Position numbers and translations under genes: made by a program | Source: Escherichia phage ALITA | DNA length: 64,000 bases | Sequence record: PP359570 | Strand: one strand, 5' to 3' | Notes under the pieces: model-generated | The model's input: the letters and a program-made list of their open reading frames with translations, nothing else | What the model was told of the DNA's origin: nothing | Databases searched by the model: none | In this document: positions 1 through 64,000 of the stretch, piece after piece | Layout: each line of letters starts with the position of its first letter | Position numbering within the stretch: position 1 is the first letter of the stretch

Positions 1-152
1 GAGCAGCAGAACACTGGTTAGAAATTCTTGAAAAAATGGAGTCCTCTTTTAAAGATTCAACTCCACCGGAAGAAGTTAATGAAAAACAACGGCAAGAGCG
101 TTTAGAAGGTCGTATTTTGTTTGCTAAGTATTTCCATAATTTGTGGAGCTAA
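1..152 (+). CDS. 3' end of an upstream gene (partial, hypothetical)
   Basis: Frame open from window edge to TAA at 150-152; no start codon in window. Confidence 0.3.
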   Translation, partial: AAEHWLEILEKMESSFKDSTPPEEVNEKQRQERLEGRILFAKYFHNLWS

Positions 153-228
153 ACATATCTGGTAAAATCACTTATATGTTCTTAGTATACTTGTGTAAAG
201 AAGTTATCGGTCTAATTAAGGGGAAGAT

Positions 229-480
229 ATGATTCAGTTTCAAAAAGGTCAAAAGATGACAGTTCACAATGCAGAGGAAATGGAATTTGCACTTAAACTT
301 CTCGAAAATGCTGGGTTTGTGTGGATCAACGGTGGAGAGAAGCCTACAGCTTGGCTTCCACATGAGAAAATAGCCAACCACACCTTTCCTGATAGTATCA
401 ATTGGCATTCTGATGGTAAGATTTGCCGTGGAAGTTACCCAACAGGTGTTGAGTGGACTATTAAATTAGGAGGGCTTTAA
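229..480 (+). CDS. hypothetical early protein (83 aa)
   Basis: ORF-track ORF; purine-rich SD-like run (aaggggaag) upstream of ATG; no recognisable motif. Confidence 0.5.
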   Translation: MIQFQKGQKMTVHNAEEMEFALKLLENAGFVWINGGEKPTAWLPHEKIANHTFPDSINWHSDGKICRGSYPTGVEWTIKLGGL

Positions 481-481
481 T

Positions 482-820
482 ATGTTTAGTAAAGAAATGA
501 GAGAAGTAATTGCCACTTTGGTAGTTGATCATGGTGTTGAAGTTGAGCGTCACGTTTGGAACGATGAACCTCCTTTCTTCGATTTGGCATCACGAGCTAA
601 AAGTCATATGCACCTGCTGGAAGACGGTAATGAGTTTGTTCTCCGTATGCGTTATGATCGAGAGTTTCGAATTCCGCTTGACACTGAACCAGATGGTGTA
701 GTAATGTGGTTGGCAGAACATTTCGCATACGATGCACTACATGGAAGAAGTTTTGGTAATGAGCGTTGGGATGCCATTTGTCGTAAGCATAATATTGAAC
801 CAGAGTACGGGAGTATGTAA
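482..820 (+). CDS. hypothetical protein (112 aa)
   Basis: ATG 2 nt after previous stop (coupled); no recognisable motif. Confidence 0.5.
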   Translation: MFSKEMREVIATLVVDHGVEVERHVWNDEPPFFDLASRAKSHMHLLEDGNEFVLRMRYDREFRIPLDTEPDGVVMWLAEHFAYDALHGRSFGNERWDAICRKHNIEPEYGSM

Positions 821-1071
821 TGTTAAGTATCAAACCTAAAATGATAACGGAAGATGAAGCAGACTTTATTTTCAAATGTGGACGTGTATGGAGAGAATTC
901 ACAAAAGGAAATGAAGTGGTTGTTGTTGTCGAACACAAGATATCTATCCAGGATCTGTTTGGACAATATGTTGATGTTATTAAATTAGGTATTGACAAGG
1001 GTTTAGTTGAGGTGTTAACATTAGATCAAGTTGAAGCAGAGCACCTCGATAAAGTAGTGGTTGAATTTTAA
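820..1071 (+). CDS. hypothetical protein (83 aa)
   Basis: Start overlaps previous stop (ATGTAATG); no recognisable motif. Confidence 0.5.
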   Translation: MLSIKPKMITEDEADFIFKCGRVWREFTKGNEVVVVVEHKISIQDLFGQYVDVIKLGIDKGLVEVLTLDQVEAEHLDKVVVEF

Positions 1072-1091
1072 AATACAGACGGGAGAAAGGT

Positions 1092-1265
1092 ATGAGTTTC
1101 TTTGTTACAGTATTTATGGCTATCTGGATTGTAGTCTCACTCGTTCTTTTCCTGGTGGGTTGTCTGGAAGAGATTAAGAAAGCGGTTATTTGCGGTTTCT
1201 TTGGCTTTATTATCTCTCCTGCCTGGATGTGGTTCTTCATTATGATTGGTTTCCTTAAAAGGTAA
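1092..1265 (+). CDS. small hydrophobic membrane protein (57 aa)
   Basis: Below ORF-track cutoff; GGGAGAAAGG SD then ATG; translation MSFFVTVFMAIWIVVSLVLFLVG... is strongly hydrophobic; coordinates by codon counting. Confidence 0.4.
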   Translation: MSFFVTVFMAIWIVVSLVLFLVGCLEEIKKAVICGFFGFIISPAWMWFFIMIGFLKR

Positions 1266-1279
1266 GTGAGGAATAAAGA

Positions 1280-1717
1280 ATGAGTAAAACAAACGCAATT
1301 GCAGATAAAGCAACGGATGTACTTCTGAACATGGTTAACGTCACTATTCAAACAATGAGTGATGTTGTAGAGTTTGGAAAACAACAAATTCCAGAAGTAA
1401 TCCATCAATTATTAGTGTGGAAAGCAGTATCCGCAGGTTTATGGCAACTTTTTAGTATTTGCTTTATGTTTATTACTTTTATTGCTGTGCGGAACCTCGT
1501 AAAAGCAATTAAAGATAAAGAATGCCTGTGGTCACGAGATCGCTATGGTGAAGTATCTGCTTTACCTATTGTTGGTCTTGTTGTCTGTGCTTTCTTTTTC
1601 TTTTTAGGATTTGTTATTTTCTTTTCGAATTTTGATTGGCTAAAAATCATTATTGCACCAAAAGTGTATCTGATTGAATTTGCTGCTGATTTAATTCGTT
1701 CATCTCAACAAAAATAA
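1280..1717 (+). CDS. membrane protein (145 aa)
   Basis: ORF-track ORF with several hydrophobic segments (e.g. LWQLFSICFMFITFIAV, LVVCAFFFFLGFVIFF). Confidence 0.5.
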   Translation: MSKTNAIADKATDVLLNMVNVTIQTMSDVVEFGKQQIPEVIHQLLVWKAVSAGLWQLFSICFMFITFIAVRNLVKAIKDKECLWSRDRYGEVSALPIVGLVVCAFFFFLGFVIFFSNFDWLKIIIAPKVYLIEFAADLIRSSQQK

Positions 1718-1728
1718 AAGGGGTTAAA

Positions 1729-2856
1729 ATGAAATACACGATTTATGGTGATATTGTAAGTGTAAATAAAGATATGGGCGTGGAATCTAACTATCTTCCA
1801 CCTGGATTCTATACTGTTAGTCGTGATCCCCTTGGCAATTATTTTTTAAGCCGTGGTAATCTAACAGGTGTACCGGATGTTTTGTATGGTGAAACAGAAA
1901 AACGAGCAAATCACGTTATCCGTACATTCCATCGCCGGAGTGCACAAGGTAAAAACACAGGCTTGCTTCTGACAGGAACTAAGGGCAGTGGTAAAACTAT
2001 GTTAGCCAAACTCATTAGTCGTGACCTTGTAGAAGAAGGTATTCCAACTATTATGGTTACTCAAGCCTACAGCGATGCTAATTTCATTGAACTTATTAGC
2101 AAGATCACCGACAAAGCAGTGATTATTTTTGACGAGTTTGATAAAGTATATGAGAAGAAACAAGATCAAGAAGCACTTCTCACTTTGTTAGATGGTACTG
2201 GGAGTGGTAATAAACTGTTTATTCTAACTAAAAACAGTGGTTTTATCTCTGAATTCTTTTTAAATCGTCCTAGTCGTGTGTTTTATAATTTTAATTATGA
2301 TAAAATCTCACTAGAAACTATGATTGACTATTTAGATAAAAACTTGGATAACAAAGCACACTTTGATAATTTCCAAAGGCTTTGGGATGTAAGTTTAGAG
2401 TTGTCCTTTGATGTGATCCAAGGTATAGTAGAAGAACTTAATTTCTACCCTGATTTATCCTTTAAAGAATGCATCTCTATGATGGGCGTTTCTTTGGGTG
2501 GTGGTAATAAATGGGATATCAGCAGCGTTGTTATTAATGGAAAACTTCAGAAAGTTAGCTGGGTATCTAGTTGGCATAACTTCACACCTGCAATCTTCTT
2601 AGGTGGCTCGTGCACACTAGACGTGTACTTGTCATCTCCAAGTGATGCAGACTCTAAAGAAGCCCTTGCTAATAGCTCTTACGTGGTTTTTGATGATGAA
2701 GGCGATGCTCGAATTCCATTGAATGCGACAAAAATGAAAGCAGATCTTATTACAGGCGGTAAAATCGTTGTGTTTAGTGATGATCCAGAAGATTCTTTCC
2801 GTATTGTTCTGGAACCAACTATCACCAATGGTGCAACTTTGGCAAGCGTGTTTTAA
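1729..2856 (+). CDS. AAA+/P-loop ATPase
   Basis: Walker A GTKGSGKT and Walker B IIFDEFD in translation; gene followed by hairpin terminator. Confidence 0.6.
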   Translation: MKYTIYGDIVSVNKDMGVESNYLPPGFYTVSRDPLGNYFLSRGNLTGVPDVLYGETEKRANHVIRTFHRRSAQGKNTGLLLTGTKGSGKTMLAKLISRDLVEEGIPTIMVTQAYSDANFIELISKITDKAVIIFDEFDKVYEKKQDQEALLTLLDGTGSGNKLFILTKNSGFISEFFLNRPSRVFYNFNYDKISLETMIDYLDKNLDNKAHFDNFQRLWDVSLELSFDVIQGIVEELNFYPDLSFKECISMMGVSLGGGNKWDISSVVINGKLQKVSWVSSWHNFTPAIFLGGSCTLDVYLSSPSDADSKEALANSSYVVFDDEGDARIPLNATKMKADLITGGKIVVFSDDPEDSFRIVLEPTITNGATLASVF

Positions 2857-2871
2857 GTAAGCCAGCAAATA

Positions 2872-2897
2872 AAAACCCGCTTCGGCGGGTTTTCTTG
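2872..2897 (+). terminator. rho-independent terminator, UUCG-tetraloop family
   Basis: aacccgcTTCGgcgggtt followed by T-run; same element recurs near 27.8 kb and (reverse) 32.2 kb; approx coordinates. Confidence 0.6.
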
Positions 2898-2930
2898 TAT
2901 TGATACCAGATTTAATAAGAGGAGTAATAG

Positions 2931-4337
2931 ATGCCAGCACCAAAATCATGGGAACAATATAAAGAAGAATTAACACCCCTTGCTAAAAATCACAACATTC
3001 AGATTCTGGGTTATATTGGTGAATGGAAAGGGAGCAAGACTAAACTTAAGCTATCTTGCTCTGATCATGGGGAGTGGGAAAGTACCATAATCAATAGCTT
3101 TAAAACTAAAGGCGGTAAATGTTGCCCCGATTGCAATGGTCGTAGAAAAGTAACAGAAGAAAAGGAATGTATTTCCCTTGTTGATGTTGCTAAAGAAAGA
3201 GGGTTTACTTTTATAGGTCTTGCCGAAGAGTGGCGAGGTGTGCTAACAAAAATCCGCATAGTTTGCCCTAAACATGGAGAGTGGAACACCACGACCATTA
3301 GTGGTTTTAGGAAGGGACGTGGTTGTCCGGCATGTGCAAGTAATAAGCCGTTAACATGGGAAACAGAATTACCGATCTTGGAAGAGATAGCACAGAAGAA
3401 GGGGTATCAGGTGTTAGGGTACGTGGGAGAATGGAAAGGGATTGATACAAAACTTGATTTGTTGTGTCACTGTGGTAACAGATGGGATACTACAAGTATT
3501 AACAGTTTTAAACATGATCATGGTTGTCCTTTATGTGGGTATGAGAATACAAGGAAGGCACAAACAATACCCGACGATCAACATATTGCAGATTTCTTTT
3601 CTACAGGGAAATTTAAGGAAGGCACTATCTTTACCAATACAGGGAAACGTAGTTGTAGTAAAAACAAGGACATTATCTGGATGATCGAATGTCCTGTTTG
3701 CTCTCATGATGAGTATGTGCAAGCAGGTGTATGTGATGGTAAGTTTTATATGACACGTAGCGATCTTAAGGCTGGACACTTGCCCTGCCGCTGTGCAACT
3801 AACTCTCATTATACAGAAAATCAGATTACCTACAGGGTAAAAAAGGAAGTAGAAGGGAGAGGGTATGTCTGGGTAGGTTGGATCGGTAAACCGTCTATAA
3901 GACTGGGTAATTTTAAATATCTTTGTCTTGTTCATGGGGAACAAATTGGTAGTGCTTATCGCTTACTATATCAGGATAATGGTTGTCCACAATGTGCAGG
4001 TCATAGTCAGCAGCAATTGTATGTTAATGTTGTTAAAGATAATGGTATTATAGTTGCTCTTAAGTTTGGTATATCTAAAGATAGTGCTAGGAGATTAAAC
4101 ATTCAAAATAGGCGTAATATGTTTTTTATGGAGCGTATTTGTTTATATGATTTTAGTACAGTGAAGCAGTGTAAGGCTGCTGAAAGAGCTATAAAGAAAA
4201 AATTAAAAACTGGTATCTTAACAGCAAGAGAGTTGAAAGATGGTTATACAGAAACAGTAAGTGTTTCTGATTTGGAAAATCTTCAAAAAATTATTACACA
4301 ATATGGTGGCAAATTAGTATACAGTAAGGAGGTGTAA
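2931..4337 (+). CDS. putative GIY-YIG/T5orf172-family nuclease with N-terminal Zn-ribbon repeat modules (homing-endonuclease-like)
   Basis: 4-5 repeats of ~45 aa module GEW.G..TKL.L.C..HGEW.TT.I.SF....GCP.C; C-terminal LYVNVV...KFGIS...RR...DGYTET resembles GIY / KIG.T / GYTE pattern. Confidence 0.5.
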   Translation: MPAPKSWEQYKEELTPLAKNHNIQILGYIGEWKGSKTKLKLSCSDHGEWESTIINSFKTKGGKCCPDCNGRRKVTEEKECISLVDVAKERGFTFIGLAEEWRGVLTKIRIVCPKHGEWNTTTISGFRKGRGCPACASNKPLTWETELPILEEIAQKKGYQVLGYVGEWKGIDTKLDLLCHCGNRWDTTSINSFKHDHGCPLCGYENTRKAQTIPDDQHIADFFSTGKFKEGTIFTNTGKRSCSKNKDIIWMIECPVCSHDEYVQAGVCDGKFYMTRSDLKAGHLPCRCATNSHYTENQITYRVKKEVEGRGYVWVGWIGKPSIRLGNFKYLCLVHGEQIGSAYRLLYQDNGCPQCAGHSQQQLYVNVVKDNGIIVALKFGISKDSARRLNIQNRRNMFFMERICLYDFSTVKQCKAAERAIKKKLKTGILTARELKDGYTETVSVSDLENLQKIITQYGGKLVYSKEV

Positions 4338-4889
4338 ATGCGGATTACTGATAAGTATGTGTTCTTCTTCTCGGCAAAAGATGAATTTAGCAACTGGTAT
4401 CTATCATCTTTTATTGAACCTTTAGCTCCCAAGTATAATAATTCTATTACAAGTTCTGTTGAATTTACTTGTGTGGAACAATATATGATGTGGAGAAAAG
4501 CATGTTTGTTTTATGATTACAGTATTGCATCTTCTATTTTAACCGGAGATCTAAGATATACAGGAGAAAAAGAACAAGCATATTATAAACGACTAGGCAG
4601 ATTAGTTAAAGATTATGATGAAGATACCTGGGCTTCTTTACGGGAGAAGATTGTCAAGCGTGGTTTGTATCTTAAATACACACAAAATGAAGATCTCAAA
4701 AATAAACTTATCGCTTACGCAGATAAGGAGTTCGTAGAGGCAAGCCCCTATGATTCTATTTATGGTATCAAAATGGGGATGTGGGATCGGGACGTGGAAA
4801 ATAAGGATTGTTGGAAAGGGCAAAATCTTTTAGGAAAATGGCATACAGACCTTGCTGTTTATCTAAAATCACAATCTGATATTTCCTGA
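4338..4889 (+). CDS. NADAR-domain protein (YbiA-like)
   Basis: FFFSAKDEFSNWY, CVEQYMMWRKACLF.D and EASPYDSIYGIKMG match NADAR/YbiA conserved blocks. Confidence 0.6.
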   Translation: MRITDKYVFFFSAKDEFSNWYLSSFIEPLAPKYNNSITSSVEFTCVEQYMMWRKACLFYDYSIASSILTGDLRYTGEKEQAYYKRLGRLVKDYDEDTWASLREKIVKRGLYLKYTQNEDLKNKLIAYADKEFVEASPYDSIYGIKMGMWDRDVENKDCWKGQNLLGKWHTDLAVYLKSQSDIS

Positions 4890-4916
4890 TATTTTGAAAA
4901 TTTTTATTTTTATAAA

Positions 4917-4962
4917 AAGGGGTGTGGGTTTCATGTACGGAAATCCACCCTCTGAATAATAT
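4917..4962 (+). terminator. imperfect hairpin after NADAR gene (possible terminator/processing site)
   Basis: gggtgtgggtttc...gaaatccaccc inverted repeat; no clear T-run; approx. Confidence 0.25.
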
Positions 4963-5103
4963 ATCCAGAGTAAGTAGTATTCTGTACTCTGTTAATAAAG
5001 TATTTAATTTGTTTGTTGGATTATGGTGGCTGATCTTTAAAAGGCATACTATCTCTTAACTACTACTTATAACAAAACAGTAAAATCCTTTTTATAAAAG
5101 TAC

Positions 5104-5311
5104 AAAATTATTTAAAGTTTTTACAGATTTTCGGGTACAAATTTTGAAAATGAAAAGTTCAAGTTTGGTCAAAATTATTTAAAGTTTTTGTACGTATTTC
5201 TGTCCAGATTTTGAAAATGAAAACTTCAATTTTTTAAAAATTCCCCAGTTTATTTAAAGTTTTTTTGCCTTTTTCCGTAGAAAAATCAAAAATGAAAAGT
5301 TCAATTTCGTG
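5104..5311. repeat. three imperfect ~65-70 bp tandem direct repeats
   Basis: Each unit carries ATTATTTAAAGTTTTT and (A)TTTTGAAAATGAAAA(G/C)TTCAA(G/T)TT; approx boundaries. Confidence 0.6.
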
Positions 5312-5326
5312 TTTTTATAGGTGTGT

Positions 5327-5438
5327 TAATGAGAATCATTTTCGTTTGTAAATGAGAATCATTATCATTTAACTATGTAAGTGATAATCATTCTCAGTAA
5401 GAGAATGAGAATCATTAGCAAATGAGAATTTTTCTCAT
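5327..5438. promoter_or_regulatory. cluster of five Fur-box-like AT-rich palindromic motifs
   Basis: AATGAGAATCATT(ATCATT), GTGATAATCATTCTC, AATGAGAATTTTTCTCATT; one copy differs from the Fur core ATGATAATCATTATC at one position. Confidence 0.45.
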
Positions 5439-5439
5439 T

Positions 5440-6200
5440 TACAGAATAACGCGCAGGGGCGGTGTTTGTCTCGCGCTCCCGTGTCCCCTCGCCATACAAT
5501 AAGAATAGCATAACCAATAACAAAAGCAAGCGATTATTTTTATCTTTACATTTCTTTACAAATTTATTTTAGACGAGCTACCGGCGATCAACCTTCCAAC
5601 CAGTGCCCCCTGGTATGTTAGCCCCGCCTTTACGCCGTGGGGTGGCGTTTCCTCTTCTGTATGTAAAACAGTATAAGCCCGATCCCTGGGCTTGTCAAGA
5701 TTATTTTTTGTTTTCTTGCCAGGATAGGACACCTAACCAAAAATACATGTCGCCCCGCGCCCCTGGTGGGATCTTGCTTTCCCCGCCGCCACTGCAAGCC
5801 CATAAATAACCATCAGCGAACGGATCAAAGTGATCTATCTCTTCCACCTTATGATCGCCCAGGTTGAGAACGGTTTCAACCTTTAAGCCCGTTGCGCTTG
5901 CTACCTGGTGCACCGTGCCGCCTTGCCAGCCCAGTGAGTGCATGAGATGTAAAGAAGTATTTGTCATGGTATCGCCCTTTCTTTGTTGTGCGCCCTGGTT
6001 GGCGCGGTAGAAAGATGATAGCCGTTTCCTTCATATATAGCAAGCAAAAAAGAAATGAAAAAAAGATTAAAAAATGGTTGACGTTCCTCACCTGGTAGCG
6101 TAGTATTCATCTTGTCGAGGGGGGCAAGACACAACGACAATAAACAATAGGCGGGTGCAATGCAAGACGGGCAAAGGTGAGGATCTCCACAATCCACCGT
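5440..6200. other. G+C-rich island inside otherwise AT-rich phage DNA
   Basis: Visibly GC-rich (gcgcaggggcggtg..., ccccgcgcccctggtggg...); composition unlike flanking DNA. Confidence 0.5.
5701..5967 (-). CDS. hypothetical protein (88 aa) in GC-rich island
   Basis: ORF-track ORF, only sizeable ORF in island; no recognisable motif. Confidence 0.25.
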   Translation of the reverse strand: MTNTSLHLMHSLGWQGGTVHQVASATGLKVETVLNLGDHKVEEIDHFDPFADGYLWACSGGGESKIPPGARGDMYFWLGVLSWQENKK

Positions 6201-6339
6201 CACAATAACATTACTTATAAAAGGTTGATAACGATGATCAAGAAAGAAAATAGCTTGACGGTTGGAACGATTAACGCTATCATTCTTGCCGTTCCATTTT
6301 GGATTGTAGTTGCGGTTATTATTTTCTAAAAAAATATTC

Positions 6340-6397
6340 TTGACAACGTTTTTTAATCTGATAAGATGTATCACATAGGGCGGCAATAGTGCCGCTC
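6340..6397 (+). promoter_or_regulatory. PeSL-like cassette: sigma70-type promoter + 5' stem-loop
   Basis: TTGACA-16 bp-TAAGAT then cacataGGGCGGCAatagTGCCGCtc hairpin, SD, ATG at 6420; approx. Confidence 0.6.
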
Positions 6398-6419
6398 ATA
6401 ACAGAAGAGAGAAATAATC

Positions 6420-6692
6420 ATGGCATCATATAGCGCATCAATGATTGTAAAGGGTATCACTGGTAAACCTATGCGCGGTGGCGGATCTTTCGCTAACATC
6501 AATATTGATGGACGTTTATCCCTGGACGCAGCGATCACAGTGGCACGGGAAACATTTAAAAAAGAATGTAATTTCAATAAACAAGATTATCTCGGTTTTG
6601 CTATTGAAAAAACCGCGCGCTTTGTGGATTATAAAAGCCCGAAAATGATCGACACTACACTAAAAGCGCAAGATGTAGCGTTTTTGCTTTAA
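6420..6692 (+). CDS. hypothetical early protein (90 aa)
   Basis: Immediately downstream of PeSL cassette; SD agaagagag. Confidence 0.6.
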   Translation: MASYSASMIVKGITGKPMRGGGSFANINIDGRLSLDAAITVARETFKKECNFNKQDYLGFAIEKTARFVDYKSPKMIDTTLKAQDVAFLL

Positions 6693-6695
6693 GAC

Positions 6696-6756
6696 TTGAC
6701 ACTGAAAAATAATTTGATAATATATACCACATAAGGCGGGGAAATGGTTTCCCGCC
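6696..6756 (+). promoter_or_regulatory. PeSL-like cassette
   Basis: TTGACA, AT-rich -10, GGCGGGGAAATGGTTTCCCGCC hairpin; approx. Confidence 0.6.
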
Positions 6757-6778
6757 AAATCAAAGAAAGGGTAATGCA

Positions 6779-7141
6779 ATGAGCAAGCAAATCAATACTA
6801 TCATGTTTAATCTGGTATCTTTCCGCGATGACGTGAAAAACCTTTCGCGTGATGCAGTGGATGCACGGATCGAAAGCTATCGCACACAGATCGCAACGTT
6901 ACCGCTGAAACGTGATCAACATGCCGCTAATATGATGCTTGATGCTATGATTAAAAAGATGATTCAATGTGATCTTACCCTGGCTTATGAATATGCTGGC
7001 GATCTCTTTGTAACATATAGCAAGCCCGTTCCAGGTATGAGCACCACGGAAGAATTGCATGCCTTAAATCTGCGACAAGATGCATGGGATAACATGCGCC
7101 GTGTTATGGTATGGGTAGAAAGCGGTAAAATTTACGAATAA
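6779..7141 (+). CDS. hypothetical early protein (120 aa)
   Basis: Downstream of PeSL cassette; SD aaagaaaggg. Confidence 0.6.
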   Translation: MSKQINTIMFNLVSFRDDVKNLSRDAVDARIESYRTQIATLPLKRDQHAANMMLDAMIKKMIQCDLTLAYEYAGDLFVTYSKPVPGMSTTEELHALNLRQDAWDNMRRVMVWVESGKIYE

Positions 7142-7147
7142 AAACGG

Positions 7148-7201
7148 TTGACATTGCACTAAAACCTGATAAGCTATCTTAAAGCGGGAATAGTTCCCGC
7201 T
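7148..7201 (+). promoter_or_regulatory. PeSL-like cassette
   Basis: TTGACA...gataag -10-like, aGCGGGAAtagTTCCCGCt hairpin; approx. Confidence 0.55.
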
Positions 7202-7219
7202 TACATAGGATAAAACTTT

Positions 7220-7366
7220 ATGAAACAATATGTAATGAGTATTCACACCAAAAACGGCGCTACTGTTACGACTCCGGCACGGTTTGCACTTGTAAACCGT
7301 TGCAAGAGACTAAAACGAGAGCTAAAAAACAACCGTGCAACGGGCTTTAAACGCTGGGGAGGATAA
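7220..7366 (+). CDS. small basic protein (48 aa)
   Basis: Below track cutoff; ATG 19 nt after cassette hairpin; MKQYVMSIHTKNGATV...; codon-counted. Confidence 0.4.
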   Translation: MKQYVMSIHTKNGATVTTPARFALVNRCKRLKRELKNNRATGFKRWGG

Positions 7367-7368
7367 TC

Positions 7369-7629
7369 TTGTTTTTTCTAAAAGTTTTTGATAATGTGAT
7401 CGCTTTTGAACATGCTACAACGTTCGACCTGGCGAGATACGCTATCAGGTTTAAAGATAATGTTTATCCCCGTGCTGGCGGCGGTTACACTATTTTTAAT
7501 CATCGCAACGCGCAACTAACTGATATAACTAATCCAGATCCTGGAGTGTATCGGATAGGCTGGCTACCGTCAAAAGATGCGGCAAGCATGTTTAAGGTAT
7601 GTAAACTACTAACAGAAGAGGCGAACTAA
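7369..7629 (+). CDS. hypothetical protein (86 aa), TTG start
   Basis: ORF-track ORF beginning at TTG 7 nt after GGAGGA. Confidence 0.4.
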   Translation: MFFLKVFDNVIAFEHATTFDLARYAIRFKDNVYPRAGGGYTIFNHRNAQLTDITNPDPGVYRIGWLPSKDAASMFKVCKLLTEEAN

Positions 7630-7630
7630 C

Positions 7631-8185
7631 ATGGGGCGTGAATATGTGATCCAGTCCTGGGTAAAGCATGATGCTAATGATCCGCGCATAATACCAGATG
7701 ACATGATCGATCACATGGTAGGGTATAGCGGGGAGCAGATAGGAAATCGAGCGGCAAAGAGCAACGGCAACACCAGGACGCGATCCGTTCGCCCTGGATG
7801 GCTGGCAAATGGTAACGCTGACATTGCAAGCGCCGCAGATCCAAGCGATGACGCTAAAAATAATCCCTTATACAGTATTGATCCGGCTTTTAAGGTGTTG
7901 GAAGAGTATCCCGCTAAATTAGCCGCACTAGATAAAGCATACGAAGAAAAACGGGTGGCATGGACTGTATACAACACCGCTAAAATGGTGCTAGATGCAA
8001 AATTGATTAAAGCCCAGGAGAAGATCAATAAACTTGTTACCATAGCGCAAGAGGAAGACCAGGACGACCAGGAGGAAGAGGAAGAAATCATGCCTAACCT
8101 GGAAGAGGAAGAGATCCAGCCATACACGCCGACAGAAGAGGAAAAAATACAAGCCTTAAAAAATTATAAAAATTGTATTGTGTAA
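7631..8185 (+). CDS. hypothetical protein with highly acidic C-terminus (184 aa)
   Basis: ORF-track ORF; C-terminal EEDQDDQEEEEEIMPNLEEEEIQP run. Confidence 0.5.
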   Translation: MGREYVIQSWVKHDANDPRIIPDDMIDHMVGYSGEQIGNRAAKSNGNTRTRSVRPGWLANGNADIASAADPSDDAKNNPLYSIDPAFKVLEEYPAKLAALDKAYEEKRVAWTVYNTAKMVLDAKLIKAQEKINKLVTIAQEEDQDDQEEEEEIMPNLEEEEIQPYTPTEEEKIQALKNYKNCIV

Positions 8186-8188
8186 GGC

Positions 8189-8245
8189 TTGACATATGCA
8201 AACAAGCCCCGTAATATGTACCACATAGAGCGGGGCAACCCCCTC
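8189..8245 (+). promoter_or_regulatory. PeSL-like cassette (upstream of tandem pair)
   Basis: TTGACA-17-TAATAT, cacatagaGCGGGGcaaCCCCctc hairpin; approx. Confidence 0.5.
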
Positions 8246-8265
8246 AAAGGTGAAATAAAAATCAC

Positions 8266-8293
8266 TTGACAACTGAAATCAGTAAGCTATAAT
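8266..8293 (+). promoter_or_regulatory. sigma70-type promoter without hairpin
   Basis: TTGACA-16-TATAAT consensus; approx. Confidence 0.6.
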
Positions 8294-8330
8294 GCTTATA
8301 TAAATTAAAGCGTTACTAAGGAATAAAATC

Positions 8331-8696
8331 ATGGCTAAAAATATCAATGTTTCTGCTTATGCTACCCTGGCTAACACTGCTAAAATTGAACTATCCAGCA
8401 TTGAAGCGGTACATATTAGCGCCCGTCGCTGGTTTCAAAAGTCTTATGGTAATACTTATTTCTCTTTGATGGTTGACGTTGAGATCGGCGGTAAACTGAT
8501 TGAAGTCGTTAACGTTCCGTTTCAATATGGTTATGGTGATCATTTTGATACCGTTGCCCTAGAAGAGTTTAGCAAGGTTATCAACCTGGAAGGTAAAGAC
8601 TTTTCAAATTATGCTTACCTTTCCCGTTTTTGCCGTGATAATGGGATCGCTGTATACAGTCATGCAAGCGATGTTAAACGTAAAAAAGATTTATAA
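8331..8696 (+). CDS. hypothetical early protein (121 aa)
   Basis: Downstream of tandem promoters; SD aaggaa. Confidence 0.6.
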   Translation: MAKNINVSAYATLANTAKIELSSIEAVHISARRWFQKSYGNTYFSLMVDVEIGGKLIEVVNVPFQYGYGDHFDTVALEEFSKVINLEGKDFSNYAYLSRFCRDNGIAVYSHASDVKRKKDL

Positions 8697-8702
8697 AAAG
8701 TA

Positions 8703-8762
8703 TTGACAGCACGAATAAAAAGCGTAAAATGTTTTATATCAGGACGGGGGAACGGTTTCCCC
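8703..8762 (+). promoter_or_regulatory. PeSL-like cassette
   Basis: TTGACA-16-TAAAAT, GGGGGAAcggTTTCCCC hairpin; approx. Confidence 0.6.
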
Positions 8763-8785
8763 TCCTAACAAAGAGAGAAATAAAA

Positions 8786-16648: not shown

Positions 16649-16814
16649 CCTATGCCGGACACATAGGCGGCTAATAATAACGCAACTACACACCCCACAT
16701 AATAACCATCAACGATGGTTATTATTTGTGTTTATGTAGCTTGCAACAATTGCAAGCGCAACAATATACATGGTATATTGTATTCCCTTACATTGTTGCG
16801 GTGCGTTATTATTA
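16649..16814. other. nested inverted-repeat structure (outer 12-bp stem enclosing hairpins); candidate structured ncRNA or origin element
   Basis: gcctatg-ccggaca-cataggc; aataaccatc-aac-gatggttatt; gcttgcaa-caa-ttgcaagc; outer gctaataataac ... gttattattagc; approx. Confidence 0.4.
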
Positions 16815-17117
16815 GCTAATGTTTAGAACATTGGCTATAATATAAGCTGCATATAATAAACTATGCAATAATAAACATGGTGAATAATGACACCGATGAT
16901 CATAATGCGCCACCCTCCAGGGGGCGCTATGTAAACACAAAGAAATCTTTCTTGTCAAGAAAATATTGCCACTATTGCGCAAAATTATTTTTATCTGAAT
17001 AGATGATTTTTCATACTATTGCCCCTATAACATACCTCATTTGTTGAGCCTACTTTCTTAAAAGCGCAATAAATCAGAATTATCTTGATTTTTAGGGCGT
17101 TTTATAGTACAGAAAGT

Positions 17118-17142
17118 ATGCAAATGATAATCATTATCAGCT
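17118..17142. promoter_or_regulatory. Fur-box-like motif (closest to consensus)
   Basis: cAAATGATAATCATTATCag: 16 contiguous bases identical to the Fur consensus core; approx. Confidence 0.45.
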
Positions 17143-17299
17143 ATCTTCCACGGGTAGCACTATTTCACGCCAGATCATTTCATTTGGCAAGGTGTATATA
17201 GATGTTTAGACTTGCCAAGCCATTGATTTACTTAGAATTTATCTGTTTTGTTGTGAGTAATACCTTTCTTACTCAGAAAATAATCAAAAGTCTTATAAG

Positions 17300-17341
17300 T
17301 CATTGAATGATAATACAAATGATAATTATTCTCATTGATAT
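17300..17341. promoter_or_regulatory. Fur-box-like motif pair
   Basis: gAATGATAATacAAATGATAATTATTCTCATTgata; approx. Confidence 0.35.
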
Positions 17342-17695
17342 TTGAGGGGGACGGTCGGCAGAAATCGGGGGGCGCTGAAAATCGCGTTAAGCACCTCTCG
17401 CAAGCGAGCAGTATTTTGCGGCAAGTTATTGATATTATTGACTTTACGCTTATGAAAAGGGGGTGTGTCGAAATAAATCGGGTATACCGGAAAATTTTTG
17501 TGGCATAGATATTTATTTGTCTATATTATGTACAAAGGGGTGTATTAAAAATAATAGGTATATATAGAATAATTGATAGGGAAATCCTATACTAATCCCT
17601 CCATTAATGATGTTTCTATGTTGCTGTTATTGTAATAGATGAAAAGACGCTGTATGATGTGTGGCATGAAACGTAAACTTATAAAGGAGTCTGAT

Positions 17696-18065
17696 ATGTG
17701 TGTCCCTCTTAGCAGTCCACTGCTGTTAGAATTTTACAAAGCATGGATGGAAGATCATTCCTCAATGCATCGTGAGAATGTTGGTTTGTGTATTTGCCTT
17801 ATGGATTATCTGGCAACCACTATGTCAAAGAAAAAAAAAACCTACGCAAGAAGATATAGAACATTTCAAGATGGTTCGTAGTAAAACGCTGGAAGAGATG
17901 AAATTGCAATTCACGTGTGCTGGGCTATCCTCCTTCCTGCCCTTTAATGATGACCTTCTGTGTTATGAAGATGAAGGTAAGAAACATTCTTGCCATACTA
18001 ACCCAGAGAGATTGCAGTGGGTGAAAGATCGTATCGAAGATGCAAATAATGTTTGCATTGGATAG
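17696..18065 (+). pseudogene. paralogous-family gene split by a frameshift at an A10 tract (track ORFs 17639..17881 and 17772..18065)
   Basis: N-part LLEFYKAWMEDH...GLCICLMDYL and C-part EEMKLQF...PFN...ERLQWVKDRIED align with intact paralogs at 19847 and 20839; frames differ by one nt across A10 at 17831-17840. Confidence 0.5.
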
Positions 18066-18135
18066 AAATGCCTGTACACTGTGTTCCATAAGATATGCAA
18101 TATCGCGCATAACAAACTACTAATGAGAGGTGTAA

Positions 18136-18453
18136 ATGAGAACTTTATCTTTGTATATTGATCGTAACTCCATTCGAGAAATGCGAGATGTACAACAGGA
18201 TTATGAATTCTACCCGGAAATTTGTGAACGCTATGAAACTATTCTTAATTCTGTAGAAGACCCAGATACCAGTGAAACAGGTGCTTCCCACTTACTGTGG
18301 ATGTTGAATGAAATTCAGGATGGGTGTAATGATATGTCTGAAACCAAACGCCATCGTTGGCTAGGCTATATTCAGGGTGTTATGGTTATGAAAAACCTTA
18401 TTACAGTTGATGATGAACGTAACGCTACACGCCCCATCTTTAATGGAGCATAA
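18136..18453 (+). CDS. hypothetical protein (105 aa)
   Basis: ORF-track ORF; agaggtgtaa SD. Confidence 0.5.
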   Translation: MRTLSLYIDRNSIREMRDVQQDYEFYPEICERYETILNSVEDPDTSETGASHLLWMLNEIQDGCNDMSETKRHRWLGYIQGVMVMKNLITVDDERNATRPIFNGA

Positions 18454-18454
18454 C

Positions 18455-18670
18455 ATGAAAAGCATTCAGGTGTGTATTGAAAATAATTGTGGTTATCTGG
18501 GGTTGACACATGTTGCTTTCCCTCTTATGTTAGATGCCGATATCGCTTACAGCGGAGTTGCTTATGTGTCATTCAAGACAATGAGCCAAGTACCTGGCTG
18601 GAAGTGGGAAGTAGTTGATGTTGTTGAAGGAGAAGATTATGTTTTCCTTCCACACGAATATATTGTTTAA
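18455..18670 (+). CDS. hypothetical protein (71 aa)
   Basis: Track ORF 18407..18670 trimmed to ATG after ggagca SD (MKSIQVCIENNCGY...). Confidence 0.45.
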   Translation: MKSIQVCIENNCGYLGLTHVAFPLMLDADIAYSGVAYVSFKTMSQVPGWKWEVVDVVEGEDYVFLPHEYIV

Positions 18671-18684
18671 AAGAGGAAAAGAAG

Positions 18685-18861
18685 ATGGATAAAGAGACTA
18701 CTGTGTACTTAGTAACAAAGAATACCCCAGGCTGGAGCCAATGCAGCACTGTACCTTACAAAATCTGTGCAACATTAGAACTAGCACAACGTGCAGAAGC
18801 AGAAGTGAATGCCATGCAATACAGCTATGGTGAAATCATTCCTTTTACTCTTGAACAATAA
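18685..18861 (+). CDS. hypothetical small protein (58 aa)
   Basis: Below track cutoff; aagaggaaaagaag-ATG; codon-counted. Confidence 0.4.
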   Translation: MDKETTVYLVTKNTPGWSQCSTVPYKICATLELAQRAEAEVNAMQYSYGEIIPFTLEQ

Positions 18862-18872
18862 GGAGTTGTGTA

Positions 18873-19325
18873 ATGTTTGAAATTGGTAAAGTGTATCGTT
18901 TTAAAAACCCATCTTATATCCGTAAGTTTGCTAACGTGTCTGAGTGCAATAGCAGGATTGCTTCTTTTTTAGGTGATTCCTATTTTCGTGTATTAGATGT
19001 GGATGATTGGTATGGTGTCACTGCTTTGCAATCCTTAGCAGGAGAACAAGAAATTATCGCTCAAAATGAAGGAGACTTTCTTCAGTGTTACACGTTGCTT
19101 GCAAAAAGTGAGTTTGAATATTTTGTAGAAGTCTTAGAGGAAGCACCAAAAAGTAAACACGAAGAGAAATACCTGCTTGTAGTGGATGGAGTTCCGATCA
19201 TGGAAACCATCTCCCGTGAGGAAGTTGAAAAAGAGGCGAAACGTTACAAGCTGGATCGTACACAGAGTGTAGTTGAAATCTATTCTCTTGTTGGTGTTGC
19301 AGATATTAGTGTGAACATCGTATAA
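18873..19325 (+). CDS. hypothetical protein (150 aa)
   Basis: ORF-track ORF; aaggag SD. Confidence 0.55.
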   Translation: MFEIGKVYRFKNPSYIRKFANVSECNSRIASFLGDSYFRVLDVDDWYGVTALQSLAGEQEIIAQNEGDFLQCYTLLAKSEFEYFVEVLEEAPKSKHEEKYLLVVDGVPIMETISREEVEKEAKRYKLDRTQSVVEIYSLVGVADISVNIV

Positions 19326-19328
19326 TAT

Positions 19329-19541
19329 ATGTGTAATGGCAGATACATTCTTCGTGTATCTGATAAGTCTCCTATGTTTGACTGGCGGGGCTGGTGGCTA
19401 CTAGCTCCGATGCAAGGTCTGACAGACGTGGAAAAGGAGGCTTATGTGTATACAAAAGAAGAGATAGAAGATAGTCTTTATTTGACAGATAACATTAAGA
19501 ATGGTATCTTTGAGTGTAAATTGAAAGGAGAGGAAGAATGA
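19329..19541 (+). CDS. hypothetical protein (70 aa)
   Basis: ORF-track ORF. Confidence 0.4.
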   Translation: MCNGRYILRVSDKSPMFDWRGWWLLAPMQGLTDVEKEAYVYTKEEIEDSLYLTDNIKNGIFECKLKGEEE

Positions 19542-19837
19542 CTATTACAGAAAAACTGCGCTGTATTGCGAAGCAAAGTGGAGAAGGTTTATGGTTTCCT
19601 ATTGAGGAAATTATTCAGGACTGTTATGATCAGGCTAAGACTGGCAAATACTCCAAAGCATTTAAACCATCTGTTTTCGGTTTGGATGACTATCCAAAAA
19701 ATGAGCAAGCAAAGAAACGACAAGTTGATTTGATTGATCTTGCTATGGAAGCACTACGAGAGCATGGGCTTAGTAAGGTGTATGCTTTAAACACCAAAGA
19801 GGGTTTTGTAGATTCAGTGATCGTAGACTGGTATTAA
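19538..19837 (+). CDS. hypothetical protein (99 aa)
   Basis: ORF-track ORF; start overlaps previous stop; ggagaggaag SD. Confidence 0.5.
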   Translation: MTITEKLRCIAKQSGEGLWFPIEEIIQDCYDQAKTGKYSKAFKPSVFGLDDYPKNEQAKKRQVDLIDLAMEALREHGLSKVYALNTKEGFVDSVIVDWY

Positions 19838-19846
19838 GGAGAAGCC

Positions 19847-20215
19847 ATGCAAGAGAATAGTAAAGTGTGTAACATGAAAAGCAGCCCCTATTTGCTACAA
19901 TTTTATGAGTGGTGGTTAGAACAAGAAGATACAAACTTTAGCAAAAAGCATTATGGTCTTTGCACGTGTCTTGTAGACTTCTTATACAATATTGCTTTGA
20001 TAAAAGATGTTGAGAATGTAGCAAAGCTCCAATCCTCTGTACGAGAGGAAATGAAGGAACAATTTAAGAAAGCGGGTTTGAACCATTTACATCCGTTTAA
20101 TACGGATTTCTCGCACTACTTTACGGAAACAGAACTAGGCATTGCACACCTTAATAAAGAACGTGTACAATGGGTGATTGATCGTATTCGTGATATGGAG
20201 GAATACAATGGTTAA
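19847..20215 (+). CDS. paralogous-family protein, intact copy (122 aa)
   Basis: LLQFYEWW...GLCTCLVDFL...PFN...ERVQWVIDRIRD; aggagaag SD. Confidence 0.55.
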   Translation: MQENSKVCNMKSSPYLLQFYEWWLEQEDTNFSKKHYGLCTCLVDFLYNIALIKDVENVAKLQSSVREEMKEQFKKAGLNHLHPFNTDFSHYFTETELGIAHLNKERVQWVIDRIRDMEEYNG

Positions 20216-20426
20216 GTTTAAAACTTTCTGTGCAATCACTGTTTGTCTTATTCTTGCATACGTGTTATTCTCTAGTATCATTCGTTTAGGTGAGTATATG
20301 GCAAGAGAAGCTCGTGAAAGTGAAGCTAAAAAAGAACAGTGCATCGTGTTAAAGCACCAAAGGGATGCTGAAAAGTTTCTCGCACTTGATTGCAATCGTT
20401 ATGTATCTTATCAAATGTATGAGTAA
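20208..20426 (+). CDS. small single-TM protein, paralog of 23680..23904 (72 aa)
   Basis: Track ORF trimmed to ATG after ggagga; hydrophobic N-term then KEQCIVLKHQRDAEKFL. Confidence 0.5.
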   Translation: MVKFKTFCAITVCLILAYVLFSSIIRLGEYMAREARESEAKKEQCIVLKHQRDAEKFLALDCNRYVSYQMYE

Positions 20427-20435
20427 GGAGGGTTT

Positions 20436-20660
20436 ATGGTAAAACGTCTGGAATGGGATGCGTGTACTGCTCACGCTTGTCACTGTGATATTGTTGAAGA
20501 TCCTAATGGAGAGATGGTGTATTATGAGGATTACGAAGCATTGCACAATGCTGTGATTGCTTTACTGGATGATATTGGCTCACGCTATCCAGGACAACAA
20601 TTCACGTGTCCACATATCCAACTATTAGCCGAACTTACGGAGTATCCAAGTGTTCCATAA
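20436..20660 (+). CDS. hypothetical protein, paralog of 24565..24828 (74 aa)
   Basis: Shared CDIVEDPNGEMVYYEDYEAL / CDIVPDPEGDYVLLADYNKL block. Confidence 0.5.
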   Translation: MVKRLEWDACTAHACHCDIVEDPNGEMVYYEDYEALHNAVIALLDDIGSRYPGQQFTCPHIQLLAELTEYPSVP

Positions 20661-20661
20661 T

Positions 20662-20829
20662 ATGGGTGTCCCTGAACAACTGCTCTTTATTGTAGGATTA
20701 GTAGGCTTATTGGCGGCTGGCGCTAAAGCCGCTTCTCACACGCATCACATAATGTTAAGATTTCTATTCCTGCTCCCTTCTATCCTCGTACTACTAGTCA
20801 TACTGATCGATAACATTTTTCACAATTAA
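20662..20829 (+). CDS. small hydrophobic membrane protein (55 aa)
   Basis: Below track cutoff; MGVPEQLLFIVGLVGLLAAGAKAA...; codon-counted. Confidence 0.35.
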   Translation: MGVPEQLLFIVGLVGLLAAGAKAASHTHHIMLRFLFLLPSILVLLVILIDNIFHN

Positions 20830-20838
20830 GGAGAGGTC

Positions 20839-21423
20839 ATGAGTAAAATTATACCAAGCAGTTATGAATTATTGCAGTTTTATGTATATTATATAGACTG
20901 GGTTAATAGATCGAATGTTAAAGACAATGCGATGTTTAGTAAAAACATCTGTTTAACAGAAAGTATCTTCCGTTACTGGCACACAGGTAGAAAGTGTACA
21001 CACAGTGAAGCTATGCGCATTGTAGGTGAATACCTGGAGCAATTGCAAAAAGCAGAGCTACCTGTCCTTCACCCATTCAATGAATCTAAAGAAGAATTAG
21101 AACAAGAGTGTAGAGAAGGTAAGTGCCATTTGAATGAAAAACGTATCGAATGGGTGAGGCAACGTTTAGCCGATGCAGGAAAGACTCCTAGTGACTCTGA
21201 CTATACGTGGTATGATGTAGAGGGTTTAGTTCAAGGTTTTGAGGCTTGTGCTATAGATAATACAAACTTTGCCAAAGTTTTATGCGAGGCTTATGACCTG
21301 GCAGATAAAATCCGAAATCACGGATGGAAACAAGAGCATAAAGAATCATATGAACGCCTTGACAAGATTTTCAAACAGATCTATTCTAACCACAAGAAGA
21401 TGTTCCAAATGGAGGATGTGTAA
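20839..21423 (+). CDS. paralogous-family protein with C-terminal extension (194 aa)
   Basis: ELLQFYVYY...PFN...EKRIEWVRQRLAD; ggagaggtc SD. Confidence 0.55.
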   Translation: MSKIIPSSYELLQFYVYYIDWVNRSNVKDNAMFSKNICLTESIFRYWHTGRKCTHSEAMRIVGEYLEQLQKAELPVLHPFNESKEELEQECREGKCHLNEKRIEWVRQRLADAGKTPSDSDYTWYDVEGLVQGFEACAIDNTNFAKVLCEAYDLADKIRNHGWKQEHKESYERLDKIFKQIYSNHKKMFQMEDV

Positions 21424-21495
21424 TGAAAGAGATTATTTTGAAGGGCATCGTTACGAAGTTCCAGAATACTGTCTTTGGATAAAACGGGAGGAATA

Positions 21496-21663
21496 ATGCA
21501 AACATTTTTTATCGACAAGTTCAATAAAAGTATGAACACGTGGATGGCAACATTCACTATGCAATTTGCGTCATTTAAAGAAGCTCAAGAATGGTGCGAT
21601 CAACACAAGGATTTTGATTTTTACTATCAAGTTAATGCAAACCTTTCTCCAGAGGAGAAATAA
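21496..21663 (+). CDS. hypothetical small protein (55 aa)
   Basis: Track ORF 21475..21663 trimmed to ATG after gggaggaataa. Confidence 0.4.
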   Translation: MQTFFIDKFNKSMNTWMATFTMQFASFKEAQEWCDQHKDFDFYYQVNANLSPEEK

Positions 21664-21664
21664 T

Positions 21665-22009
21665 ATGTTGGCTGATATTGAAATCCTTATGTACCGACAA
21701 GGTATGATCAAAATGTGGCTAGATTCTTTTAGCAACATATACTGTACAGTACGATCAGCAGACGAGCGTAAAACGCTTATTTTATCTGCTATTGTTGATA
21801 AACAACGTTTCTTCAAAGAAATTTTGCAAACAGGCTTCTCCGATGCAGGAGTAGAGATTGCAACGCTTAGTCTTGGAGTGCTGTCTTACTTGGAATCCGT
21901 TGTTTTATATGTCTTCTCTTTAGAGGAAGACTTGCAATTTGAAGCATTAAAACTTATCCTAGATGCTGCAATTGACATAGAACAAAATCGAATTGATTCT
22001 TTTGAATAA
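21665..22009 (+). CDS. hypothetical protein (114 aa)
   Basis: Track ORF 21566..22009 trimmed to ATG after ggagaaataat (MLADIEIL...). Confidence 0.45.
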   Translation: MLADIEILMYRQGMIKMWLDSFSNIYCTVRSADERKTLILSAIVDKQRFFKEILQTGFSDAGVEIATLSLGVLSYLESVVLYVFSLEEDLQFEALKLILDAAIDIEQNRIDSFE

Positions 22010-22024
22010 AATAAGGAGAAAACT

Positions 22025-22483
22025 ATGAAAGAGGTTAAACATTATCCACATGGTCGTAGTTTTGTAGCTGTATGGCATGTTCCTGCTCGTAATGAACTAT
22101 TTTGTGCATCTTTTCATTACAAAGATGGACAATATTTCACCTATGACGAAACGATGGATGATTTTATCCCAGAGTGCGATCATGGGTATACACCAATGTT
22201 CTTTAAACGTATGAAAGCTCGTTTCTTCGTTACAGATGTTGATGGTGAACCTACTTGGCACATCGAAGAAGATTGGCAAGATTCTGTGGATATTAAAGAA
22301 GCCCCAGAATGGGCTACACTACTGGTACACGTCAAAACCCCTACTCTTGACGTTATGGCGTGGGTTAATCATGATGATACCCATTACCAATACATAAATG
22401 GTAGCACAGAGATTTCTGGTGAGATTATTGGTCGTTGGAAGCCTACGAATCAGGTTGCTATTGTCGGGTATAAGACAGTATAA
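22025..22483 (+). CDS. hypothetical protein (152 aa)
   Basis: ORF-track ORF; aaggagaaaact SD. Confidence 0.55.
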   Translation: MKEVKHYPHGRSFVAVWHVPARNELFCASFHYKDGQYFTYDETMDDFIPECDHGYTPMFFKRMKARFFVTDVDGEPTWHIEEDWQDSVDIKEAPEWATLLVHVKTPTLDVMAWVNHDDTHYQYINGSTEISGEIIGRWKPTNQVAIVGYKTV

Positions 22484-22484
22484 T

Positions 22485-22679
22485 ATGAAAAATAATGTAG
22501 ATTGGGATGATTTATCCGATTTTGAAAAATGGTTCTTAGGTAGTGGTTGTTATGCAGATGGGGATCTCGAAAGAGATCCTTCTGGAAACTACACTATGCC
22601 ATTAACCCAAGGTTTTTATGAGTGCTGGTGCGCAGCACAAAACAACGTACTGATTAAGGAGACAACACAATGCAATTAA
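22485..22679 (+). CDS. hypothetical protein (64 aa)
   Basis: Track ORF 22398..22679 trimmed to ATG overlapping previous stop. Confidence 0.4.
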   Translation: MKNNVDWDDLSDFEKWFLGSGCYADGDLERDPSGNYTMPLTQGFYECWCAAQNNVLIKETTQCN

Positions 22680-22909
22680 ACATCGGACAACCAATTTTTG
22701 ATGCAGATACTGGTCAATATGCAGTGATTGTTGCTCGTATGAGCGGTGATGACCTTATTGTTTCAGAACTACTCGGATCAGATCCGCAACTGCGCGTAGT
22801 ATGTGACCTATATCTTCGAGACGAAAGTGATCGCATTGCACTGAAAGAAGATGGTATGCTCTACTATACCTGGACTAGAGATCCTGGGGTAACGGAGGTA
22901 GAGGTATAA
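22670..22909 (+). CDS. hypothetical protein (79 aa)
   Basis: ORF-track ORF; aaggagacaaca SD. Confidence 0.45.
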   Translation: MQLNIGQPIFDADTGQYAVIVARMSGDDLIVSELLGSDPQLRVVCDLYLRDESDRIALKEDGMLYYTWTRDPGVTEVEV

Positions 22910-23208
22910 TGGTAAGGAATAGGGGTTTACATAAAAGAAGACACCTTACTTACTGGCATCGTAAAGTACATGAACCTGTATCAAAGAAAGAATGGCAATA
23001 TCTGCCTTATGGGAAGGAGCGAAGAAAGTATCTGTTAGCTCACTTAAGGGTACATGGTTCTCTTCCTGTTAACAGTAAGTGGCAATTGCAAACAGCTTAT
23101 GACGAAGATATGAAATATCTGTTAAAGAGAGGCATTATTTGCCTTGTTAAGATAGGACGATGGAAATCTCGTCAATCTTATATCGTACTTAAACAGGAGA
23201 AACGATGA
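22909..23208 (+). CDS. hypothetical basic protein (99 aa)
   Basis: ORF-track ORF; K/R-rich, possible nucleic-acid binding (inference). Confidence 0.45.
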   Translation: MVRNRGLHKRRHLTYWHRKVHEPVSKKEWQYLPYGKERRKYLLAHLRVHGSLPVNSKWQLQTAYDEDMKYLLKRGIICLVKIGRWKSRQSYIVLKQEKR

Positions 23209-23456
23209 ATATCAAAGATGTTGTAGCATACGTAGAAGATGAAGTTAAAAACCATACAAGTTTACTGAAAGTAATGGTTGTGGTTAAAGATGGTATTGGA
23301 CAAGTAAACGTACAACATGTCTTATCTGACACTGTATATAATGTGTTTGAATGTAAAGAAACACCTCATGGAGTACGTGTGGTTTATATTGATAACAATT
23401 TCAAAGAATGTGTGAGACATACCTTAGAAAATGAACTAAGGATCACAATCTTATGA
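23205..23456 (+). CDS. hypothetical protein (83 aa)
   Basis: ORF-track ORF; acaggagaaacg SD. Confidence 0.5.
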   Translation: MNIKDVVAYVEDEVKNHTSLLKVMVVVKDGIGQVNVQHVLSDTVYNVFECKETPHGVRVVYIDNNFKECVRHTLENELRITIL

Positions 23457-23626
23457 GTTATTATGTTGTACCTTATGCCAATAAGTGGAGAGTAAGAGAA
23501 ACTTGTTTTCTATTCTCCTGGTGGGCTACGTTCGGAGATGGTTGTGGAAATGATACAGGAAAGCCTGTAGAGTACGACACAAAAGAAGAATGTGAACAGT
23601 GGATAAAATTAACACAAAGATGTTGA
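23453..23626 (+). CDS. small Cys-containing protein (57 aa)
   Basis: Below track cutoff; ATGA overlap with previous stop; codon-counted. Confidence 0.35.
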   Translation: MSYYVVPYANKWRVRETCFLFSWWATFGDGCGNDTGKPVEYDTKEECEQWIKLTQRC

Positions 23627-23679
23627 CACGATCTTAACTTCTTGTTAGTATCAATGTGTACTAACGATAAGGAGGGTTT

Positions 23680-23904
23680 ATGAAGTCTGTAAACAAGTTG
23701 CAACAATTTTTGTTATCAACAGCAATCTTTTTGCTTTTGTTAATTGGTATTCTGTATGGTGCATCTAACTTATACAATCTACATAATGATGTAGAACAGA
23801 ATAAAGAGAAGTGCATCATTCTAAAACACAAGAAACAAGCAGAAGATTTCTTAAAGAATAAGTGTTACAACTACATTGATTATGAGGAGACAAACAATGA
23901 TTAA
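23680..23904 (+). CDS. small single-TM protein, paralog of 20208..20426 (74 aa)
   Basis: Hydrophobic N-term then KEKCIILKHKKQAEDFL; aaggaggg SD. Confidence 0.5.
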   Translation: MKSVNKLQQFLLSTAIFLLLLIGILYGASNLYNLHNDVEQNKEKCIILKHKKQAEDFLKNKCYNYIDYEETNND

Positions 23905-24139
23905 AGAATTAGGTATGCGAGTATACAGTGAGTGGACTCCAAGCAATGGCCCAGGAGTTGTTGCAGCTAAATGTATCAATGGTCGTATTGAGTACCTGGA
24001 AGGGTATGAAGATAATGAAGAGTTAGTAGATTATGCTAAATCTTTTATTGAAGATGATACAGACTTTATTGTATTATATGATACAGGAGAGTTAGAGTAT
24101 GGATATGATGGAGATGGGGATATCTTTGAACTTCAATAA
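23897..24139 (+). CDS. hypothetical acidic protein (80 aa)
   Basis: Track ORF 23876..24139 trimmed to ATG after gaggag. Confidence 0.45.
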   Translation: MIKELGMRVYSEWTPSNGPGVVAAKCINGRIEYLEGYEDNEELVDYAKSFIEDDTDFIVLYDTGELEYGYDGDGDIFELQ

Positions 24140-24159
24140 GAGTAGTAAGTAAGGTATAA

Positions 24160-24240
24160 AGAGTATATAGTTAGTTATAGAGTTAGTAACATTACATATA
24201 CTCTTTCCATGTATAACATGGAATATTCTCTACCTCGCTA
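24160..24240. promoter_or_regulatory. intergenic inverted repeats (candidate operator/promoter region)
   Basis: aaagagtatat ... atatactcttt 11-bp inverted repeat and TCCATGT-ata-ACATGGA palindrome; approx. Confidence 0.3.
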
Positions 24241-24346
24241 TCGCTCGGTATATAAGATTAGGGTAGCATGTTTTTTACGAAAAGTAAAACTGTTTATACC
24301 GATTGATAGCAGGTTTTTAATAGATTCTATCTATGAGGAGTAAAAA

Positions 24347-24565
24347 GTGTACAAATTATATAAAGGAAAAGATAAGTTTACGGGTAATACATCTGGTTTC
24401 TATGTAACACCACGTGGCGTTGCCGTATTTGATTGGATTCCTGGTACTCCAGATCGTGAAATGATCTCTCTTGTAAAACTGTCGGAACAAGAGTACACTT
24501 ACGGTGACATTACAACATTCTATTCTCGTGCAGAAAATCCAAAACTGATCGCGGAGTGGGAATAA
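24347..24565 (+). CDS. hypothetical protein (72 aa), GTG start
   Basis: ORF-track ORF; gaggag SD then GTG. Confidence 0.4.
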   Translation: MYKLYKGKDKFTGNTSGFYVTPRGVAVFDWIPGTPDREMISLVKLSEQEYTYGDITTFYSRAENPKLIAEWE

Positions 24566-24828
24566 TGGTTACACGATATGGCTTAGAGGTGTACAGCCAA
24601 GGTGCTGCTGGTCAATGTGATATTGTACCAGATCCAGAAGGAGACTATGTTCTTCTTGCTGATTACAACAAGCTAGAAGAAAGACTTCTGGCTGTGTATG
24701 CTAAAGAGAACAAAACAATCTGTCCTTATTGCAATGGAATGGGTTGGGTGGTTGCAGATGTTGGACAAATGTATGAATGTGTACCTTGTAAAACCACAGG
24801 CTTTATTGAAAAGGATACTGACAAATGA
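24565..24828 (+). CDS. hypothetical protein, paralog of 20436..20660 (87 aa)
   Basis: Track ORF trimmed to ATG; shared CDIV.DP.G block plus CPYCNG...CVPC Cys pairs. Confidence 0.45.
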   Translation: MVTRYGLEVYSQGAAGQCDIVPDPEGDYVLLADYNKLEERLLAVYAKENKTICPYCNGMGWVVADVGQMYECVPCKTTGFIEKDTDK

Positions 24829-25073
24829 CTGTAGCAGATAAAATGAGAGAACTGGCAGAAAACGCAGAACTTAACAAAGCAAAAGAGAGTTTACAAAACG
24901 TCTACGCGTATATTGAAAGAGCAGCTAAAGATGGAGACAGAGAAGCTGCTATATATACGCTTTATCCAACTTTCGTAAAAGTTAGTTTGGATGCTGAAGG
25001 TTTTTCAACTTTTATTGATACAGAAACATCTCATTACGATGAAAACTTTACTCGAATAGTTATTCGATGGTAA
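24825..25073 (+). CDS. hypothetical protein (82 aa)
   Basis: ORF-track ORF; overlapping start. Confidence 0.45.
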   Translation: MTVADKMRELAENAELNKAKESLQNVYAYIERAAKDGDREAAIYTLYPTFVKVSLDAEGFSTFIDTETSHYDENFTRIVIRW

Positions 25074-25088
25074 ATTTCTGATATTTAT

Positions 25089-25148
25089 GCGCCCTGGCTA
25101 CCTGGGCGTAATAAATTCAGCTTATATTTGATCCGCGCCTTCGGCGCT
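25089..25148 (+). terminator. pair of GC hairpins incl. UUCG tetraloop (terminator/processing element)
   Basis: cgccc-tggctacc-tgggcg and gcgccTTCGgcgc; no strong T-run; approx. Confidence 0.3.
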
Positions 25149-25178
25149 TAGGCAAAGCCACGCCACACAGGAGAGTTT

Positions 25179-25589
25179 ATGTTCAAATGGTTAAAAGAGT
25201 TTCTAACATCTTTGGCAGAACCTAAGCAAGATGTTATTAAAAGCTCTATCACAGGAAAACCGCTTGTTATAGTTACAGGCGGTTTTGGTCATGGGTTTTC
25301 TCTTAAACAAACAGATATAGGTTTACAGGGATCTTTGATTAGTTTTAGAATCACCCAACTAGGAGATAATAGACAAACAATCTTAGACCTTTTCAATGGG
25401 GAATTTGATGACTATTTATCCAAGAGTGGTAAAGAACGTCTGATCGAGCATATAAAACACCGCTATGAGCATGGTGGTTACTACTTAGATACAAAACGTA
25501 ATGCACAAGGTGATCTTGACATAGTTCGTATAGCGTGGGATAATGAATTTAAAACTAAACTTGGTAAACTTCTGGAGGAGTTATGGTAA
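25179..25589 (+). CDS. hypothetical protein (136 aa)
   Basis: ORF-track ORF; caggagag SD. Confidence 0.5.
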   Translation: MFKWLKEFLTSLAEPKQDVIKSSITGKPLVIVTGGFGHGFSLKQTDIGLQGSLISFRITQLGDNRQTILDLFNGEFDDYLSKSGKERLIEHIKHRYEHGGYYLDTKRNAQGDLDIVRIAWDNEFKTKLGKLLEELW

Positions 25590-25765
25590 ATATTAAAACA
25601 GGTGATATTGTACGTCTTGCCAGTGAAGAAATGTTAATGACTGTAATGGTATCTACTTATGATACTTGCGAAGTGGTATGGTTTGATGTTAATGAACAAC
25701 TACAGAAAGCTACATTTGATAAACGTATGCTTCGTAAAGTTGAAGAAGTGAAGGAGGAAGAATAA
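25583..25765 (+). CDS. hypothetical protein (60 aa)
   Basis: ORF-track ORF; overlapping start. Confidence 0.4.
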   Translation: MVNIKTGDIVRLASEEMLMTVMVSTYDTCEVVWFDVNEQLQKATFDKRMLRKVEEVKEEE

Positions 25766-25766
25766 T

Positions 25767-25979
25767 ATGACAATGTTGCTTCGTATGTTTGTGTTTCTTA
25801 TGTTCTGGATTATCGTTGGTAACGGTATTGTATTTTTGATTTTTCCTGAAGTAATGACAGGTAATGAAAATAAGGCAGTGCCTTACATTATGCTTATCGG
25901 TTACGGTATTGGTACACTTGGATTACTGTTTGCTGACTGGTTAGTCAATACCTTGTTCTCTAAGTACAGGAACAACTAA
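25767..25979 (+). CDS. membrane protein (70 aa)
   Basis: Two hydrophobic segments (FVFLMFWIIVGNGIVFLIF, IMLIGYGIGTLGLLFADWLV). Confidence 0.5.
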   Translation: MTMLLRMFVFLMFWIIVGNGIVFLIFPEVMTGNENKAVPYIMLIGYGIGTLGLLFADWLVNTLFSKYRNN

Positions 25980-25980
25980 T

Positions 25981-26253
25981 ATGTCAGAAAAATTACCTAA
26001 TGTTTTCTTTTGTTTTGTAGATTGTGTTACACAAGAAATTATAGTTGACGAAGAAGGTATGTTTACTTATTTTGCATCTGAAGAAGAGGCAAAACTATCA
26101 GCTATGAAATGTATAAGCCAACTATCAGTACCTGCTGTCAACAGGTTCGGTATTGCACAGGTGTATAAAACAGTAACAGAGTTTACACCAGATCGAAAAC
26201 TAACTTTTCTTAACGTTCACTTTGTTTGTAAGTTTAGTGAACTACGACATTAA
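25981..26253 (+). CDS. hypothetical protein (90 aa)
   Basis: ORF-track ORF. Confidence 0.45.
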   Translation: MSEKLPNVFFCFVDCVTQEIIVDEEGMFTYFASEEEAKLSAMKCISQLSVPAVNRFGIAQVYKTVTEFTPDRKLTFLNVHFVCKFSELRH

Positions 26254-26266
26254 ATCAGGAGTAAAA

Positions 26267-26866
26267 ATGAAAGAATATTGGAGTGGTGAGAAGGGCTTAC
26301 TGAAGCCAGGAATGCTTTTGCGAGTGAAGAACATGTTGATCACACAAGATTACATAATGCCTAACCCTGGAGCATTAGTAGAATTCCTTACTGCGCGAGA
26401 TCAACCTGGGGTTGGTGAAATGTGGATTGTAACGTGGATATCTCTCGATGGTAAATTGCGCGTTGCTCCTATTGACCCAAAACACCTAGAATCTCCTTAC
26501 GCCAGTATTGATCCTCGGATCATAGATTTGGCTAGAGTTTATAAAGCTCGGACTGGTGTAGAATTAAATGTGGAAATTTTAAATCAATGTATTGACTTCT
26601 TACCGGAAAAAGTGCATAATGCACAACAAGAAGGCAACGGTTTAGAAGTTGTTCTTCTTAATGATGGGATGTTCTCTGGTTTGGCATCCGTAGATTTTCC
26701 AATAACATTAAGATTGTTACCTGGAGAATATGTACTGGATGAAGATACTATTGCTATATCCTCTAAGATTTTAGAACTCATTCCAGGTGCAAGGTGTGTT
26801 GGTGATACATCTTCCTTGCTGTTTACCCTGAATGAAGAAGCCATTATAGTTAAAAAGGAGAAGTAA
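26267..26866 (+). CDS. hypothetical protein (199 aa)
   Basis: Track ORF 26222..26866 trimmed to ATG after caggagtaaaa. Confidence 0.5.
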   Translation: MKEYWSGEKGLLKPGMLLRVKNMLITQDYIMPNPGALVEFLTARDQPGVGEMWIVTWISLDGKLRVAPIDPKHLESPYASIDPRIIDLARVYKARTGVELNVEILNQCIDFLPEKVHNAQQEGNGLEVVLLNDGMFSGLASVDFPITLRLLPGEYVLDEDTIAISSKILELIPGARCVGDTSSLLFTLNEEAIIVKKEK

Positions 26867-27022
26867 ATGATGACGTTTATTGTTGGTGTTGTTGTTGGTT
26901 ATTTTGGTCACAAGTACCAAGATGTTATCATCGCTAAAGTTGACGAAGTAATCGAAAAATTTAAACACTAATTTTTTAAAAGGCTGTACTGCTGTGCAGC
27001 CTATCTTTCAAAGGAGAGTAAA

Positions 27023-27196
27023 ATGTTCAAAGATACCAATTATAAATGTGTACATTGTGGTAAATCTTTTGGTGATCACAAAGCTAAAACATTCAATTGT
27101 CCACGAAAAGGGCGGGGTAGCTTTAAAGGTTTTAATCCATCCCACGTTTATTCTCCCAACTACGAGAAACCAGAAGAAGAAAAATTTGTAATCTGA
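27023..27196 (+). CDS. small zinc-ribbon-like protein (57 aa)
   Basis: Below track cutoff; aaggagagtaaa-ATG; CVHCGK ... NCPRKGRG Cys pairs; codon-counted. Confidence 0.4.
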   Translation: MFKDTNYKCVHCGKSFGDHKAKTFNCPRKGRGSFKGFNPSHVYSPNYEKPEEEKFVI

Positions 27197-27205
27197 GGAG
27201 GCAAT

Positions 27206-27493
27206 ATGGAACTAGTGCAAGAAGTTTATGAAAAACTGAAAGAAGAGAATCTTGATTGGCCTGAACATGCTCTTATTGTCGTCAAAGATACTAATGGTGA
27301 AATAAAATTCTCAAGTGTAAGTGAAGATGATGTTGTTTTAAGTCCTACAGGATATTATATGAGAGGTGTTACGTGTCTATTCAACACCAAAGTGTATCCT
27401 GAAATTAAACTTAGTTACGGTGAACCTGATCATCCAGAAATCGTTACACGTAATGAATATGAAAATTATTATTTTGCTCGTGAAAGCAAATAA
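27206..27493 (+). CDS. hypothetical protein (95 aa)
   Basis: ORF-track ORF; gaggaggcaat SD. Confidence 0.5.
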   Translation: MELVQEVYEKLKEENLDWPEHALIVVKDTNGEIKFSSVSEDDVVLSPTGYYMRGVTCLFNTKVYPEIKLSYGEPDHPEIVTRNEYENYYFARESK

Positions 27494-27501
27494 GGAAAAC
27501 T

Positions 27502-27825
27502 ATGCAAAAAATAAACACTGGTTCTCGTCCTAAACAGAAGCAAACAAAAGCAAGGGTATCTTATGTTGACAACTCTTGTTATAATTTCAAAAATGTTAAA
27601 GAAGTTATCATTGATGAAAAAGAAGGTTTGATTCACATTTCATCTGAACGTTTGAAAGGTAGTGTTACTCTTCGTGAGAATGTATCTATACCTATGAAAG
27701 TTGTGGCTACACTCTGTGTTGATAAACCAGATGTTGTTAACTACTATGTGTTCCGTGATAGTTGTATTTCATTACATAACAAGATTTTTAAATCTTCGCA
27801 CGTTAAAACAAAACACATTGTATAA
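27502..27825 (+). CDS. hypothetical protein (107 aa)
   Basis: ORF-track ORF; followed by UUCG terminator. Confidence 0.5.
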   Translation: MQKINTGSRPKQKQTKARVSYVDNSCYNFKNVKEVIIDEKEGLIHISSERLKGSVTLRENVSIPMKVVATLCVDKPDVVNYYVFRDSCISLHNKIFKSSHVKTKHIV

Positions 27826-27830
27826 CACAT

Positions 27831-27857
27831 AAACCCGCTTCGGCGGGTTTTCTTGTA
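27831..27857 (+). terminator. rho-independent terminator, UUCG-tetraloop family
   Basis: aaacccgcTTCGgcgggttttcttgtat, same element as at 2872; approx. Confidence 0.65.
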
Positions 27858-27899
27858 TGTGTGTTTTTATTTGTCTTAGCATAAACAATAGGAGGTATT

Positions 27900-28121
27900 A
27901 TGTCTGTAGTTGTAGAAGGTAGTATTGGTTTCTTAGTAGATAACCCTCACCCTTTCGTGGTTAAGGTTCATATTCAAGAAAAGGTAAGCAACAATACGTG
28001 GTTGTGCTTGTTAGATAGTAAGATACACTCTTATACAGAGGTTTATCTTCACACTTGGCAAATTGGTACGATAACAGCAGAGGATGAATTGATAATTGAA
28101 CTATATGAACGAGATCTATAG
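27900..28121 (+). CDS. hypothetical protein (73 aa)
   Basis: ORF-track ORF; taggaggtatt SD; last + strand gene before convergence point. Confidence 0.45.
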   Translation: MSVVVEGSIGFLVDNPHPFVVKVHIQEKVSNNTWLCLLDSKIHSYTEVYLHTWQIGTITAEDELIIELYERDL

Positions 28122-28197
28122 ATGACTTTATTAGAGAGTATCGTAGTGTTAATCATCTTTATCATTGTTGTCATAGGATATTTTACAGAAGACTAAA

Positions 28198-28236
28198 ATA
28201 AAGCCCCTAGAATCGCTTCTAGGGGGCTTTTGTTTG
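28198..28236. terminator. bidirectional terminator at convergence of + and - gene blocks
   Basis: aaataaAGCCCCTAGaatcgcttCTAGGGGGCTtttgttt: long palindrome flanked by A-run and T-run; approx. Confidence 0.55.
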
Positions 28237-28297
28237 CATTAGATAGGGAAACGTATTACTAAAATAAAAAGTGCGTTAGAATGCGTTACAGGAGGTT

Positions 28298-28555
28298 TTA
28301 AGAATGCATAAAATCTTCTTCAGGGCAGGTTGAGAGATAAGAGATGCACGTTGGGACAACAACAACATTATCTTTAAGGTTTGCAACCAAGCCTTTTGTA
28401 ATTCCAGCCACTGCCCCGTTAATATCTGCTTGACGGATACCGAAACCTTGTTGTGCGGATAGATAACAAAATCCCTCACCTTTCTGTTGATTATTATTGA
28501 AGTAATAAACGTAGTGCATCATAAAATGGTCTTTAACGATTTGTTCTGTGGTCAT
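28298..28555 (-). CDS. hypothetical protein (85 aa)
   Basis: ORF-track ORF, last gene of - strand block. Confidence 0.45.
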   Translation of the reverse strand: MTTEQIVKDHFMMHYVYYFNNNQQKGEGFCYLSAQQGFGIRQADINGAVAGITKGLVANLKDNVVVVPTCISYLSTCPEEDFMHS

Positions 28556-28567
28556 AATATTCTCCTA

Positions 28568-28592
28568 TAAGAAAAGGGGCTTTCGCCCCCTT
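28568..28592 (-). terminator. GC hairpin with GAAA tetraloop (terminator family of - block)
   Basis: aaggggcTTTCgcccctt on + strand reads GGGGCGAAAGCCCC + T-run on - strand; approx. Confidence 0.5.
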
Positions 28593-28599
28593 GGTCAAG

Positions 28600-29412
28600 T
28601 TACTTAGTCAAATGATCTTCTATCATTTTTATGAAAGCAGGATTGCTAAAAGCCTCTGCTGCCTTTTCTCTATAAACAAAGACTCCTCTATCTTCGTAAA
28701 GAAGAGTTTCTTCGTAATTAATTCCTGGGTTAACAACAATCATTTTTGTACCCATATTAAGTGCAGGGAATAATTCCCAATTAAAATTGATAACTTGGTT
28801 TGAACATCCTACTACAACAACCAAATCTTGCATGGTCAAAGTATCAAACAAGTGAGCCATATCTGCATACAAAGGTGCAGCCTCACCAAAAAATACAACA
28901 TTAGGCTTCACCCAGTTATAATCATCTATGTTTATACTATTGTAACCAATGTCTACCAGTGTTTTGTAATCTCCAGGATGCATACGGTAAACTACTTCAG
29001 GAAGATACCCGTGCACGTGAATAACAGAATCCCTGTCCACACCTGCTCGCTCTAATAGATCATCAACGTTTGTTGTCAAGTTTACTACTTGGTTAGGATA
29101 TTCCTTAAACCACTTTGCTATTTGAATATGTGCAGCATTAGGTTGTACATCTTTAAGCTCAACACGTCTTTTGTTATAAAATTCGTGTGTTTTGGCATAC
29201 AAATCCATACCGTTCTCGTCTACACCACCGACCACTGGAAGATCTGGAGATGTTCTCACACGATAACCTGCTTGGAAAGCTCCAATATCGCAGACCTCTT
29301 CTAAATCATATTCTTCCCACAAGGCACGACCACTATCTGTGTCTGTTCGGAACGTTCGAATCCCACTGTCTGCACTTAAACCTGCGCCACTAACAAAAAT
29401 TACTCTTCGCAT
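28600..29412 (-). CDS. Sir2-family (sirtuin-like) NAD-binding protein
   Basis: N-terminal FVSGAGLSADSGIRTFR matches GAG(I/L)S...GI..FR; IHVHG catalytic-His context; no obvious CxxC...CxxC Zn module. Confidence 0.65.
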   Translation of the reverse strand: MRRVIFVSGAGLSADSGIRTFRTDTDSGRALWEEYDLEEVCDIGAFQAGYRVRTSPDLPVVGGVDENGMDLYAKTHEFYNKRRVELKDVQPNAAHIQIAKWFKEYPNQVVNLTTNVDDLLERAGVDRDSVIHVHGYLPEVVYRMHPGDYKTLVDIGYNSINIDDYNWVKPNVVFFGEAAPLYADMAHLFDTLTMQDLVVVVGCSNQVINFNWELFPALNMGTKMIVVNPGINYEETLLYEDRGVFVYREKAAEAFSNPAFIKMIEDHLTK

Positions 29413-29969
29413 TCAATATCCTCTTCGTAATCATCATCCCAAGAAGATGCGTCGTAACGCTCTTCCTCTTCGAAATCCCAATTAATTTCTACTCCAAAAT
29501 CTAAAAACAATTTAACAATGTTTTCTGTAGAGTAGTATTTATCATAAGCGTTAGCTAGTTCCCAATACTTGTCACTCAATTTTTTATATTTAGGATCATT
29601 ATAATCATAATCTACTTTATAACCATAATCATACATCTCTTGTTCAGCTTTAAGCATAGCTTCTGGTGTAAGAAGATTAGGGAACGGACGATTTCTTTCT
29701 TTTAACTTAGAAACAATCCAGTTTGCAACATTTGCCACTTCACCATCTTGATTATCACCTAAACAACTTGCATAATCTCCATCTTCGTAAGTGCCTAAAT
29801 CCCCACAGACCACATGTACAATAGATGAATACGATCCACACGTTTCACAATCTGAAAAAGTGTCTACTGTTGTAATATCAATAGATAAAACTGGTAAAGC
29901 CATAGCTTCTTTCACACAAGCCTCCTCATATAATAACATATCATCAAAACCCATATATCCTCCACACAA
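29400..29969 (-). CDS. hypothetical acidic protein (189 aa)
   Basis: ORF-track ORF; D/E/Y-rich C-terminus; overlaps Sir2 start by 13 nt (operon). Confidence 0.5.
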   Translation of the reverse strand: MCGGYMGFDDMLLYEEACVKEAMALPVLSIDITTVDTFSDCETCGSYSSIVHVVCGDLGTYEDGDYASCLGDNQDGEVANVANWIVSKLKERNRPFPNLLTPEAMLKAEQEMYDYGYKVDYDYNDPKYKKLSDKYWELANAYDKYYSTENIVKLFLDFGVEINWDFEEEERYDASSWDDDYEEDIECEE

Positions 29970-29995
29970 ATAAAGCCCCTGATTGGGGCTTTGGT
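29970..29995 (-). terminator. GC hairpin downstream of 30009..30617
   Basis: aaagcccctgattggggcttt; approx. Confidence 0.4.
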
Positions 29996-30008
29996 TAAGT
30001 TTTACGGA

Positions 30009-30617
30009 TTATACCAGACTTTTAAGGTACTTGTCAAGGGCTTCTTGATCACCTTGACAAACATAGCAACGGAAGTCTTGAGCAGAAGGTTCTTTGTCCT
30101 CGTCCCAATCCCAATAAACAGTACCTTTATAACGTGAGCCTGGGAACTCGAAATATGCTGTATGAGTAATATGATGTGGGCCACCCCAAAACTGTATAAA
30201 AGTAAATTGAGGATACGCTGCTTTAACTGTATTTTCAAACCAAGTTTTACGATCTAATGCTTCGTTTATAAAATAAGCATGGCGTTCCATTTCATCCCAG
30301 TTTTTCCAAACGCATTTTTCATCCAGAGAAAAAACAAAATCCTCGCTGTTGAATTCATCTGTATCTTCCAAAATATCATAATCATGTGCACTAGGTATCC
30401 ACCATCCAGCTTCTAATAGTGCTTTCACGGGTACAAAACCTTTTTCAGCATATTGATCAAATTCTTTTACTCTACGTACAGTGCAGTATTCATCTTCACC
30501 ACCAATGTCCAGCAGACAAGCACCTTTGCGTCTTGCTGCAAGACCATGTGTATCAAAAACTACAACACTACCTTCACCATCTTCACGATCTACTTGATAT
30601 GCAACTTTTTGAGTCAT
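30009..30617 (-). CDS. hypothetical protein (202 aa)
   Basis: ORF-track ORF; no recognisable motif. Confidence 0.5.
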   Translation of the reverse strand: MTQKVAYQVDREDGEGSVVVFDTHGLAARRKGACLLDIGGEDEYCTVRRVKEFDQYAEKGFVPVKALLEAGWWIPSAHDYDILEDTDEFNSEDFVFSLDEKCVWKNWDEMERHAYFINEALDRKTWFENTVKAAYPQFTFIQFWGGPHHITHTAYFEFPGSRYKGTVYWDWDEDKEPSAQDFRCYVCQGDQEALDKYLKSLV

Positions 30618-30740
30618 ATTACCCCCAATGTATATGGGAAATTAACCAAAAGATAAATTCCCAAAAACACCAACCAAGAAAAGTTAATGGAATTATAAAA
30701 GCTATCAGAGCAGTCTTCCAGCCTTTCCACAATGTTTCCA

Positions 30741-31730
30741 CTATTCCTCCATACATTTAAGAATATGTGCAATGACAGGTATAGTCCAACCGTTACCTAA
30801 CATCTTATATGCTTGTGTGTTACTACTCACTTTAAAGTAGTCATCTGGCACACCTTGCAAACGGCAACACTCTTTAACGGTTAACTTTCTATAATGTACG
30901 CCTTCACTCAATTTTTCAAAAGCATCTAAATATCTTCCAGGTGGAATGTAAGCTAATAGTACGTCTTTCGGCACAGTCGTGAGGCAACGAGTTTTTTCAC
31001 TGTCCTGAACTTCCAAACAATGTACCAAACGATCAGTTTTAGATGTACTACGTTTGCCATTTTCATTAATTCTACGCCCATATATTGCTGCTGGATAAAA
31101 AACCAGTTGTCTGCGACTCTTTTCAAAATACTGTTCTATATTACCACCTTTGGCATAATTTGCATCTATGCAATAAGCCTTATCTCTGTCTACAATACTA
31201 TCATCTTCAATGATATCTTGCAACACTTCATTGGTAATATCCCAGGGTTTTATTTCCCAGTTGCACCAGTATAAACGTTGTCTATTCTGTGCCGTGAAAT
31301 CTGCGGAGTTAATGAATACGGGATCAACACCTAAGTAACTTGTGATCACGTTTTCCCACTCCACTTTCATCTTAACGTTTTCAAGCATGAACTTAACATT
31401 AGGGTTAAACTTTTTAATATGTTCAAGAATCTCAACATATTCGAAGAATAGCTTAGATCGCGGATCTTGAAAGTTCAAACCCTTACCAGAAGAAGAGAAG
31501 CCTTGACACGGACTACCACCTAACAAAAGATCAATTTCTCCCCACGGGATATCCCATTCTCTCCATTTTGTAACATCACCTAACTGAATAATATCTGGAA
31601 AATTTGCTTGGCTTTCAGCTATGGCGAATTTGTCTAATTCTGAAGCATAATATGTATCTACGTCAATACCTGCACTTTTTAGCGCAAGCATTCCTCCTGA
31701 CATGCCATCAAAAAGACTTAAAACTTTCAT
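30741..31730 (-). CDS. DNA (cytosine-5)-methyltransferase
   Basis: Motif I LSLFDGMSGG, motif IV GGSPCQGFS (PCQ), motif VI MLENV. Confidence 0.85.
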   Translation of the reverse strand: MKVLSLFDGMSGGMLALKSAGIDVDTYYASELDKFAIAESQANFPDIIQLGDVTKWREWDIPWGEIDLLLGGSPCQGFSSSGKGLNFQDPRSKLFFEYVEILEHIKKFNPNVKFMLENVKMKVEWENVITSYLGVDPVFINSADFTAQNRQRLYWCNWEIKPWDITNEVLQDIIEDDSIVDRDKAYCIDANYAKGGNIEQYFEKSRRQLVFYPAAIYGRRINENGKRSTSKTDRLVHCLEVQDSEKTRCLTTVPKDVLLAYIPPGRYLDAFEKLSEGVHYRKLTVKECCRLQGVPDDYFKVSSNTQAYKMLGNGWTIPVIAHILKCMEE

Positions 31731-31732
31731 TA

Positions 31733-32143
31733 TTACTTCTTCTCCTTAACACTAGCTGGTAATTCTGCCTTGAGGCAGAAGTTTAAACGGTAAGCCTCAT
31801 TCTCATTTAAAAGTACAGATTCACACGATAACCAGAACAAGAGATCCTCAATACCAGGGCTGTTAAGCCAACAGTGCAGAAGAGAATGTTGTTCTATATC
31901 AATGTAATTTAGTAACAAGGCTTGTAAGGCGTAACTAGTTCCTGTCGTTTTTGCTTTTTCAAGGATGATATTGTGTTTACTAACAACTTTCTTCCTAAGA
32001 CCAAACCATTTATTAACAACAACAGTCTCTTCTTGTAGTTGTTTTCTTATTTTCTCACATTCTTTAACTACAATCTGCATCTTATCCACTGCTGATTGAA
32101 GTTGTTCTTTTGTTGGGTTTACAAAATAATCACTATAATACAT
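31733..32143 (-). CDS. hypothetical protein (136 aa)
   Basis: ORF-track ORF; stop 3 nt upstream of methyltransferase start. Confidence 0.5.
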   Translation of the reverse strand: MYYSDYFVNPTKEQLQSAVDKMQIVVKECEKIRKQLQEETVVVNKWFGLRKKVVSKHNIILEKAKTTGTSYALQALLLNYIDIEQHSLLHCWLNSPGIEDLLFWLSCESVLLNENEAYRLNFCLKAELPASVKEKK

Positions 32144-32197
32144 GCTAAACTCCTCTTCTGTTTTTCTGTAGTTTATTCGAAAAAACTGGTGTTGTCA

Positions 32198-32223
32198 ACA
32201 AAAAACCCGCCGAAGCGGGTTTA
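32198..32223 (-). terminator. rho-independent terminator, UUCG-tetraloop family (reverse orientation)
   Basis: + strand aaaaaacccgccgaagcgggttt = reverse complement of the 2872/27831 element; downstream of 32226..32483; approx. Confidence 0.6.
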
Positions 32224-32225
32224 TA

Positions 32226-32483
32226 TTATTCTACAGGAACTTCTTCACCAAGAGAAACTTCTAAACGGAATGCTTTACTTTCAATACATTCACTACCTTT
32301 TAAGAAATCGAATTGCACTATAGACTGACTTAATAGAATAGATAGAATCACATCGCAATCTTCACTAGGGGCTAGATGTTTGTATTCTTCCTTCAAGGTA
32401 ACATCATAAAAACATAAGTCCCCTACTCCTAGTTCATCCCATCCTTCCCACGCATCTACAAAGTTAAACTCTAAACCTTTCAT
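32226..32483 (-). CDS. hypothetical protein (85 aa)
   Basis: ORF-track ORF. Confidence 0.45.
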   Translation of the reverse strand: MKGLEFNFVDAWEGWDELGVGDLCFYDVTLKEEYKHLAPSEDCDVILSILLSQSIVQFDFLKGSECIESKAFRLEVSLGEEVPVE

Positions 32484-33004
32484 ACAATCTCCTCGTAATT
32501 GTTATTGTGTTTTACTGTCTCAACATACAATAAAGATTCCATCTGTAATACATTACCAGAAATAATAAACCCATAAGCCATTTCAGATGTGTCTATATCA
32601 TATGCCCCGTCTTCCGGTTTAGCAAAGTGTAAAACTATTTCATCTGGGTTTTCTTCATCCCATAGTTTAGAAATTTTCCGAACCAGAATGTTAGCTAAAA
32701 TAGTTGACATTCGGGATAAAGCTGTATCCTCATATCTTTTAAAACCTAGCCAATAGAGGTTAAGAATTTCTACTTCTTCTTGTGTTAAGTTTTTGTCTAA
32801 AGTAATCAGATCTGTAGAGCACGGCGTTTTTGTTGAACCTACTGTTACAAAACCTGGAGTGTTATGAAAAACAATCTTAACTTTATCACGTATAAAGTTT
32901 AAACCTTGTGCCTCAACTATATATTGTATTGTAGGTACAATATCGTTTGTTACATCAATAAAACTATCTTTAATGACGCTTATATTATTTCTGGACAATA
33001 CCAT
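32480..33004 (-). CDS. hypothetical protein (174 aa)
   Basis: ORF-track ORF; 4-nt overlap with downstream gene. Confidence 0.5.
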   Translation of the reverse strand: MVLSRNNISVIKDSFIDVTNDIVPTIQYIVEAQGLNFIRDKVKIVFHNTPGFVTVGSTKTPCSTDLITLDKNLTQEEVEILNLYWLGFKRYEDTALSRMSTILANILVRKISKLWDEENPDEIVLHFAKPEDGAYDIDTSEMAYGFIISGNVLQMESLLYVETVKHNNNYEEIV

Positions 33005-33563
33005 TCTCCTCTAAGATAGGCTTAATAAATTCGAAAATTTGTTTTTTACTTTTACCTCGAATATTAAAACAAGGAACATTAAACTTTTTAGCCAACATCC
33101 AAGCTGTTCTTGTACCACCTAAAGGATCTCCATTTTTATCTGTATTTGCACAAGCCAAAAGAAAACAAGATGGTTTTGGATTCTCAAGATCTCTTCCAAG
33201 AACTTGGTGGATATTTCTTTGATGTAATTTTTTAGCACCTTGAGATAATCTGTCCCAAGCTGGATGCAATTCTTTTGCATATTGCAAGGTTAAAGCATAG
33301 TTTACACTATCTGGTCTGTCAAGAACAATAACCTCTCCCTCTATTTCATTACCTTTAAACGAGAGCCAAGGGATGTATATTTCTTTCTTTGTATTGTTCC
33401 CACTATCATATACCCCGCATTCAAATGCGGAATCTGCACCTTCTGCTTTACCAGATCGCAAAATGAACCATGTAGATAGCCATTTTGCAACAGATACCAT
33501 AGTATCCCATTCTTCGTCTGTAATATCTCTGCTACCAACACCTGTGTAGAATAAATCGCTCAT
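32985..33563 (-). CDS. DprA/SLOG-family Rossmann-fold protein (192 aa)
   Basis: Track ORF trimmed to MSDLFYTGVGSRD (ggagaa SD); GVGSR, GKAEGADSAFE, HQRN..Q, GGTRTAW..A....PCF resemble DprA/Smf blocks. Confidence 0.4.
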   Translation of the reverse strand: MSDLFYTGVGSRDITDEEWDTMVSVAKWLSTWFILRSGKAEGADSAFECGVYDSGNNTKKEIYIPWLSFKGNEIEGEVIVLDRPDSVNYALTLQYAKELHPAWDRLSQGAKKLHQRNIHQVLGRDLENPKPSCFLLACANTDKNGDPLGGTRTAWMLAKKFNVPCFNIRGKSKKQIFEFIKPILEENGIVQK

Positions 33564-33573
33564 GGTTTTCTCC

Positions 33574-33894
33574 TTAACAAGTAATATTGGGAGTAACAAT
33601 TGGATTAACAATTGGAGTGATAGGGTACGTAAACCAAGGGCTTCCAATTTCCCAAGGATTATAAGGTCTACGAGGATCAAATGGAGGAGTTACTTCAGGC
33701 TTTTTCCAAATCTCCGCTAGTTGTTTCTTCCATTTATCCCTTGCTGTCTCATTATCTTCATCCAACTGTTCATCATTATCTTTTATTTCTGGTTTTGGAA
33801 ATAAAAGCTCTTTGACTAACTCAACATCTTCCGTCTCAATAGTAGTTTCTTTCGTAAGTTCTCCTACTGTTTCTTTAATTGTGATTTTATACAT
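33574..33894 (-). CDS. hypothetical protein (106 aa)
   Basis: ORF-track ORF; Pro/Trp-rich C-terminal half. Confidence 0.45.
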   Translation of the reverse strand: MYKITIKETVGELTKETTIETEDVELVKELLFPKPEIKDNDEQLDEDNETARDKWKKQLAEIWKKPEVTPPFDPRRPYNPWEIGSPWFTYPITPIVNPIVTPNITC

Positions 33895-34640
33895 TAGTCC
33901 TCCTCTAAAGTAGAATAAAATTGTAACGTATTTGAATCATCAAAATATGCAAAGGTTAAATTACCATTGAAGCAAGATCCTGTGTCCATATATACCCTAT
34001 TACTGCTAATCATAGGTTTAGGAACATAAGAATGCCCGTGAAATACATAATCTACTCCTGAAACCCTAGGAAGAAGAATCCCTTCAAGTGCGCAATCTAT
34101 CATATCACGATCCCACATTAAAGATTCTGTGAATCGAGAAACTTGCTCTTTATTCATATTCAAACAAAATGGCAAAACTTCTGTCACTGGTAAATGTTCC
34201 AAAACTGAAGGATACCCACCGTGAATAAAGCCTAGTTTCATATTACGATAATTGACAACAAGTACAACAGGTAAATCTTCTAGCATCAAAGCAAGAGCAG
34301 TTGCACCCTCTTCTCCACACTCGTCTAGAACTGTATGGCCTCCGTTCTGAAACCAACATTCGTAATATCGTCTATCACCTTCTAGCAACCCTTTAATCAT
34401 CATATCTTCATGGTTCCCACGAATACCATAACGATTTAGCTTTCTGGTGAATTCAACAACACAACGAAAATTCTGCTTGCCGCGATCTGTAAGATCTCCT
34501 AAAGATACAACAACATCTTGATCTCGGATACCTAAAGTATTAACACCTTTCTGGTACAAATCAAAGCAACCATGTAAATCACCAATAATAAACAGGTCTT
34601 GATCATCTTTTACACTAATTTCTTGATATACTAGCATCAA
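33894..34640 (-). CDS. PPP-family Ser/Thr protein phosphatase (lambda-phosphatase-like)
   Basis: GDLHG, GDLTDRG and GNHE signature motifs in order. Confidence 0.8.
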   Translation of the reverse strand: MMLVYQEISVKDDQDLFIIGDLHGCFDLYQKGVNTLGIRDQDVVVSLGDLTDRGKQNFRCVVEFTRKLNRYGIRGNHEDMMIKGLLEGDRRYYECWFQNGGHTVLDECGEEGATALALMLEDLPVVLVVNYRNMKLGFIHGGYPSVLEHLPVTEVLPFCLNMNKEQVSRFTESLMWDRDMIDCALEGILLPRVSGVDYVFHGHSYVPKPMISSNRVYMDTGSCFNGNLTFAYFDDSNTLQFYSTLEED

Positions 34641-34963
34641 CTCTCCTCAAAATCCATAAGTATAAAGATATTAACTTTACCTTCTATATTATGTTCTACA
34701 ACAAGATCTGCAAATTCTTTGTAGGCTTTTTCTTCTATTTGTTCAATGTGAGACGCTACATCTTTGTATATAGCGTCACCATCTACTTTAACAAGGAGGA
34801 ATAGAGATCTTACTTCAATCTCTTTATTTTTACGGGGTAGAAAATCGACGGCTTCTTGTATACGCCAGCCGAGATACCCTGGAGTCCTTTGAATATCCTC
34901 CAAATGACTTTCTAAGATTTCCCTTCCTTTGTCTATTAAAGCCTGTTCTGTCGTTATTTTCAT
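34637..34963 (-). CDS. hypothetical protein (108 aa)
   Basis: ORF-track ORF; 4-nt overlap with phosphatase start. Confidence 0.5.
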   Translation of the reverse strand: MKITTEQALIDKGREILESHLEDIQRTPGYLGWRIQEAVDFLPRKNKEIEVRSLFLLVKVDGDAIYKDVASHIEQIEEKAYKEFADLVVEHNIEGKVNIFILMDFEES

Positions 34964-34973
34964 CCCCTTCTCC

Positions 34974-35546
34974 TTAATGTGTTAATGAAACTGCGTAACT
35001 AAACACAGGTTCAGATATTACATCGGCTACAGTAATAAAAACGTCTTCGTCTTGAGTTGTTTCTACACGACATACAGTTACACCATTCACCACGAATTCA
35101 ACGCAATGTGGAATATCTTCACAAACGAAGGTAGTGTAAGTAACACCCAAAGCATCATACAAAGATTTAACAGTGTTTGCAAGTGCCGCAGTTTCTTCTT
35201 TTTCTGAGACAATGAATGCTGTAACAACAAGATTGTTTGCATAGTTTAGACTGTCCTCTATAGCCAATGATTTACAAGGTAGTAATGCAAAATATTTACC
35301 TGGTTTAATCAGACCTGCTTCCCATTGATTCAAAATTGCTTGGGATGGTTTAGTAATATAAAACAGATTTTCACTTGGGTTATCAATATTACTTCTGGCG
35401 ATACAACGTGAAGGATTATTAATATCAAACACATGATCAAAATCTACACAAACTGGTAAACTGAAAGGTGTGAATTTTTTACCTAATAATCCTACTGCTG
35501 ACAATATGTTTGCTGTGCTTATCTTCCCGTTAAAAGCTAAACGCAT
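34974..35546 (-). CDS. hypothetical protein (190 aa)
   Basis: ORF-track ORF. Confidence 0.5.
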   Translation of the reverse strand: MRLAFNGKISTANILSAVGLLGKKFTPFSLPVCVDFDHVFDINNPSRCIARSNIDNPSENLFYITKPSQAILNQWEAGLIKPGKYFALLPCKSLAIEDSLNYANNLVVTAFIVSEKEETAALANTVKSLYDALGVTYTTFVCEDIPHCVEFVVNGVTVCRVETTQDEDVFITVADVISEPVFSYAVSLTH

Positions 35547-35557
35547 ATTTAACTCCT

Positions 35558-35761
35558 TTAACTAGCAACCGTAACTTCCGAACTTTCTTCTTTCGTACTG
35601 TCTACGATATGCCTGGTGGCAATATACGAGACTTGCCAGTTACCATCTGGTGTAGTCTCAATAAGTACCCTATCTACTTCGAGAAAATGCAAAAATTCAA
35701 CCATCGCTCGCTTCGATAGGAATTGTTTTTTAACAGTCTCCTCAAAAGATTGAACTGCCAT
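35558..35761 (-). CDS. hypothetical protein (67 aa)
   Basis: ORF-track ORF. Confidence 0.4.
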   Translation of the reverse strand: MAVQSFEETVKKQFLSKRAMVEFLHFLEVDRVLIETTPDGNWQVSYIATRHIVDSTKEESSEVTVAS

Positions 35762-35770
35762 GTTTCCTCC

Positions 35771-36433
35771 TTATTTAATATTCAATTTTGCACAAAGACG
35801 TTGTACCGCTTTGGCATCGAACAAACTCCCACGAATAGTTCTCTTTCCTGATTCATTCAGATGTTTTGCAATCGTCATATATGGCGTTTTACAAGCTCTG
35901 TATGCAACTAAAGAATCTTTTAAAGAAAGCGCAAACTCTTTTGAGCGTTTTGCTTCTTCCGTTTTCGTATAATCTGTTCTTTTGTATTTAGGGTTTGCTG
36001 CACCAAGAAGCGTTCCCTTCGCTTTTGCTACTTTAAGGCTCTTCTTAACACGATCAGATATTGCACGAGCCTCTTCTTCTGCCAGAACTGCTAAAATATT
36101 TATTATCATATTTTCAGCGGAGGGCATAGTTGCTATTCGTACATTAATCATCTCTAACAAGGTTGCAACAGAAGCTGTGTTACGTCCAAGACGGTCAACC
36201 TTAGCAACAACAAGTGTAGCACCTGTTTCTTTGCAAAGATTAACAGCTTTTACAAGCTCTCTACGTTGCTTCCAATCGCCTTTACCCGAATAAAACTCTG
36301 CAAAGCTACCTACAATAGTATAATTTTCTTGTGAATCCAGGAAGCGTTGGATATCTGCTTCCTGTGATTCTATACCATACTGGTTGCCTTGTTGTTTCTT
36401 CTTAGAAAGTCGATGATACAGTACAAACTTCAT
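35771..36433 (-). CDS. serine recombinase (resolvase/invertase family)
   Basis: N-terminal YHRLSKKKQ (Y.R.S...Q catalytic-Ser context), VVAKVDRLGRN, C-terminal HTH-like tail. Confidence 0.75.
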   Translation of the reverse strand: MKFVLYHRLSKKKQQGNQYGIESQEADIQRFLDSQENYTIVGSFAEFYSGKGDWKQRRELVKAVNLCKETGATLVVAKVDRLGRNTASVATLLEMINVRIATMPSAENMIINILAVLAEEEARAISDRVKKSLKVAKAKGTLLGAANPKYKRTDYTKTEEAKRSKEFALSLKDSLVAYRACKTPYMTIAKHLNESGKRTIRGSLFDAKAVQRLCAKLNIK

Positions 36434-36490
36434 AATACCCTCCTGTTCTGTTACAGGAAGTATGCACTACCTTAACGTTAAAGTCAACAG

Positions 36491-36706
36491 TTAAGTAGTG
36501 GTAATATCATCTTCTTGAATATCAGGATCAACTTCTGCAAAGATAGCTTCTACAGGAATTTCTTCACCTGCTATTCTAGAAAGAAGCACTGAACCAATAG
36601 CTTTTGCGTGTTCTTCGGATTCCGCATAAACATTAGTCCCTGTGTCTTTTTTCTTAGTTTCGTTAAAATATACCAGATAGTAATTGTATGCCATTATTCT
36701 TCCCAA
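36491..36706 (-). CDS. hypothetical protein (71 aa)
   Basis: ORF-track ORF. Confidence 0.4.
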   Translation of the reverse strand: MGRIMAYNYYLVYFNETKKKDTGTNVYAESEEHAKAIGSVLLSRIAGEEIPVEAIFAEVDPDIQEDDITTT

Positions 36707-36945
36707 TCGTTGTTACGAGCATTTTCAAGAACCTTGACAACTTCTGCATACTCTACAGCTAAACCAGCACACACTTCAGCTTGTTTTGCAATTGCTTGTT
36801 TAAAGAACATAGCGATTGCAACACTCTGTGTTGTGTGAATGTTATCTGCTTTAGTTGATACGTGAAGATCAAAATCTTCTTCATCAAAGGGGAGTTCCAT
36901 AGTAACAATAAATTTCTCGGTCATAAAAATGCTCCTCTTAAACAA
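36694..36945 (-). CDS. hypothetical protein (83 aa)
   Basis: ORF-track ORF. Confidence 0.4.
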   Translation of the reverse strand: MFKRSIFMTEKFIVTMELPFDEEDFDLHVSTKADNIHTTQSVAIAMFFKQAIAKQAEVCAGLAVEYAEVVKVLENARNNDWEE

Positions 36946-37447
36946 AATAGAAAGGTTGAGTTAAACCCAGCCTGTTTTTTGGGTCGTAGACGTACCAAGC
37001 ATATGCTGTCTTATCAGTACCACCTGCAACAAAAGATGGTCGTTCAGAAAGAACAATCAAATTTGTTGGTGGATTCTGTTTATGGAACTCCCTTCGTTTA
37101 ATAGACTCTAGGAACCCAAGACGCAACAAGTATATGCAAACGTCTGCTTCTTTTAAGCTCTTTTGCAAGAACTCAAGTGCAAGTTTGAATGGGGGATTTG
37201 TGATTATAATATCCGGCTTAGTATGCCATTCGTGGTTAAAATAATCTTTCCCTTCTTCTAACTCACAATATTCTGATCCTTCTGGAAAATGTTGATAAAT
37301 TGCAGCAGCAGCACCTTTACACGGTTCTGCAAAAATAAAACCTTCTTCTTTAAGGTTATTAAAATCTATTACACTAAATAATGCATTTATACATTTTTGT
37401 GGAGTAGGATAGTAATCAGTTGGTGGACGATCATACTTATTTGCCAC
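36938..37447 (-). CDS. small phage-type DNA N6-adenine methyltransferase
   Basis: YYPTP, FAEPCKGAAAA (AdoMet-binding-like) and DIIITNPPF (NPPF motif IV). Confidence 0.65.
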   Translation of the reverse strand: MANKYDRPPTDYYPTPQKCINALFSVIDFNNLKEEGFIFAEPCKGAAAAIYQHFPEGSEYCELEEGKDYFNHEWHTKPDIIITNPPFKLALEFLQKSLKEADVCIYLLRLGFLESIKRREFHKQNPPTNLIVLSERPSFVAGGTDKTAYAWYVYDPKNRLGLTQPFYFV

Positions 37448-37865
37448 TACTTAAAATCTCCTCTTTTGTGATTTCAGGGTCTTCTTCAAAAACCATAATA
37501 TCTCTTAAGAACGTTAATTCTTCCATAGATACTGGTATTGTATCTTCTTCTGTTTTTCGTTTACATAAATCGTCAAGAAAGTTTTTAAAGTTTTCTGACA
37601 AATCGTAAAATTTCAACAGTTGATAATCACAGGAGGAGATCCTATCTAGTTCTAACATTCTTTCTAAGATATTTTCTGTGTTGCCATACAGCACACGAAC
37701 TTCTCCGAAAGGGTTGACTGAATATTGTGAAGTTCTGAACCATCCCTTTTTAGATACAGTGTAACGCTGTTCTGCTAAACTTTCAATAAAATTTTTAGCT
37801 CTTTTACAGTTTTGTTCTAAAGAGTAGTAGGCTTTTTCTACAAAGGTTACAGGTACTGGTAACAT
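37437..37865 (-). CDS. hypothetical protein (142 aa)
   Basis: ORF-track ORF; aggagg SD. Confidence 0.5.
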   Translation of the reverse strand: MLPVPVTFVEKAYYSLEQNCKRAKNFIESLAEQRYTVSKKGWFRTSQYSVNPFGEVRVLYGNTENILERMLELDRISSCDYQLLKFYDLSENFKNFLDDLCKRKTEEDTIPVSMEELTFLRDIMVFEEDPEITKEEILSSGK

Positions 37866-37876
37866 ATCTCCTCCTA

Positions 37877-37900
37877 ATAAACCCCCTCAAGGGGGTTTGT
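37877..37900 (-). terminator. GC hairpin downstream of HslV-like gene
   Basis: aaaccccctcaagggggttt; approx. Confidence 0.45.
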
Positions 37901-37906
37901 GTTAGA

Positions 37907-38560
37907 TTAATTATCAGAGGATACTTTATCAAGTTTTTCAGAGACTGTCAATACTTTTTCTTGTGATTCTTTCATTTCTGCTAAAATACTTTCAGCTTCA
38001 TCACTATCAGGATCACCAGTCAACAGCATACTAATTAGTTGCTCCTTGCTGAAGTTCAGAATATCTTCCGCTGTTAGCTCCAGTTGTTCTTCGATCTCTT
38101 CAACAAAAGTTTCACCCCCTGAAAAAGCATCTCGTAGTTTTGCAACTTCCATTGCTTCTTCTGGGGTTGCCCCAGCGTCTAAAGCTGCTAAAGCAAAATC
38201 TGCCCCACTACCAACAGCATAGTAATCTTCAGTTAAAGGATATGCTCGCGTTGGATTATTACCCTCGTGCATATAAATTTTACCGTCTGGGTGAACAACC
38301 AATGCCACAAACTCTTCATCTTCTTTATCAGGATCGGACTGGATCACCAAACCTGGGATTGTCTCTTGTGCTGCTTGGCATTGTAAGTTTTGTTCGAACC
38401 AAGAAAAGAAAGTCAGGATAGAAGACAGACGTCCTGCACCACCAACAAGGTAGTCCCCAATTTTACGCACTTTCTTGAAATTTAAAGTGTCTACACGACT
38501 ACCTACTGTTACTTTACCGTCAGACAGAATTTTGTTACGTGTTGCAATAATTGTTGTCAT
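37907..38560 (-). CDS. HslV-like Ntn-hydrolase (proteasome beta-type) peptidase with acidic C-terminal extension
   Basis: MTTIIATRN (Thr right after Met), KKVRKIGDYLVGGAG, YYAVGSGADFALAALDAG parallel E. coli HslV MTTIVSVRR / KKVRRL..AGFAG / AIGSGG.YAQAAA; extra ~50 aa D/E-rich tail. Confidence 0.6.
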   Translation of the reverse strand: MTTIIATRNKILSDGKVTVGSRVDTLNFKKVRKIGDYLVGGAGRLSSILTFFSWFEQNLQCQAAQETIPGLVIQSDPDKEDEEFVALVVHPDGKIYMHEGNNPTRAYPLTEDYYAVGSGADFALAALDAGATPEEAMEVAKLRDAFSGGETFVEEIEEQLELTAEDILNFSKEQLISMLLTGDPDSDEAESILAEMKESQEKVLTVSEKLDKVSSDN

Positions 38561-39051
38561 TGTACTTCCTCCTGTAGTGTTTTAAGGACTGCTTTACCAC
38601 CGCTTACATATTTACGGAGGTAATCAATAGCTCTTAGTGTTTCTTTATCCACAAGAATTTTATTAGTTCTTGTTAGTGGATGATTTAGTAAATCACTGCA
38701 ATTTCTTACTAACATAGATTTCTTGTGAAAAATACTGCTAAGAAAAAGAAGTTTAGAATCTTCTTCATCAATCAGGAGTAATTCTGAATTAGACCCAGCT
38801 ACATTTATTATACACTCAAACAAGCCTTCTTGACTATCAGATAATTCCTGGTAATATTTAGTTAGCCAATCCTCGCCTTTTAACCAACTAAAAAACATCT
38901 GAACTTTTTGTAAAGTTGTCATGTTCTCTAAACGAAGAGATATTTCTTTTTCAATCTTGTCAATATAAATCTGTCTAAACTCATTCGGCTTAACTAAGCC
39001 AGCTTGATAGCATTCATCAATACCATTGCGATCAATCTCAATTAGCGTCAT
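38557..39051 (-). CDS. hypothetical protein (164 aa)
   Basis: ORF-track ORF; 4-nt overlap with HslV-like start. Confidence 0.5.
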   Translation of the reverse strand: MTLIEIDRNGIDECYQAGLVKPNEFRQIYIDKIEKEISLRLENMTTLQKVQMFFSWLKGEDWLTKYYQELSDSQEGLFECIINVAGSNSELLLIDEEDSKLLFLSSIFHKKSMLVRNCSDLLNHPLTRTNKILVDKETLRAIDYLRKYVSGGKAVLKTLQEEVQ

Positions 39052-39087
39052 TTAACCTCCATAACAGGCATCCTTGCCTTGTAATTA

Positions 39088-39840
39088 TTAGTATACTTCC
39101 GTGATGAACTGAGACAAACGGGAACGTTGGTTATCAGCAGTTGTCATTTCAACATAACCAATAAAATCCACAATAGCTTCCCTTTCTCCTTCTTCATTAA
39201 TAGGAACAACACGATCTAACAAATCACCTAACCCGTTAGCTCTTCGTTTAATTGCATATGTTTGATTAACATCGCCCATAATGACAATACGTGTATTAAG
39301 ACCTGCTCGCTCAAGGAGAAGTTTTACTGTATTTGGTGACATAAGTTGAACTTCATCAATAAGAATAATGCTGTTATCCCACGTAGCACCTAGTGCATAG
39401 TTTGGAATATTAAGTTCAATTTTGCCACTTGCAATATCGTTTTCCAATTTATTTGCAGTCATAAACTGTTGGAAAATTCTTTTAGTTGATTCGTAGTGTG
39501 CTGCTAGTTTATCAGTCTTATCTCCAGATAAGAAACCAATTTGATCATCACCTACTTCTGTCGGGTTTTTAAGGAAAATCAACTTTCTGAAGTCACCAGC
39601 TTTAAGCATTTGCAATGCTTTCCATAGTGCTGTTGTCGTTTTTCCTGTTCCTGCTGGGGCATTAACAATGGTTAAATCATTCCAAACCATGCTTCTTACA
39701 ATAGCTTCTTGATTCCCAACAGGGGTAAATTCATCAAGACGGTAATCATCATTTCCTACTGCTTTAGCCGCATAACGACTGGCACGTTTGTCATCATTGG
39801 CTGCTGATTGACGACGAGCCTTTGCGGTTTTATTTCCCAT
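39088..39840 (-). CDS. phoH: PhoH-like ATPase
   Basis: Walker A PAGTGKTT, LIFLKNPTE...GFLSGDK, Walker B ILIDEVQ. Confidence 0.85.
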   Translation of the reverse strand: MGNKTAKARRQSAANDDKRASRYAAKAVGNDDYRLDEFTPVGNQEAIVRSMVWNDLTIVNAPAGTGKTTTALWKALQMLKAGDFRKLIFLKNPTEVGDDQIGFLSGDKTDKLAAHYESTKRIFQQFMTANKLENDIASGKIELNIPNYALGATWDNSIILIDEVQLMSPNTVKLLLERAGLNTRIVIMGDVNQTYAIKRRANGLGDLLDRVVPINEEGEREAIVDFIGYVEMTTADNQRSRLSQFITEVY

Positions 39841-39854
39841 GTTTGCACTCCTTA

Positions 39855-39878
39855 TAAAAGGGGCTTTCGCCCCTTTGT
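39855..39878 (-). terminator. GC hairpin with GAAA tetraloop downstream of lysozyme gene
   Basis: aaaaggggcTTTCgcccctttg; approx. Confidence 0.5.
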
Positions 39879-40379
39879 TTAGTTATAAGCGTCTAATGTT
39901 CCAGTTTTAAGTACCTGAATTACACGCTCTGCGCGATTAGGCGTTTGGCGATACCATTTACTTTTACGTAAATTTATAGAGGCTTGAGTATAATATGAAT
40001 TACTCACTAAAGTCAAGCTATTTTTGAAAGATTCTGCACCTTTCAATCCCATTTGAAATACCATATTGATAATAGCCATTTTACGATTAGGACTTACTTT
40101 ATCGTAAATAGGAGATAATATGGTGCTTGAATGGATCTGTTGTATCGCTTTCTTTACGTCACTCTCAAAGATTTTTCTAGCTTCCGCTTCAGTAATAACC
40201 CCATTGGTTTTTCTACCTACTAAGTTATCAAGAATGCGTATAGCTTCTGCTTTATCTTTGCGTTTTGTCAGAAGGTGTCCAATACCAACTGTCCAATACC
40301 CTTCGGTATCAGGATACACAGTTAGCTTTAGTCCTTCATCAAAACGTAACATATCAAACACATCAACTACTTTAGCCAT
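39879..40379 (-). CDS. e: T4-type lysozyme (endolysin)
   Basis: DMLRFDEGLKLTVYPDTEGYWTVGIGHLLTK and INMVFQMG...WYRQTPNRAERVI closely parallel T4 e. Confidence 0.95.
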   Translation of the reverse strand: MAKVVDVFDMLRFDEGLKLTVYPDTEGYWTVGIGHLLTKRKDKAEAIRILDNLVGRKTNGVITEAEARKIFESDVKKAIQQIHSSTILSPIYDKVSPNRKMAIINMVFQMGLKGAESFKNSLTLVSNSYYTQASINLRKSKWYRQTPNRAERVIQVLKTGTLDAYN

Positions 40380-40391
40380 GTTTTCCTTATA

Positions 40392-40535
40392 TCAGTCGCC
40401 CTCCCCATGATCTAACTCTTGAAACAGTAGGTGTTCAGGAGACATTTCACGTTTAGGCTTCGTCTTTTTAGTTTGGGACTTAAGCTCTGTTGCCAAAGCA
40501 CGAGAAAAGATCTTACGTTTCTGTTTACCTTTCAT
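40392..40535 (-). CDS. small basic protein (47 aa)
   Basis: Below track cutoff; MKGKQKRKIFSRALATELKSQTKKTKPKRE...; codon-counted from verified neighbours. Confidence 0.35.
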   Translation of the reverse strand: MKGKQKRKIFSRALATELKSQTKKTKPKREMSPEHLLFQELDHGEGD

Positions 40536-40539
40536 ATTG

Positions 40540-40806
40540 TTACTCCGCAATCTGAGCCATGAATTCACGTAGTTCAGAAAAACCTCCTACGTGGGTTAGC
40601 TGTTCACCATCTTCCACAAAAATCTGAGGAAATGTACGTGGTAGAACACCTGTTTTCTCTAAGACCAGATTCTGAATCTGATCTAAAGAATAGTCTTCAT
40701 CTAAGGTAAGGTATTTAAAATCCTGTTCACGCTGTTCTAGTAGAATCTTAGCGTTAGTGCAGAAAGGACAATTTGGTTTACCGTAGATAATAAAATTCAT
40801 TTTCAC
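40540..40806 (-). CDS. nrdC: glutaredoxin (NrdC-like)
   Basis: IIYGKPNCPFCTNAK (CPFC active site) and C-terminal HVGGFSELREF parallel T4 NrdC. Confidence 0.8.
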   Translation of the reverse strand: MKMNFIIYGKPNCPFCTNAKILLEQREQDFKYLTLDEDYSLDQIQNLVLEKTGVLPRTFPQIFVEDGEQLTHVGGFSELREFMAQIAE

Positions 40807-41633
40807 TCCTTGTTTAAAAGTATAGTTAAAGTTCTTACAATACCGCTATCAACACTTCGCGGATTTAAAGTAGGATCTGTTTTTAAATAAGATGTTGCTG
40901 GTCTGACTGCTTTGGAGTTATAGGTTGAAGCAGACACAGGATTAACTGTAACCGATAAATCTATAACAAGAAATATCTTACGTGCAAAGTCATACCAAGA
41001 AATATAATCTGCACCTGCATAGTGTACAATTTTACTATTTACACCATCTTTTACAAGTTTAAAAATTGTTTCTGCAAGATCAGGTGCATAAGTAGGACAC
41101 GACAAATGATCACATACTACATTAAATTCTTTTTGACCACCGTTGTAGCGTTCCAACATAGTTTTCAAAAAGTTATGTCCAAATTCACTATAAACAGAAG
41201 CTGTTCTGATAATAAGTGCTGTAGGACAAACTGTTTGTACTAAAGTTTCACCTAATTGTTTACTATAACCGTAGGTGTTCAAGGGGTTTGTTTTACTATC
41301 TTCTGTACCAGCAACATGCCCATCAAAAACATAGTCTGTTGAAATATGTACAAACTGTATCAGTAAATCATTACATGCTTTGGCAATGTTTGTTGCACCG
41401 TATGCATTAACATTTATACAGGTGTTAACATCTTCTTCAGCTTTATCTACTGCCGTGTAAGCCGCACAATTCACAACAACATCAGGCACATGCTGTACAA
41501 GATTATTCATAACATCTTTAAAGTTGGTAATGTCTACATCACTTGCTTCAATCAAAATAACATCTTCGGGCGCAACTTTTGCCAAAGACTGTCCTAATTG
41601 ACCTTTTGAACCAAAGATTAAAAATTTTGTCAA
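40803..41633 (-). CDS. rmlD: dTDP-4-dehydrorhamnose reductase
   Basis: MTKFLIFGSKGQLGQSL nucleotide-binding start, SDR-like STDYVFDG; last gene of rml operon. Confidence 0.8.
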   Translation of the reverse strand: MTKFLIFGSKGQLGQSLAKVAPEDVILIEASDVDITNFKDVMNNLVQHVPDVVVNCAAYTAVDKAEEDVNTCINVNAYGATNIAKACNDLLIQFVHISTDYVFDGHVAGTEDSKTNPLNTYGYSKQLGETLVQTVCPTALIIRTASVYSEFGHNFLKTMLERYNGGQKEFNVVCDHLSCPTYAPDLAETIFKLVKDGVNSKIVHYAGADYISWYDFARKIFLVIDLSVTVNPVSASTYNSKAVRPATSYLKTDPTLNPRSVDSGIVRTLTILLNKE

Positions 41634-42184
41634 AGTATGATCTCCTTTAGTGTTTTTGCTTCCTGATCTTTTTGTGACAAGATAGGTTTAAAATTAATAT
41701 CATTAAAGATTAAATCAAAACCCCAATCTATATTGATATCTGGATCATTCCACGCAAGACTACACTCTGAAGTCGGATCGTAATATTCTGTACACTTATA
41801 TTCAAAATCAGCAATATCGCTAATCACAACAAAGCCATGAGCGAAACCAGGAGGAATCCAAAATTGTGTTTTATTCTTTTCAGATAAGAGAACACCTACC
41901 CATTCTCCAAATGTTGGACTACCAACTCTAATATCTACAGCAACATCATAAACTTCACCACGAACACAACGTACTAACTTCCCTTGTGGGTTTTTCTTTT
42001 GAAAATGAAGCCCACGTAGAACTCCTCGGATAGAACGTGAATGGTTATCTTGGACAAAGTTTTGTTTACCTATGTATTGATCATATAAAGCCTGATTAAA
42101 ACTTTCTAAGAAAAAACCACGTTCATCTCCGTAAACGTCAGGTTGAATGATCAACAAATCTTCGATTTTTGTTGCTTGAATCAT
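41630..42184 (-). CDS. rmlC: dTDP-4-dehydrorhamnose 3,5-epimerase
   Basis: RGFFLESF...GVLRGLHFQ...VRCVRGEVYDVAVDIR cupin blocks. Confidence 0.85.
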   Translation of the reverse strand: MIQATKIEDLLIIQPDVYGDERGFFLESFNQALYDQYIGKQNFVQDNHSRSIRGVLRGLHFQKKNPQGKLVRCVRGEVYDVAVDIRVGSPTFGEWVGVLLSEKNKTQFWIPPGFAHGFVVISDIADFEYKCTEYYDPTSECSLAWNDPDINIDWGFDLIFNDINFKPILSQKDQEAKTLKEIIL

Positions 42185-42196
42185 TTAATCTCCCCT

Positions 42197-43066
42197 TTAT
42201 TTTAATTTAAGTAAATACTTGCCGTAGTCTGTTTTACTTAAAACCTCTCCAGAACTTTTTACGGAATCTAAAGTAATCCATTCATTTTTAAAAGCAATCT
42301 CTTCTAGACATGCAACCTTCATACCTTGTTGCTTTTCTATTGCATGAACAAATTGAGATGCTTCCATAAGACTTTCATGTGTTCCTGTATCCAGCCAAGT
42401 GAAACCTCTTCCTAGCTTACAGACACGTAAAGCCTTTTCTTTCCAGTACATCTCATTTATATCTGTGATCTCTAACTCCCCTCTAGCAGAAGGCTTAACG
42501 CTTTTAGCTTTCTGTATAACAGAATTATCGTAAAAGTACAAGCCTGTAATTGCATAGTTGCTTTTTGGTGCTTTTGGTTTTTCTTCAATACTTACCACTG
42601 TACCTTCAGAATCAAACTCAACAACACCAAATCTTTCAGGATCATTTACGTGATACCCAAAAATATTAGCTCCACCATTCTTTTCAATATGTTCTCTAGC
42701 AGAATCTAAAATGCTACCAAAACTCTGACCAAAGAATAAATTATCACCTAGAACAAGTGCTACAGAATCTTCACCAATAAAGCTCTCACCAATAATAAAC
42801 GCTTCTGCTAAACCTTTTGGGCTGTCCTGTATTGCATACTGTAGGGAAACACCAAAAGAAGAACCATCACCTAGAAGATTTACAAAATTAATTTGATCTT
42901 CTGGTGTTGTAATTATTAGTATTTCCCTAATTCCAGAAAGCATTAGGACAGAGAGTGGATAATAAATCATAGGTTTATCGTAAATTGGTAATAGTTGTTT
43001 ACTAACCCCTTTAGTAACTGGGTAAAGTCTTGTTCCACTACCACCCGCTAAGATAATACCTTTCAT
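42197..43066 (-). CDS. rmlA: glucose-1-phosphate thymidylyltransferase
   Basis: [18 protein letters not shown]...[17 protein letters not shown] signature. Confidence 0.9.
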
Positions 43067-43074
43067 ACTCCTCC

Positions 43075-44064
43075 TTAAACTTTATTTTCCCACCACTCTT
43101 TGTTATCTACATACCAATCAATGGTTGAATAAAGTTTTTCTTCAAATGTGCCTTTAGCTTTCCACCCTAATTCCTTTTCAATCTTATAAGGATTCACTTC
43201 ATATCTTAGATCATGTCCAGGTCTATCTGTAACCATCTCAATTAGGCTACAAGCATCTGTTTCAGATGGATACACCGCATCCATATAATCACAAATCATA
43301 TAGATTACATCAATATTAGTTCTAGGGTTTCTGCTCCCAATATTATATGTTTCTCCAGATTTGCCTTTAGTTACTACTAGGTGTAATGCTTCTGCGTGAT
43401 CGTCAACGTATAACCAGTCTCTTACCTGAAGACCATTGCCATAAACAGGGATTGGTTTATTCATCAAGATATTTGTTATCGTTTTAGGTATTAGTTTTTC
43501 TGGATGATGGTATGCTCCAAAATTATTTGAACAATTTGTTATAACTGTCGGAATACCATAAGTACGATGCCACGCTCTTACCAAATGATCGCTTGCTGCC
43601 TTAGATGCAGCATATGGACTACTTGGCTTATAAGGATTCTGTTCTGTAAACGGATAATCCCCTTCTTCCATATCACCATATACTTCATCTGTTGAAATAT
43701 GATGGAACATTTTAAGATTTGATTTATCTCCCATTAAACGAACAGCTTCTAGGAGATTAAATGTCCCAACAATATTTGAATTTATAAAAACACTCGGTGA
43801 TGCTATTGAATTATCTACGTGACTTTCTGCTGCAAGATGCATTATATAATCTGGATTAACATCTGCCACAATCTTAGCAGTTAACTGCGCATTTGTCAAG
43901 TCAACACGACAAAACTTTACATTGGGTGTTTCTGATAAATTTCTAGGGTCTGAAGCGTAACCCCATTTATCTATAACGTAAATATCATTTTTAGTATTTT
44001 TAGCCAGGAAACGAACTACTGCACTTCCAATAAAGCCTAAACCACCTGTTACTAAGTATTTCAT
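43075..44064 (-). CDS. rmlB: dTDP-glucose 4,6-dehydratase
   Basis: [36 protein letters not shown] catalytic YxxxK. Confidence 0.9.
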
Positions 44065-44258
44065 TTAGTCTCCTTCCAATTATTCCCTTCAGTAAAAATA
44101 ATACCTTCATAAAACAACCATCTGGAACCTTTTTCAACAGGAACAGGAATCTCTTCTTCAGTAAAGTTATAAACTTCTCTAGCATCTTCTAAAAGTGATG
44201 CAAATGTTTTTGGACTTACTGTTACGCGAGGAGCATTGATCAGTTGATCTAGCATCAT
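44061..44258 (-). CDS. hypothetical protein (65 aa)
   Basis: Track ORF 44061..44351 trimmed to ATG after taaggagga SD. Confidence 0.4.
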   Translation of the reverse strand: MMLDQLINAPRVTVSPKTFASLLEDAREVYNFTEEEIPVPVEKGSRWLFYEGIIFTEGNNWKETK

Positions 44259-44271
44259 TCTACTATCCTCC

Positions 44272-44598
44272 TTACCAAACGTGTTGAGAAATAATAGTTT
44301 CCGTTTCAATGTTATATTTTTCAAGAAGTTGTGCGTAGGCTTCTTTTGCATTCTTATTTAGTTGCTCAAGATCTACAGCTATACTTCCTTCGCCACCTTC
44401 TAAATAAATGCCATATATGCAATAAGATTCATCAGCATCATAGAAAGGAGAGATACGGCTTAAATCAAGACCTTCTTGTAAGAACCAATTAAAATCTCCA
44501 TCAAATTCTTCTTCAATTCTAGGATCTTCTCCTACAGCCCCTTCCCATTTATTAAAAGGTGCACCCTGTAACATACGCCATGCAATATCAACCCCCAC
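44272..44598 (-). CDS. hypothetical acidic protein (108 aa), GTG start
   Basis: ORF-track ORF; GAGGAGG SD then GTG. Confidence 0.45.
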   Translation of the reverse strand: MGVDIAWRMLQGAPFNKWEGAVGEDPRIEEEFDGDFNWFLQEGLDLSRISPFYDADESYCIYGIYLEGGEGSIAVDLEQLNKNAKEAYAQLLEKYNIETETIISQHVW

Positions 44599-44734
44599 TA
44601 TCTTCCTCCTCTTCTTTTTCTTCTGTATGAACGAAACCTAAGCCGTTACAATTCCAACAAGGAATAAATTGTTCCATACTAACAATAAAATTCCCAGTGC
44701 CGCCGCAGATAGGACAAATACTTACATCGTCCAT
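44588..44734 (-). CDS. small zinc-ribbon protein (48 aa)
   Basis: Below track cutoff; MDDVSICPICGGTGNF...PCWNCNGLGF... (two CxxC pairs); codon-counted. Confidence 0.4.
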   Translation of the reverse strand: MDDVSICPICGGTGNFIVSMEQFIPCWNCNGLGFVHTEEKEEEEDSGG

Positions 44735-44736
44735 TA

Positions 44737-44943
44737 TTAAAGCTCCTCAATCTTTTCTAACATCTGTTTTAACTCATTCTCTGTTAACAGAATTTCTGTG
44801 ATACCATCATAAGTTTCTACCATCAGAGTAAAACATTTCTCTCCATCTGAACACACAAAAGCACCACCTTCATCTTCTGTTAAGTCAGAATTAATATCTA
44901 CATCAACAAAATCAATCATCTTTTTCTCCTTTGATAATTTCAA
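44737..44943 (-). CDS. hypothetical acidic protein (68 aa)
   Basis: ORF-track ORF. Confidence 0.4.
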   Translation of the reverse strand: MKLSKEKKMIDFVDVDINSDLTEDEGGAFVCSDGEKCFTLMVETYDGITEILLTENELKQMLEKIEEL

Positions 44944-45130
44944 ACTTGGCTACACCATTAACTATAATATGACCGCAAGACAGAACTCCTAGCCAATGAT
45001 CACCATTCTTTTTTAAACGTTTACCGTAAACATCACAGAAACCATTCTGTAATTCGGAAGCCTCATAAGAGGCTCCCTTTTCGAAAACGTCTTTGAAGTC
45101 AGAAATTAATCCAACACAAAGTAGTTTCAT
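44912..45130 (-). CDS. hypothetical protein (72 aa)
   Basis: ORF-track ORF; start overlaps nrdB stop. Confidence 0.4.
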   Translation of the reverse strand: MKLLCVGLISDFKDVFEKGASYEASELQNGFCDVYGKRLKKNGDHWLGVLSCGHIIVNGVAKFEIIKGEKDD

Positions 45131-46215
45131 TAGAAGTCTAACTCCTCGTCATCACTTACATCTTTATTTGCTGAATTCAGTTTGTAAGCTGTAATTTGGA
45201 TCTCCTGTGCTGCTGCTTGAATTTGATCTGGGTTTAACCAAACATCCATCCAAGGCAGTGGACTTTTCTTCGGTGCACGGAATTTGTGTTTCATTTTCAG
45301 TCTGCGATAGATAGGTGCAGCATTGAAGTAAACCCAAAGTTTGAACAACTCTGCGTTACCACCAACGATAACCCTTCCTTCACTAAACAGATAGTCACAC
45401 CAATCTTCCTCTTGTCCAACTACCGTGTCAAGAATTTCTGTCAGAACGTCGATATTATCTTCGTATACTTTTCTCCAAACAGGATCTTTCAGCAGTGCAT
45501 CAATAATAGCATAATCCATTTTAACGTGCAATAGTTCATCCAACATAATTTTTTGAATGAGTTTAGCTGCACCTACAAACAATTGCTGCTCTGCTAAGGC
45601 AAATGTTGCAGCAAAAGAGGATATGAATTGAATGCCTTCCAGACCGATAAGTGCAATCATTCCTTTCAAGATCAGTAGACGAAGGTTATCATCCTTCTCA
45701 ATCAGACCTAGAGCATATTTATGTCCTGCCTCTGCCAGATCACCCATTATCTCTTCAACTATACCCATCCTCTGGAAGATTCTTTCATTCTCCATAATCT
45801 GATCGATAACTTCATTTGGATTAGGGATACACTGACGAATAATTTCAGAATATGTCAAAGCGTGTAAAACTTCCATTTCTGATTGCTTCATCATCATTGC
45901 ACATGCTTCGTTGTTGCTTAAAAATGGTGCAAACAAAGTGATGATTGATTTAGCAAGTGAATCATTTTCCCATTGGAAAGATAGGTTTTTGATCATAACA
46001 TCATAGTTGCTTTTAGAACAAGCTACGAAATCTTTTCGTGTCTGATCTAAGTTTACTTCGTTTTCATCCCAATCTTGCTGTTTTTGTAGTTTGTACAGAC
46101 GATGCATTTCTGGGTATGTTACATTAATAGAATCAAAAATACCTAACTGTTCTCCCAAAAATACAGGGTAGAAACCTTCTTTGTAAGTGTCGTTGTATAA
46201 GTTAATTGCTGCCAT
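45130..46215 (-). CDS. nrdB: ribonucleotide reductase class Ia small (beta) subunit
   Basis: 361 aa, uninterrupted; ferritin-like helices with acidic/His iron-ligand pattern and C-terminal acidic tail DDEELDF. Confidence 0.9.
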   Translation of the reverse strand: MAAINLYNDTYKEGFYPVFLGEQLGIFDSINVTYPEMHRLYKLQKQQDWDENEVNLDQTRKDFVACSKSNYDVMIKNLSFQWENDSLAKSIITLFAPFLSNNEACAMMMKQSEMEVLHALTYSEIIRQCIPNPNEVIDQIMENERIFQRMGIVEEIMGDLAEAGHKYALGLIEKDDNLRLLILKGMIALIGLEGIQFISSFAATFALAEQQLFVGAAKLIQKIMLDELLHVKMDYAIIDALLKDPVWRKVYEDNIDVLTEILDTVVGQEEDWCDYLFSEGRVIVGGNAELFKLWVYFNAAPIYRRLKMKHKFRAPKKSPLPWMDVWLNPDQIQAAAQEIQITAYKLNSANKDVSDDEELDF

Positions 46216-46537
46216 TTAAATCCTCCACAATATCACACATTGCTTTTATTGTATCAATGTGTTCTCTCTCCATACCATCATCTAGGTAAGCCTTCTCTAA
46301 TGCGTCCCATACACTCTTTGTGAGTAGTATAGTAACCTCTCCCTCATACCTTGCTCTGGTTAAAGCATACCAGGTAGCTATGGGATCATTGGAAGCCCAT
46401 ATTTCAACACTGGAAAATTGAAAACCTGCAATATAATGACAACACCAATCGAATGTAAAATCTTTACTATCTACCAGTGTATAATTTCCCCAGCGTCTTT
46501 GTGGTGTTGCTCCAGGTAATACAACTAATGTAGGCAT
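46202..46537 (-). CDS. hypothetical protein between nrdA and nrdB (111 aa)
   Basis: Track ORF 46202..46612 trimmed to ATG after aaggagg SD. Confidence 0.45.
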   Translation of the reverse strand: MPTLVVLPGATPQRRWGNYTLVDSKDFTFDWCCHYIAGFQFSSVEIWASNDPIATWYALTRARYEGEVTILLTKSVWDALEKAYLDDGMEREHIDTIKAMCDIVEDLNGSN

Positions 46538-46549
46538 ATTCCTCCTTAA

Positions 46550-46571
46550 GAAAGGGGGACAAAGCCCCCTA
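46550..46571 (-). terminator. GC hairpin just downstream of nrdA
   Basis: agggggacaaagccccct; possible attenuator/processing site; approx. Confidence 0.35.
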
Positions 46572-46577
46572 GTTTCA

Positions 46578-48839
46578 TTACATCTTACAAGCCTCACAAC
46601 CGGATTCTTCATCCTCTTGAGCGAGTGAGGTTGCCGATTTTGTTCTGCTATTTAGATAGTACAAAGATTTACCACCAAGTTTTGCAAACTGAAGAATATA
46701 TTGCATTTCTGATTTAATGGATAAACGACCACCTTCCATCTTAGAATAGTCAATCCACTTATCACATGATGCACCTTGATCTAAGAATTTAGTCAACAGC
46801 CCATATGCTTCAGCCATATCTTTATCTGGTGTATCCCAAGCCGATTGGTAAATATCTTTTAGTTTATCGTAGTCTGGCACAATAAACAGAACATTACCCT
46901 TTTGGCTTTGTTTATAAACTATAGTATCACGTACAGGATACACAGAGTTAGTCGTATTACTTACAAGACTACTGGACTCATTTGGAGCAATAGCTGCTAA
47001 TACACTATTTCGGATACCGCCCTGTGCAATGATATCTTGTCGTAAACCTTCCCAATCCATTTTAAGTTTAAAATTGCCAATATCGTCTACAGCTTTAGCG
47101 TAGGTGTCAATAGGCAACCATCCTTCAGGCCATTTGGTTTTATGCATCCATTCTGCATTACCTTTCTCTTTTGCCAAACGAAGAGAAGCTCTTGCTAACC
47201 AATAATAATGTCTTTCTGCTAATTCGTGAATTAGTTTTTTGCCGTAAGGATCTGAATAAGTAACAAAATTACTTGCCAGATAATGTGCAAGGTTTGTAAT
47301 ACCTACACCGATAGACCTACGTGCTTTAGCAGTGATTTCGTTATGTTTAAACGGATACTGCATTGTTTCAATAACATTATCAATAGTTAGAACGGTATAA
47401 TATGCAACATCTTCATATTCTTCTGGTGTAACACGACCAGCTACAATAGAAGACAGGAAGCATAATGCCAATTCTTGGTCTTCTGTATTCTCACCTGTGA
47501 AAAGATCAGTCATATTGTGAAATGCTTTCGTAGGTAAGAAAATTTCTTGGCACAAGTTTGACTGGTAAATAACATCCTTAAACGGAGTATGCTTATTAGC
47601 ATTATCCGCAAAGAACATATAAATACGTCCTGTTTCTGCTCTTTGTGTAATAATTTCTGCCAGAAGATCTCGTGCTTTTACAAACTTCTTCTTAATTCGT
47701 TTGCGACTAACTTTTTCATATACTTCTTCAAACTCTTCCTCGCTTTTATAAAGCGCCTCATAGAGTTCTGGTGCTTCGTCATAACTGACTAGCATCCAAT
47801 CTTTACCTTTTGCTGCACGTCGCAGGAAAGCATTGTTTACTACAATAGAGTAATCAAGTTTATCTACTCGTTTTTCACTAACAGTAGTTGGGTTTTTCAA
47901 ACGTACCAGATCTTCAAAATCAGGTTCTAATATTGTAAACGTTACTGTTGCACTTCCACCACGGCTTGCTTGTTTTGATGCTCCAACACTTGTCTCCATC
48001 CATTTCAGATATGGTAAAAGACCACCGTGAACGATACGGTTGTTCTTAACACCTTGTCCTGTAGCACGGGTTTGGAGGTTAACACCAATACCTGCATTAT
48101 TCAATGTATATTCATGAGCAAGATAGTTAGCAATTGCTAAAGACTCTGCTGTATCATCTGCTCTAAACAGACAACAAGAAGCACTACCTTTAATCTTAGT
48201 ACGCAAAGTTGTTAAATAAGGCGATGGTAAATTAATCTTAAGATCACTTACGTAGGTATATAGACGTTTAATGTCTTCTACTCTGCGATCTTTTGGTTGA
48301 ATTTCCATTACCTTCATTGCTACACCAATGAATAAAAACTGTGGTGATTCAAAAACAACATCATTGATCGCATCTTTCACAAGATACTTATCAACCATCT
48401 GGCGCAGTACGGAATAACCATAAGTTAGGTTTTTATCGTGATTGACAATCTTACCAATCTCAATAATTTCTTCTTCTGTATAATCCATTTTTCCCCAATA
48501 GCCTTTACTTACAGACATATTGTAGAAATCCAGGAGGGAGGGGATATTGTGATATCCCCCATGAGCCTGTTTATAAATCATACCAAGAAGTAACCGACCT
48601 GCCATATCACTATATGCCTGATCTTTCTTATCAATACATGCTGCTATCATAGCTTTATGTAAATCACGAGTAGGCACACCGTCGTAACAACGTTTAACAG
48701 CTTCGAGTTCGATTTCAGACCAATTTAATTTACCAGCAGCAAACTCTGACCATTTACGAAGTTTTTCTGGATTAAATTCTTCTTTCTTGCCGTTTGTTTT
48801 TGTTACATAACGGATAGATTTGCTTAGATACTGAGTCAC
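46578..48839 (-). CDS. nrdA: ribonucleotide reductase class Ia large (alpha) subunit
   Basis: 753 aa; N-terminal ATP-cone-like segment, catalytic core blocks, C-terminal CEACKM-type Cys pair. Confidence 0.95.
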   Translation of the reverse strand: MTQYLSKSIRYVTKTNGKKEEFNPEKLRKWSEFAAGKLNWSEIELEAVKRCYDGVPTRDLHKAMIAACIDKKDQAYSDMAGRLLLGMIYKQAHGGYHNIPSLLDFYNMSVSKGYWGKMDYTEEEIIEIGKIVNHDKNLTYGYSVLRQMVDKYLVKDAINDVVFESPQFLFIGVAMKVMEIQPKDRRVEDIKRLYTYVSDLKINLPSPYLTTLRTKIKGSASCCLFRADDTAESLAIANYLAHEYTLNNAGIGVNLQTRATGQGVKNNRIVHGGLLPYLKWMETSVGASKQASRGGSATVTFTILEPDFEDLVRLKNPTTVSEKRVDKLDYSIVVNNAFLRRAAKGKDWMLVSYDEAPELYEALYKSEEEFEEVYEKVSRKRIKKKFVKARDLLAEIITQRAETGRIYMFFADNANKHTPFKDVIYQSNLCQEIFLPTKAFHNMTDLFTGENTEDQELALCFLSSIVAGRVTPEEYEDVAYYTVLTIDNVIETMQYPFKHNEITAKARRSIGVGITNLAHYLASNFVTYSDPYGKKLIHELAERHYYWLARASLRLAKEKGNAEWMHKTKWPEGWLPIDTYAKAVDDIGNFKLKMDWEGLRQDIIAQGGIRNSVLAAIAPNESSSLVSNTTNSVYPVRDTIVYKQSQKGNVLFIVPDYDKLKDIYQSAWDTPDKDMAEAYGLLTKFLDQGASCDKWIDYSKMEGGRLSIKSEMQYILQFAKLGGKSLYYLNSRTKSATSLAQEDEESGCEACKM

Positions 48840-48850
48840 TTCCTCTCCTA

Positions 48851-49111
48851 TTAATTGTGCATGTTTAGAACATCTACATCATAACCGCCACGCATCTCAT
48901 TATATAAGCCATTTGCGTATAGAAAACCTTCAAAATGATCTATACCTTCAAAACCTTTTGCCTTTGCTTTGCGGTCTGCTTCTTGTCTTTTTGGAGATAA
49001 TCTTTTAGATGTATCAAGGATAACTGTTACATTGCAACCTAATGTTTCATCAAAATAGACTTCAATTTCACAGCCTTCATATTTATTACTTTCTGTCATT
49101 TGGCCTCTCAA
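48851..49111 (-). CDS. hypothetical protein (86 aa)
   Basis: ORF-track ORF. Confidence 0.45.
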   Translation of the reverse strand: MRGQMTESNKYEGCEIEVYFDETLGCNVTVILDTSKRLSPKRQEADRKAKAKGFEGIDHFEGFLYANGLYNEMRGGYDVDVLNMHN

Positions 49112-49522
49112 TTAGAATTCAGAATCATCATCTCGTGATGGATCATGTTCATTTCCGAAGTCTTCCATTTTGATATGAGAGCTACCCCAACCTGTAAAAT
49201 CTTCTTCTCCAAAGTGCAAAATATCTACACCTTGATAGATTCGCTTATATTTATAGTCCTGTCGAACTGGGAAAGTATACAATGTAGTATTTGCAAACAC
49301 CACACGTCGATTGTTGTTACTACGAATATTAACACCACGTTCTACTGTATAATGTCCATCGGTAGACATACCAAGCATTACTAATGCTGCTCGCAATGTA
49401 GTGTTATGATACTCGTGAGGAATTTTTCCTCCGTGCTTTTTAGCCATTTCTTTCCAGATCGGTGTAGCCTTAATGGTAGACATACTTACGGTCGCCCAAA
49501 TGGTTGTATTAATTAGTGACAT
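49112..49522 (-). CDS. hypothetical protein (136 aa)
   Basis: ORF-track ORF; preceded on - strand by promoter + hairpin. Confidence 0.5.
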   Translation of the reverse strand: MSLINTTIWATVSMSTIKATPIWKEMAKKHGGKIPHEYHNTTLRAALVMLGMSTDGHYTVERGVNIRSNNNRRVVFANTTLYTFPVRQDYKYKRIYQGVDILHFGEEDFTGWGSSHIKMEDFGNEHDPSRDDDSEF

Positions 49523-49539
49523 AAATTCTCCTTCTCTCT

Positions 49540-49601
49540 TTTAAGGAGAGCATAGCTCTCCTAACGTTAGCCTATACTACACGAATCTCAATTAAAAGTC
49601 A
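49540..49601 (-). promoter_or_regulatory. sigma70-type promoter + 5' hairpin on - strand
   Basis: - strand reads TTGACT-17-TAGTAT then AGGAGAGCtatGCTCTCCT hairpin, SD, ATG; approx. Confidence 0.4.
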
Positions 49602-49619
49602 ACTATAATTTTAAATTGA

Positions 49620-50591
49620 TCACCATTTTGTATGGTTAGTCAAAAGTTGACGATGTTGAATCCAACCACAGAAGTTTCCACTCCACAAACGATGTTTACG
49701 ATCCATATGTGTAATACCTTCTTCCCAAGAAGTAGGGAACGGAGGAATATTAATACCACCTTTCTGTTGTTTTAATCCTGACAAATCCATTTCTTTCATT
49801 GGCGTTGCCTGGTGTTCAAACGGAGATGCATGTACCTTTTGTCCAGACAGCAAACGAGAATAGATATCCAATGCTTTATCTTTAGTATCATTCAATTTAC
49901 GATAACTTACCTGAGCGCAACAAGAAGCTGAAATAGCTTTTGCTTCCTCTTCTGTCAACATTTTCTCGTTGGAGAAGGTTTCACCCAAGAAATAACGGAT
50001 CATACCAGTTTCTGGATCTCGATCACGATTAACGTAAGGTGTATGCCATTCCCCTGGGAAAAGAAGATATGGTTCAGAAGATTCATACAGTTTTTTAATT
50101 TCTTTAGCAAGAGCCTCAATAGTAGGATCTGCATCAGCATCTACGCGCAACCACAAGAAGTTTTCTAGCTCTGTAGTGGTTACTACAGTCTTCATACGTT
50201 GGAATGGTTCTAGTAGGCGGTTTGCAACCTGTTTATGATAACCAGCAAGGGCAAACTCTTCTGCAAAACGTGCAGCACTTAGCGCAGCTAAGTCCCACCA
50301 TTCTTTTGCAGTGTAACCTGCATCAATCAGGGCATCGTGATCTGTGCCTTTATCTTGCATACCTGGTTGGTTAGCACCAAAACGATAAGGACGTGCTGGA
50401 GATTGCCGTACCATTTCAATTAGAGTTTTAACAGGAATAGCTCGACTTGATGCGGCATTACGAGAAAACAAACGATGCGTCATCAATTCAGAGTGAATGA
50501 TTCGGGGATATTCAAGTTCAAAGGTAACAATATCCTTACCTTCAGATGTTTGAGAGTGTGCAATAATTTTTGCTGAAATAGAATTTGTCAT
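49620..50591 (-). CDS. thyX: flavin-dependent thymidylate synthase (ThyX-like)
   Basis: IVTFELEYPRIIHSELMTHRLFSRNAASSRA parallels ThyX FTFEI...SHQLVRHRIASYSQQSQRY, but first Arg of RHR is Thr here. Confidence 0.6.
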   Translation of the reverse strand: MTNSISAKIIAHSQTSEGKDIVTFELEYPRIIHSELMTHRLFSRNAASSRAIPVKTLIEMVRQSPARPYRFGANQPGMQDKGTDHDALIDAGYTAKEWWDLAALSAARFAEEFALAGYHKQVANRLLEPFQRMKTVVTTTELENFLWLRVDADADPTIEALAKEIKKLYESSEPYLLFPGEWHTPYVNRDRDPETGMIRYFLGETFSNEKMLTEEEAKAISASCCAQVSYRKLNDTKDKALDIYSRLLSGQKVHASPFEHQATPMKEMDLSGLKQQKGGINIPPFPTSWEEGITHMDRKHRLWSGNFCGWIQHRQLLTNHTKW

Positions 50592-50600
50592 TATTTCTCC

Positions 50601-51191
50601 TTAAGGTAGTAAAATACTTTCAATTTCTTCCCACTGATTATCTAAACCAGTGATAATTACATTAGGAAGTTTCTTTAACTCTTCCAAGTATGGATCTTCG
50701 TAAATAGTGTTGAAATATATTTTCAACGTTTCATCTGGAAATAGGACAAGATTTTCAGCCCTATCGTCAATAGTTACGTCGCAAGGTAATAAGTATTTTT
50801 CTTTTGTTGCGAAAAAGCCATTACCAGATGTTCTACTAAAGTCCACTTTATCTAAAGATCGTGTTACGTGTCTATATTTAGAACTAAGGTGTCCACCCTT
50901 AGTGTGGCTTGCTATAGATATATTAGCTCCATTTGCAATTATACGATGAACAACATCTGTACTATTAGGTACTACTCCCATAGTATCATATAGATGTTGG
51001 TTATCCCAAAAAGAGTAAGGATCTACACCAAATTGCTTTTTAAAATCAGGAAAATATTTCGTAATATCATAATGCACAGTCTTATGTGCCTTATCAAATT
51101 TGATATTAGATCTACTTACCGCATTTAACCAACTCAACCATTCTACATCGGCAGGAGCTATTACTAAATCCCAATCACATACTAGACGCAT
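50601..51191 (-). CDS. HAD-family 5'(3')-deoxyribonucleotidase-like protein (196 aa)
   Basis: Track ORF 50601..51305 trimmed to MRLVCDWDLVIA (aggagaa SD); D.D nucleophile motif at N-terminus. Confidence 0.55.
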   Translation of the reverse strand: MRLVCDWDLVIAPADVEWLSWLNAVSRSNIKFDKAHKTVHYDITKYFPDFKKQFGVDPYSFWDNQHLYDTMGVVPNSTDVVHRIIANGANISIASHTKGGHLSSKYRHVTRSLDKVDFSRTSGNGFFATKEKYLLPCDVTIDDRAENLVLFPDETLKIYFNTIYEDPYLEELKKLPNVIITGLDNQWEEIESILLP

Positions 51192-51738
51192 TATTTCTCC
51201 TGTTATAACATTTTCTACACATTGTTTCGTAAATGTCTTCTCCTCCAATAACAATCTGTTCTTTAGAGTCGATAAGTCTAGCATTGAAAATAGCTTTTCT
51301 TCCACATTTACAAATGCTTTTCAATTCTGTAATTGAATCTGCTATGGCTAATAACCGTTCAGAACCTTCGAACAATTCTGTAGCAAAATCTGTTTTAAGC
51401 CCATAACAGAATACAGGAATATCGTAATTATCTACCACATCTCCAAGAATGTCAACCATATCTTTAGTTAGGAATTGTGATTCGTCCACAAACACTGCAT
51501 CTACTGGATTTTCTTTAAGTTGTGTATAAATTTCCAGCATATCTTCTTTTGTTTTAACTGGTTTTGCTTCCTCTTTAATACCTATCCTAGAAGCAATAGC
51601 ACAACCAGATCTAGTATCTAAAGCTGAAGTTAAAAGAAGAACTTTCATATTTCTTTCTTTATAGTTCCAAGCTGTTTGTAGCAGATGTGTGCTTTTACCA
51701 CTGTTCATCGGACTGTATCGGAAATAAAGTTTAGCCAT
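51175..51738 (-). CDS. tk: thymidine kinase
   Basis: YSPMNSGKSTHLL P-loop, VDESQFL, C-terminal CKCG...CRKCY Zn motif; near-collinear with T4 Tk. Confidence 0.9.
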   Translation of the reverse strand: MAKLYFRYSPMNSGKSTHLLQTAWNYKERNMKVLLLTSALDTRSGCAIASRIGIKEEAKPVKTKEDMLEIYTQLKENPVDAVFVDESQFLTKDMVDILGDVVDNYDIPVFCYGLKTDFATELFEGSERLLAIADSITELKSICKCGRKAIFNARLIDSKEQIVIGGEDIYETMCRKCYNRRNNASSM

Positions 51739-51783
51739 ATTTTCTCCTCTAACGCTCCCATTTGTGGGAGCGATAATACTTTA

Positions 51784-52359
51784 TTATTTCTCTTCGTCAA
51801 GAAGAATTTTTACTATTTGTTTTCTTCGCTTACTTACTGTACTTTCTGGTGAAATTCCGCGCTTCGTTAGCCAATTTTTATCCTTTTTAGACTGGCATAA
51901 AGCTATCGCTTCCTTCTCCGCTTTTGCTTCCCTGAATGTCATATCGTGCTTGTCAGCATAAGCCAGGATAGCGTTACACTGCTTACAAACTACACGCAGG
52001 TCGTCTTCTGTTACGTACAATAGGCGTAAAACAAAACTTGGGATATCTTCATAACAGGTTAATGTACCTGCTGCATTAATATGGTCTACTTGAAAGTCTT
52101 TCATACCTCCTGTATGTCCACACAATTCACACTTACAATTCCAAACCTGTTTCGGTTTGCCTGTTTTCTTATCTAAAACTATATTTCCATCTTTATCCAA
52201 CCTATCCGCTTTAAATCGTACAGATTGGATCTTTTTTATCTTATTCGGGTGTCTCACCCATGCTTTCCTTAAGCAACCCCTTAAATATGTATAAAAGGCT
52301 GCTTGAGTTTTCCAAGGTGTTCCATCTCCCCAAATAACTTTAGGTTCTTTATTTTCCAA
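51784..52359 (-). CDS. HNH homing-endonuclease-like protein
   Basis: CELCGHTGGMKDFQVDHINAAG ... CKQCNAILAYADKH fits HNH pattern. Confidence 0.6.
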   Translation of the reverse strand: MENKEPKVIWGDGTPWKTQAAFYTYLRGCLRKAWVRHPNKIKKIQSVRFKADRLDKDGNIVLDKKTGKPKQVWNCKCELCGHTGGMKDFQVDHINAAGTLTCYEDIPSFVLRLLYVTEDDLRVVCKQCNAILAYADKHDMTFREAKAEKEAIALCQSKKDKNWLTKRGISPESTVSKRRKQIVKILLDEEK

Positions 52360-52543
52360 TAGTGCTCACCTTTTTAGCTACATAATCTCCTGGTGGAATG
52401 TTATATTTAAAGAAAAGCATACGGTCTAAACCAGCTTTACACATGTTTTCTGTGATTGTGATTGTATATAGGAGTTTATCTCCACGCTTATTGTATATTT
52501 TATATACTTCACCCTCTCCGTATTGTTTACCGTGAGAAGCCAT
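52349..52543 (-). CDS. hypothetical protein (64 aa)
   Basis: ORF-track ORF. Confidence 0.4.
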   Translation of the reverse strand: MASHGKQYGEGEVYKIYNKRGDKLLYTITITENMCKAGLDRMLFFKYNIPPGDYVAKKVSTIGK

Positions 52544-52928
52544 CTACACTCTCCTTCAATGTTTCAATAGCATCTGCTGCTTCAATATACTTACCTTTGT
52601 ACATTGCTTTTAAAGCCTTACGAACAAGATCATCGTCTGTGTATAAATCAATTAGCTGATTAGCTAACTCAATTTTTACAGGATTTTTTAAGTTAGGGTA
52701 GGCTTCATACAACATATTGTAATACTTATCACTTAATTCTTTTTCAATATGAATAACGTGAATCGCTTTGTTTAGGTTGATCACACGATCACCTTTGTTT
52801 CGACAAGCATACTTAGCTAACTTAGTGAAACAAGGAGTTGCACCAATTAGATATGCAAGTTCCAAAGGTTGCATACGCATACGTTTGTAGTGATCACCAT
52901 CAATTTGAATATCCAGTGCTGTAGTCAT
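52527..52928 (-). CDS. hypothetical protein (133 aa)
   Basis: ORF-track ORF. Confidence 0.5.
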   Translation of the reverse strand: MTTALDIQIDGDHYKRMRMQPLELAYLIGATPCFTKLAKYACRNKGDRVINLNKAIHVIHIEKELSDKYYNMLYEAYPNLKNPVKIELANQLIDLYTDDDLVRKALKAMYKGKYIEAADAIETLKESVDGFSR

Positions 52929-52940
52929 AAATCCTCCAAA

Positions 52941-52966
52941 AATAAAGGGGCTTTCGCCCCTTTTTT
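52941..52966 (-). terminator. rho-independent terminator with GAAA tetraloop
   Basis: aaaggggcTTTCgccccttttttatt, T-runs both sides; approx. Confidence 0.6.
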
Positions 52967-52967
52967 A

Positions 52968-53930
52968 TTAAATTCCAATAACAGTATTTACACGCTTCTC
53001 TTTGCTACGCAAATTAACACGTCCACGAGACAGGCTATTACATGATGTGCATCTTAGCACTTGGAATGTACTAACCGCTGTTGTGTAAACCTTACCAGGA
53101 ACAACTTCAAGGTGCTCTTTACCGCAACGAGGACAACGAAGTTTTTCATCGTCATAGAATGCAGATACGTTAGGATGTTGTGGAATCCATGCACGAAGTT
53201 TGATGTAAAGATCTCTAAGAGAAACAACATCACCATCATTGTATGTTTGCATACGGAAGAAGGCATGTCTATCTCCTTCACAACATGCTTTCCACAAAGG
53301 AAAACCTTCATTATCAAGTTTAAAGTTTTCTGTATCAAAATACAAACACATTTCTTTAAGCGCATTAGAAGGTAGTGCAAACTGCTTCTTAGCTGCCTTG
53401 AGTGTATCAATTACAACATAATGTGATGGTGGCTCCATACCGTGAAAAGCAAAACGTTGGTTAATATAAGCCTTATCAAACTTAATACCGTTGTGCGCGA
53501 TCACAATATCTGCATCGTCAAGCAAGTGCCAGAGATCTTGACATAATTCCCAATCATCTGTATGATCTATGTCAAACAAAGGGTAATTGCTAAGGTTCTT
53601 ACCTTCTACTTCCCCTGTTTCTAAATCAGCAGATGAATAGGAAAGCAAGTAACCTCGACGAATAACTTGTTCAGGTGCAATAAAGGCTTTGAAACGTGAG
53701 AAGCTATACACAATCTCCGGTGCTGTCTCTACGTCAATAATTTTAATTACTGGCCCACCTTTATCTTGCGGAGCACCGCGATGTGGTGAATTTACACGAG
53801 CTAAGTAATCATTTACTGTGCTCTTCTTAGTAGAACTTCCCAACACCTCTTGTGCAATCTTACGCGAAGAATAACCTTGTGCTTTCATAGATACAATCAA
53901 GGCTTTCTGTTCGTCTGTTAATTTACTCAA
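52968..53930 (-). CDS. DEDD-type 3'-5' exonuclease with N-terminal HTH-like region
   Basis: Exo I IIDVETAP, Exo II AHNGIKFD, Exo III YNDGD. Confidence 0.55.
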   Translation of the reverse strand: MSKLTDEQKALIVSMKAQGYSSRKIAQEVLGSSTKKSTVNDYLARVNSPHRGAPQDKGGPVIKIIDVETAPEIVYSFSRFKAFIAPEQVIRRGYLLSYSSADLETGEVEGKNLSNYPLFDIDHTDDWELCQDLWHLLDDADIVIAHNGIKFDKAYINQRFAFHGMEPPSHYVVIDTLKAAKKQFALPSNALKEMCLYFDTENFKLDNEGFPLWKACCEGDRHAFFRMQTYNDGDVVSLRDLYIKLRAWIPQHPNVSAFYDDEKLRCPRCGKEHLEVVPGKVYTTAVSTFQVLRCTSCNSLSRGRVNLRSKEKRVNTVIGI

Positions 53931-54961
53931 TGTTCCTCCTGCTCTGAAATATATGCTTGTAGCATACTTTCAAAAGTTGTTTCATCATTAGCCCAACGTT
54001 TCATATATACCAACTGAAAAATTGTCTCTATCCATTCATCAGTTGTCATTTCTACTTCTTCACCATCCCAAGAAGTAAATTTAACGCCATCTGGGAACCA
54101 TTCATAATACTGATCTTTAACTGTCTGAAAAAGTTCAGCCTGTGTTTTACATTTGGAAATAAGATTAAAGCAAGTAATATCTCCAAACTTAACATCGAAA
54201 TCTTGGTAAGGTCGAATACTATCTGTCTTATCGCCCATTAGCATTTGATAAGCTAACCAGTAACTACCCCAACCCTTAACTTCTTTTTTCTTACCTTTTT
54301 CTACGATCCAGATATCACCGATAGATTCATCAATCAGAATAACACAAGGATTTTTATAAACACCATCCTCTTTATAAAAGTTAAAGAGTAAACTTGGTGT
54401 ATGTAAGCTATCTTTGTCGATAGATGCTACAATATGAGAAAACTTACCAGTTTCCTTGTAGGCTTTATACCCTGCATATCCATAGATTTCTAAAGCATCA
54501 TCTGCCTCAATACCAGTAACAACGTCACCGTTATGTTTTTCAACTAGATAATCTTTAGTATCTGATAATTGGATTGGTCTTAAATCTGATCGTTCTGATT
54601 TATATTCTTTTGGCATTTTGAAAGAATGCCGGAAGGTTTTTCCTACCCCGATGACACCGCAATACTTTTGAAGTTTTAGGTGATCCACCATCTGGGTTAT
54701 TTTTGTCTTTGCAGCTTGAAACGTAAAAGAAATATTCTCTGGGACTATTTGAACATCTTTTATTTCAAAATCTTCCTTGGAGAACAACTTCTTACCAGCA
54801 GCTTCGCGTTGCGCGTTAAGTGCTCCTAACCATCCTCCAATATTTTTTGAAGATTTACCCCAAAAATCTGTTCTTGTTTCAAACTCTTTTACATTACCGG
54901 AAGCCTTGTGTACAGCGTGGATTTTTCTTTGTTCTAAAGCTGAAGATGCTTGGAACGCCAC
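53927..54961 (-). CDS. 5'-3' exonuclease / flap endonuclease (RNase H-like)
   Basis: VTGIEADDALEIYGY (G.EADD) and ASIDKDSL (DKD) acidic clusters. Confidence 0.5.
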   Translation of the reverse strand: MAFQASSALEQRKIHAVHKASGNVKEFETRTDFWGKSSKNIGGWLGALNAQREAAGKKLFSKEDFEIKDVQIVPENISFTFQAAKTKITQMVDHLKLQKYCGVIGVGKTFRHSFKMPKEYKSERSDLRPIQLSDTKDYLVEKHNGDVVTGIEADDALEIYGYAGYKAYKETGKFSHIVASIDKDSLHTPSLLFNFYKEDGVYKNPCVILIDESIGDIWIVEKGKKKEVKGWGSYWLAYQMLMGDKTDSIRPYQDFDVKFGDITCFNLISKCKTQAELFQTVKDQYYEWFPDGVKFTSWDGEEVEMTTDEWIETIFQLVYMKRWANDETTFESMLQAYISEQEEH

Positions 54962-55053
54962 TTGATCGTAGTCTATTGCAAGAATTGTGTTCTCGTCAAC
55001 ATATTTGTGCAGGTCTTCCGGTTGGATTAAAATGTAACCGCTAATATTACCTC

Positions 55054-55266
55054 CTATTCATCATCTGAACTCTCTGTTGAGAATGTTCGTGTGTAGGGAC
55101 ACTGACGACTTGCAGAAACCTCTATAACCTTGTCGTACATACCGTTAGAGTAAAAACAGTATTTTGTACTTCCATAAACTTGTTCTCCAGAATTAATTAA
55201 AGTTATTTGACCAGCATAAGAATAAGAACTGATTACTAAAAGTAAACCGACAAGAAGTTTTTTCAT
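55054..55266 (-). CDS. small secreted protein with signal peptide (70 aa)
   Basis: MKKLLVGLLLVISSYSYAGQ signal-peptide-like N-terminus; two Cys. Confidence 0.45.
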   Translation of the reverse strand: MKKLLVGLLLVISSYSYAGQITLINSGEQVYGSTKYCFYSNGMYDKVIEVSASRQCPYTRTFSTESSDDE

Positions 55267-55341
55267 TGGTGTGTCTCCTTAAAAGCCCACCTAACTAAGT
55301 AGGTAGGCATATTAACACATATTAAATTAGTAAGTCAAGTA

Positions 55342-56226
55342 TTATTTTTGAATAGTTGACTTAATAAGGTCTTGCATAATACCACGGATTTCATTAAAGC
55401 ACAGAAGGACAGATGCTTCAAAAGATCCTTCTTCATCGTTAAAGTATTTAGGGAATTTAATACCACTCAACTTAAATTCTTTATCAACAATAAAGTTAAC
55501 GAAACCGTCATATTCCAGGCCAATAGCAACAACGTGCTTACCATCTTCCATAAGTTCTACTGCACGAGATTCGTAAAGGGATTCTTTACTCCATACAACC
55601 ACACCTTCAGAATCTTCAAGTTTAATATAATTACCAAGGGTCAGTCGTTCAGCCTCATGTTCTTCTAAGATGGTATCAAAACCTTTAATAATGGCTTCTT
55701 CGTGTACACTAAACGGCAGAACTGGGAAAGTACCCAACACCTCACGAAGAAATACAGCAATATCTTCACTAATTTTCTTAGTACCATTAAGAACGTAGGT
55801 AATACTGTTTTCAGTGTCTACAACAACATAGTTATAGAAATCATCTGCCTCTGTTTCTGGGAGCAGAGAAAACACAATATCAGCCTCAATTGCTTTTTTA
55901 CTTTCTTTGTCCAAGAAGAATTCTTTAGTAGGATTTGCAGCAATAAACTCTTGTTCCATCTCTTGGAGTTTTTCATTAAGAATGCGTTTAACTTTTTTCT
56001 TGTTAACTTTCTTAACAGATTGCCCTACTTTAATAACCTCTAAACCAGAGAACACTTTTACATAGGAACCATCATCTTCAAAACGAACAAGACCAATGGT
56101 ATGTGCTTGTTGACCCTGTGCCACAACAAAATCCAGCGGTTTGTCTGTTACTGTGTTCAGTGCGGAAATAGACAGACCATCACCAGAAATCAGGGTTACG
56201 CAAGATTTGAAATTTTTAGCAAACAT
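55342..56226 (-). CDS. hypothetical protein (294 aa)
   Basis: ORF-track ORF; no motif recognised. Confidence 0.5.
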   Translation of the reverse strand: MFAKNFKSCVTLISGDGLSISALNTVTDKPLDFVVAQGQQAHTIGLVRFEDDGSYVKVFSGLEVIKVGQSVKKVNKKKVKRILNEKLQEMEQEFIAANPTKEFFLDKESKKAIEADIVFSLLPETEADDFYNYVVVDTENSITYVLNGTKKISEDIAVFLREVLGTFPVLPFSVHEEAIIKGFDTILEEHEAERLTLGNYIKLEDSEGVVVWSKESLYESRAVELMEDGKHVVAIGLEYDGFVNFIVDKEFKLSGIKFPKYFNDEEGSFEASVLLCFNEIRGIMQDLIKSTIQK

Positions 56227-56236
56227 AGTTTTCTCC

Positions 56237-56515
56237 TCAAATAATAACTACAAAATATTTTACACCATCATATTCGACAATATGATCAGGATATTTAAAT
56301 CCTTTATAAGATTTACCAAACAGACTAACAGCCTCATTAGCTTTGTTTTGCGGATTACTCAGCCACTGTTCTTCTGTGTAAAACTTAAACTCTGTTCTCT
56401 TACCTTCTTTTTCTAAACCAACAATTTCCTGTGTGATATCTTCAATACCTGCATTCTTCAAGGATTTGATTACCTGACGCAAACCGTGTTTAAAGATATC
56501 TTCTGCTGTTAACAT
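56237..56515 (-). CDS. hypothetical protein (92 aa)
   Basis: ORF-track ORF. Confidence 0.45.
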   Translation of the reverse strand: MLTAEDIFKHGLRQVIKSLKNAGIEDITQEIVGLEKEGKRTEFKFYTEEQWLSNPQNKANEAVSLFGKSYKGFKYPDHIVEYDGVKYFVVII

Positions 56516-56524
56516 AATACCTCC

Positions 56525-56550
56525 AATAAGCCCCCGAAGGGGCTTTATTT
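56525..56550. terminator. GC hairpin (terminator-like)
   Basis: aagcccccgaaggggcttt + T-rich; approx. Confidence 0.4.
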
Positions 56551-56551
56551 C

Positions 56552-57274
56552 TTAAGCAATGATTGCTGCGATATTAGGTTTAACAAAGGTAGATGGTTTC
56601 ATAATTTTACCTTTGTCATCAAAGAATACGTACACCTTTTGAACTTCGTTATATACAGCATGTACCCCAGTATAAGAACCTTCTGCACGATCTTTGCTTC
56701 GCATCTCGATAGCATCGCACTCTTTTTCAAGAGCTTCAATAATATCTTTAGTTTCCCAAATAGCCAGGAGTTGCTTCTTGGTAGGATACTTGGACTCATT
56801 GCTATTCAACACTTCACGCATAACCTTCTTCTCGTTATAAACAGAACGCACCAAAGTATCTCGTGCCATACGTGTAAGTGTAAGAGACATTAAGGCAAAT
56901 TGCAAGTCATTTTCTACCATTTTATCAAATTCAATGATAACATCGTAAATGTTTTCTGCCAGAACATCGCCTGTCGGCATTTCCAGAGCTTTATCAACAC
57001 CTTCTTTACCAAAGAACATAAATGCCAGATAGGATGCTACCACAAAAATATCTGCTGCTGCATCAAGTAATTCAACGTGATCATTTTCCTGTGCTGCTGC
57101 TTGAAACTCTTTAAGTTCTTCTCGTACAAAAGAAAGTTGAGCTTCAAACATCTCTTGAGTAAATTCTGGAGTTACTCCACCGCGTGCCTTAGCATTCCAA
57201 GCAACAATTTGATCGGCAGCTTTGATAAAGAAGCTATTGTCCACTTTTACTTGTTTGAAAAAATTCTCGATCAT
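56552..57274 (-). CDS. hypothetical protein, possibly MazG-like all-alpha NTP pyrophosphohydrolase (240 aa)
   Basis: REELKEFQAA...ELLDAAADIFVV loosely resembles MazG E..E / D motifs; weak. Confidence 0.3.
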   Translation of the reverse strand: MIENFFKQVKVDNSFFIKAADQIVAWNAKARGGVTPEFTQEMFEAQLSFVREELKEFQAAAQENDHVELLDAAADIFVVASYLAFMFFGKEGVDKALEMPTGDVLAENIYDVIIEFDKMVENDLQFALMSLTLTRMARDTLVRSVYNEKKVMREVLNSNESKYPTKKQLLAIWETKDIIEALEKECDAIEMRSKDRAEGSYTGVHAVYNEVQKVYVFFDDKGKIMKPSTFVKPNIAAIIA

Positions 57275-57283
57275 TGTTTCTCC

Positions 57284-57463
57284 TTATTTAAAATATTGTT
57301 CTAACAAAACACTAATGCGAACTACCGATTCGCCCATATACGCCCCAGCACAGAGGAAAACAACAAATCTACAAAAATTGCAGTACCATTTGTCCACTGG
57401 AAACGAGGCTAACATTATAATTGCAATAGCAATTAACATCATAAGAACTGTTACTAATACCAT
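57284..57463 (-). CDS. small membrane protein (59 aa)
   Basis: Track ORF 57284..57490 trimmed to MVLVTVLMMLIAIAIIMLASF after aagagg SD. Confidence 0.35.
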   Translation of the reverse strand: MVLVTVLMMLIAIAIIMLASFPVDKWYCNFCRFVVFLCAGAYMGESVVRISVLLEQYFK

Positions 57464-57471
57464 ATTACCTC

Positions 57472-58587
57472 TTACTCTGCTGGTTCCCAAGTACCTGGAA
57501 TCATCTTACGTACACGTACCCCAACAGGCTTGGTAGGAATACCTTCGTCTGAAAATTCTTCGTACTCTATTTCAACAAATTGACCAATAAGTGTCAAAGC
57601 ATTTTCTTCTTTACGATAGTTAATGGTTTCATCTGAATCCTTACGCATCAGGAATTCGACTACTTTACCATTTTCCATCTCGCCTGTCAATACCCCGTCA
57701 CCATTTTTATCACGTTTTGCACTTACCACTTTAACTTCAAGCGTCTGACGTGGTTTACGTTTAATAACATCATAAGAACGTTTATCAAACTCGTAAACAC
57801 CTTGTGCGTTACGATACACCACACCTTCCGCTTTCTCACGCAGAGCTTTTGCATAGAATTCATCAAACTGCTCTTGGTTTTCAATGTACTCTGTATGTAC
57901 TACACAAATAAGTTCATCTAAACCTTTATCTTCAACAACGTCTTTTAGAGCAGCCAAAACTTCAACCCTCTTCTCAAATGGTACAGATGGCACAGGAACA
58001 TCATATACATAGTATTTAAGAAGCGGAGTGTTAGCATTATGCTTTTTCCACGCACTATTAATTTGTTGAAGGCTAAGGACACCCAAACCAGCAAAAACTT
58101 CACCGTCAAGAGGATGACCAACTACTTCTTTAATGAAGGTTGGAATTTCTTTCCAGTGAGGTGGAAGTTTATATACTTCCCCAGCTTTAGATAAACATTC
58201 ACCTTGCATGTTAATCATTGAACGTAGACCATTCAATTTATATTGTGCATAACCTGGGAACAAAACACGATCAGCATAATCTTTATAATCCTGACATTTC
58301 ATGGGTGTAGAAGGAACATGGTTTTCAGCTTCCTCTTTTGTTTTATAATACCCATTCTTAAGTTGCTTTGTCCATTTGGCAAGAGCTTCTATTTCAGCTT
58401 GTTCTTCTGCTGTTGTTTCATTTGAGCGACCAATATTTTTAGGTTCTGCCGTATAAGATTTGCTAGTGATCTTTCCACCTAATTGACCATGAGCAACAGT
58501 TACAACACTACCTTCGGTATAGACTGACCACTGTCTAATTTTACCTGTAGAAGTTTTACCATATAATGTAGGATTAGTTTGTTTCAT
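57472..58587 (-). CDS. ATP-dependent DNA ligase (small, T7-size)
   Basis: Track ORF 57472..58635 trimmed to MKQTNPTLYG after GGAGG; motif I YKLNGLR, III LDGEVF, IV EGVVYR, V VIKRK. Confidence 0.8.
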   Translation of the reverse strand: MKQTNPTLYGKTSTGKIRQWSVYTEGSVVTVAHGQLGGKITSKSYTAEPKNIGRSNETTAEEQAEIEALAKWTKQLKNGYYKTKEEAENHVPSTPMKCQDYKDYADRVLFPGYAQYKLNGLRSMINMQGECLSKAGEVYKLPPHWKEIPTFIKEVVGHPLDGEVFAGLGVLSLQQINSAWKKHNANTPLLKYYVYDVPVPSVPFEKRVEVLAALKDVVEDKGLDELICVVHTEYIENQEQFDEFYAKALREKAEGVVYRNAQGVYEFDKRSYDVIKRKPRQTLEVKVVSAKRDKNGDGVLTGEMENGKVVEFLMRKDSDETINYRKEENALTLIGQFVEIEYEEFSDEGIPTKPVGVRVRKMIPGTWEPAE

Positions 58588-58777
58588 CTTTAACCTCCAG
58601 TTGCGAAAGAACCCATTTAGCCATTTCAATTTCACCGTGTAGTCTGCCTAGTTCATAGGCATCATCAATATTACCACCAGTGTAATCATCCACCATAAAG
58701 TAAGGATCTTCACTACTGTTAGGCGCGTTTGCAATTCTCGTTAGTTCTTCAATAAATGTCATAGTTAACCTTACCAA
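58574..58777 (-). CDS. hypothetical acidic protein (start uncertain)
   Basis: ORF-track ORF; alternative ATG at 58762. Confidence 0.35.
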   Translation of the reverse strand: MVRLTMTFIEELTRIANAPNSSEDPYFMVDDYTGGNIDDAYELGRLHGEIEMAKWVLSQLEVKDETN

Positions 58778-58995
58778 TTATACACAAGAGTTTGAATTTC
58801 TTCCATCAAATCTTCAAGATCTGTATCAACATATTCAGAAGATGTTGCCATAAAGTATGTAATCATTGTGAACCCTTCCGAAGAAAGGGCATCAAGGATA
58901 TCATTAAACATATCTTCCATTTCAGTATTCTCACCAAATGAAAATAACATTTGTTGATCTTCGCTTACACCTTTAACATAGATAGCTGTGCTCAT
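58771..58995 (-). CDS. hypothetical acidic protein (74 aa)
   Basis: ORF-track ORF. Confidence 0.4.
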   Translation of the reverse strand: MSTAIYVKGVSEDQQMLFSFGENTEMEDMFNDILDALSSEGFTMITYFMATSSEYVDTDLEDLMEEIQTLVYNW

Positions 58996-58998
58996 ATA

Positions 58999-59319
58999 TT
59001 AATCCTTAAGACGTTCATTTAAATCTGCAATAACATCATTTAAATCTTCACATTCCAGTGTTAACTCTGAAACTTGTTCATTCAAACAAGAAACTTCTTC
59101 ATTTAGATCTGAAATAATGTTTTCTAATGAATCTACTTGATCATCATATGAACGTTTTGTTTCTTCAAGGTCTTCCATAAGACTATCAATCAAATGTAGC
59201 AAAGATAAGATATAGCCGTCTCCTGTTGCGTTCCTCCACTCACTTCCGTAGCGATAAATAATAATTTCACCATCATCGACTACTGTAAAATACTTACCTT
59301 TACCAGAATAAATTTCCAT
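58999..59319 (-). CDS. hypothetical protein with coiled-coil-like C-terminus (106 aa)
   Basis: Heptad-like LEETKRSYDDQVDSLENIISDLNEEVSCLNEQVSELT. Confidence 0.45.
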   Translation of the reverse strand: MEIYSGKGKYFTVVDDGEIIIYRYGSEWRNATGDGYILSLLHLIDSLMEDLEETKRSYDDQVDSLENIISDLNEEVSCLNEQVSELTLECEDLNDVIADLNERLKD

Positions 59320-59328
59320 AAACTCTCC

Positions 59329-59733
59329 TTATTGTAGCTTAAGTGAACTGCGAAGACGTTCCTCTTGCTGATCACGAATATGTTGTGGAACCTCATGAAT
59401 TGAATCGTTACCGTGCCTATTCTCCACAACTAAAGAAATAACTTGATAACCAAACTCTTCAGCAAGAGTTAAATAAGGTTTAAGTTCTTTTTCTGTAGTA
59501 GAGGTATTAGAAACAATAATCTTTTCAACACCATACTGCATATATTTTTGTACTTTGACACGACACCATTGGTGTGCTTTATGGATATTCTCTTGTTTCC
59601 ACTCATACACACCATCTTCAGTGTAGTGGTATTGATCTGCCTCACAAATAGGCCAATGATTTTCAGAGATAATTTCTGCTACTGTAGATTTACCTGCACC
59701 TGAAACACCACGTAAAATGATAAGTTGTTTCAT
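59329..59733 (-). CDS. P-loop polynucleotide-kinase-like protein
   Basis: MKQLIILRGVSGAGKSTVAE Walker A at N-terminus as in T4 Pnk kinase domain; no phosphatase domain attached. Confidence 0.5.
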   Translation of the reverse strand: MKQLIILRGVSGAGKSTVAEIISENHWPICEADQYHYTEDGVYEWKQENIHKAHQWCRVKVQKYMQYGVEKIIVSNTSTTEKELKPYLTLAEEFGYQVISLVVENRHGNDSIHEVPQHIRDQQEERLRSSLKLQ

Positions 59734-60666
59734 TTAGCCTCCAAAGAAGTTTTCTATTTCTTTACGTCGCTCTTGTGGATCGAGAGCAGCCCATTGAGCC
59801 TTCGTAAATTTATTTCGAAGCCATTCTAGCAAAGTATAATATTCTTCGTCAACAATTTGTTTAGCATTGTTTGGGTTGTCCCAAATCATATCCCACTTCT
59901 TATTGCCACCACGCATAAGGAATTTCTTAGCAAGATAGTATGGTGACTTAATCTTTAAGAGTAAGTTAAACGGATAGTTTGTTTCACGAACAACAAAGCC
60001 TTCGTGTCTACAATGTTTAGACATTTCAACAACATCTGAAAATTTAATCATTGGATAAACTTCAGGACGTTTAAATTTTGTAATAGATGCAATCCCATCA
60101 AGAACACCTTCAGGTAACATGAAACTTGTCCCATCAAGATTTTGAATTCTTGCTCCAATTAAGTATGCGCCTGGTTCTTCTTCGACAATATGTGGATCAG
60201 AAGGATCACAGATTTCAAAAAGGAAAGTTGCTTTTGCACTTTCTGTCCACTTAATGAAATACTCTATGTCATCACACTCGGAAACAATACGGTTCTTGGC
60301 AATAGTTGCAAAGTCTGATTCTAGGCTTCCTGTTGTTGATACAACAAGTTTCCCTTTGTACACACCTACAGATGCCATAAAACCGTTTACTTTACGGACA
60401 GCATCTACAAATTCATCTCTTGGAAGATCTGTACCATTCTCAAAACGATTAAAGATTTTAGTAAAAGGCCAAATAACAATATTATCTTCTGAGTCAACAA
60501 CCAACCCACGACAATCTAAAAGTCGTTTGTCAACGTTCCACAAGTTATCCCAGAATACATTGTTTTTGTATTTAAGTACAGCAAGACCAGCATACTCTCC
60601 AGATTTAACTTCTTTTTTATGCACTAAACCTTTTGCAATCAGGTCATCACAATTGAACTTAGCCAC
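59734..60666 (-). CDS. RNA ligase, T4 Rnl1-like
   Basis: LLDCRGLVVD...PFTKIFNRFENG, candidate motif I VRKVNGFM, later LKIKSPYY parallel T4 Rnl1 LECRGIMFE...PMEKFFNLNEN, KEDG, FKIKSDWY (from memory). Confidence 0.55.
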   Translation of the reverse strand: MAKFNCDDLIAKGLVHKKEVKSGEYAGLAVLKYKNNVFWDNLWNVDKRLLDCRGLVVDSEDNIVIWPFTKIFNRFENGTDLPRDEFVDAVRKVNGFMASVGVYKGKLVVSTTGSLESDFATIAKNRIVSECDDIEYFIKWTESAKATFLFEICDPSDPHIVEEEPGAYLIGARIQNLDGTSFMLPEGVLDGIASITKFKRPEVYPMIKFSDVVEMSKHCRHEGFVVRETNYPFNLLLKIKSPYYLAKKFLMRGGNKKWDMIWDNPNNAKQIVDEEYYTLLEWLRNKFTKAQWAALDPQERRKEIENFFGG

Positions 60667-60667
60667 C

Positions 60668-61219
60668 TTAATCTCCTTTGATTATCTTATGATGATCTAC
60701 AACAATAATATCACGCTTATCCATAATAGAGATGATTTCGTCAAAATGCAAGATTTTCCCGTGTGCATCCCAACCAACATCCAACATTTTCCCATACAAA
60801 TGATCAGGGAATGATCCGTGAGAGTGTCCGTGTAGCATGATTGATCCATGCCCTTGTTTATTCCAGGCAGCCATAGGGTAATGACTTAAGACGAAGAACA
60901 GCTTCTGATATTTCACTTCGTCATAATACACAACTTCTCCATACTCTGCAAGCACTTTTCTGTGTTTACTGTAATCATGGTTCCCAACACAGTAAGTAAT
61001 ATCCCCTTGGAGACGGGAAGCAATCTTACGGGTATCTTCTTCAGTCCCGAAACAGAAGTCCCCAAGATGGTACATCTTTACTCCTGGTGTTGTGGCACAT
61101 TTATTCCATGCTTCGATCAGTGCTTCTGTCATATGCTCCATATCTTCCCACGGGCGATATTCAGGAGCAAACTCTCGGATACGTTTGTGCATAAAATGCA
61201 AATCACTTGTAATAAACAT
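60668..61219 (-). CDS. calcineurin-like metallophosphoesterase
   Basis: SDLHFMH (D.H), HLGDF (GD), VGNHDY (GNHD), LHGHSHG. Confidence 0.75.
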   Translation of the reverse strand: MFITSDLHFMHKRIREFAPEYRPWEDMEHMTEALIEAWNKCATTPGVKMYHLGDFCFGTEEDTRKIASRLQGDITYCVGNHDYSKHRKVLAEYGEVVYYDEVKYQKLFFVLSHYPMAAWNKQGHGSIMLHGHSHGSFPDHLYGKMLDVGWDAHGKILHFDEIISIMDKRDIIVVDHHKIIKGD

Positions 61220-61581
61220 TAGTATAATCCCTCGCTGAATAGTTCACTGTTGTGACCATTTCTTTCGTAGTTAATTTGTTTGGCGTTATCTGCAATGACA
61301 TAAGCATCTTTGCGACTCCACCAGTTATAATACTGATCAATAAACCCTTGATTATCAGGTAAGCAAAACAGTTTATCGATCAATCCTGCATCTTTTAAAA
61401 CATTAAGTTGTGCAGATAGTACAGGATTTGCATGCCTAACACAAGGAATAATTAACTCTTCACCATTGTTAAGAATATACTTGTTCGCAGCGCAGACTAT
61501 AACACGTTGAGCATAGTGATCCTCACCAATCCAAGTAAGAGGTTGGTAACAAATATCATGTTGATTAGTAGCGCACATCAA
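61219..61581 (-). CDS. hypothetical protein (120 aa)
   Basis: ORF-track ORF; stop overlaps phosphoesterase start. Confidence 0.5.
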   Translation of the reverse strand: MMCATNQHDICYQPLTWIGEDHYAQRVIVCAANKYILNNGEELIIPCVRHANPVLSAQLNVLKDAGLIDKLFCLPDNQGFIDQYYNWWSRKDAYVIADNAKQINYERNGHNSELFSEGLY

Positions 61582-61736
61582 TTTTCTCCATACTCTTTTA
61601 GTCTATCAGCGAAAAAACTGTAATCAGGAAGTAAAAGATCATTACTCGTATCGCTCCAATTTTCTTCCTCTCTATAGATAAAATGCCCTTCATCCTCTTC
61701 TTGCTCTGACCAGACTGAGTAATGCATAATACCTAC

Positions 61737-62273
61737 TTAATAGTTAACACGTTTAATTTCAACACCATAGGATGCAATAAAATTTTCCTTAGCTAACATA
61801 TATTTACCAGCAGCAGAAGGATTTGATGTATGAACATAGATAGTTTTAAGAGCATCCCATTCACCAGCGTACAACATACATTCTACATCTAAGAACGCAT
61901 GATAGCCTTCTTGATCTTCCCCAAGATCATTATCGAAGTGTATTTCTGAGATATTATTGAAATTATCTTCATCTGAAACAAAAGATGACCAATCCCCAAA
62001 AGATTTTAACCAAATGGCATCCTCATAACCATAATCTTTAGGATCTCTTAAATCGTCTAACCAAAGAATTTTAGCCACTATCAACCCCCCTTCCTGTTTC
62101 TCTTCTTTCCAAGTTTTACCTTTATCTACCAATTGCTTAGAAACAGCAAATCTTTCTCCATTGACATAAAACAGATAAAGAATAAAGGATTTTCCTATAG
62201 TTACAGTATCTACTACTTCTACACGCTTTACACCTTGCATGTATTTGGCTTTACCTGAATAAATAAGGAACAT
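61737..62273 (-). CDS. hypothetical protein (178 aa)
   Basis: ORF-track ORF; conserved-looking ILWLDDLRDP, HFDNDLG, VHTSNP blocks of unknown family. Confidence 0.5.
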   Translation of the reverse strand: MFLIYSGKAKYMQGVKRVEVVDTVTIGKSFILYLFYVNGERFAVSKQLVDKGKTWKEEKQEGGLIVAKILWLDDLRDPKDYGYEDAIWLKSFGDWSSFVSDEDNFNNISEIHFDNDLGEDQEGYHAFLDVECMLYAGEWDALKTIYVHTSNPSAAGKYMLAKENFIASYGVEIKRVNY

Positions 62274-62551
62274 TATTTATTCCTTTTGTTGTTGATCACA
62301 TCTAAAGCTGTGTAAGGTTTGTTTGTACCGCTGTATTCAAGAATAATTGGTGCATGTTCATAGACAAACTCAAAAGTACCATACACAGAATCTGCAACTG
62401 AAATAAGCATTTCAGTGCCTTCATCGTTCTTAATTAATGAAAACCTTGCCCCTGGTTTATTGAGCACTTCATATTTCTTACCTGCTGTCAGCAAACCTGA
62501 ATACCATTCATTTTGCACAACAGACAAACACTTCAGGTAGGTTTTTCTCAT
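62273..62551 (-). CDS. hypothetical protein (92 aa)
   Basis: ORF-track ORF. Confidence 0.45.
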   Translation of the reverse strand: MRKTYLKCLSVVQNEWYSGLLTAGKKYEVLNKPGARFSLIKNDEGTEMLISVADSVYGTFEFVYEHAPIILEYSGTNKPYTALDVINNKRNK

Positions 62552-62889
62552 TTCTTTTTGCTCCTTCTTTTAGGCTTCTCGTATAAACCTAACACAGCAG
62601 ACTCTTTTGCACAGATAGGAACTGACTTCATTCCTCGTTTTTTAGCTTCTGGTAGATTCAAAACCCACCAGCCAAACCAATACAATTCATCTTCTGTGAA
62701 AGGATCTGCCATAGGATCTGCATCACGTTCTTCAAATCTAGCAAGAGCTTCTTCTATCTTCTCTATTGGAGTATCAAAGACAAAAGCCTCTGTATCAAAT
62801 TTTTGTTTCTTAGGAGCGGCTTTTGCCGCCCCATCTTTAGATGCGTGCTTTGTTACGGATCGCTTCTTCGGTGTTTTCGCCATCAACAA
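62548..62889 (-). CDS. hypothetical protein with basic N- and C-termini (113 aa)
   Basis: K/R-rich ends (MLMAKTPKKRSVTKHASKDGAAKAAPKKQK, KPKRRSKKK). Confidence 0.45.
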   Translation of the reverse strand: MLMAKTPKKRSVTKHASKDGAAKAAPKKQKFDTEAFVFDTPIEKIEEALARFEERDADPMADPFTEDELYWFGWWVLNLPEAKKRGMKSVPICAKESAVLGLYEKPKRRSKKK

Positions 62890-63076
62890 CCTCCATACGG
62901 TGTAAGAAATCTTGCTGGAATCGCCAATACTGTTGACCAGTCCTTACATCTTCGTAGATCACAACAGGATCAAATACTTTAGATACACCCGCTGGTTTAG
63001 GAAAGCCAACTACACGATATAAACCACCTTTACTAATACAAGAATATGTTACATCAGTTAAAATTTCTTTTTTCAT
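62837..63076 (-). CDS. hypothetical protein (79 aa)
   Basis: ORF-track ORF; overlaps neighbour, start uncertain. Confidence 0.35.
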   Translation of the reverse strand: MKKEILTDVTYSCISKGGLYRVVGFPKPAGVSKVFDPVVIYEDVRTGQQYWRFQQDFLHRMEVVDGENTEEAIRNKARI

Positions 63077-63270
63077 TTTTTAATAAACTCCAAAACAGGT
63101 ACGTGATCAGCAGTCAAAGTTACACAATTGTAACTTACCTTTTCAACTTCAGAGAATGCTTCAACCCAAAGCAAGAAATTCTCTTTAGCTTCTTCATAAT
63201 TCAATGTTGACTTAACAACATGGAACTCACCAAGAATTACTCTATAGATTGTTTGCATAGTTTGATTCAT
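63073..63270 (-). CDS. hypothetical protein (65 aa)
   Basis: ORF-track ORF. Confidence 0.4.
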   Translation of the reverse strand: MNQTMQTIYRVILGEFHVVKSTLNYEEAKENFLLWVEAFSEVEKVSYNCVTLTADHVPVLEFIKK

Positions 63271-63336
63271 TTATTTTTCCTTTGTTTAAAATGTGTTAAA
63301 CAATCGCAAATGCTCGTGACGCACTTTGTGATCCCA

Positions 63337-63705
63337 CTAATTAACGTCAGCACTATGATTGTTGAGAGTATAGGATACTCCATCGCCCAAGTCAACATGA
63401 ATCTCAACTCCTAACTGTCTTTCTAATGGTAAACGTTTTGAGAATTGATAATTACAAAGTTTGCAATCTAAGTCAAGCAACTCATGTTTGCTTAAACCTG
63501 GGATGATAACTTTGCTTCCCACTGTCCACTCAATACCTTCAAAGTTATCTCTTCTTTTCAAAATGTCAAGTAAGAAGATGATTTGTTGCCATTCCGTAGA
63601 CAAGTCTTCTTCATAGAACGCAGAACAAAAAGTTTTATCATCGTAGAAAGCATACATTATGCCTCCATCTACTGTTTCACTTCTAACGTAACGTGTGACC
63701 CTCAT
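63337..63705 (-). CDS. hypothetical protein (122 aa), first gene of - strand block
   Basis: ORF-track ORF; acaggaggg SD; upstream intergenic region carries GTAACGAG / CTCGTTAC inverted repeats. Confidence 0.5.
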   Translation of the reverse strand: MRVTRYVRSETVDGGIMYAFYDDKTFCSAFYEEDLSTEWQQIIFLLDILKRRDNFEGIEWTVGSKVIIPGLSKHELLDLDCKLCNYQFSKRLPLERQLGVEIHVDLGDGVSYTLNNHSADVN

Positions 63706-64000
63706 TATTCCCTCCTGTATAGCTCTGTAACGAGCTAATGGCCTTTAAGATATGCAATCACCTTACCTCACAGTAAAACTCGTTACAATCGTTTTTAGGA
63801 GGTTTAGGTTGTACTTAAAAATAATCTAAAAAGGTGTTGACAAACGCAAAAAAGTATGCTACCCTAACCCCCGAAAAACGCCGAGCGCAGCGAGGGGGTG
63901 TTATCTAATCTTGTGATACATGATCTAACAGACAACTGAGTAGTCTACATATAGCACTATGTTATGTCTATAATACTAACATACATACTCTATACTAACA

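Follow-up and report, generated by a model that had tools for sequence, protein, structure and literature searches.

A complete dTDP-L-rhamnose pathway in phi92-like coliphages and its possible link to a distant cluster of phage glycosyltransferases

Introduction

Why does a virulent coliphage encode the whole route to dTDP-L-rhamnose, and what would the activated sugar be used for? The question is raised by a stretch of 64,000 nt from Escherichia phage ALITA (sequence record PP359570; in the following "the window"), which belongs to Justusliebigvirus (phi92-like). The phi92-like and phAPEC8-like phages have some of the broadest host ranges among coliphages and are often considered for therapy and biocontrol. 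The rml operon by itself is ordinary and already documented, i.e. it is annotated in GenBank, and both Olsen 2020 (PMC7552041) and Maffei 2021 (PMC8594841) have remarked on the pathway as peculiar. What is new here is that DNA modification is unlikely, that a partner locus with four glycosyltransferase (GT) genes can be defined, and that natural rml-deletion variants are available as ready controls.

Results

The rml genes encode a predicted functional pathway

The minus strand from 44064 to 40803 contains the genes in the order rmlB-rmlA-rmlC-rmlD, followed by a gene of the glutaredoxin family:

43075..44064, minus strand: rmlB, dTDP-glucose 4,6-dehydratase, 329 aa (TIGR01181, 443 bits)
42197..43066, minus strand: rmlA, glucose-1-phosphate thymidylyltransferase, 289 aa (TIGR01207, 471 bits)
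41630..42184, minus strand: rmlC, dTDP-4-dehydrorhamnose 3,5-epimerase, 184 aa (TIGR01221, 260 bits)
40803..41633, minus strand: rmlD, dTDP-4-dehydrorhamnose reductase, 276 aa, TTG start (TIGR01214, 254 bits)
40540..40800, minus strand: glutaredoxin-family gene, 86 aa with a CPFC motif, outside the sugar pathway
39879-40379: lysozyme, downstream of the glutaredoxin-family gene
39088-39840: phoH, downstream of the glutaredoxin-family gene

The gaps are 8 nt between rmlB and rmlA and 12 nt between rmlA and rmlC, while rmlC and rmlD overlap by 4 nt at the rmlC stop. All four proteins score above their own curated NCBIfam equivalog cut-offs (365, 361, 156, and 224 bits for TIGR01181, TIGR01207, TIGR01221, and TIGR01214, respectively), and the Pfam results are concordant. 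The gene identities and the completeness of the RmlB/A/C/D pathway given in an earlier note on this DNA were thus confirmed, as were the lytic-phage context and the presence of lysozyme and phoH further downstream.

The closest PDB matches of three of the enzymes are from S. enterica, i.e. 1g1a for RmlB (E 6e-117, 57% identity), 1iim for RmlA (E 8e-125, 66% identity), and 1dzr for RmlC (E 6e-64, 62% identity). RmlD is closest to the enzymes of B. anthracis (3sc6) and Clostridium (1vl0), both with E values of about 1e-44 and 37% identity; the S. enterica enzyme ranks behind these (E 4e-35). Alignments to the solved structures showed that the catalytic residues are kept, and the earlier description of textbook motifs therefore holds. 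RmlB has GxxGxxG, T-D-E, and YxxxK, with [15 protein letters not shown] and YxxxK kept in its sequence. RmlA has GGSGTRL, LGDN, and WLDTGT, with [17 protein letters not shown] and WLDTGT kept. RmlC retains the His in LRGLHFQ, the Lys in QGKLVRC, and the catalytic Tyr, and RmlD retains GSKGQLG (GxxGxxG), STDYVF (STD), and YGYSK (YxxxK).

Between genera, saturation of synonymous sites (pS 0.64-0.82) made dN/dS values unusable, and a within-genus comparison was used instead. The resulting pN/pS values of 0.047-0.074 across the four rml genes reveal strong purifying selection. From scores, catalytic motifs, and purifying selection, rmlBACD is predicted to be a functional dTDP-L-rhamnose pathway. 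It would convert Glc-1-P and dTTP to dTDP-Glc and further, via dTDP-4-keto-6-deoxy-Glc and dTDP-4-keto-Rha, to dTDP-L-Rha. The genes would be expressed within a long block of genes for nucleotide metabolism on the minus strand, which also carries nrdAB, thyX, tk, and a gene for an NT5C-like protein, so that the phage could produce dTDP-L-rhamnose in the infected cell regardless of the O-antigen type of the host. A scan for sigma-70 promoters yielded 39 sites versus 39.9 expected, which is no better than shuffled sequence and thus uninformative about the timing of expression.

The glutaredoxin-family gene is closely packed with rmlD, but not fused to it

The earlier note had described a 4-nt overlap of rmlD with the glutaredoxin gene and a fusion of the operon to it. 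This apparent overlap arises because the longest open reading frame, with a GTG at 40806, had been chosen. An AAGGAG Shine-Dalgarno motif is located at 40811-40806, within the 3′-end of rmlD. The ATG at 40800, also the start annotated in GenBank, follows it after 5 nt. Between the TGA of rmlD (40805-40803) and this ATG lie only the two letters AA, and the two genes are therefore closely packed, neither overlapping nor fused. The name nrdC, given previously, was chosen by analogy. The protein matches Pfam Glutaredoxin (45 bits versus a cut-off of 22.9), but scores below all NCBIfam glutaredoxin cut-offs.

Relatives include natural deletion variants

GenBank annotations of the rml genes exist for more than 120 Stephanstirmvirinae genomes, and in the Phapecoctavirus ESCO5 the operon is syntenic, with 55-71% amino acid identity. 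The earlier note had named close relatives without the operon, but with identical DNA and virion composition, as a case against its proposal. Such a case exists in part, in phage cardinal, which is 98% identical and lacks rmlA and rmlC, together with parts of the two other genes:

41349..43687: segment absent from phage cardinal, comprising the 3′ two-thirds of rmlB, the whole of rmlA and rmlC, and the 5′ third of rmlD

In a blastn comparison of cardinal with the window, the alignment breaks off at 41348 and resumes at 43688, and the two blocks overlap by 14 nt at a common HISTD motif. This creates an in-frame RmlB::RmlD chimera of 302 aa, and a near-identical chimera (297 of 302 residues) is present in other public assemblies as P0082.

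Relatives that infect Klebsiella have kept only rmlC and rmlD. The host enzymes RffH and RffG already make dTDP-4-keto-6-deoxyglucose for the ECA pathway, and rmlCD is the minimal set under this condition. This suggests that the product of the pathway matters, and not the depletion of a pool.

A cluster of four glycosyltransferase genes co-occurs with rml

The earlier note had found no GT gene next to the operon, which is true within the window. However, the genome contains four adjacent GT genes about 67 kb away from rml, beyond the window (gp047-gp046-gp045-gp044 in the close relative alia). Two of them are GT-A-like and two are GT-B/GT4-like, and the cluster adjoins a primase/helicase gene; no further GT was detected in the alia annotation or in a Pfam scan. 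NCBIfam yielded no GT assignment for the phage proteins, and a match of a GT-A protein from the distant relative L016 to a "rhamnosyltransferase" model was not significant (E 0.008). Structure prediction was applied because a sequence search of the GTs against PDB gave no significant match.

The rml and GT loci co-occur across the Stephanstirmvirinae, and both are syntenic in ESCO5. The record counts are similar (54 + 73 for rmlA, 55 + 71 for gp046, and 53 + 74 for gp044), and about 8-10 records of Klebsiella phages match rml, the same as for the GT locus. The GT operon of the distant relatives L016 and L029 itself contains a gene for an RmlB-like 4,6-dehydratase (TIGR01181, E 3e-50). We infer that the phage GTs probably use dTDP-Rha, and the phage's own four-gene cluster would be its most likely consumer. 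These soluble enzymes could assemble a short rhamnose-containing glycan on an acceptor other than DNA. None of the papers searched combines Phapecoctavirus, glycosyltransferase, and rhamnose.

Glycosylation of the phage DNA is unlikely

Rhamnose, alone or within an oligosaccharide, could be attached to a modified base and shield the DNA against restriction, as in the T-even phages, RB69, DLP3, and HY126. Olsen et al. (2020) discuss the pathway as peculiar and propose a rhamnosylation of hydroxymethylated nucleotides (PMC7552041), and hypermodified DNA was also among the options of the earlier note. Several results disfavor it. Maffei et al. (2021) described phi92-like phages as "exceptionally susceptible" to RM despite a "putative dTDP glycosylation machinery", and this susceptibility applies to Bas60-62 (PMC8594841). 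The thymidylate synthase is ThyX, not of the ThyA type (TIGR02170, E 7e-9, below the cut-off), and no base hydroxylase or hydroxymethylase was detected among the proteins scanned. Specifically, no TET/JBP or ThyA-family match was obtained in a scan that covered all but a few of the unknown alia proteins with 180 aa or more. A TET-like candidate, alia gp052, was rejected with low certainty (Cupin_3, E 0.056, no convincing HxD...H motif of 2OG oxygenases). Only a Dcm-like methyltransferase is present, and the alia genome strongly avoids 6-bp palindromes (median O/E 0.60, many sites absent).

RB69, DLP3, HY126 (UDP-arabinose, arabinosylation of 5hoC), and RL38JI of the Pootjesviridae likewise combine the synthesis of NDP-sugars with GTs, which act on DNA. 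However, they have a ThyA-homologous 5hodCMP synthase with a D169N signature, a full replacement of cytosine, and restriction-resistant DNA, whereas the phages studied here have ThyX, no detected hydroxylase, RM-sensitive relatives, and, in a close relative, avoidance of restriction sites. Neither these phages nor rhamnose appear in papers on 5hoC glycosylation and on DNA modifications in the Durham collection. Taken together, DNA glycosylation is unlikely, and we would give it only a slim chance.

Discussion

Which acceptor would the glycan have?

The best explanation, which we put forward tentatively, is a host-independent supply of dTDP-Rha for phage GTs that glycosylate an acceptor other than DNA, most likely virion proteins. 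This would result in a glycan coat like that of mycobacteriophage Che8, and the virion-protein acceptor on its own is a candidate with an equal or slightly lower level of confidence. The link to mycobacteriophages is via gp046, which has homologues in the N-terminal GT-A domains of Velveteen gp98 and McProf gp43 (26-30% identity, E 1e-11 to 1e-13). These two proteins adjoin orthologues of Che8 gp110 (83% and 46% identity, respectively), which is reported to be essential for capsid glycosylation (PMC12363180). In other phages, moreover, the GT-A/GT-B pair resides in late regions, flanked by Q and the lysis genes, by lysis genes and terminase, or by tail fibre and terminase genes. Direct BLASTP comparisons revealed no similarity in four pairs (gp044/Che8 gp108, gp046/gp109, gp046/gp110, and gp047/gp110). 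The Che8 gp108-110 virion glycosylation cassette was described by Freeman et al. (2023), according to the summaries in PMC12363180 and PMC11256854. The resemblance consists in a phage-encoded cluster of soluble GTs and in the location of gp046 homologues next to gp110 orthologues. The coliphages differ by their Gram-negative hosts, by a GT cluster among replication genes, and by their own sugar-nucleotide pathway, and virion glycosylation, established for the Che8 cassette, is a prediction in the coliphages.

Alternatively, the soluble GTs and dTDP-Rha might act on the host envelope, i.e. on Und-PP-linked intermediates (e.g. Und-PP-GlcNAc) or on the LPS core at the inner membrane face, so that O-antigen, ECA, or NGR would be altered or blocked and superinfecting phages would be excluded or the progeny kept off debris. 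This would fit many of the top structural neighbours, which have lipid-linked or cell-wall acceptors, both for the modelled gp044 (PglA, WlaC, PimA, HepE, TarM, WaaG, WbnH) and for a modelled gp046-like protein (GlfT2, TarP, TarS, RmlT, AvpGT). The phages bind surface glycans, need wecB/NGR and waaC/waaG, and have many glycan-degrading tail fibres, and in lambdoid contigs the GT pair fills the classical moron slot next to Q and lysis genes. We nevertheless regard the envelope as an improbable target, because no Gtr-like protein, flippase, polymerase, or polyprenyl-phosphate GT was present among the proteins scanned, the phages are strictly lytic with a short cycle, no change of LPS or ECA after infection is reported in the literature, and the mycobacteriophage link favors virion proteins. 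In particular, the alia annotation and the Pfam scans contained no membrane-embedded bactoprenol GT, flippase, O-antigen-modifying GT, or polymerase; seroconversion systems (GtrABC, Oac, Wzy-type) also differ in that the phage is virulent here. Somewhat less probable still is the rhamnosylation of a non-structural host or phage protein or of a small molecule for host takeover or counter-defence, in analogy to EarP acting on EF-P or to glycosylating toxins. It would be in line with cytoplasmic GTs in early/middle-type blocks with genes for replication and nucleotide metabolism, and with small-molecule GTs (BshA, sucrose-phosphate synthase, trehalose synthases) among the GT4-like structural neighbours.

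The pathway might also act without any phage GT, by draining dTTP or Glc-1-P, by diverting dTDP-4-keto-6-deoxyglucose from ECA, or by topping up host rhamnosyltransferases. The intermediate used by RmlC and RmlD is also the substrate of WecE, with which they compete, the Klebsiella relatives have retained exactly rmlCD, and cardinal is viable without rmlA and rmlC, all of which would be compatible with such an effect. However, rmlA and rmlB raise the intermediate instead of depleting it, rml co-occurs with the GT cluster, the relatives have a dehydratase within the GT operon, and all four enzymes are under strong purifying selection. The draining of the dTTP pool, an option of the earlier note, is implausible because the phage invests in dTTP synthesis with nrdAB, thyX, tk, and the NT5C-like gene in the same block. 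A purely metabolic role is thus the least probable possibility.

The specific proposal that the Stephanstirmvirinae coliphages (phi92-like and phAPEC8-like) coat their virion proteins with a rhamnose-containing oligosaccharide, using four phage GTs and self-made dTDP-L-rhamnose, is possible, though rather doubtful. If true, this would be the first description of virion glycosylation in phages that infect Gram-negative bacteria, the GT-A/GT-B pair would be a portable module shared with temperate lambdoid phages, and immune recognition of these widely used therapeutic phages may be affected. Glycans on the virions could alter how antibodies recognize the phages, how stable they are, and their pharmacokinetics, effects that have been reported for mycobacteriophages. 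If the glycan were on the host envelope instead, a virulent phage would have a new strategy for superinfection exclusion or debris avoidance.

Relation to other rhamnose and sugar-nucleotide pathways

Giant viruses and chloroviruses have sugar-nucleotide pathways and glycosylate capsids or fibrils (PBCV-1 A64R, Mimivirus R655 and R699). PBCV-1 and Mimivirus are eukaryotic viruses that use UDP/GDP-sugar routes, and the likeness is at the fold level only. The bacterial rml/rfb genes in the O-antigen clusters of S. enterica and E. coli encode members of the same four enzyme families, whose catalytic residues are shared with the phage enzymes. Their enterobacterial order is B-D-A-C, whereas the virulent phage has B-A-C-D, located among nucleotide-metabolism genes and not in a polysaccharide cluster, with no adjacent GT, Wzx, or Wzy. 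RmlD also differs, being a divergent member of a phage-only clade that reaches down to 50% identity, while identity to the top named cellular homologues does not exceed about 45%. The phage-only clade suggests that the acquisition is old. The GC content of the rml region (0.35-0.36) is near that of the remaining window (0.33-0.42).

The rml operon and its distribution

Five consecutive ORFs, four rml genes and a glutaredoxin-family gene, fill 44064-40540 on the minus strand of the window.

Table. Genes of the rml region and the thymidylate synthase gene
44064-40540, minus strand, first ORF: rmlB, 329 aa
44064-40540, minus strand, second ORF: rmlA, 289 aa
44064-40540, minus strand, third ORF: rmlC, 184 aa
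44064-40540, minus strand, fourth ORF: rmlD, 276 aa, TTG start
44064-40540, minus strand, last ORF: glutaredoxin-family gene, start ATG at 40800
49620-50591: "thymidylate synthase", long ThyX-type, 323 aa

The earlier note had described a complete rmlBACD operon fused to nrdC. The identity and annotation of the four rml genes are borne out, i.e. all four proteins score above the curated cut-off of their own NCBIfam equivalog model, the Pfam results are concordant, and alignment to solved structures shows intact cofactor-binding and catalytic motifs in each of them. The fusion, a 4-nt overlap of rmlD and the glutaredoxin gene, appears only when the longest ORF is taken and is an artefact; the ATG at 40800 lies two bases past the rmlD stop and is served by an AAGGAG ribosome-binding site within the end of rmlD. 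A terminator scan of the minus strand from 46555 to 37894 revealed no terminator-like site, so that the operon is embedded in a long gene block, which also holds nrdA, nrdB, thyX, tk, grx, lysozyme, and phoH. Within this transcription block, thyX is followed by genes for a 234-aa protein (with a weak match to NT5C, deoxypyrimidine 5′-nucleotidase) and thymidine kinase (49620-51738), forming a compact dTMP module. The 38-nt gap between lysozyme and phoH contains a perfect 8-bp GC-rich hairpin (39857-39876, AAAGGGGC-TTTC-GCCCCTTT), which scored as terminator-like on the plus strand only, i.e. opposite to the genes. Just downstream of the phoH block, 37907-38560 encodes an HslV-like (proteasome beta-type) peptidase with the N-terminus MTTI; no gene for a partner HslU was seen in the vicinity.

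About 55 Justusliebigvirus (phi92-like, Stephanstirmvirinae) coliphages, phi92 included, are 97.6-98.8% identical to the region, and their records already annotate the four genes as dTDP-rhamnose enzymes. Olsen et al. called the pathway "peculiar" and proposed that hydroxymethylated nucleotides are rhamnosylated (PMC7552041), and Maffei et al. 2021 described the phages as "exceptionally susceptible" to RM systems "despite ... a putative dTDP glycosylation machinery" (PMC8594841). Both the observation and the puzzle are thus already published, and the existing annotation is correct; the interpretation in the earlier note was right in part, its observation being confirmed, yet already known. A literature search found no published solution for the function of the phage rml genes. 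The rml feature itself is ordinary and documented, and its acceptor is a tractable question. Five records titled "Campylobacter phage" with C. jejuni as the listed host (MG065639, MG065645, MG065650, MG065656, and MG065689) are ~98% identical to Justusliebigvirus coliphages, apart from B15, which is Phapecoctavirus-like; these are probably coliphages that were mislabelled or entered as contaminants.

In Phapecoctavirus (phAPEC8-like) genomes the operon occupies the same locus; comparison of the genera finds saturation at synonymous sites, with the Rml proteins still 55-71% identical. Among three Justusliebigvirus genomes, the four rml genes show 40-52 synonymous versus 9-12 non-synonymous differences (pN/pS 0.047-0.074). 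The GC content is 0.35-0.36, close to the 0.33-0.42 in the rest of the window. Members of the RmlD clade are encoded on contigs of phage size, with identities as low as 50%, and named cellular homologues reach at most ~45%, the best being from Bacteroidota; identities to the S. enterica enzymes are 66% for RmlA, 57% for RmlB, and 62% for RmlC. The operon is thus an old, maintained acquisition, not one taken recently from the O-antigen cluster of a host.

Two natural variants of the operon were found. The Justusliebigvirus phage cardinal (L012, PQ567651) lacks window 41349-43687 and has neither rmlA nor rmlC. The breakpoints have 14 nt in common at the HISTD motif present in both SDR enzymes, RmlB and RmlD, and the product is an in-frame 302-aa RmlB::RmlD chimera. 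Other public assemblies contain a nearly identical chimera (P0082, 297/302 identical), indicating that the deletion circulates or recurs. All four glycosyltransferase (GT) ORFs of cardinal are full length. The deletion implies that at least one host supports growth without the operon; a likely reason is that many E. coli strains produce their own dTDP-rhamnose. At this locus, Klebsiella Stephanstirmvirinae have rmlC and rmlD alone. Host RffH and RffG of the ECA pathway provide dTDP-4-keto-6-deoxyglucose, and rmlCD is the minimal set where they do so, in keeping with a requirement for dTDP-L-rhamnose itself as the final product.

A glycosyltransferase cluster probably linked to rml

The absence of a GT gene next to rml holds for the whole window, but the genome does encode GTs. 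In the close relative alia, whose coordinates exceed those of the window by 72,720, four genes in a row, gp044 to gp047 (43,544-46,720), are annotated as glycosyltransferases; a primase/helicase gene lies on one side and a SleB-like hydrolase gene on the other. The paralogues gp044 and gp045 (41% identity) fall into a PHROG GT family and match Pfam Glyco_trans_1 weakly, and gp046 and gp047 are members of other PHROG GT families. The AlphaFold models have high confidence (pLDDT 90.7 for a gp046 homologue of 76% identity, 95.0 for a gp044 copy of 99% identity). By its predicted fold, gp044 is a GT-B/GT4-like enzyme, with sucrose-phosphate synthase, HepE, PglA, BshA, PimA, and TarM as structural neighbours; T4 AGT, T4 BGT, and the phage HY126 glycosyltransferase rank lower. 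Neither the annotation of alia nor a Pfam scan covering most of its uncharacterised proteins with 180 aa or more showed a further GT.

The two loci have similar distributions. Close matches and matches at 60-80% identity in the phage collection number 54 + 73 records for rmlA, 55 + 71 for gp046, and 53 + 74 for gp044, and ~8-10 Klebsiella-phage records match each locus. Both loci are syntenic in the Phapecoctavirus ESCO5. Lower identity bands yielded no extra Escherichia or Salmonella records for either locus, so that Vequintavirus relatives apparently lack both. Two distant Stephanstirmvirinae-like contigs, L016 (135 kb) and L029, carry a gene for an RmlB-like NDP-hexose 4,6-dehydratase within the GT operon, the gene order being GT047, SDR, GT046, GT045, and then primase.

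Table. Divergent RmlB-like dehydratase genes in the GT operon
L016, 2667-3737: between GT047-like and GT046-like genes
L029, 8622-9686: between GT047-like and GT046-like genes

The dehydratase matches TIGR01181 with an E value of 3e-50, below the cut-off. This arrangement is the best evidence that the GTs may consume a phage-made 6-deoxyhexose nucleotide, and the insertion of this divergent enzyme suggests that the sugar chemistry of the module differs among lineages.

Beside the GT cluster and outside the window, alia 48,700-58,100 contains a Ter-type cluster (TerD, TerF-like vWA, TelA, and TerC), accompanied by a ComF-like PRTase, a Macro domain protein, and a HAD hydrolase; the distant relative L015 likewise has genes for TerC, TelA, vWA, and TerD. 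Elsewhere in the genome, alia 76,217-76,768 (window 3,497-4,048) encodes a NADAR protein. The "hypothetical" gp036 (alia 35,782-36,729, outside the window, 315 aa) ends with DFDDDIPF, an acidic tip typical of single-stranded DNA-binding proteins, and is probably the phage SSB.

Possible acceptors

Our tentative reading is that the rml operon would supply dTDP-L-rhamnose independently of the host, and that the four-GT module would use it to build a glycan on a non-DNA target, most likely the virion. DNA is an unlikely acceptor, given the reported RM susceptibility of these phages (PMC8594841), a sole thymidylate-synthase-like gene that encodes ThyX, i.e. neither a ThyA-type hydroxymethylase nor a 5hoC synthase, the lack of a detected TET/JBP or related family in the proteins scanned, and the extreme avoidance of 6-bp palindromes in alia, a signature of exposed DNA. 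The median O/E value in alia is 0.60 for 6-bp palindromes versus 1.0 for non-palindromes. HindIII (AAGCTT), PstI (CTGCAG), ScaI (AGTACT), PvuII (CAGCTG), and BamHI (GGATCC) sites are absent versus 20-47 expected, as are at least seven other palindromes (4-47 expected for the whole set). GATC, CCWGG, GAATTC (EcoRI), and GATATC (EcoRV) are not depleted, which for the latter two agrees with the sensitivity of the phage to both enzymes in BASEL assays. These statistics apply to the window via ~98% identity. A sparse, motif-specific DNA modification is possible. Several DNA methyltransferases are encoded by alia.

Virion proteins are the favoured acceptor. Outside enterobacterial phages, gp046 homologues in the phage collection occur only in 88 mycobacteriophage records, and in Velveteen and McProf the gene for the homologous GT-A domain adjoins an orthologue (83% and 46% identity, respectively) of Che8 gp110, a GT reported to be essential in Che8 capsid glycosylation (PMC12363180; PMC11256854). 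Genes of the gp046/gp045 type form a mobile two-gene module found at 24 IMG/VR loci. Lambdoid-like contigs have it between antiterminator Q and the genes for lysis, or else between the latter and terminase; another contig has it between a tail-fibre gene and terminase. All of these are late regions. In contrast, the alia GTs show no similarity to Che8 proteins in the pairs compared, many structural neighbours of the phage GTs act on lipid-linked glycans, and the GT genes accompany replication genes in this subfamily, so that remodelling of the host envelope stays a serious rival to a virion acceptor. Other soluble acceptors are possible. The natural deletion variants can be used as controls for the acceptor question.

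Follow-up and report, generated by a model that had tools for sequence, protein, structure and literature searches.

The question raised by this locus is whether three neighbouring genes of a phi92-like coliphage (99.6% identical to phage EmilieFrey) encode a pathway for healing and sealing broken RNA ends and, if so, against which kind of damage such a pathway would be directed. The window, i.e., the whole 64,000-nt stretch of DNA analysed here, contains minus-strand ORFs for a kinase, an RNA ligase and a phosphoesterase (Table 1), as the initial annotation had proposed; they are present at 59329-61219, and the genes abut one another. The span 59329-61581, which had been described as comprising these three genes, in fact holds four, the additional one being an Arn.3-like ORF at 61219-61581. 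One base separates the TAA stop codon of the phosphoesterase gene from the GTG of the ligase gene, the ligase TAA directly precedes the kinase ATG, and the Shine-Dalgarno sequences for the ligase and kinase starts each lie within the gene upstream. The ORFs are real genes rather than chance reading frames, because homologues with 28-49% identity and conserved catalytic residues occur across many phage genera. A scan for promoters and terminators yielded counts equal to those of shuffled sequence, with a hairpin at 56520-56545 as the sole standout, and no tRNA genes were found in the 64,000-nt window. In our reading, it is likely that the three genes encode a split pathway of RNA end-healing and end-sealing, and tRNAs cut by host defence nucleases would be its most likely target.

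Table 1. Genes of the repair cassette and associated genes in the window.
Feature	Coordinates	Strand	Remarks
Kinase, 134 aa	59329-59733	-	Stand-alone P-loop kinase, polynucleotide-kinase clade; predicted to phosphorylate RNA 5'-OH ends
RNA ligase, 310 aa	59734-60666	-	GTG start; T4 Rnl1 family, ATP-dependent; short C-terminal region
Phosphoesterase (MPE), 183 aa	60668-61219	-	Binuclear, aq_1665 subfamily; predicted to remove RNA 2',3'-cyclic or 3'-phosphate
Arn.3-like, 120 aa (119 aa from ATG 61578)	61219-61581	-	phrog_839; precomputed PF26092
49-aa ORF	61578-61727	-	Hypothetical protein in EmilieFrey and Paula
cREC (cyclic-phosphate-processing receiver-like)	61737-62273	-	PF20274 cREC_REC, E = 8.6e-13, above gathering score
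MazG-like nucleotide pyrophosphohydrolase, 240 aa	56552-57274	-	PRA-PH, E = 3.2e-7; phrog_671, 5.9e-28
Sirtuin (SIR2)	28600-29412	-	PF02146 SIR2, E = 1.3e-22; clade found next to ligase-cREC in rV5-like phages

The product of the central gene matches PF09511 (RNA_lig_T4_1) with E = 1.7e-14 and 54.7 bits, above the gathering cut-off of 28.3, and phrog_562 with 9.5e-67. A search of the PDB with the single sequence returned nothing relevant, and a family profile was needed to find structural relatives, i.e., T4 Rnl1 (2c5u, E = 1.8e-23) and Trl1 (2e-4); in an hhalign comparison with T4 Rnl1, residues 46-246 aligned with 47-248 at a probability of 98.9%. The residues of motifs I (KxxG; K92/G95), III (E151), IV (EG; E222/G223) and V (KxK; K238/K240) are invariant in nine sequences and correspond to K99/G102, E159, E227/G228 and K240/K242 of T4 Rnl1. 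Also invariant are R53, K70 and F72 in the N-terminal part, which align with T4 R54, K75 and F77, residues that we take to be essential from published mutagenesis. Indeed, all essential residues of T4 Rnl1 are invariant in the ligase family except for K119, the motif Ia lysine, whose position is occupied by T112 inside an STTGS sequence in which T111 and G113 are invariant. Residues 247-310 show no detectable similarity to the C-terminal helical domain of T4 Rnl1 (approx. 255-374), the respective regions comprising 64 and 126 residues; the T4 domain is thought to provide tRNA specificity. By residues and profile, the protein is a member of the T4 Rnl1 family with predicted sealing activity.

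The kinase matches PF13671 (AAA_33, E = 1.8e-10) and phrog_505, annotated as 'polynucleotide kinase' (1.3e-9). With the single sequence, the PDB match to T4 Pnk was marginal, and here, too, the family profile was needed. Its best matches were T4 Pnk (7e-7), Pnkp1 (4xrp, 1.5e-6) and the CthPnkp kinase (3.6e-5), with essentially full-length coverage for T4 Pnk and CthPnkp and coverage of residues 4-106 for Pnkp1, whereas gluconate, adenylate and nicotinamide-riboside kinases were matched in the P-loop region only, at E >= 9e-4. When compared with T4 Pnk by hhalign, residues 1-133 aligned with 1-149 (probability 97.3%, E = 2.4e-11). Among proteins of solved structure, it is thus closest to polynucleotide kinases, not to kinases of nucleosides or nucleotides. 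Within the P-loop, G9-V-S-G-A-G-K-S-T17, which fits GxxGxGK[ST], residues G12, G14 and K15 are invariant, as is T17 in 121 sequences; D33, the counterpart of T4 D35, which is the general base activating the 5'-OH, is likewise invariant in all 121. Nonetheless, the polynucleotide specificity of the kinase is not assured, because equivalents of R38, D85 and R126 of T4 Pnk are missing: R38, which contacts the substrate phosphate, is replaced by H36 (histidine in 110 of the 121 sequences), D85 by an invariant N76, and R126 falls at a variable position. The other lid arginine, T4 R122, corresponds to R106 (117 of 121), and the invariant H107 and H113 lie close by.

The phosphoesterase matches phrog_547 ('phosphoesterase') with 8.5e-55, and its Metallophos_2 match (E = 4.8e-4) lies under the gathering score. 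All binuclear metal motifs (DxH, GD, GNH[DE], H, GH and GHxH) are present, and D6/H8, G53-D54, G79-N80-H81, H113, G131-H132 and H134 are invariant in eight sequences. The closest solved relative of the family profile is Aquifex aq_1665 (1xm7, 3.5e-18), and neither the CthPnkp phosphatase (4j6o) nor lambda phosphatase (1g5b) was matched at E <= 1. The initial assignment of a calcineurin-type enzyme as in bacterial Pnkp is thus correct at the level of the superfamily but not at that of the subfamily, which is of the aq_1665 type. The aq_1665 subfamily is credited with 2',3'-cyclic phosphodiesterase activity. In relatives, the phosphoesterase is found in fusion proteins: one relative (P0158, 55% identity) is fused to a PF09414 RNA ligase domain and is encoded on a syntenic contig that also carries cREC, an Rnl1-like ligase and the kinase, and two others (P0186 and P0191) are fused to HAD_SAK_2, a HAD domain of RNA repair known as 'Swiss-army-knife'. 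The window does contain a true lambda/Pnkp-type phosphatase, but at 33894-34640; it matches 1g5b with 1.5e-29.

Homologous trios cluster in eight other lineages, i.e., in rV5-like, Aeromonas, Pseudomonas (two genera), Vibrio (two genera) and Acinetobacter phages and in a metagenomic contig, which makes nine with the phi92-like window. Streptomyces phage BRock was dropped as a trio candidate; the genes flanking its ligase are homologous to neither the kinase nor the phosphoesterase. The ligase occurs in 661 phage records and the kinase in 624, the counts per genus are nearly the same for the two, and phrog_8238 matches both proteins. The notion that the phage heals ends with a phosphatase and a kinase and seals them with an Rnl1-type ligase, much as T4 does, is thus well, if indirectly, supported by homology, the conserved residues, the clustering of the trio, the agreement between the ligase and kinase distributions and the fusion of related phosphoesterases to RNA-repair domains. 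The suggestion of independent assembly cannot, however, be upheld for this phage: the module is conserved in hundreds of phages and has already been annotated. In EmilieFrey, the genes (bas61_0242-0244) are labelled phosphoesterase, RNA ligase and polynucleotide kinase, and in the phi92 lineage the label reads 'RNA ligase/RNA repair'. Nor is it novel in the literature, since Iyer et al. 2022 (PMC9503650) described a homologous neighbourhood of the rV5 type, for which comparative genomics predicts the same role (PMC9503650; PMC7824862). The cassette is, in short, a member of a predicted kind.

Judging from gene structure, family membership, most of the catalytic residues, clustering and the fusions in relatives, we infer the following enzymatic steps on an RNA, presumably tRNA, substrate. 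The metallophosphoesterase would take off the cyclic or 3'-phosphate and leave a 3'-OH, with the ring possibly being opened first by the cREC protein, encoded two genes upstream. The 134-aa kinase would phosphorylate the 5'-OH, with D33 as the general base, and the Rnl1-type ligase would be adenylylated on K92, pass the AMP to the 5'-phosphate and seal the nick. Within a predicted counter-defence region, the module forms a conserved unit; MazG, a distal sirtuin and, just outside the window, NAD-salvage genes and a tRNA cluster belong to this region as well. We found no experiments on the cassette in the phi92, rV5 and BASEL literature.

Such a scheme resembles that of T4, in which Pnk (PseT) and Rnl1 act against PrrC: a 3'-end phosphatase, a 5'-OH kinase and an Rnl1-family ligase are all predicted here, and the T4 Pnk kinase domain and T4 Rnl1 are detectable homologues of the cassette kinase and ligase, with the catalytic Lys, Glu and Asp conserved. 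There are nevertheless clear differences. The phosphatase of the cassette is a separate binuclear metallophosphoesterase, whereas T4 has a HAD domain in one protein with the kinase; the cassette kinase is minimal in size; the cassette ligase is 64 aa shorter than T4 Rnl1 and devoid of most of its C-terminal domain; and the cassette genes are contiguous, whereas T4 pseT and rnlA lie 1.4 kb apart with other genes in between. Bacterial Pnkp systems (Clostridium thermocellum Pnkp/Hen1 and Capnocytophaga Pnkp1-Rnl-Hen1) likewise combine a P-loop polynucleotide kinase, a phosphoesterase of the calcineurin superfamily and an ATP-dependent RNA ligase. However, Pnkp is one polypeptide and the cassette encodes three separate proteins, the cassette phosphoesterase belongs to the aq_1665 subfamily, the cassette ligase is of the Rnl1 rather than the Pnkp type, and, unlike in the bacterial systems, no Hen1 methyltransferase is seen with the cassette. 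As for aq_1665 itself, it has the metal-binding motifs in common with the cassette phosphoesterase and has no assigned substrate, whereas the phage family is tied to RNA ligases by neighbourhood and fusion.

A further close counterpart is the sirtuin-centred phage RNA-repair neighbourhood of type 2 (rV5/Proteus phage Mydo) of Iyer, Burroughs, Anantharaman & Aravind 2022 (PMC9503650), whose T4-like ligase, cREC, nucleotide kinase, MazG, calcineurin-like phosphoesterase and sirtuin all have homologues in the window; the homologous kinase is named only 'nucleotide kinase' by these authors. Except for the sirtuin, these genes all lie inside 56552-62273 and are homologous to genes of the rV5-like phage DrSchubert, the ligases being 46%, the kinases 43% and the phosphoesterases 36% identical. 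The cREC is 47% identical to the one adjoining the DrSchubert ligase, and the MazG-like gene shares 30% identity with the gene located after the DrSchubert sirtuin. The module is thus larger than three genes, with cREC upstream, the MazG-like gene downstream and the sirtuin 30 kb away. In the window, cREC is fused in frame with an upstream 63-aa ORF, because the run at 62085-62090 is G6 as opposed to G5; GTG 62078 is the start codon of the canonical 113-aa product. The cREC protein is a probable accessory cyclic phosphodiesterase, a role predicted for it previously (PMC7824862; PMC9503650), and the MazG-like gene, a member of the rV5-type neighbourhood as well (PMC9503650), is a recurrent neighbour of the module that possibly has an accessory role. 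The sirtuin, for which a 2'-phosphotransferase-like role has been proposed (PMC9503650), was located by tblastn with the DrSchubert protein (48% identity, E = 2.7e-83) and is unlinked to the cassette, rather than adjacent to the ligase as in the rV5/Mydo type. No sirtuin was found beside the cassette, either by Pfam searches of the small neighbouring ORFs or in annotated relatives. The phi92-like arrangement further differs in that phosphoesterase, ligase and kinase genes are co-directional and abutting and in that the Arn.3-like gene and the 49-aa ORF are inserted between cREC and the phosphoesterase.

The Arn.3-like gene overlaps the phosphoesterase start as TAATG and is itself overlapped by the 49-aa ORF as TGATG; the latter ORF has no Pfam match. 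The Arn.3-like protein has a confident predicted fold without a solved relative, the invariant residues R26, R49-H50, QGF, R90, Q102 and RNG, and a C-terminal SEGLY motif, and its family is present in approx. 1,500 sequenced phages, some of them T4-like. It might be an enzyme with a new fold that acts on RNA ends or nucleotides and partners the repair cassette in phi92-like phages, e.g., by replacing the adjacent sirtuin of the rV5 type, although we regard this as quite unlikely. If true, such a reading would assign a function to the whole of this large family.

One rival reading concerns the phosphoesterase. Only the ligase and the kinase might repair RNA, and the phosphoesterase might be a mere neighbour with another task, e.g., cleaving nucleotide second messengers, derivatives of ADP-ribose or small phosphoesters of another kind. 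Its family is indeed found in 1,323 phage records, approx. twice the spread of the ligase, and is broader than RNA repair, because it includes Staphylococcus Kayvirus, in which no ligase is annotated within 4 kb of the locus. In addition, other genes part the phosphoesterase from the ligase in several phages, the closest solved relative is a protein without known function (aq_1665), and NAD-salvage genes occur close by. Against this stand the direct fusions of relatives to an RNA ligase domain and to HAD_SAK_2, the one-base gap to the ligase gene in the present phage and the fact that, in each of the nine lineages examined that carry the trio, the phosphoesterase lies no more than a few kb from the ligase, so that a mere neighbour seems unlikely. 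It is very unlikely, in turn, that the kinase and the phosphoesterase act on the 5'-OH and 3'-phosphate ends of DNA in the service of DNA repair or replication, although a suitable partner is present, i.e., an ATP-dependent DNA ligase at 57472-58635, 0.7 kb downstream of the cassette. A DNA ligase also lies a few kb from the RNA ligase in rV5-like, Aeromonas, phiPsa374, PaoP5 and L013 loci, the neighbouring genes of nucleotide metabolism allow other readings, and T4 Pnk acts on DNA too. Nonetheless, what sits between the two healing enzymes is an RNA ligase of the Rnl1 family whose active site is intact, the distribution of the kinase follows that of the RNA ligase, directly beside which it is always found, and the associations with cREC and HAD_SAK point to RNA cyclic-phosphate chemistry.

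The cassette could also serve routine RNA metabolism apart from host defence; for instance, it might mature or repair the tRNAs of the phage or join pieces of RNA. Large clusters of tRNA genes are indeed found close to the cassette in these phages, phages that were isolated on K-12 laboratory strains have it as well, and no host nuclease is known as its target in this phage. However, countering the PrrC anticodon nuclease is, to our knowledge, the only experimentally established role of a phage kinase/phosphatase plus Rnl1 set; Amitsur et al. reportedly described the T4-type kinase/phosphatase and Rnl1 acting against PrrC in 1987. Moreover, the neighbouring NAD-salvage, sirtuin and cREC genes are tied to conflict systems (PMC9503650), and a purely housekeeping role has a very low probability in our view. 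Finally, many automated annotations, among them those of PHROG and GenBank, call the ligase homologue 'RNA ligase and tail fiber protein attachment catalyst', which would suggest that it acts mainly in tail-fibre attachment, as does T4 gp63. This is extremely improbable: it is from gp63 that the label has been carried over, the residues needed for nucleotidyl transfer are invariant, the C-terminal region of the T4 protein is missing, and the gene is paired with the kinase among early genes of nucleic-acid metabolism.

The preferred reading, i.e., a split pathway for healing and sealing RNA, is an idea already present in the literature and in GenBank annotations. If the predicted activities are real, the cassette would represent, alongside T4 Pnk and Rnl1, a second widespread way for phages to meet defences that cleave tRNA and RNA. 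Over 600 sequenced phages of Escherichia, Klebsiella, Pseudomonas, Vibrio, Acinetobacter and Aeromonas carry it, among them the therapy-relevant Pakpunavirus and phi92/rV5-like phages. Real activities would also provide a substrate for the large aq_1665 subfamily of metallophosphoesterases, and the cassette offers biochemistry three small, separable enzymes. For the phages themselves, such a pathway would affect their success against nucleases of the PrrC/RloC type, HEPN nucleases and others that leave cyclic phosphates.

The putative RNA-repair cassette recognised in the initial annotation (a metallophosphoesterase, an Rnl1-type RNA ligase and a 134-aa kinase) is borne out by gene structure, family matches and conserved residues. 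However, the interval 59329-61581, which was said to hold three genes, contains four close-packed minus-strand ORFs, the additional one being Arn.3-like. This ORF overlaps the phosphoesterase gene by one base (TAATG), the phosphoesterase and ligase genes meet at TAA-G-GTG, and the ATG of the kinase immediately follows the TAA of the ligase; Shine-Dalgarno-like sequences lie within the upstream genes of the junctions. All four ORFs belong to a one-direction gene block extending from ~28.6 kb to 63.7 kb. Close packing and shared direction make the proposed single operon plausible, but promoter-like sites in a consensus scan did not exceed the count in shuffled sequence, and the sole convincing hairpin in the promoter/terminator scan (56520-56545, terminator-like and readable on both strands) lies downstream of the cassette; thus, the operon falls short of being demonstrated.

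Features of the predicted RNA-repair region, associated genes and the related metagenomic fusion gene
Feature	Coordinates	Strand	Remarks
SIR2-family sirtuin	28600-29412	minus	270 aa; 48% identity to the rV5-like sirtuin beside ligase-cREC
C-5 cytosine DNA methyltransferase	30741-31730	minus	329 aa; PF00145, E=1.5e-43; near the sirtuin
Second metallophosphoesterase	33894-34640	minus	248 aa; lambda phosphatase/NinI type
RdgC-like protein	55342-56226	minus	downstream of cassette
MazG-like pyrophosphohydrolase	56552-57274	minus	downstream of cassette
ATP-dependent DNA ligase	57472-58635	minus	downstream of cassette
Kinase	59329-59733	minus	134 aa
RNA ligase	59734-60666	minus	310 aa, GTG start
Phosphoesterase	60668-61219	minus	183 aa
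Arn.3-like ORF	61219-61581	minus	TTG start, 120 aa; alternative ATG start at 61578, 119 aa
cREC domain gene	within 61737-62273	minus	two genes upstream; PF20274, 8.6e-13
P0158 fusion gene	L013:5001-6575		JGI metagenome 3300004634, 58-kb contig; 524 aa, ligase motif KIHGTN

The ligase is indeed Rnl1-like, matching Pfam RNA_lig_T4_1 (1.7e-14, exceeding the gathering score) and the PHROG containing T4 gp63 (9.5e-67). A single-sequence search of the PDB returned no relevant match; the family profile, built from nine sequences, matched T4 Rnl1 (2c5u, 1.8e-23) and the fungal Trl1 ligase domain (6n0v, 2e-4), and hhalign aligned residues 46-246 with T4 Rnl1 47-248 at 98.9% probability. In this alignment, the invariant R53, K70, F72, K92, G95, E151, E222, G223, K238 and K240 correspond to T4 R54, K75, F77, K99, G102, E159, E227, G228, K240 and K242, whereas T4 K119 is replaced by Thr, and the last 64 residues fail to align with the 126-residue C-terminal domain of the T4 enzyme.

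The kinase matches AAA_33 (1.8e-10) and a PHROG named polynucleotide kinase (1.3e-9), and its P-loop and D33 (equivalent to the T4 general base, D35) show no variation across 121 sequences. It is a stand-alone protein, as had been noted, and so are all 120 homologues (~134 aa) among the matches listed (of 285). T4 Pnk ranks top among the solved relatives of the family profile (7e-7, full length), which also include a Rhizopus kinase, Capnocytophaga Pnkp1 (1.5e-6) and the kinase domain of Clostridium thermocellum Pnkp (3.6e-5), whereas small-molecule kinases match at the P-loop only; hhalign covers the entire T4 Pnk kinase domain at 97.3% probability. In place of T4 R38, D85 and R126 the kinase has His, Asn and a variable residue, which leaves polynucleotide specificity likely rather than assured.

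The phosphoesterase matches Pfam weakly (4.8e-4, under the cut-off); its binuclear-metal motifs are all invariant in eight phage homologues, and its family profile finds Aquifex aq_1665 (1xm7, 3.5e-18). The family is very large, counting 11,297 representatives at E<=1e-3. Its profile matched neither the Pnkp phosphatase nor lambda phosphatase, and therefore the likeness to bacterial Pnkp that had been proposed holds at the superfamily level only. By sequence match, the Pnkp-like type in the window is instead the second metallophosphoesterase, which matches 1g5b (E=1.5e-29) and, weakly, the CthPnkp phosphatase (4j6o), and shares 28% identity with the NinI-like gene that immediately precedes the RNA ligase of Vibrio phage JSF10.

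It is probable that the three proteins constitute an RNA end-healing and sealing pathway, as proposed. The phosphoesterase would generate the 3'-OH, perhaps once cREC has opened the ring, the kinase would supply the 5'-phosphate, and the ligase would seal the nick via a K92-AMP intermediate; we infer each of these steps, as well as a tRNA substrate and a role in counter-defence. What the sequences themselves show is the gene structure, the family to which each protein belongs, the conservation of residues, the clustering and the fusions. Homologues of the trio (28-49% identity) cluster within a few kb in eight further lineages (rV5-like DrSchubert, Aeromonas 2L372X, Pseudomonas phiPsa374 and PaoP5, Vibrio JSF10 and Chazly21, Acinetobacter P1, and a 58-kb metagenomic contig, L013), with the kinase immediately after the ligase at most of them. 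Of 50,697 phage records, 661 contain a ligase homologue and 624 a kinase homologue, with near-equal counts by genus (Escherichia 198/197, Pseudomonas 175/173, Klebsiella 36/36, Acinetobacter 24/24, Aeromonas 13/13), and one PHROG profile, phrog_8238, matches both proteins. Contig L013 encodes P0158, in which a cassette-type phosphoesterase (55% identity) and a PF09414 RNA ligase domain form one protein. The gene order of the contig (cREC, unknown gene, P0158, small ORF, Rnl1-like ligase, AAA_33 kinase, with DNA ligase and RdgC further on) mirrors that of the window. With P0158 and the separate Rnl1-like ligase, the L013 phage has two different RNA ligases in one cassette. In two other database proteins, P0186 and P0191, the phosphoesterase is fused to a 'Swiss-army-knife' RNA-repair HAD domain. 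Such fusions support the trio acting together.

On the other hand, the phosphoesterase turns up in 1,323 phage records; among these is Kayvirus, in which no annotated ligase lies close by, and this is evidence against full coupling. A separate small-molecule role for this enzyme is unlikely. That the kinase and phosphoesterase instead serve the nearby DNA ligase by healing DNA ends is less probable still, and much the same holds for routine processing of phage RNAs, while participation of the ligase in tail-fibre attachment is scarcely credible.

The Arn.3-like ORF belongs to phrog_839 (precomputed PF26092). Its invariant residues are R26, R49-H50, QGF78-80, Q83, R90, Q102 and RNG107-109, with a C-terminal SEGLY. 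The AlphaFold model is confident (pLDDT 92); it matched no solved structure, and in BFVD it matched uncharacterised phage proteins only, some being domains of polyvalent proteins. Homologous ORFs occur in 1,541 phage records, many T4-like, labelled Arn.3 in some and 'anti-restriction nuclease' in others. Because no such gene was found adjoining the ligase in the other lineages examined, its membership of the repair pathway is unsupported.

Together with the cREC, MazG-like and sirtuin genes, the trio supplies every component listed for the 'type 2' sirtuin-centred RNA-repair neighbourhood that Iyer et al. 2022 (PMC9503650) described in rV5 and the Proteus phage Mydo; cREC was named and interpreted by the same group (PMC7824862). 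The window differs in that the sirtuin is unlinked: 30 kb separate it from the cassette, and it lies towards the distal end of the minus-strand gene block. The order DNA ligase, MazG-sized gene, RdgC is shared with L013. Just past the window end, the closest relatives carry PRPP-synthetase-like and nicotinamide phosphoribosyltransferase-like genes (NAD salvage) and then a tRNA cluster (EmilieFrey L001:11127-15221, equivalent to window ~64126 onward); the NAD-salvage pair also adjoins ligase-kinase genes in phiPsa374, PaoP5, JSF10 and Chazly21. Upstream of the cassette, a minus-strand G6 run (62085-62090) joins a 63-aa ORF (phrog_15376) in frame with cREC, giving a 178-aa ORF. EmilieFrey, Paula and Eryne are one base shorter here (GGGGG or GGGTG) and therefore have two separate CDS; their cREC begins at the counterpart of GTG 62078, for which the G-run doubles as Shine-Dalgarno sequence. 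Either the homopolymer was missequenced or the fusion is a true variant.

Escherichia phage EmilieFrey (locus tags bas61) shares 99.6% identity with the region, while phi92, Paula, Eryne and other Justusliebigvirus phages share 97-99%. In EmilieFrey, the trio is annotated as 'putative phosphoesterase', 'RNA ligase' and 'polynucleotide kinase', and for the ligase of Paula a note taken over from phi92 gp096 reads 'putative RNA ligase / RNA repair'. Ligase and kinase genes also occur in MG065650, MG065652, MG065674 and MG065690, named 'Campylobacter phage' (host C. jejuni); their identities match rV5-like/phi92-like coliphages (ligase ~46% to the window, the rV5-like level; B15 kinase 82%), which suggests mislabelled or contaminating coliphage genomes. 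A literature search found no experimental study of the cassette. Of the 'independently assembled counter-defence module' proposed initially, the functional reading is reasonable but the implied novelty does not hold: the cassette is a conserved phage module, already annotated and published as a prediction, and what is new here is best filed as a sirtuin-unlinked example of a predicted phage RNA-repair system already described.
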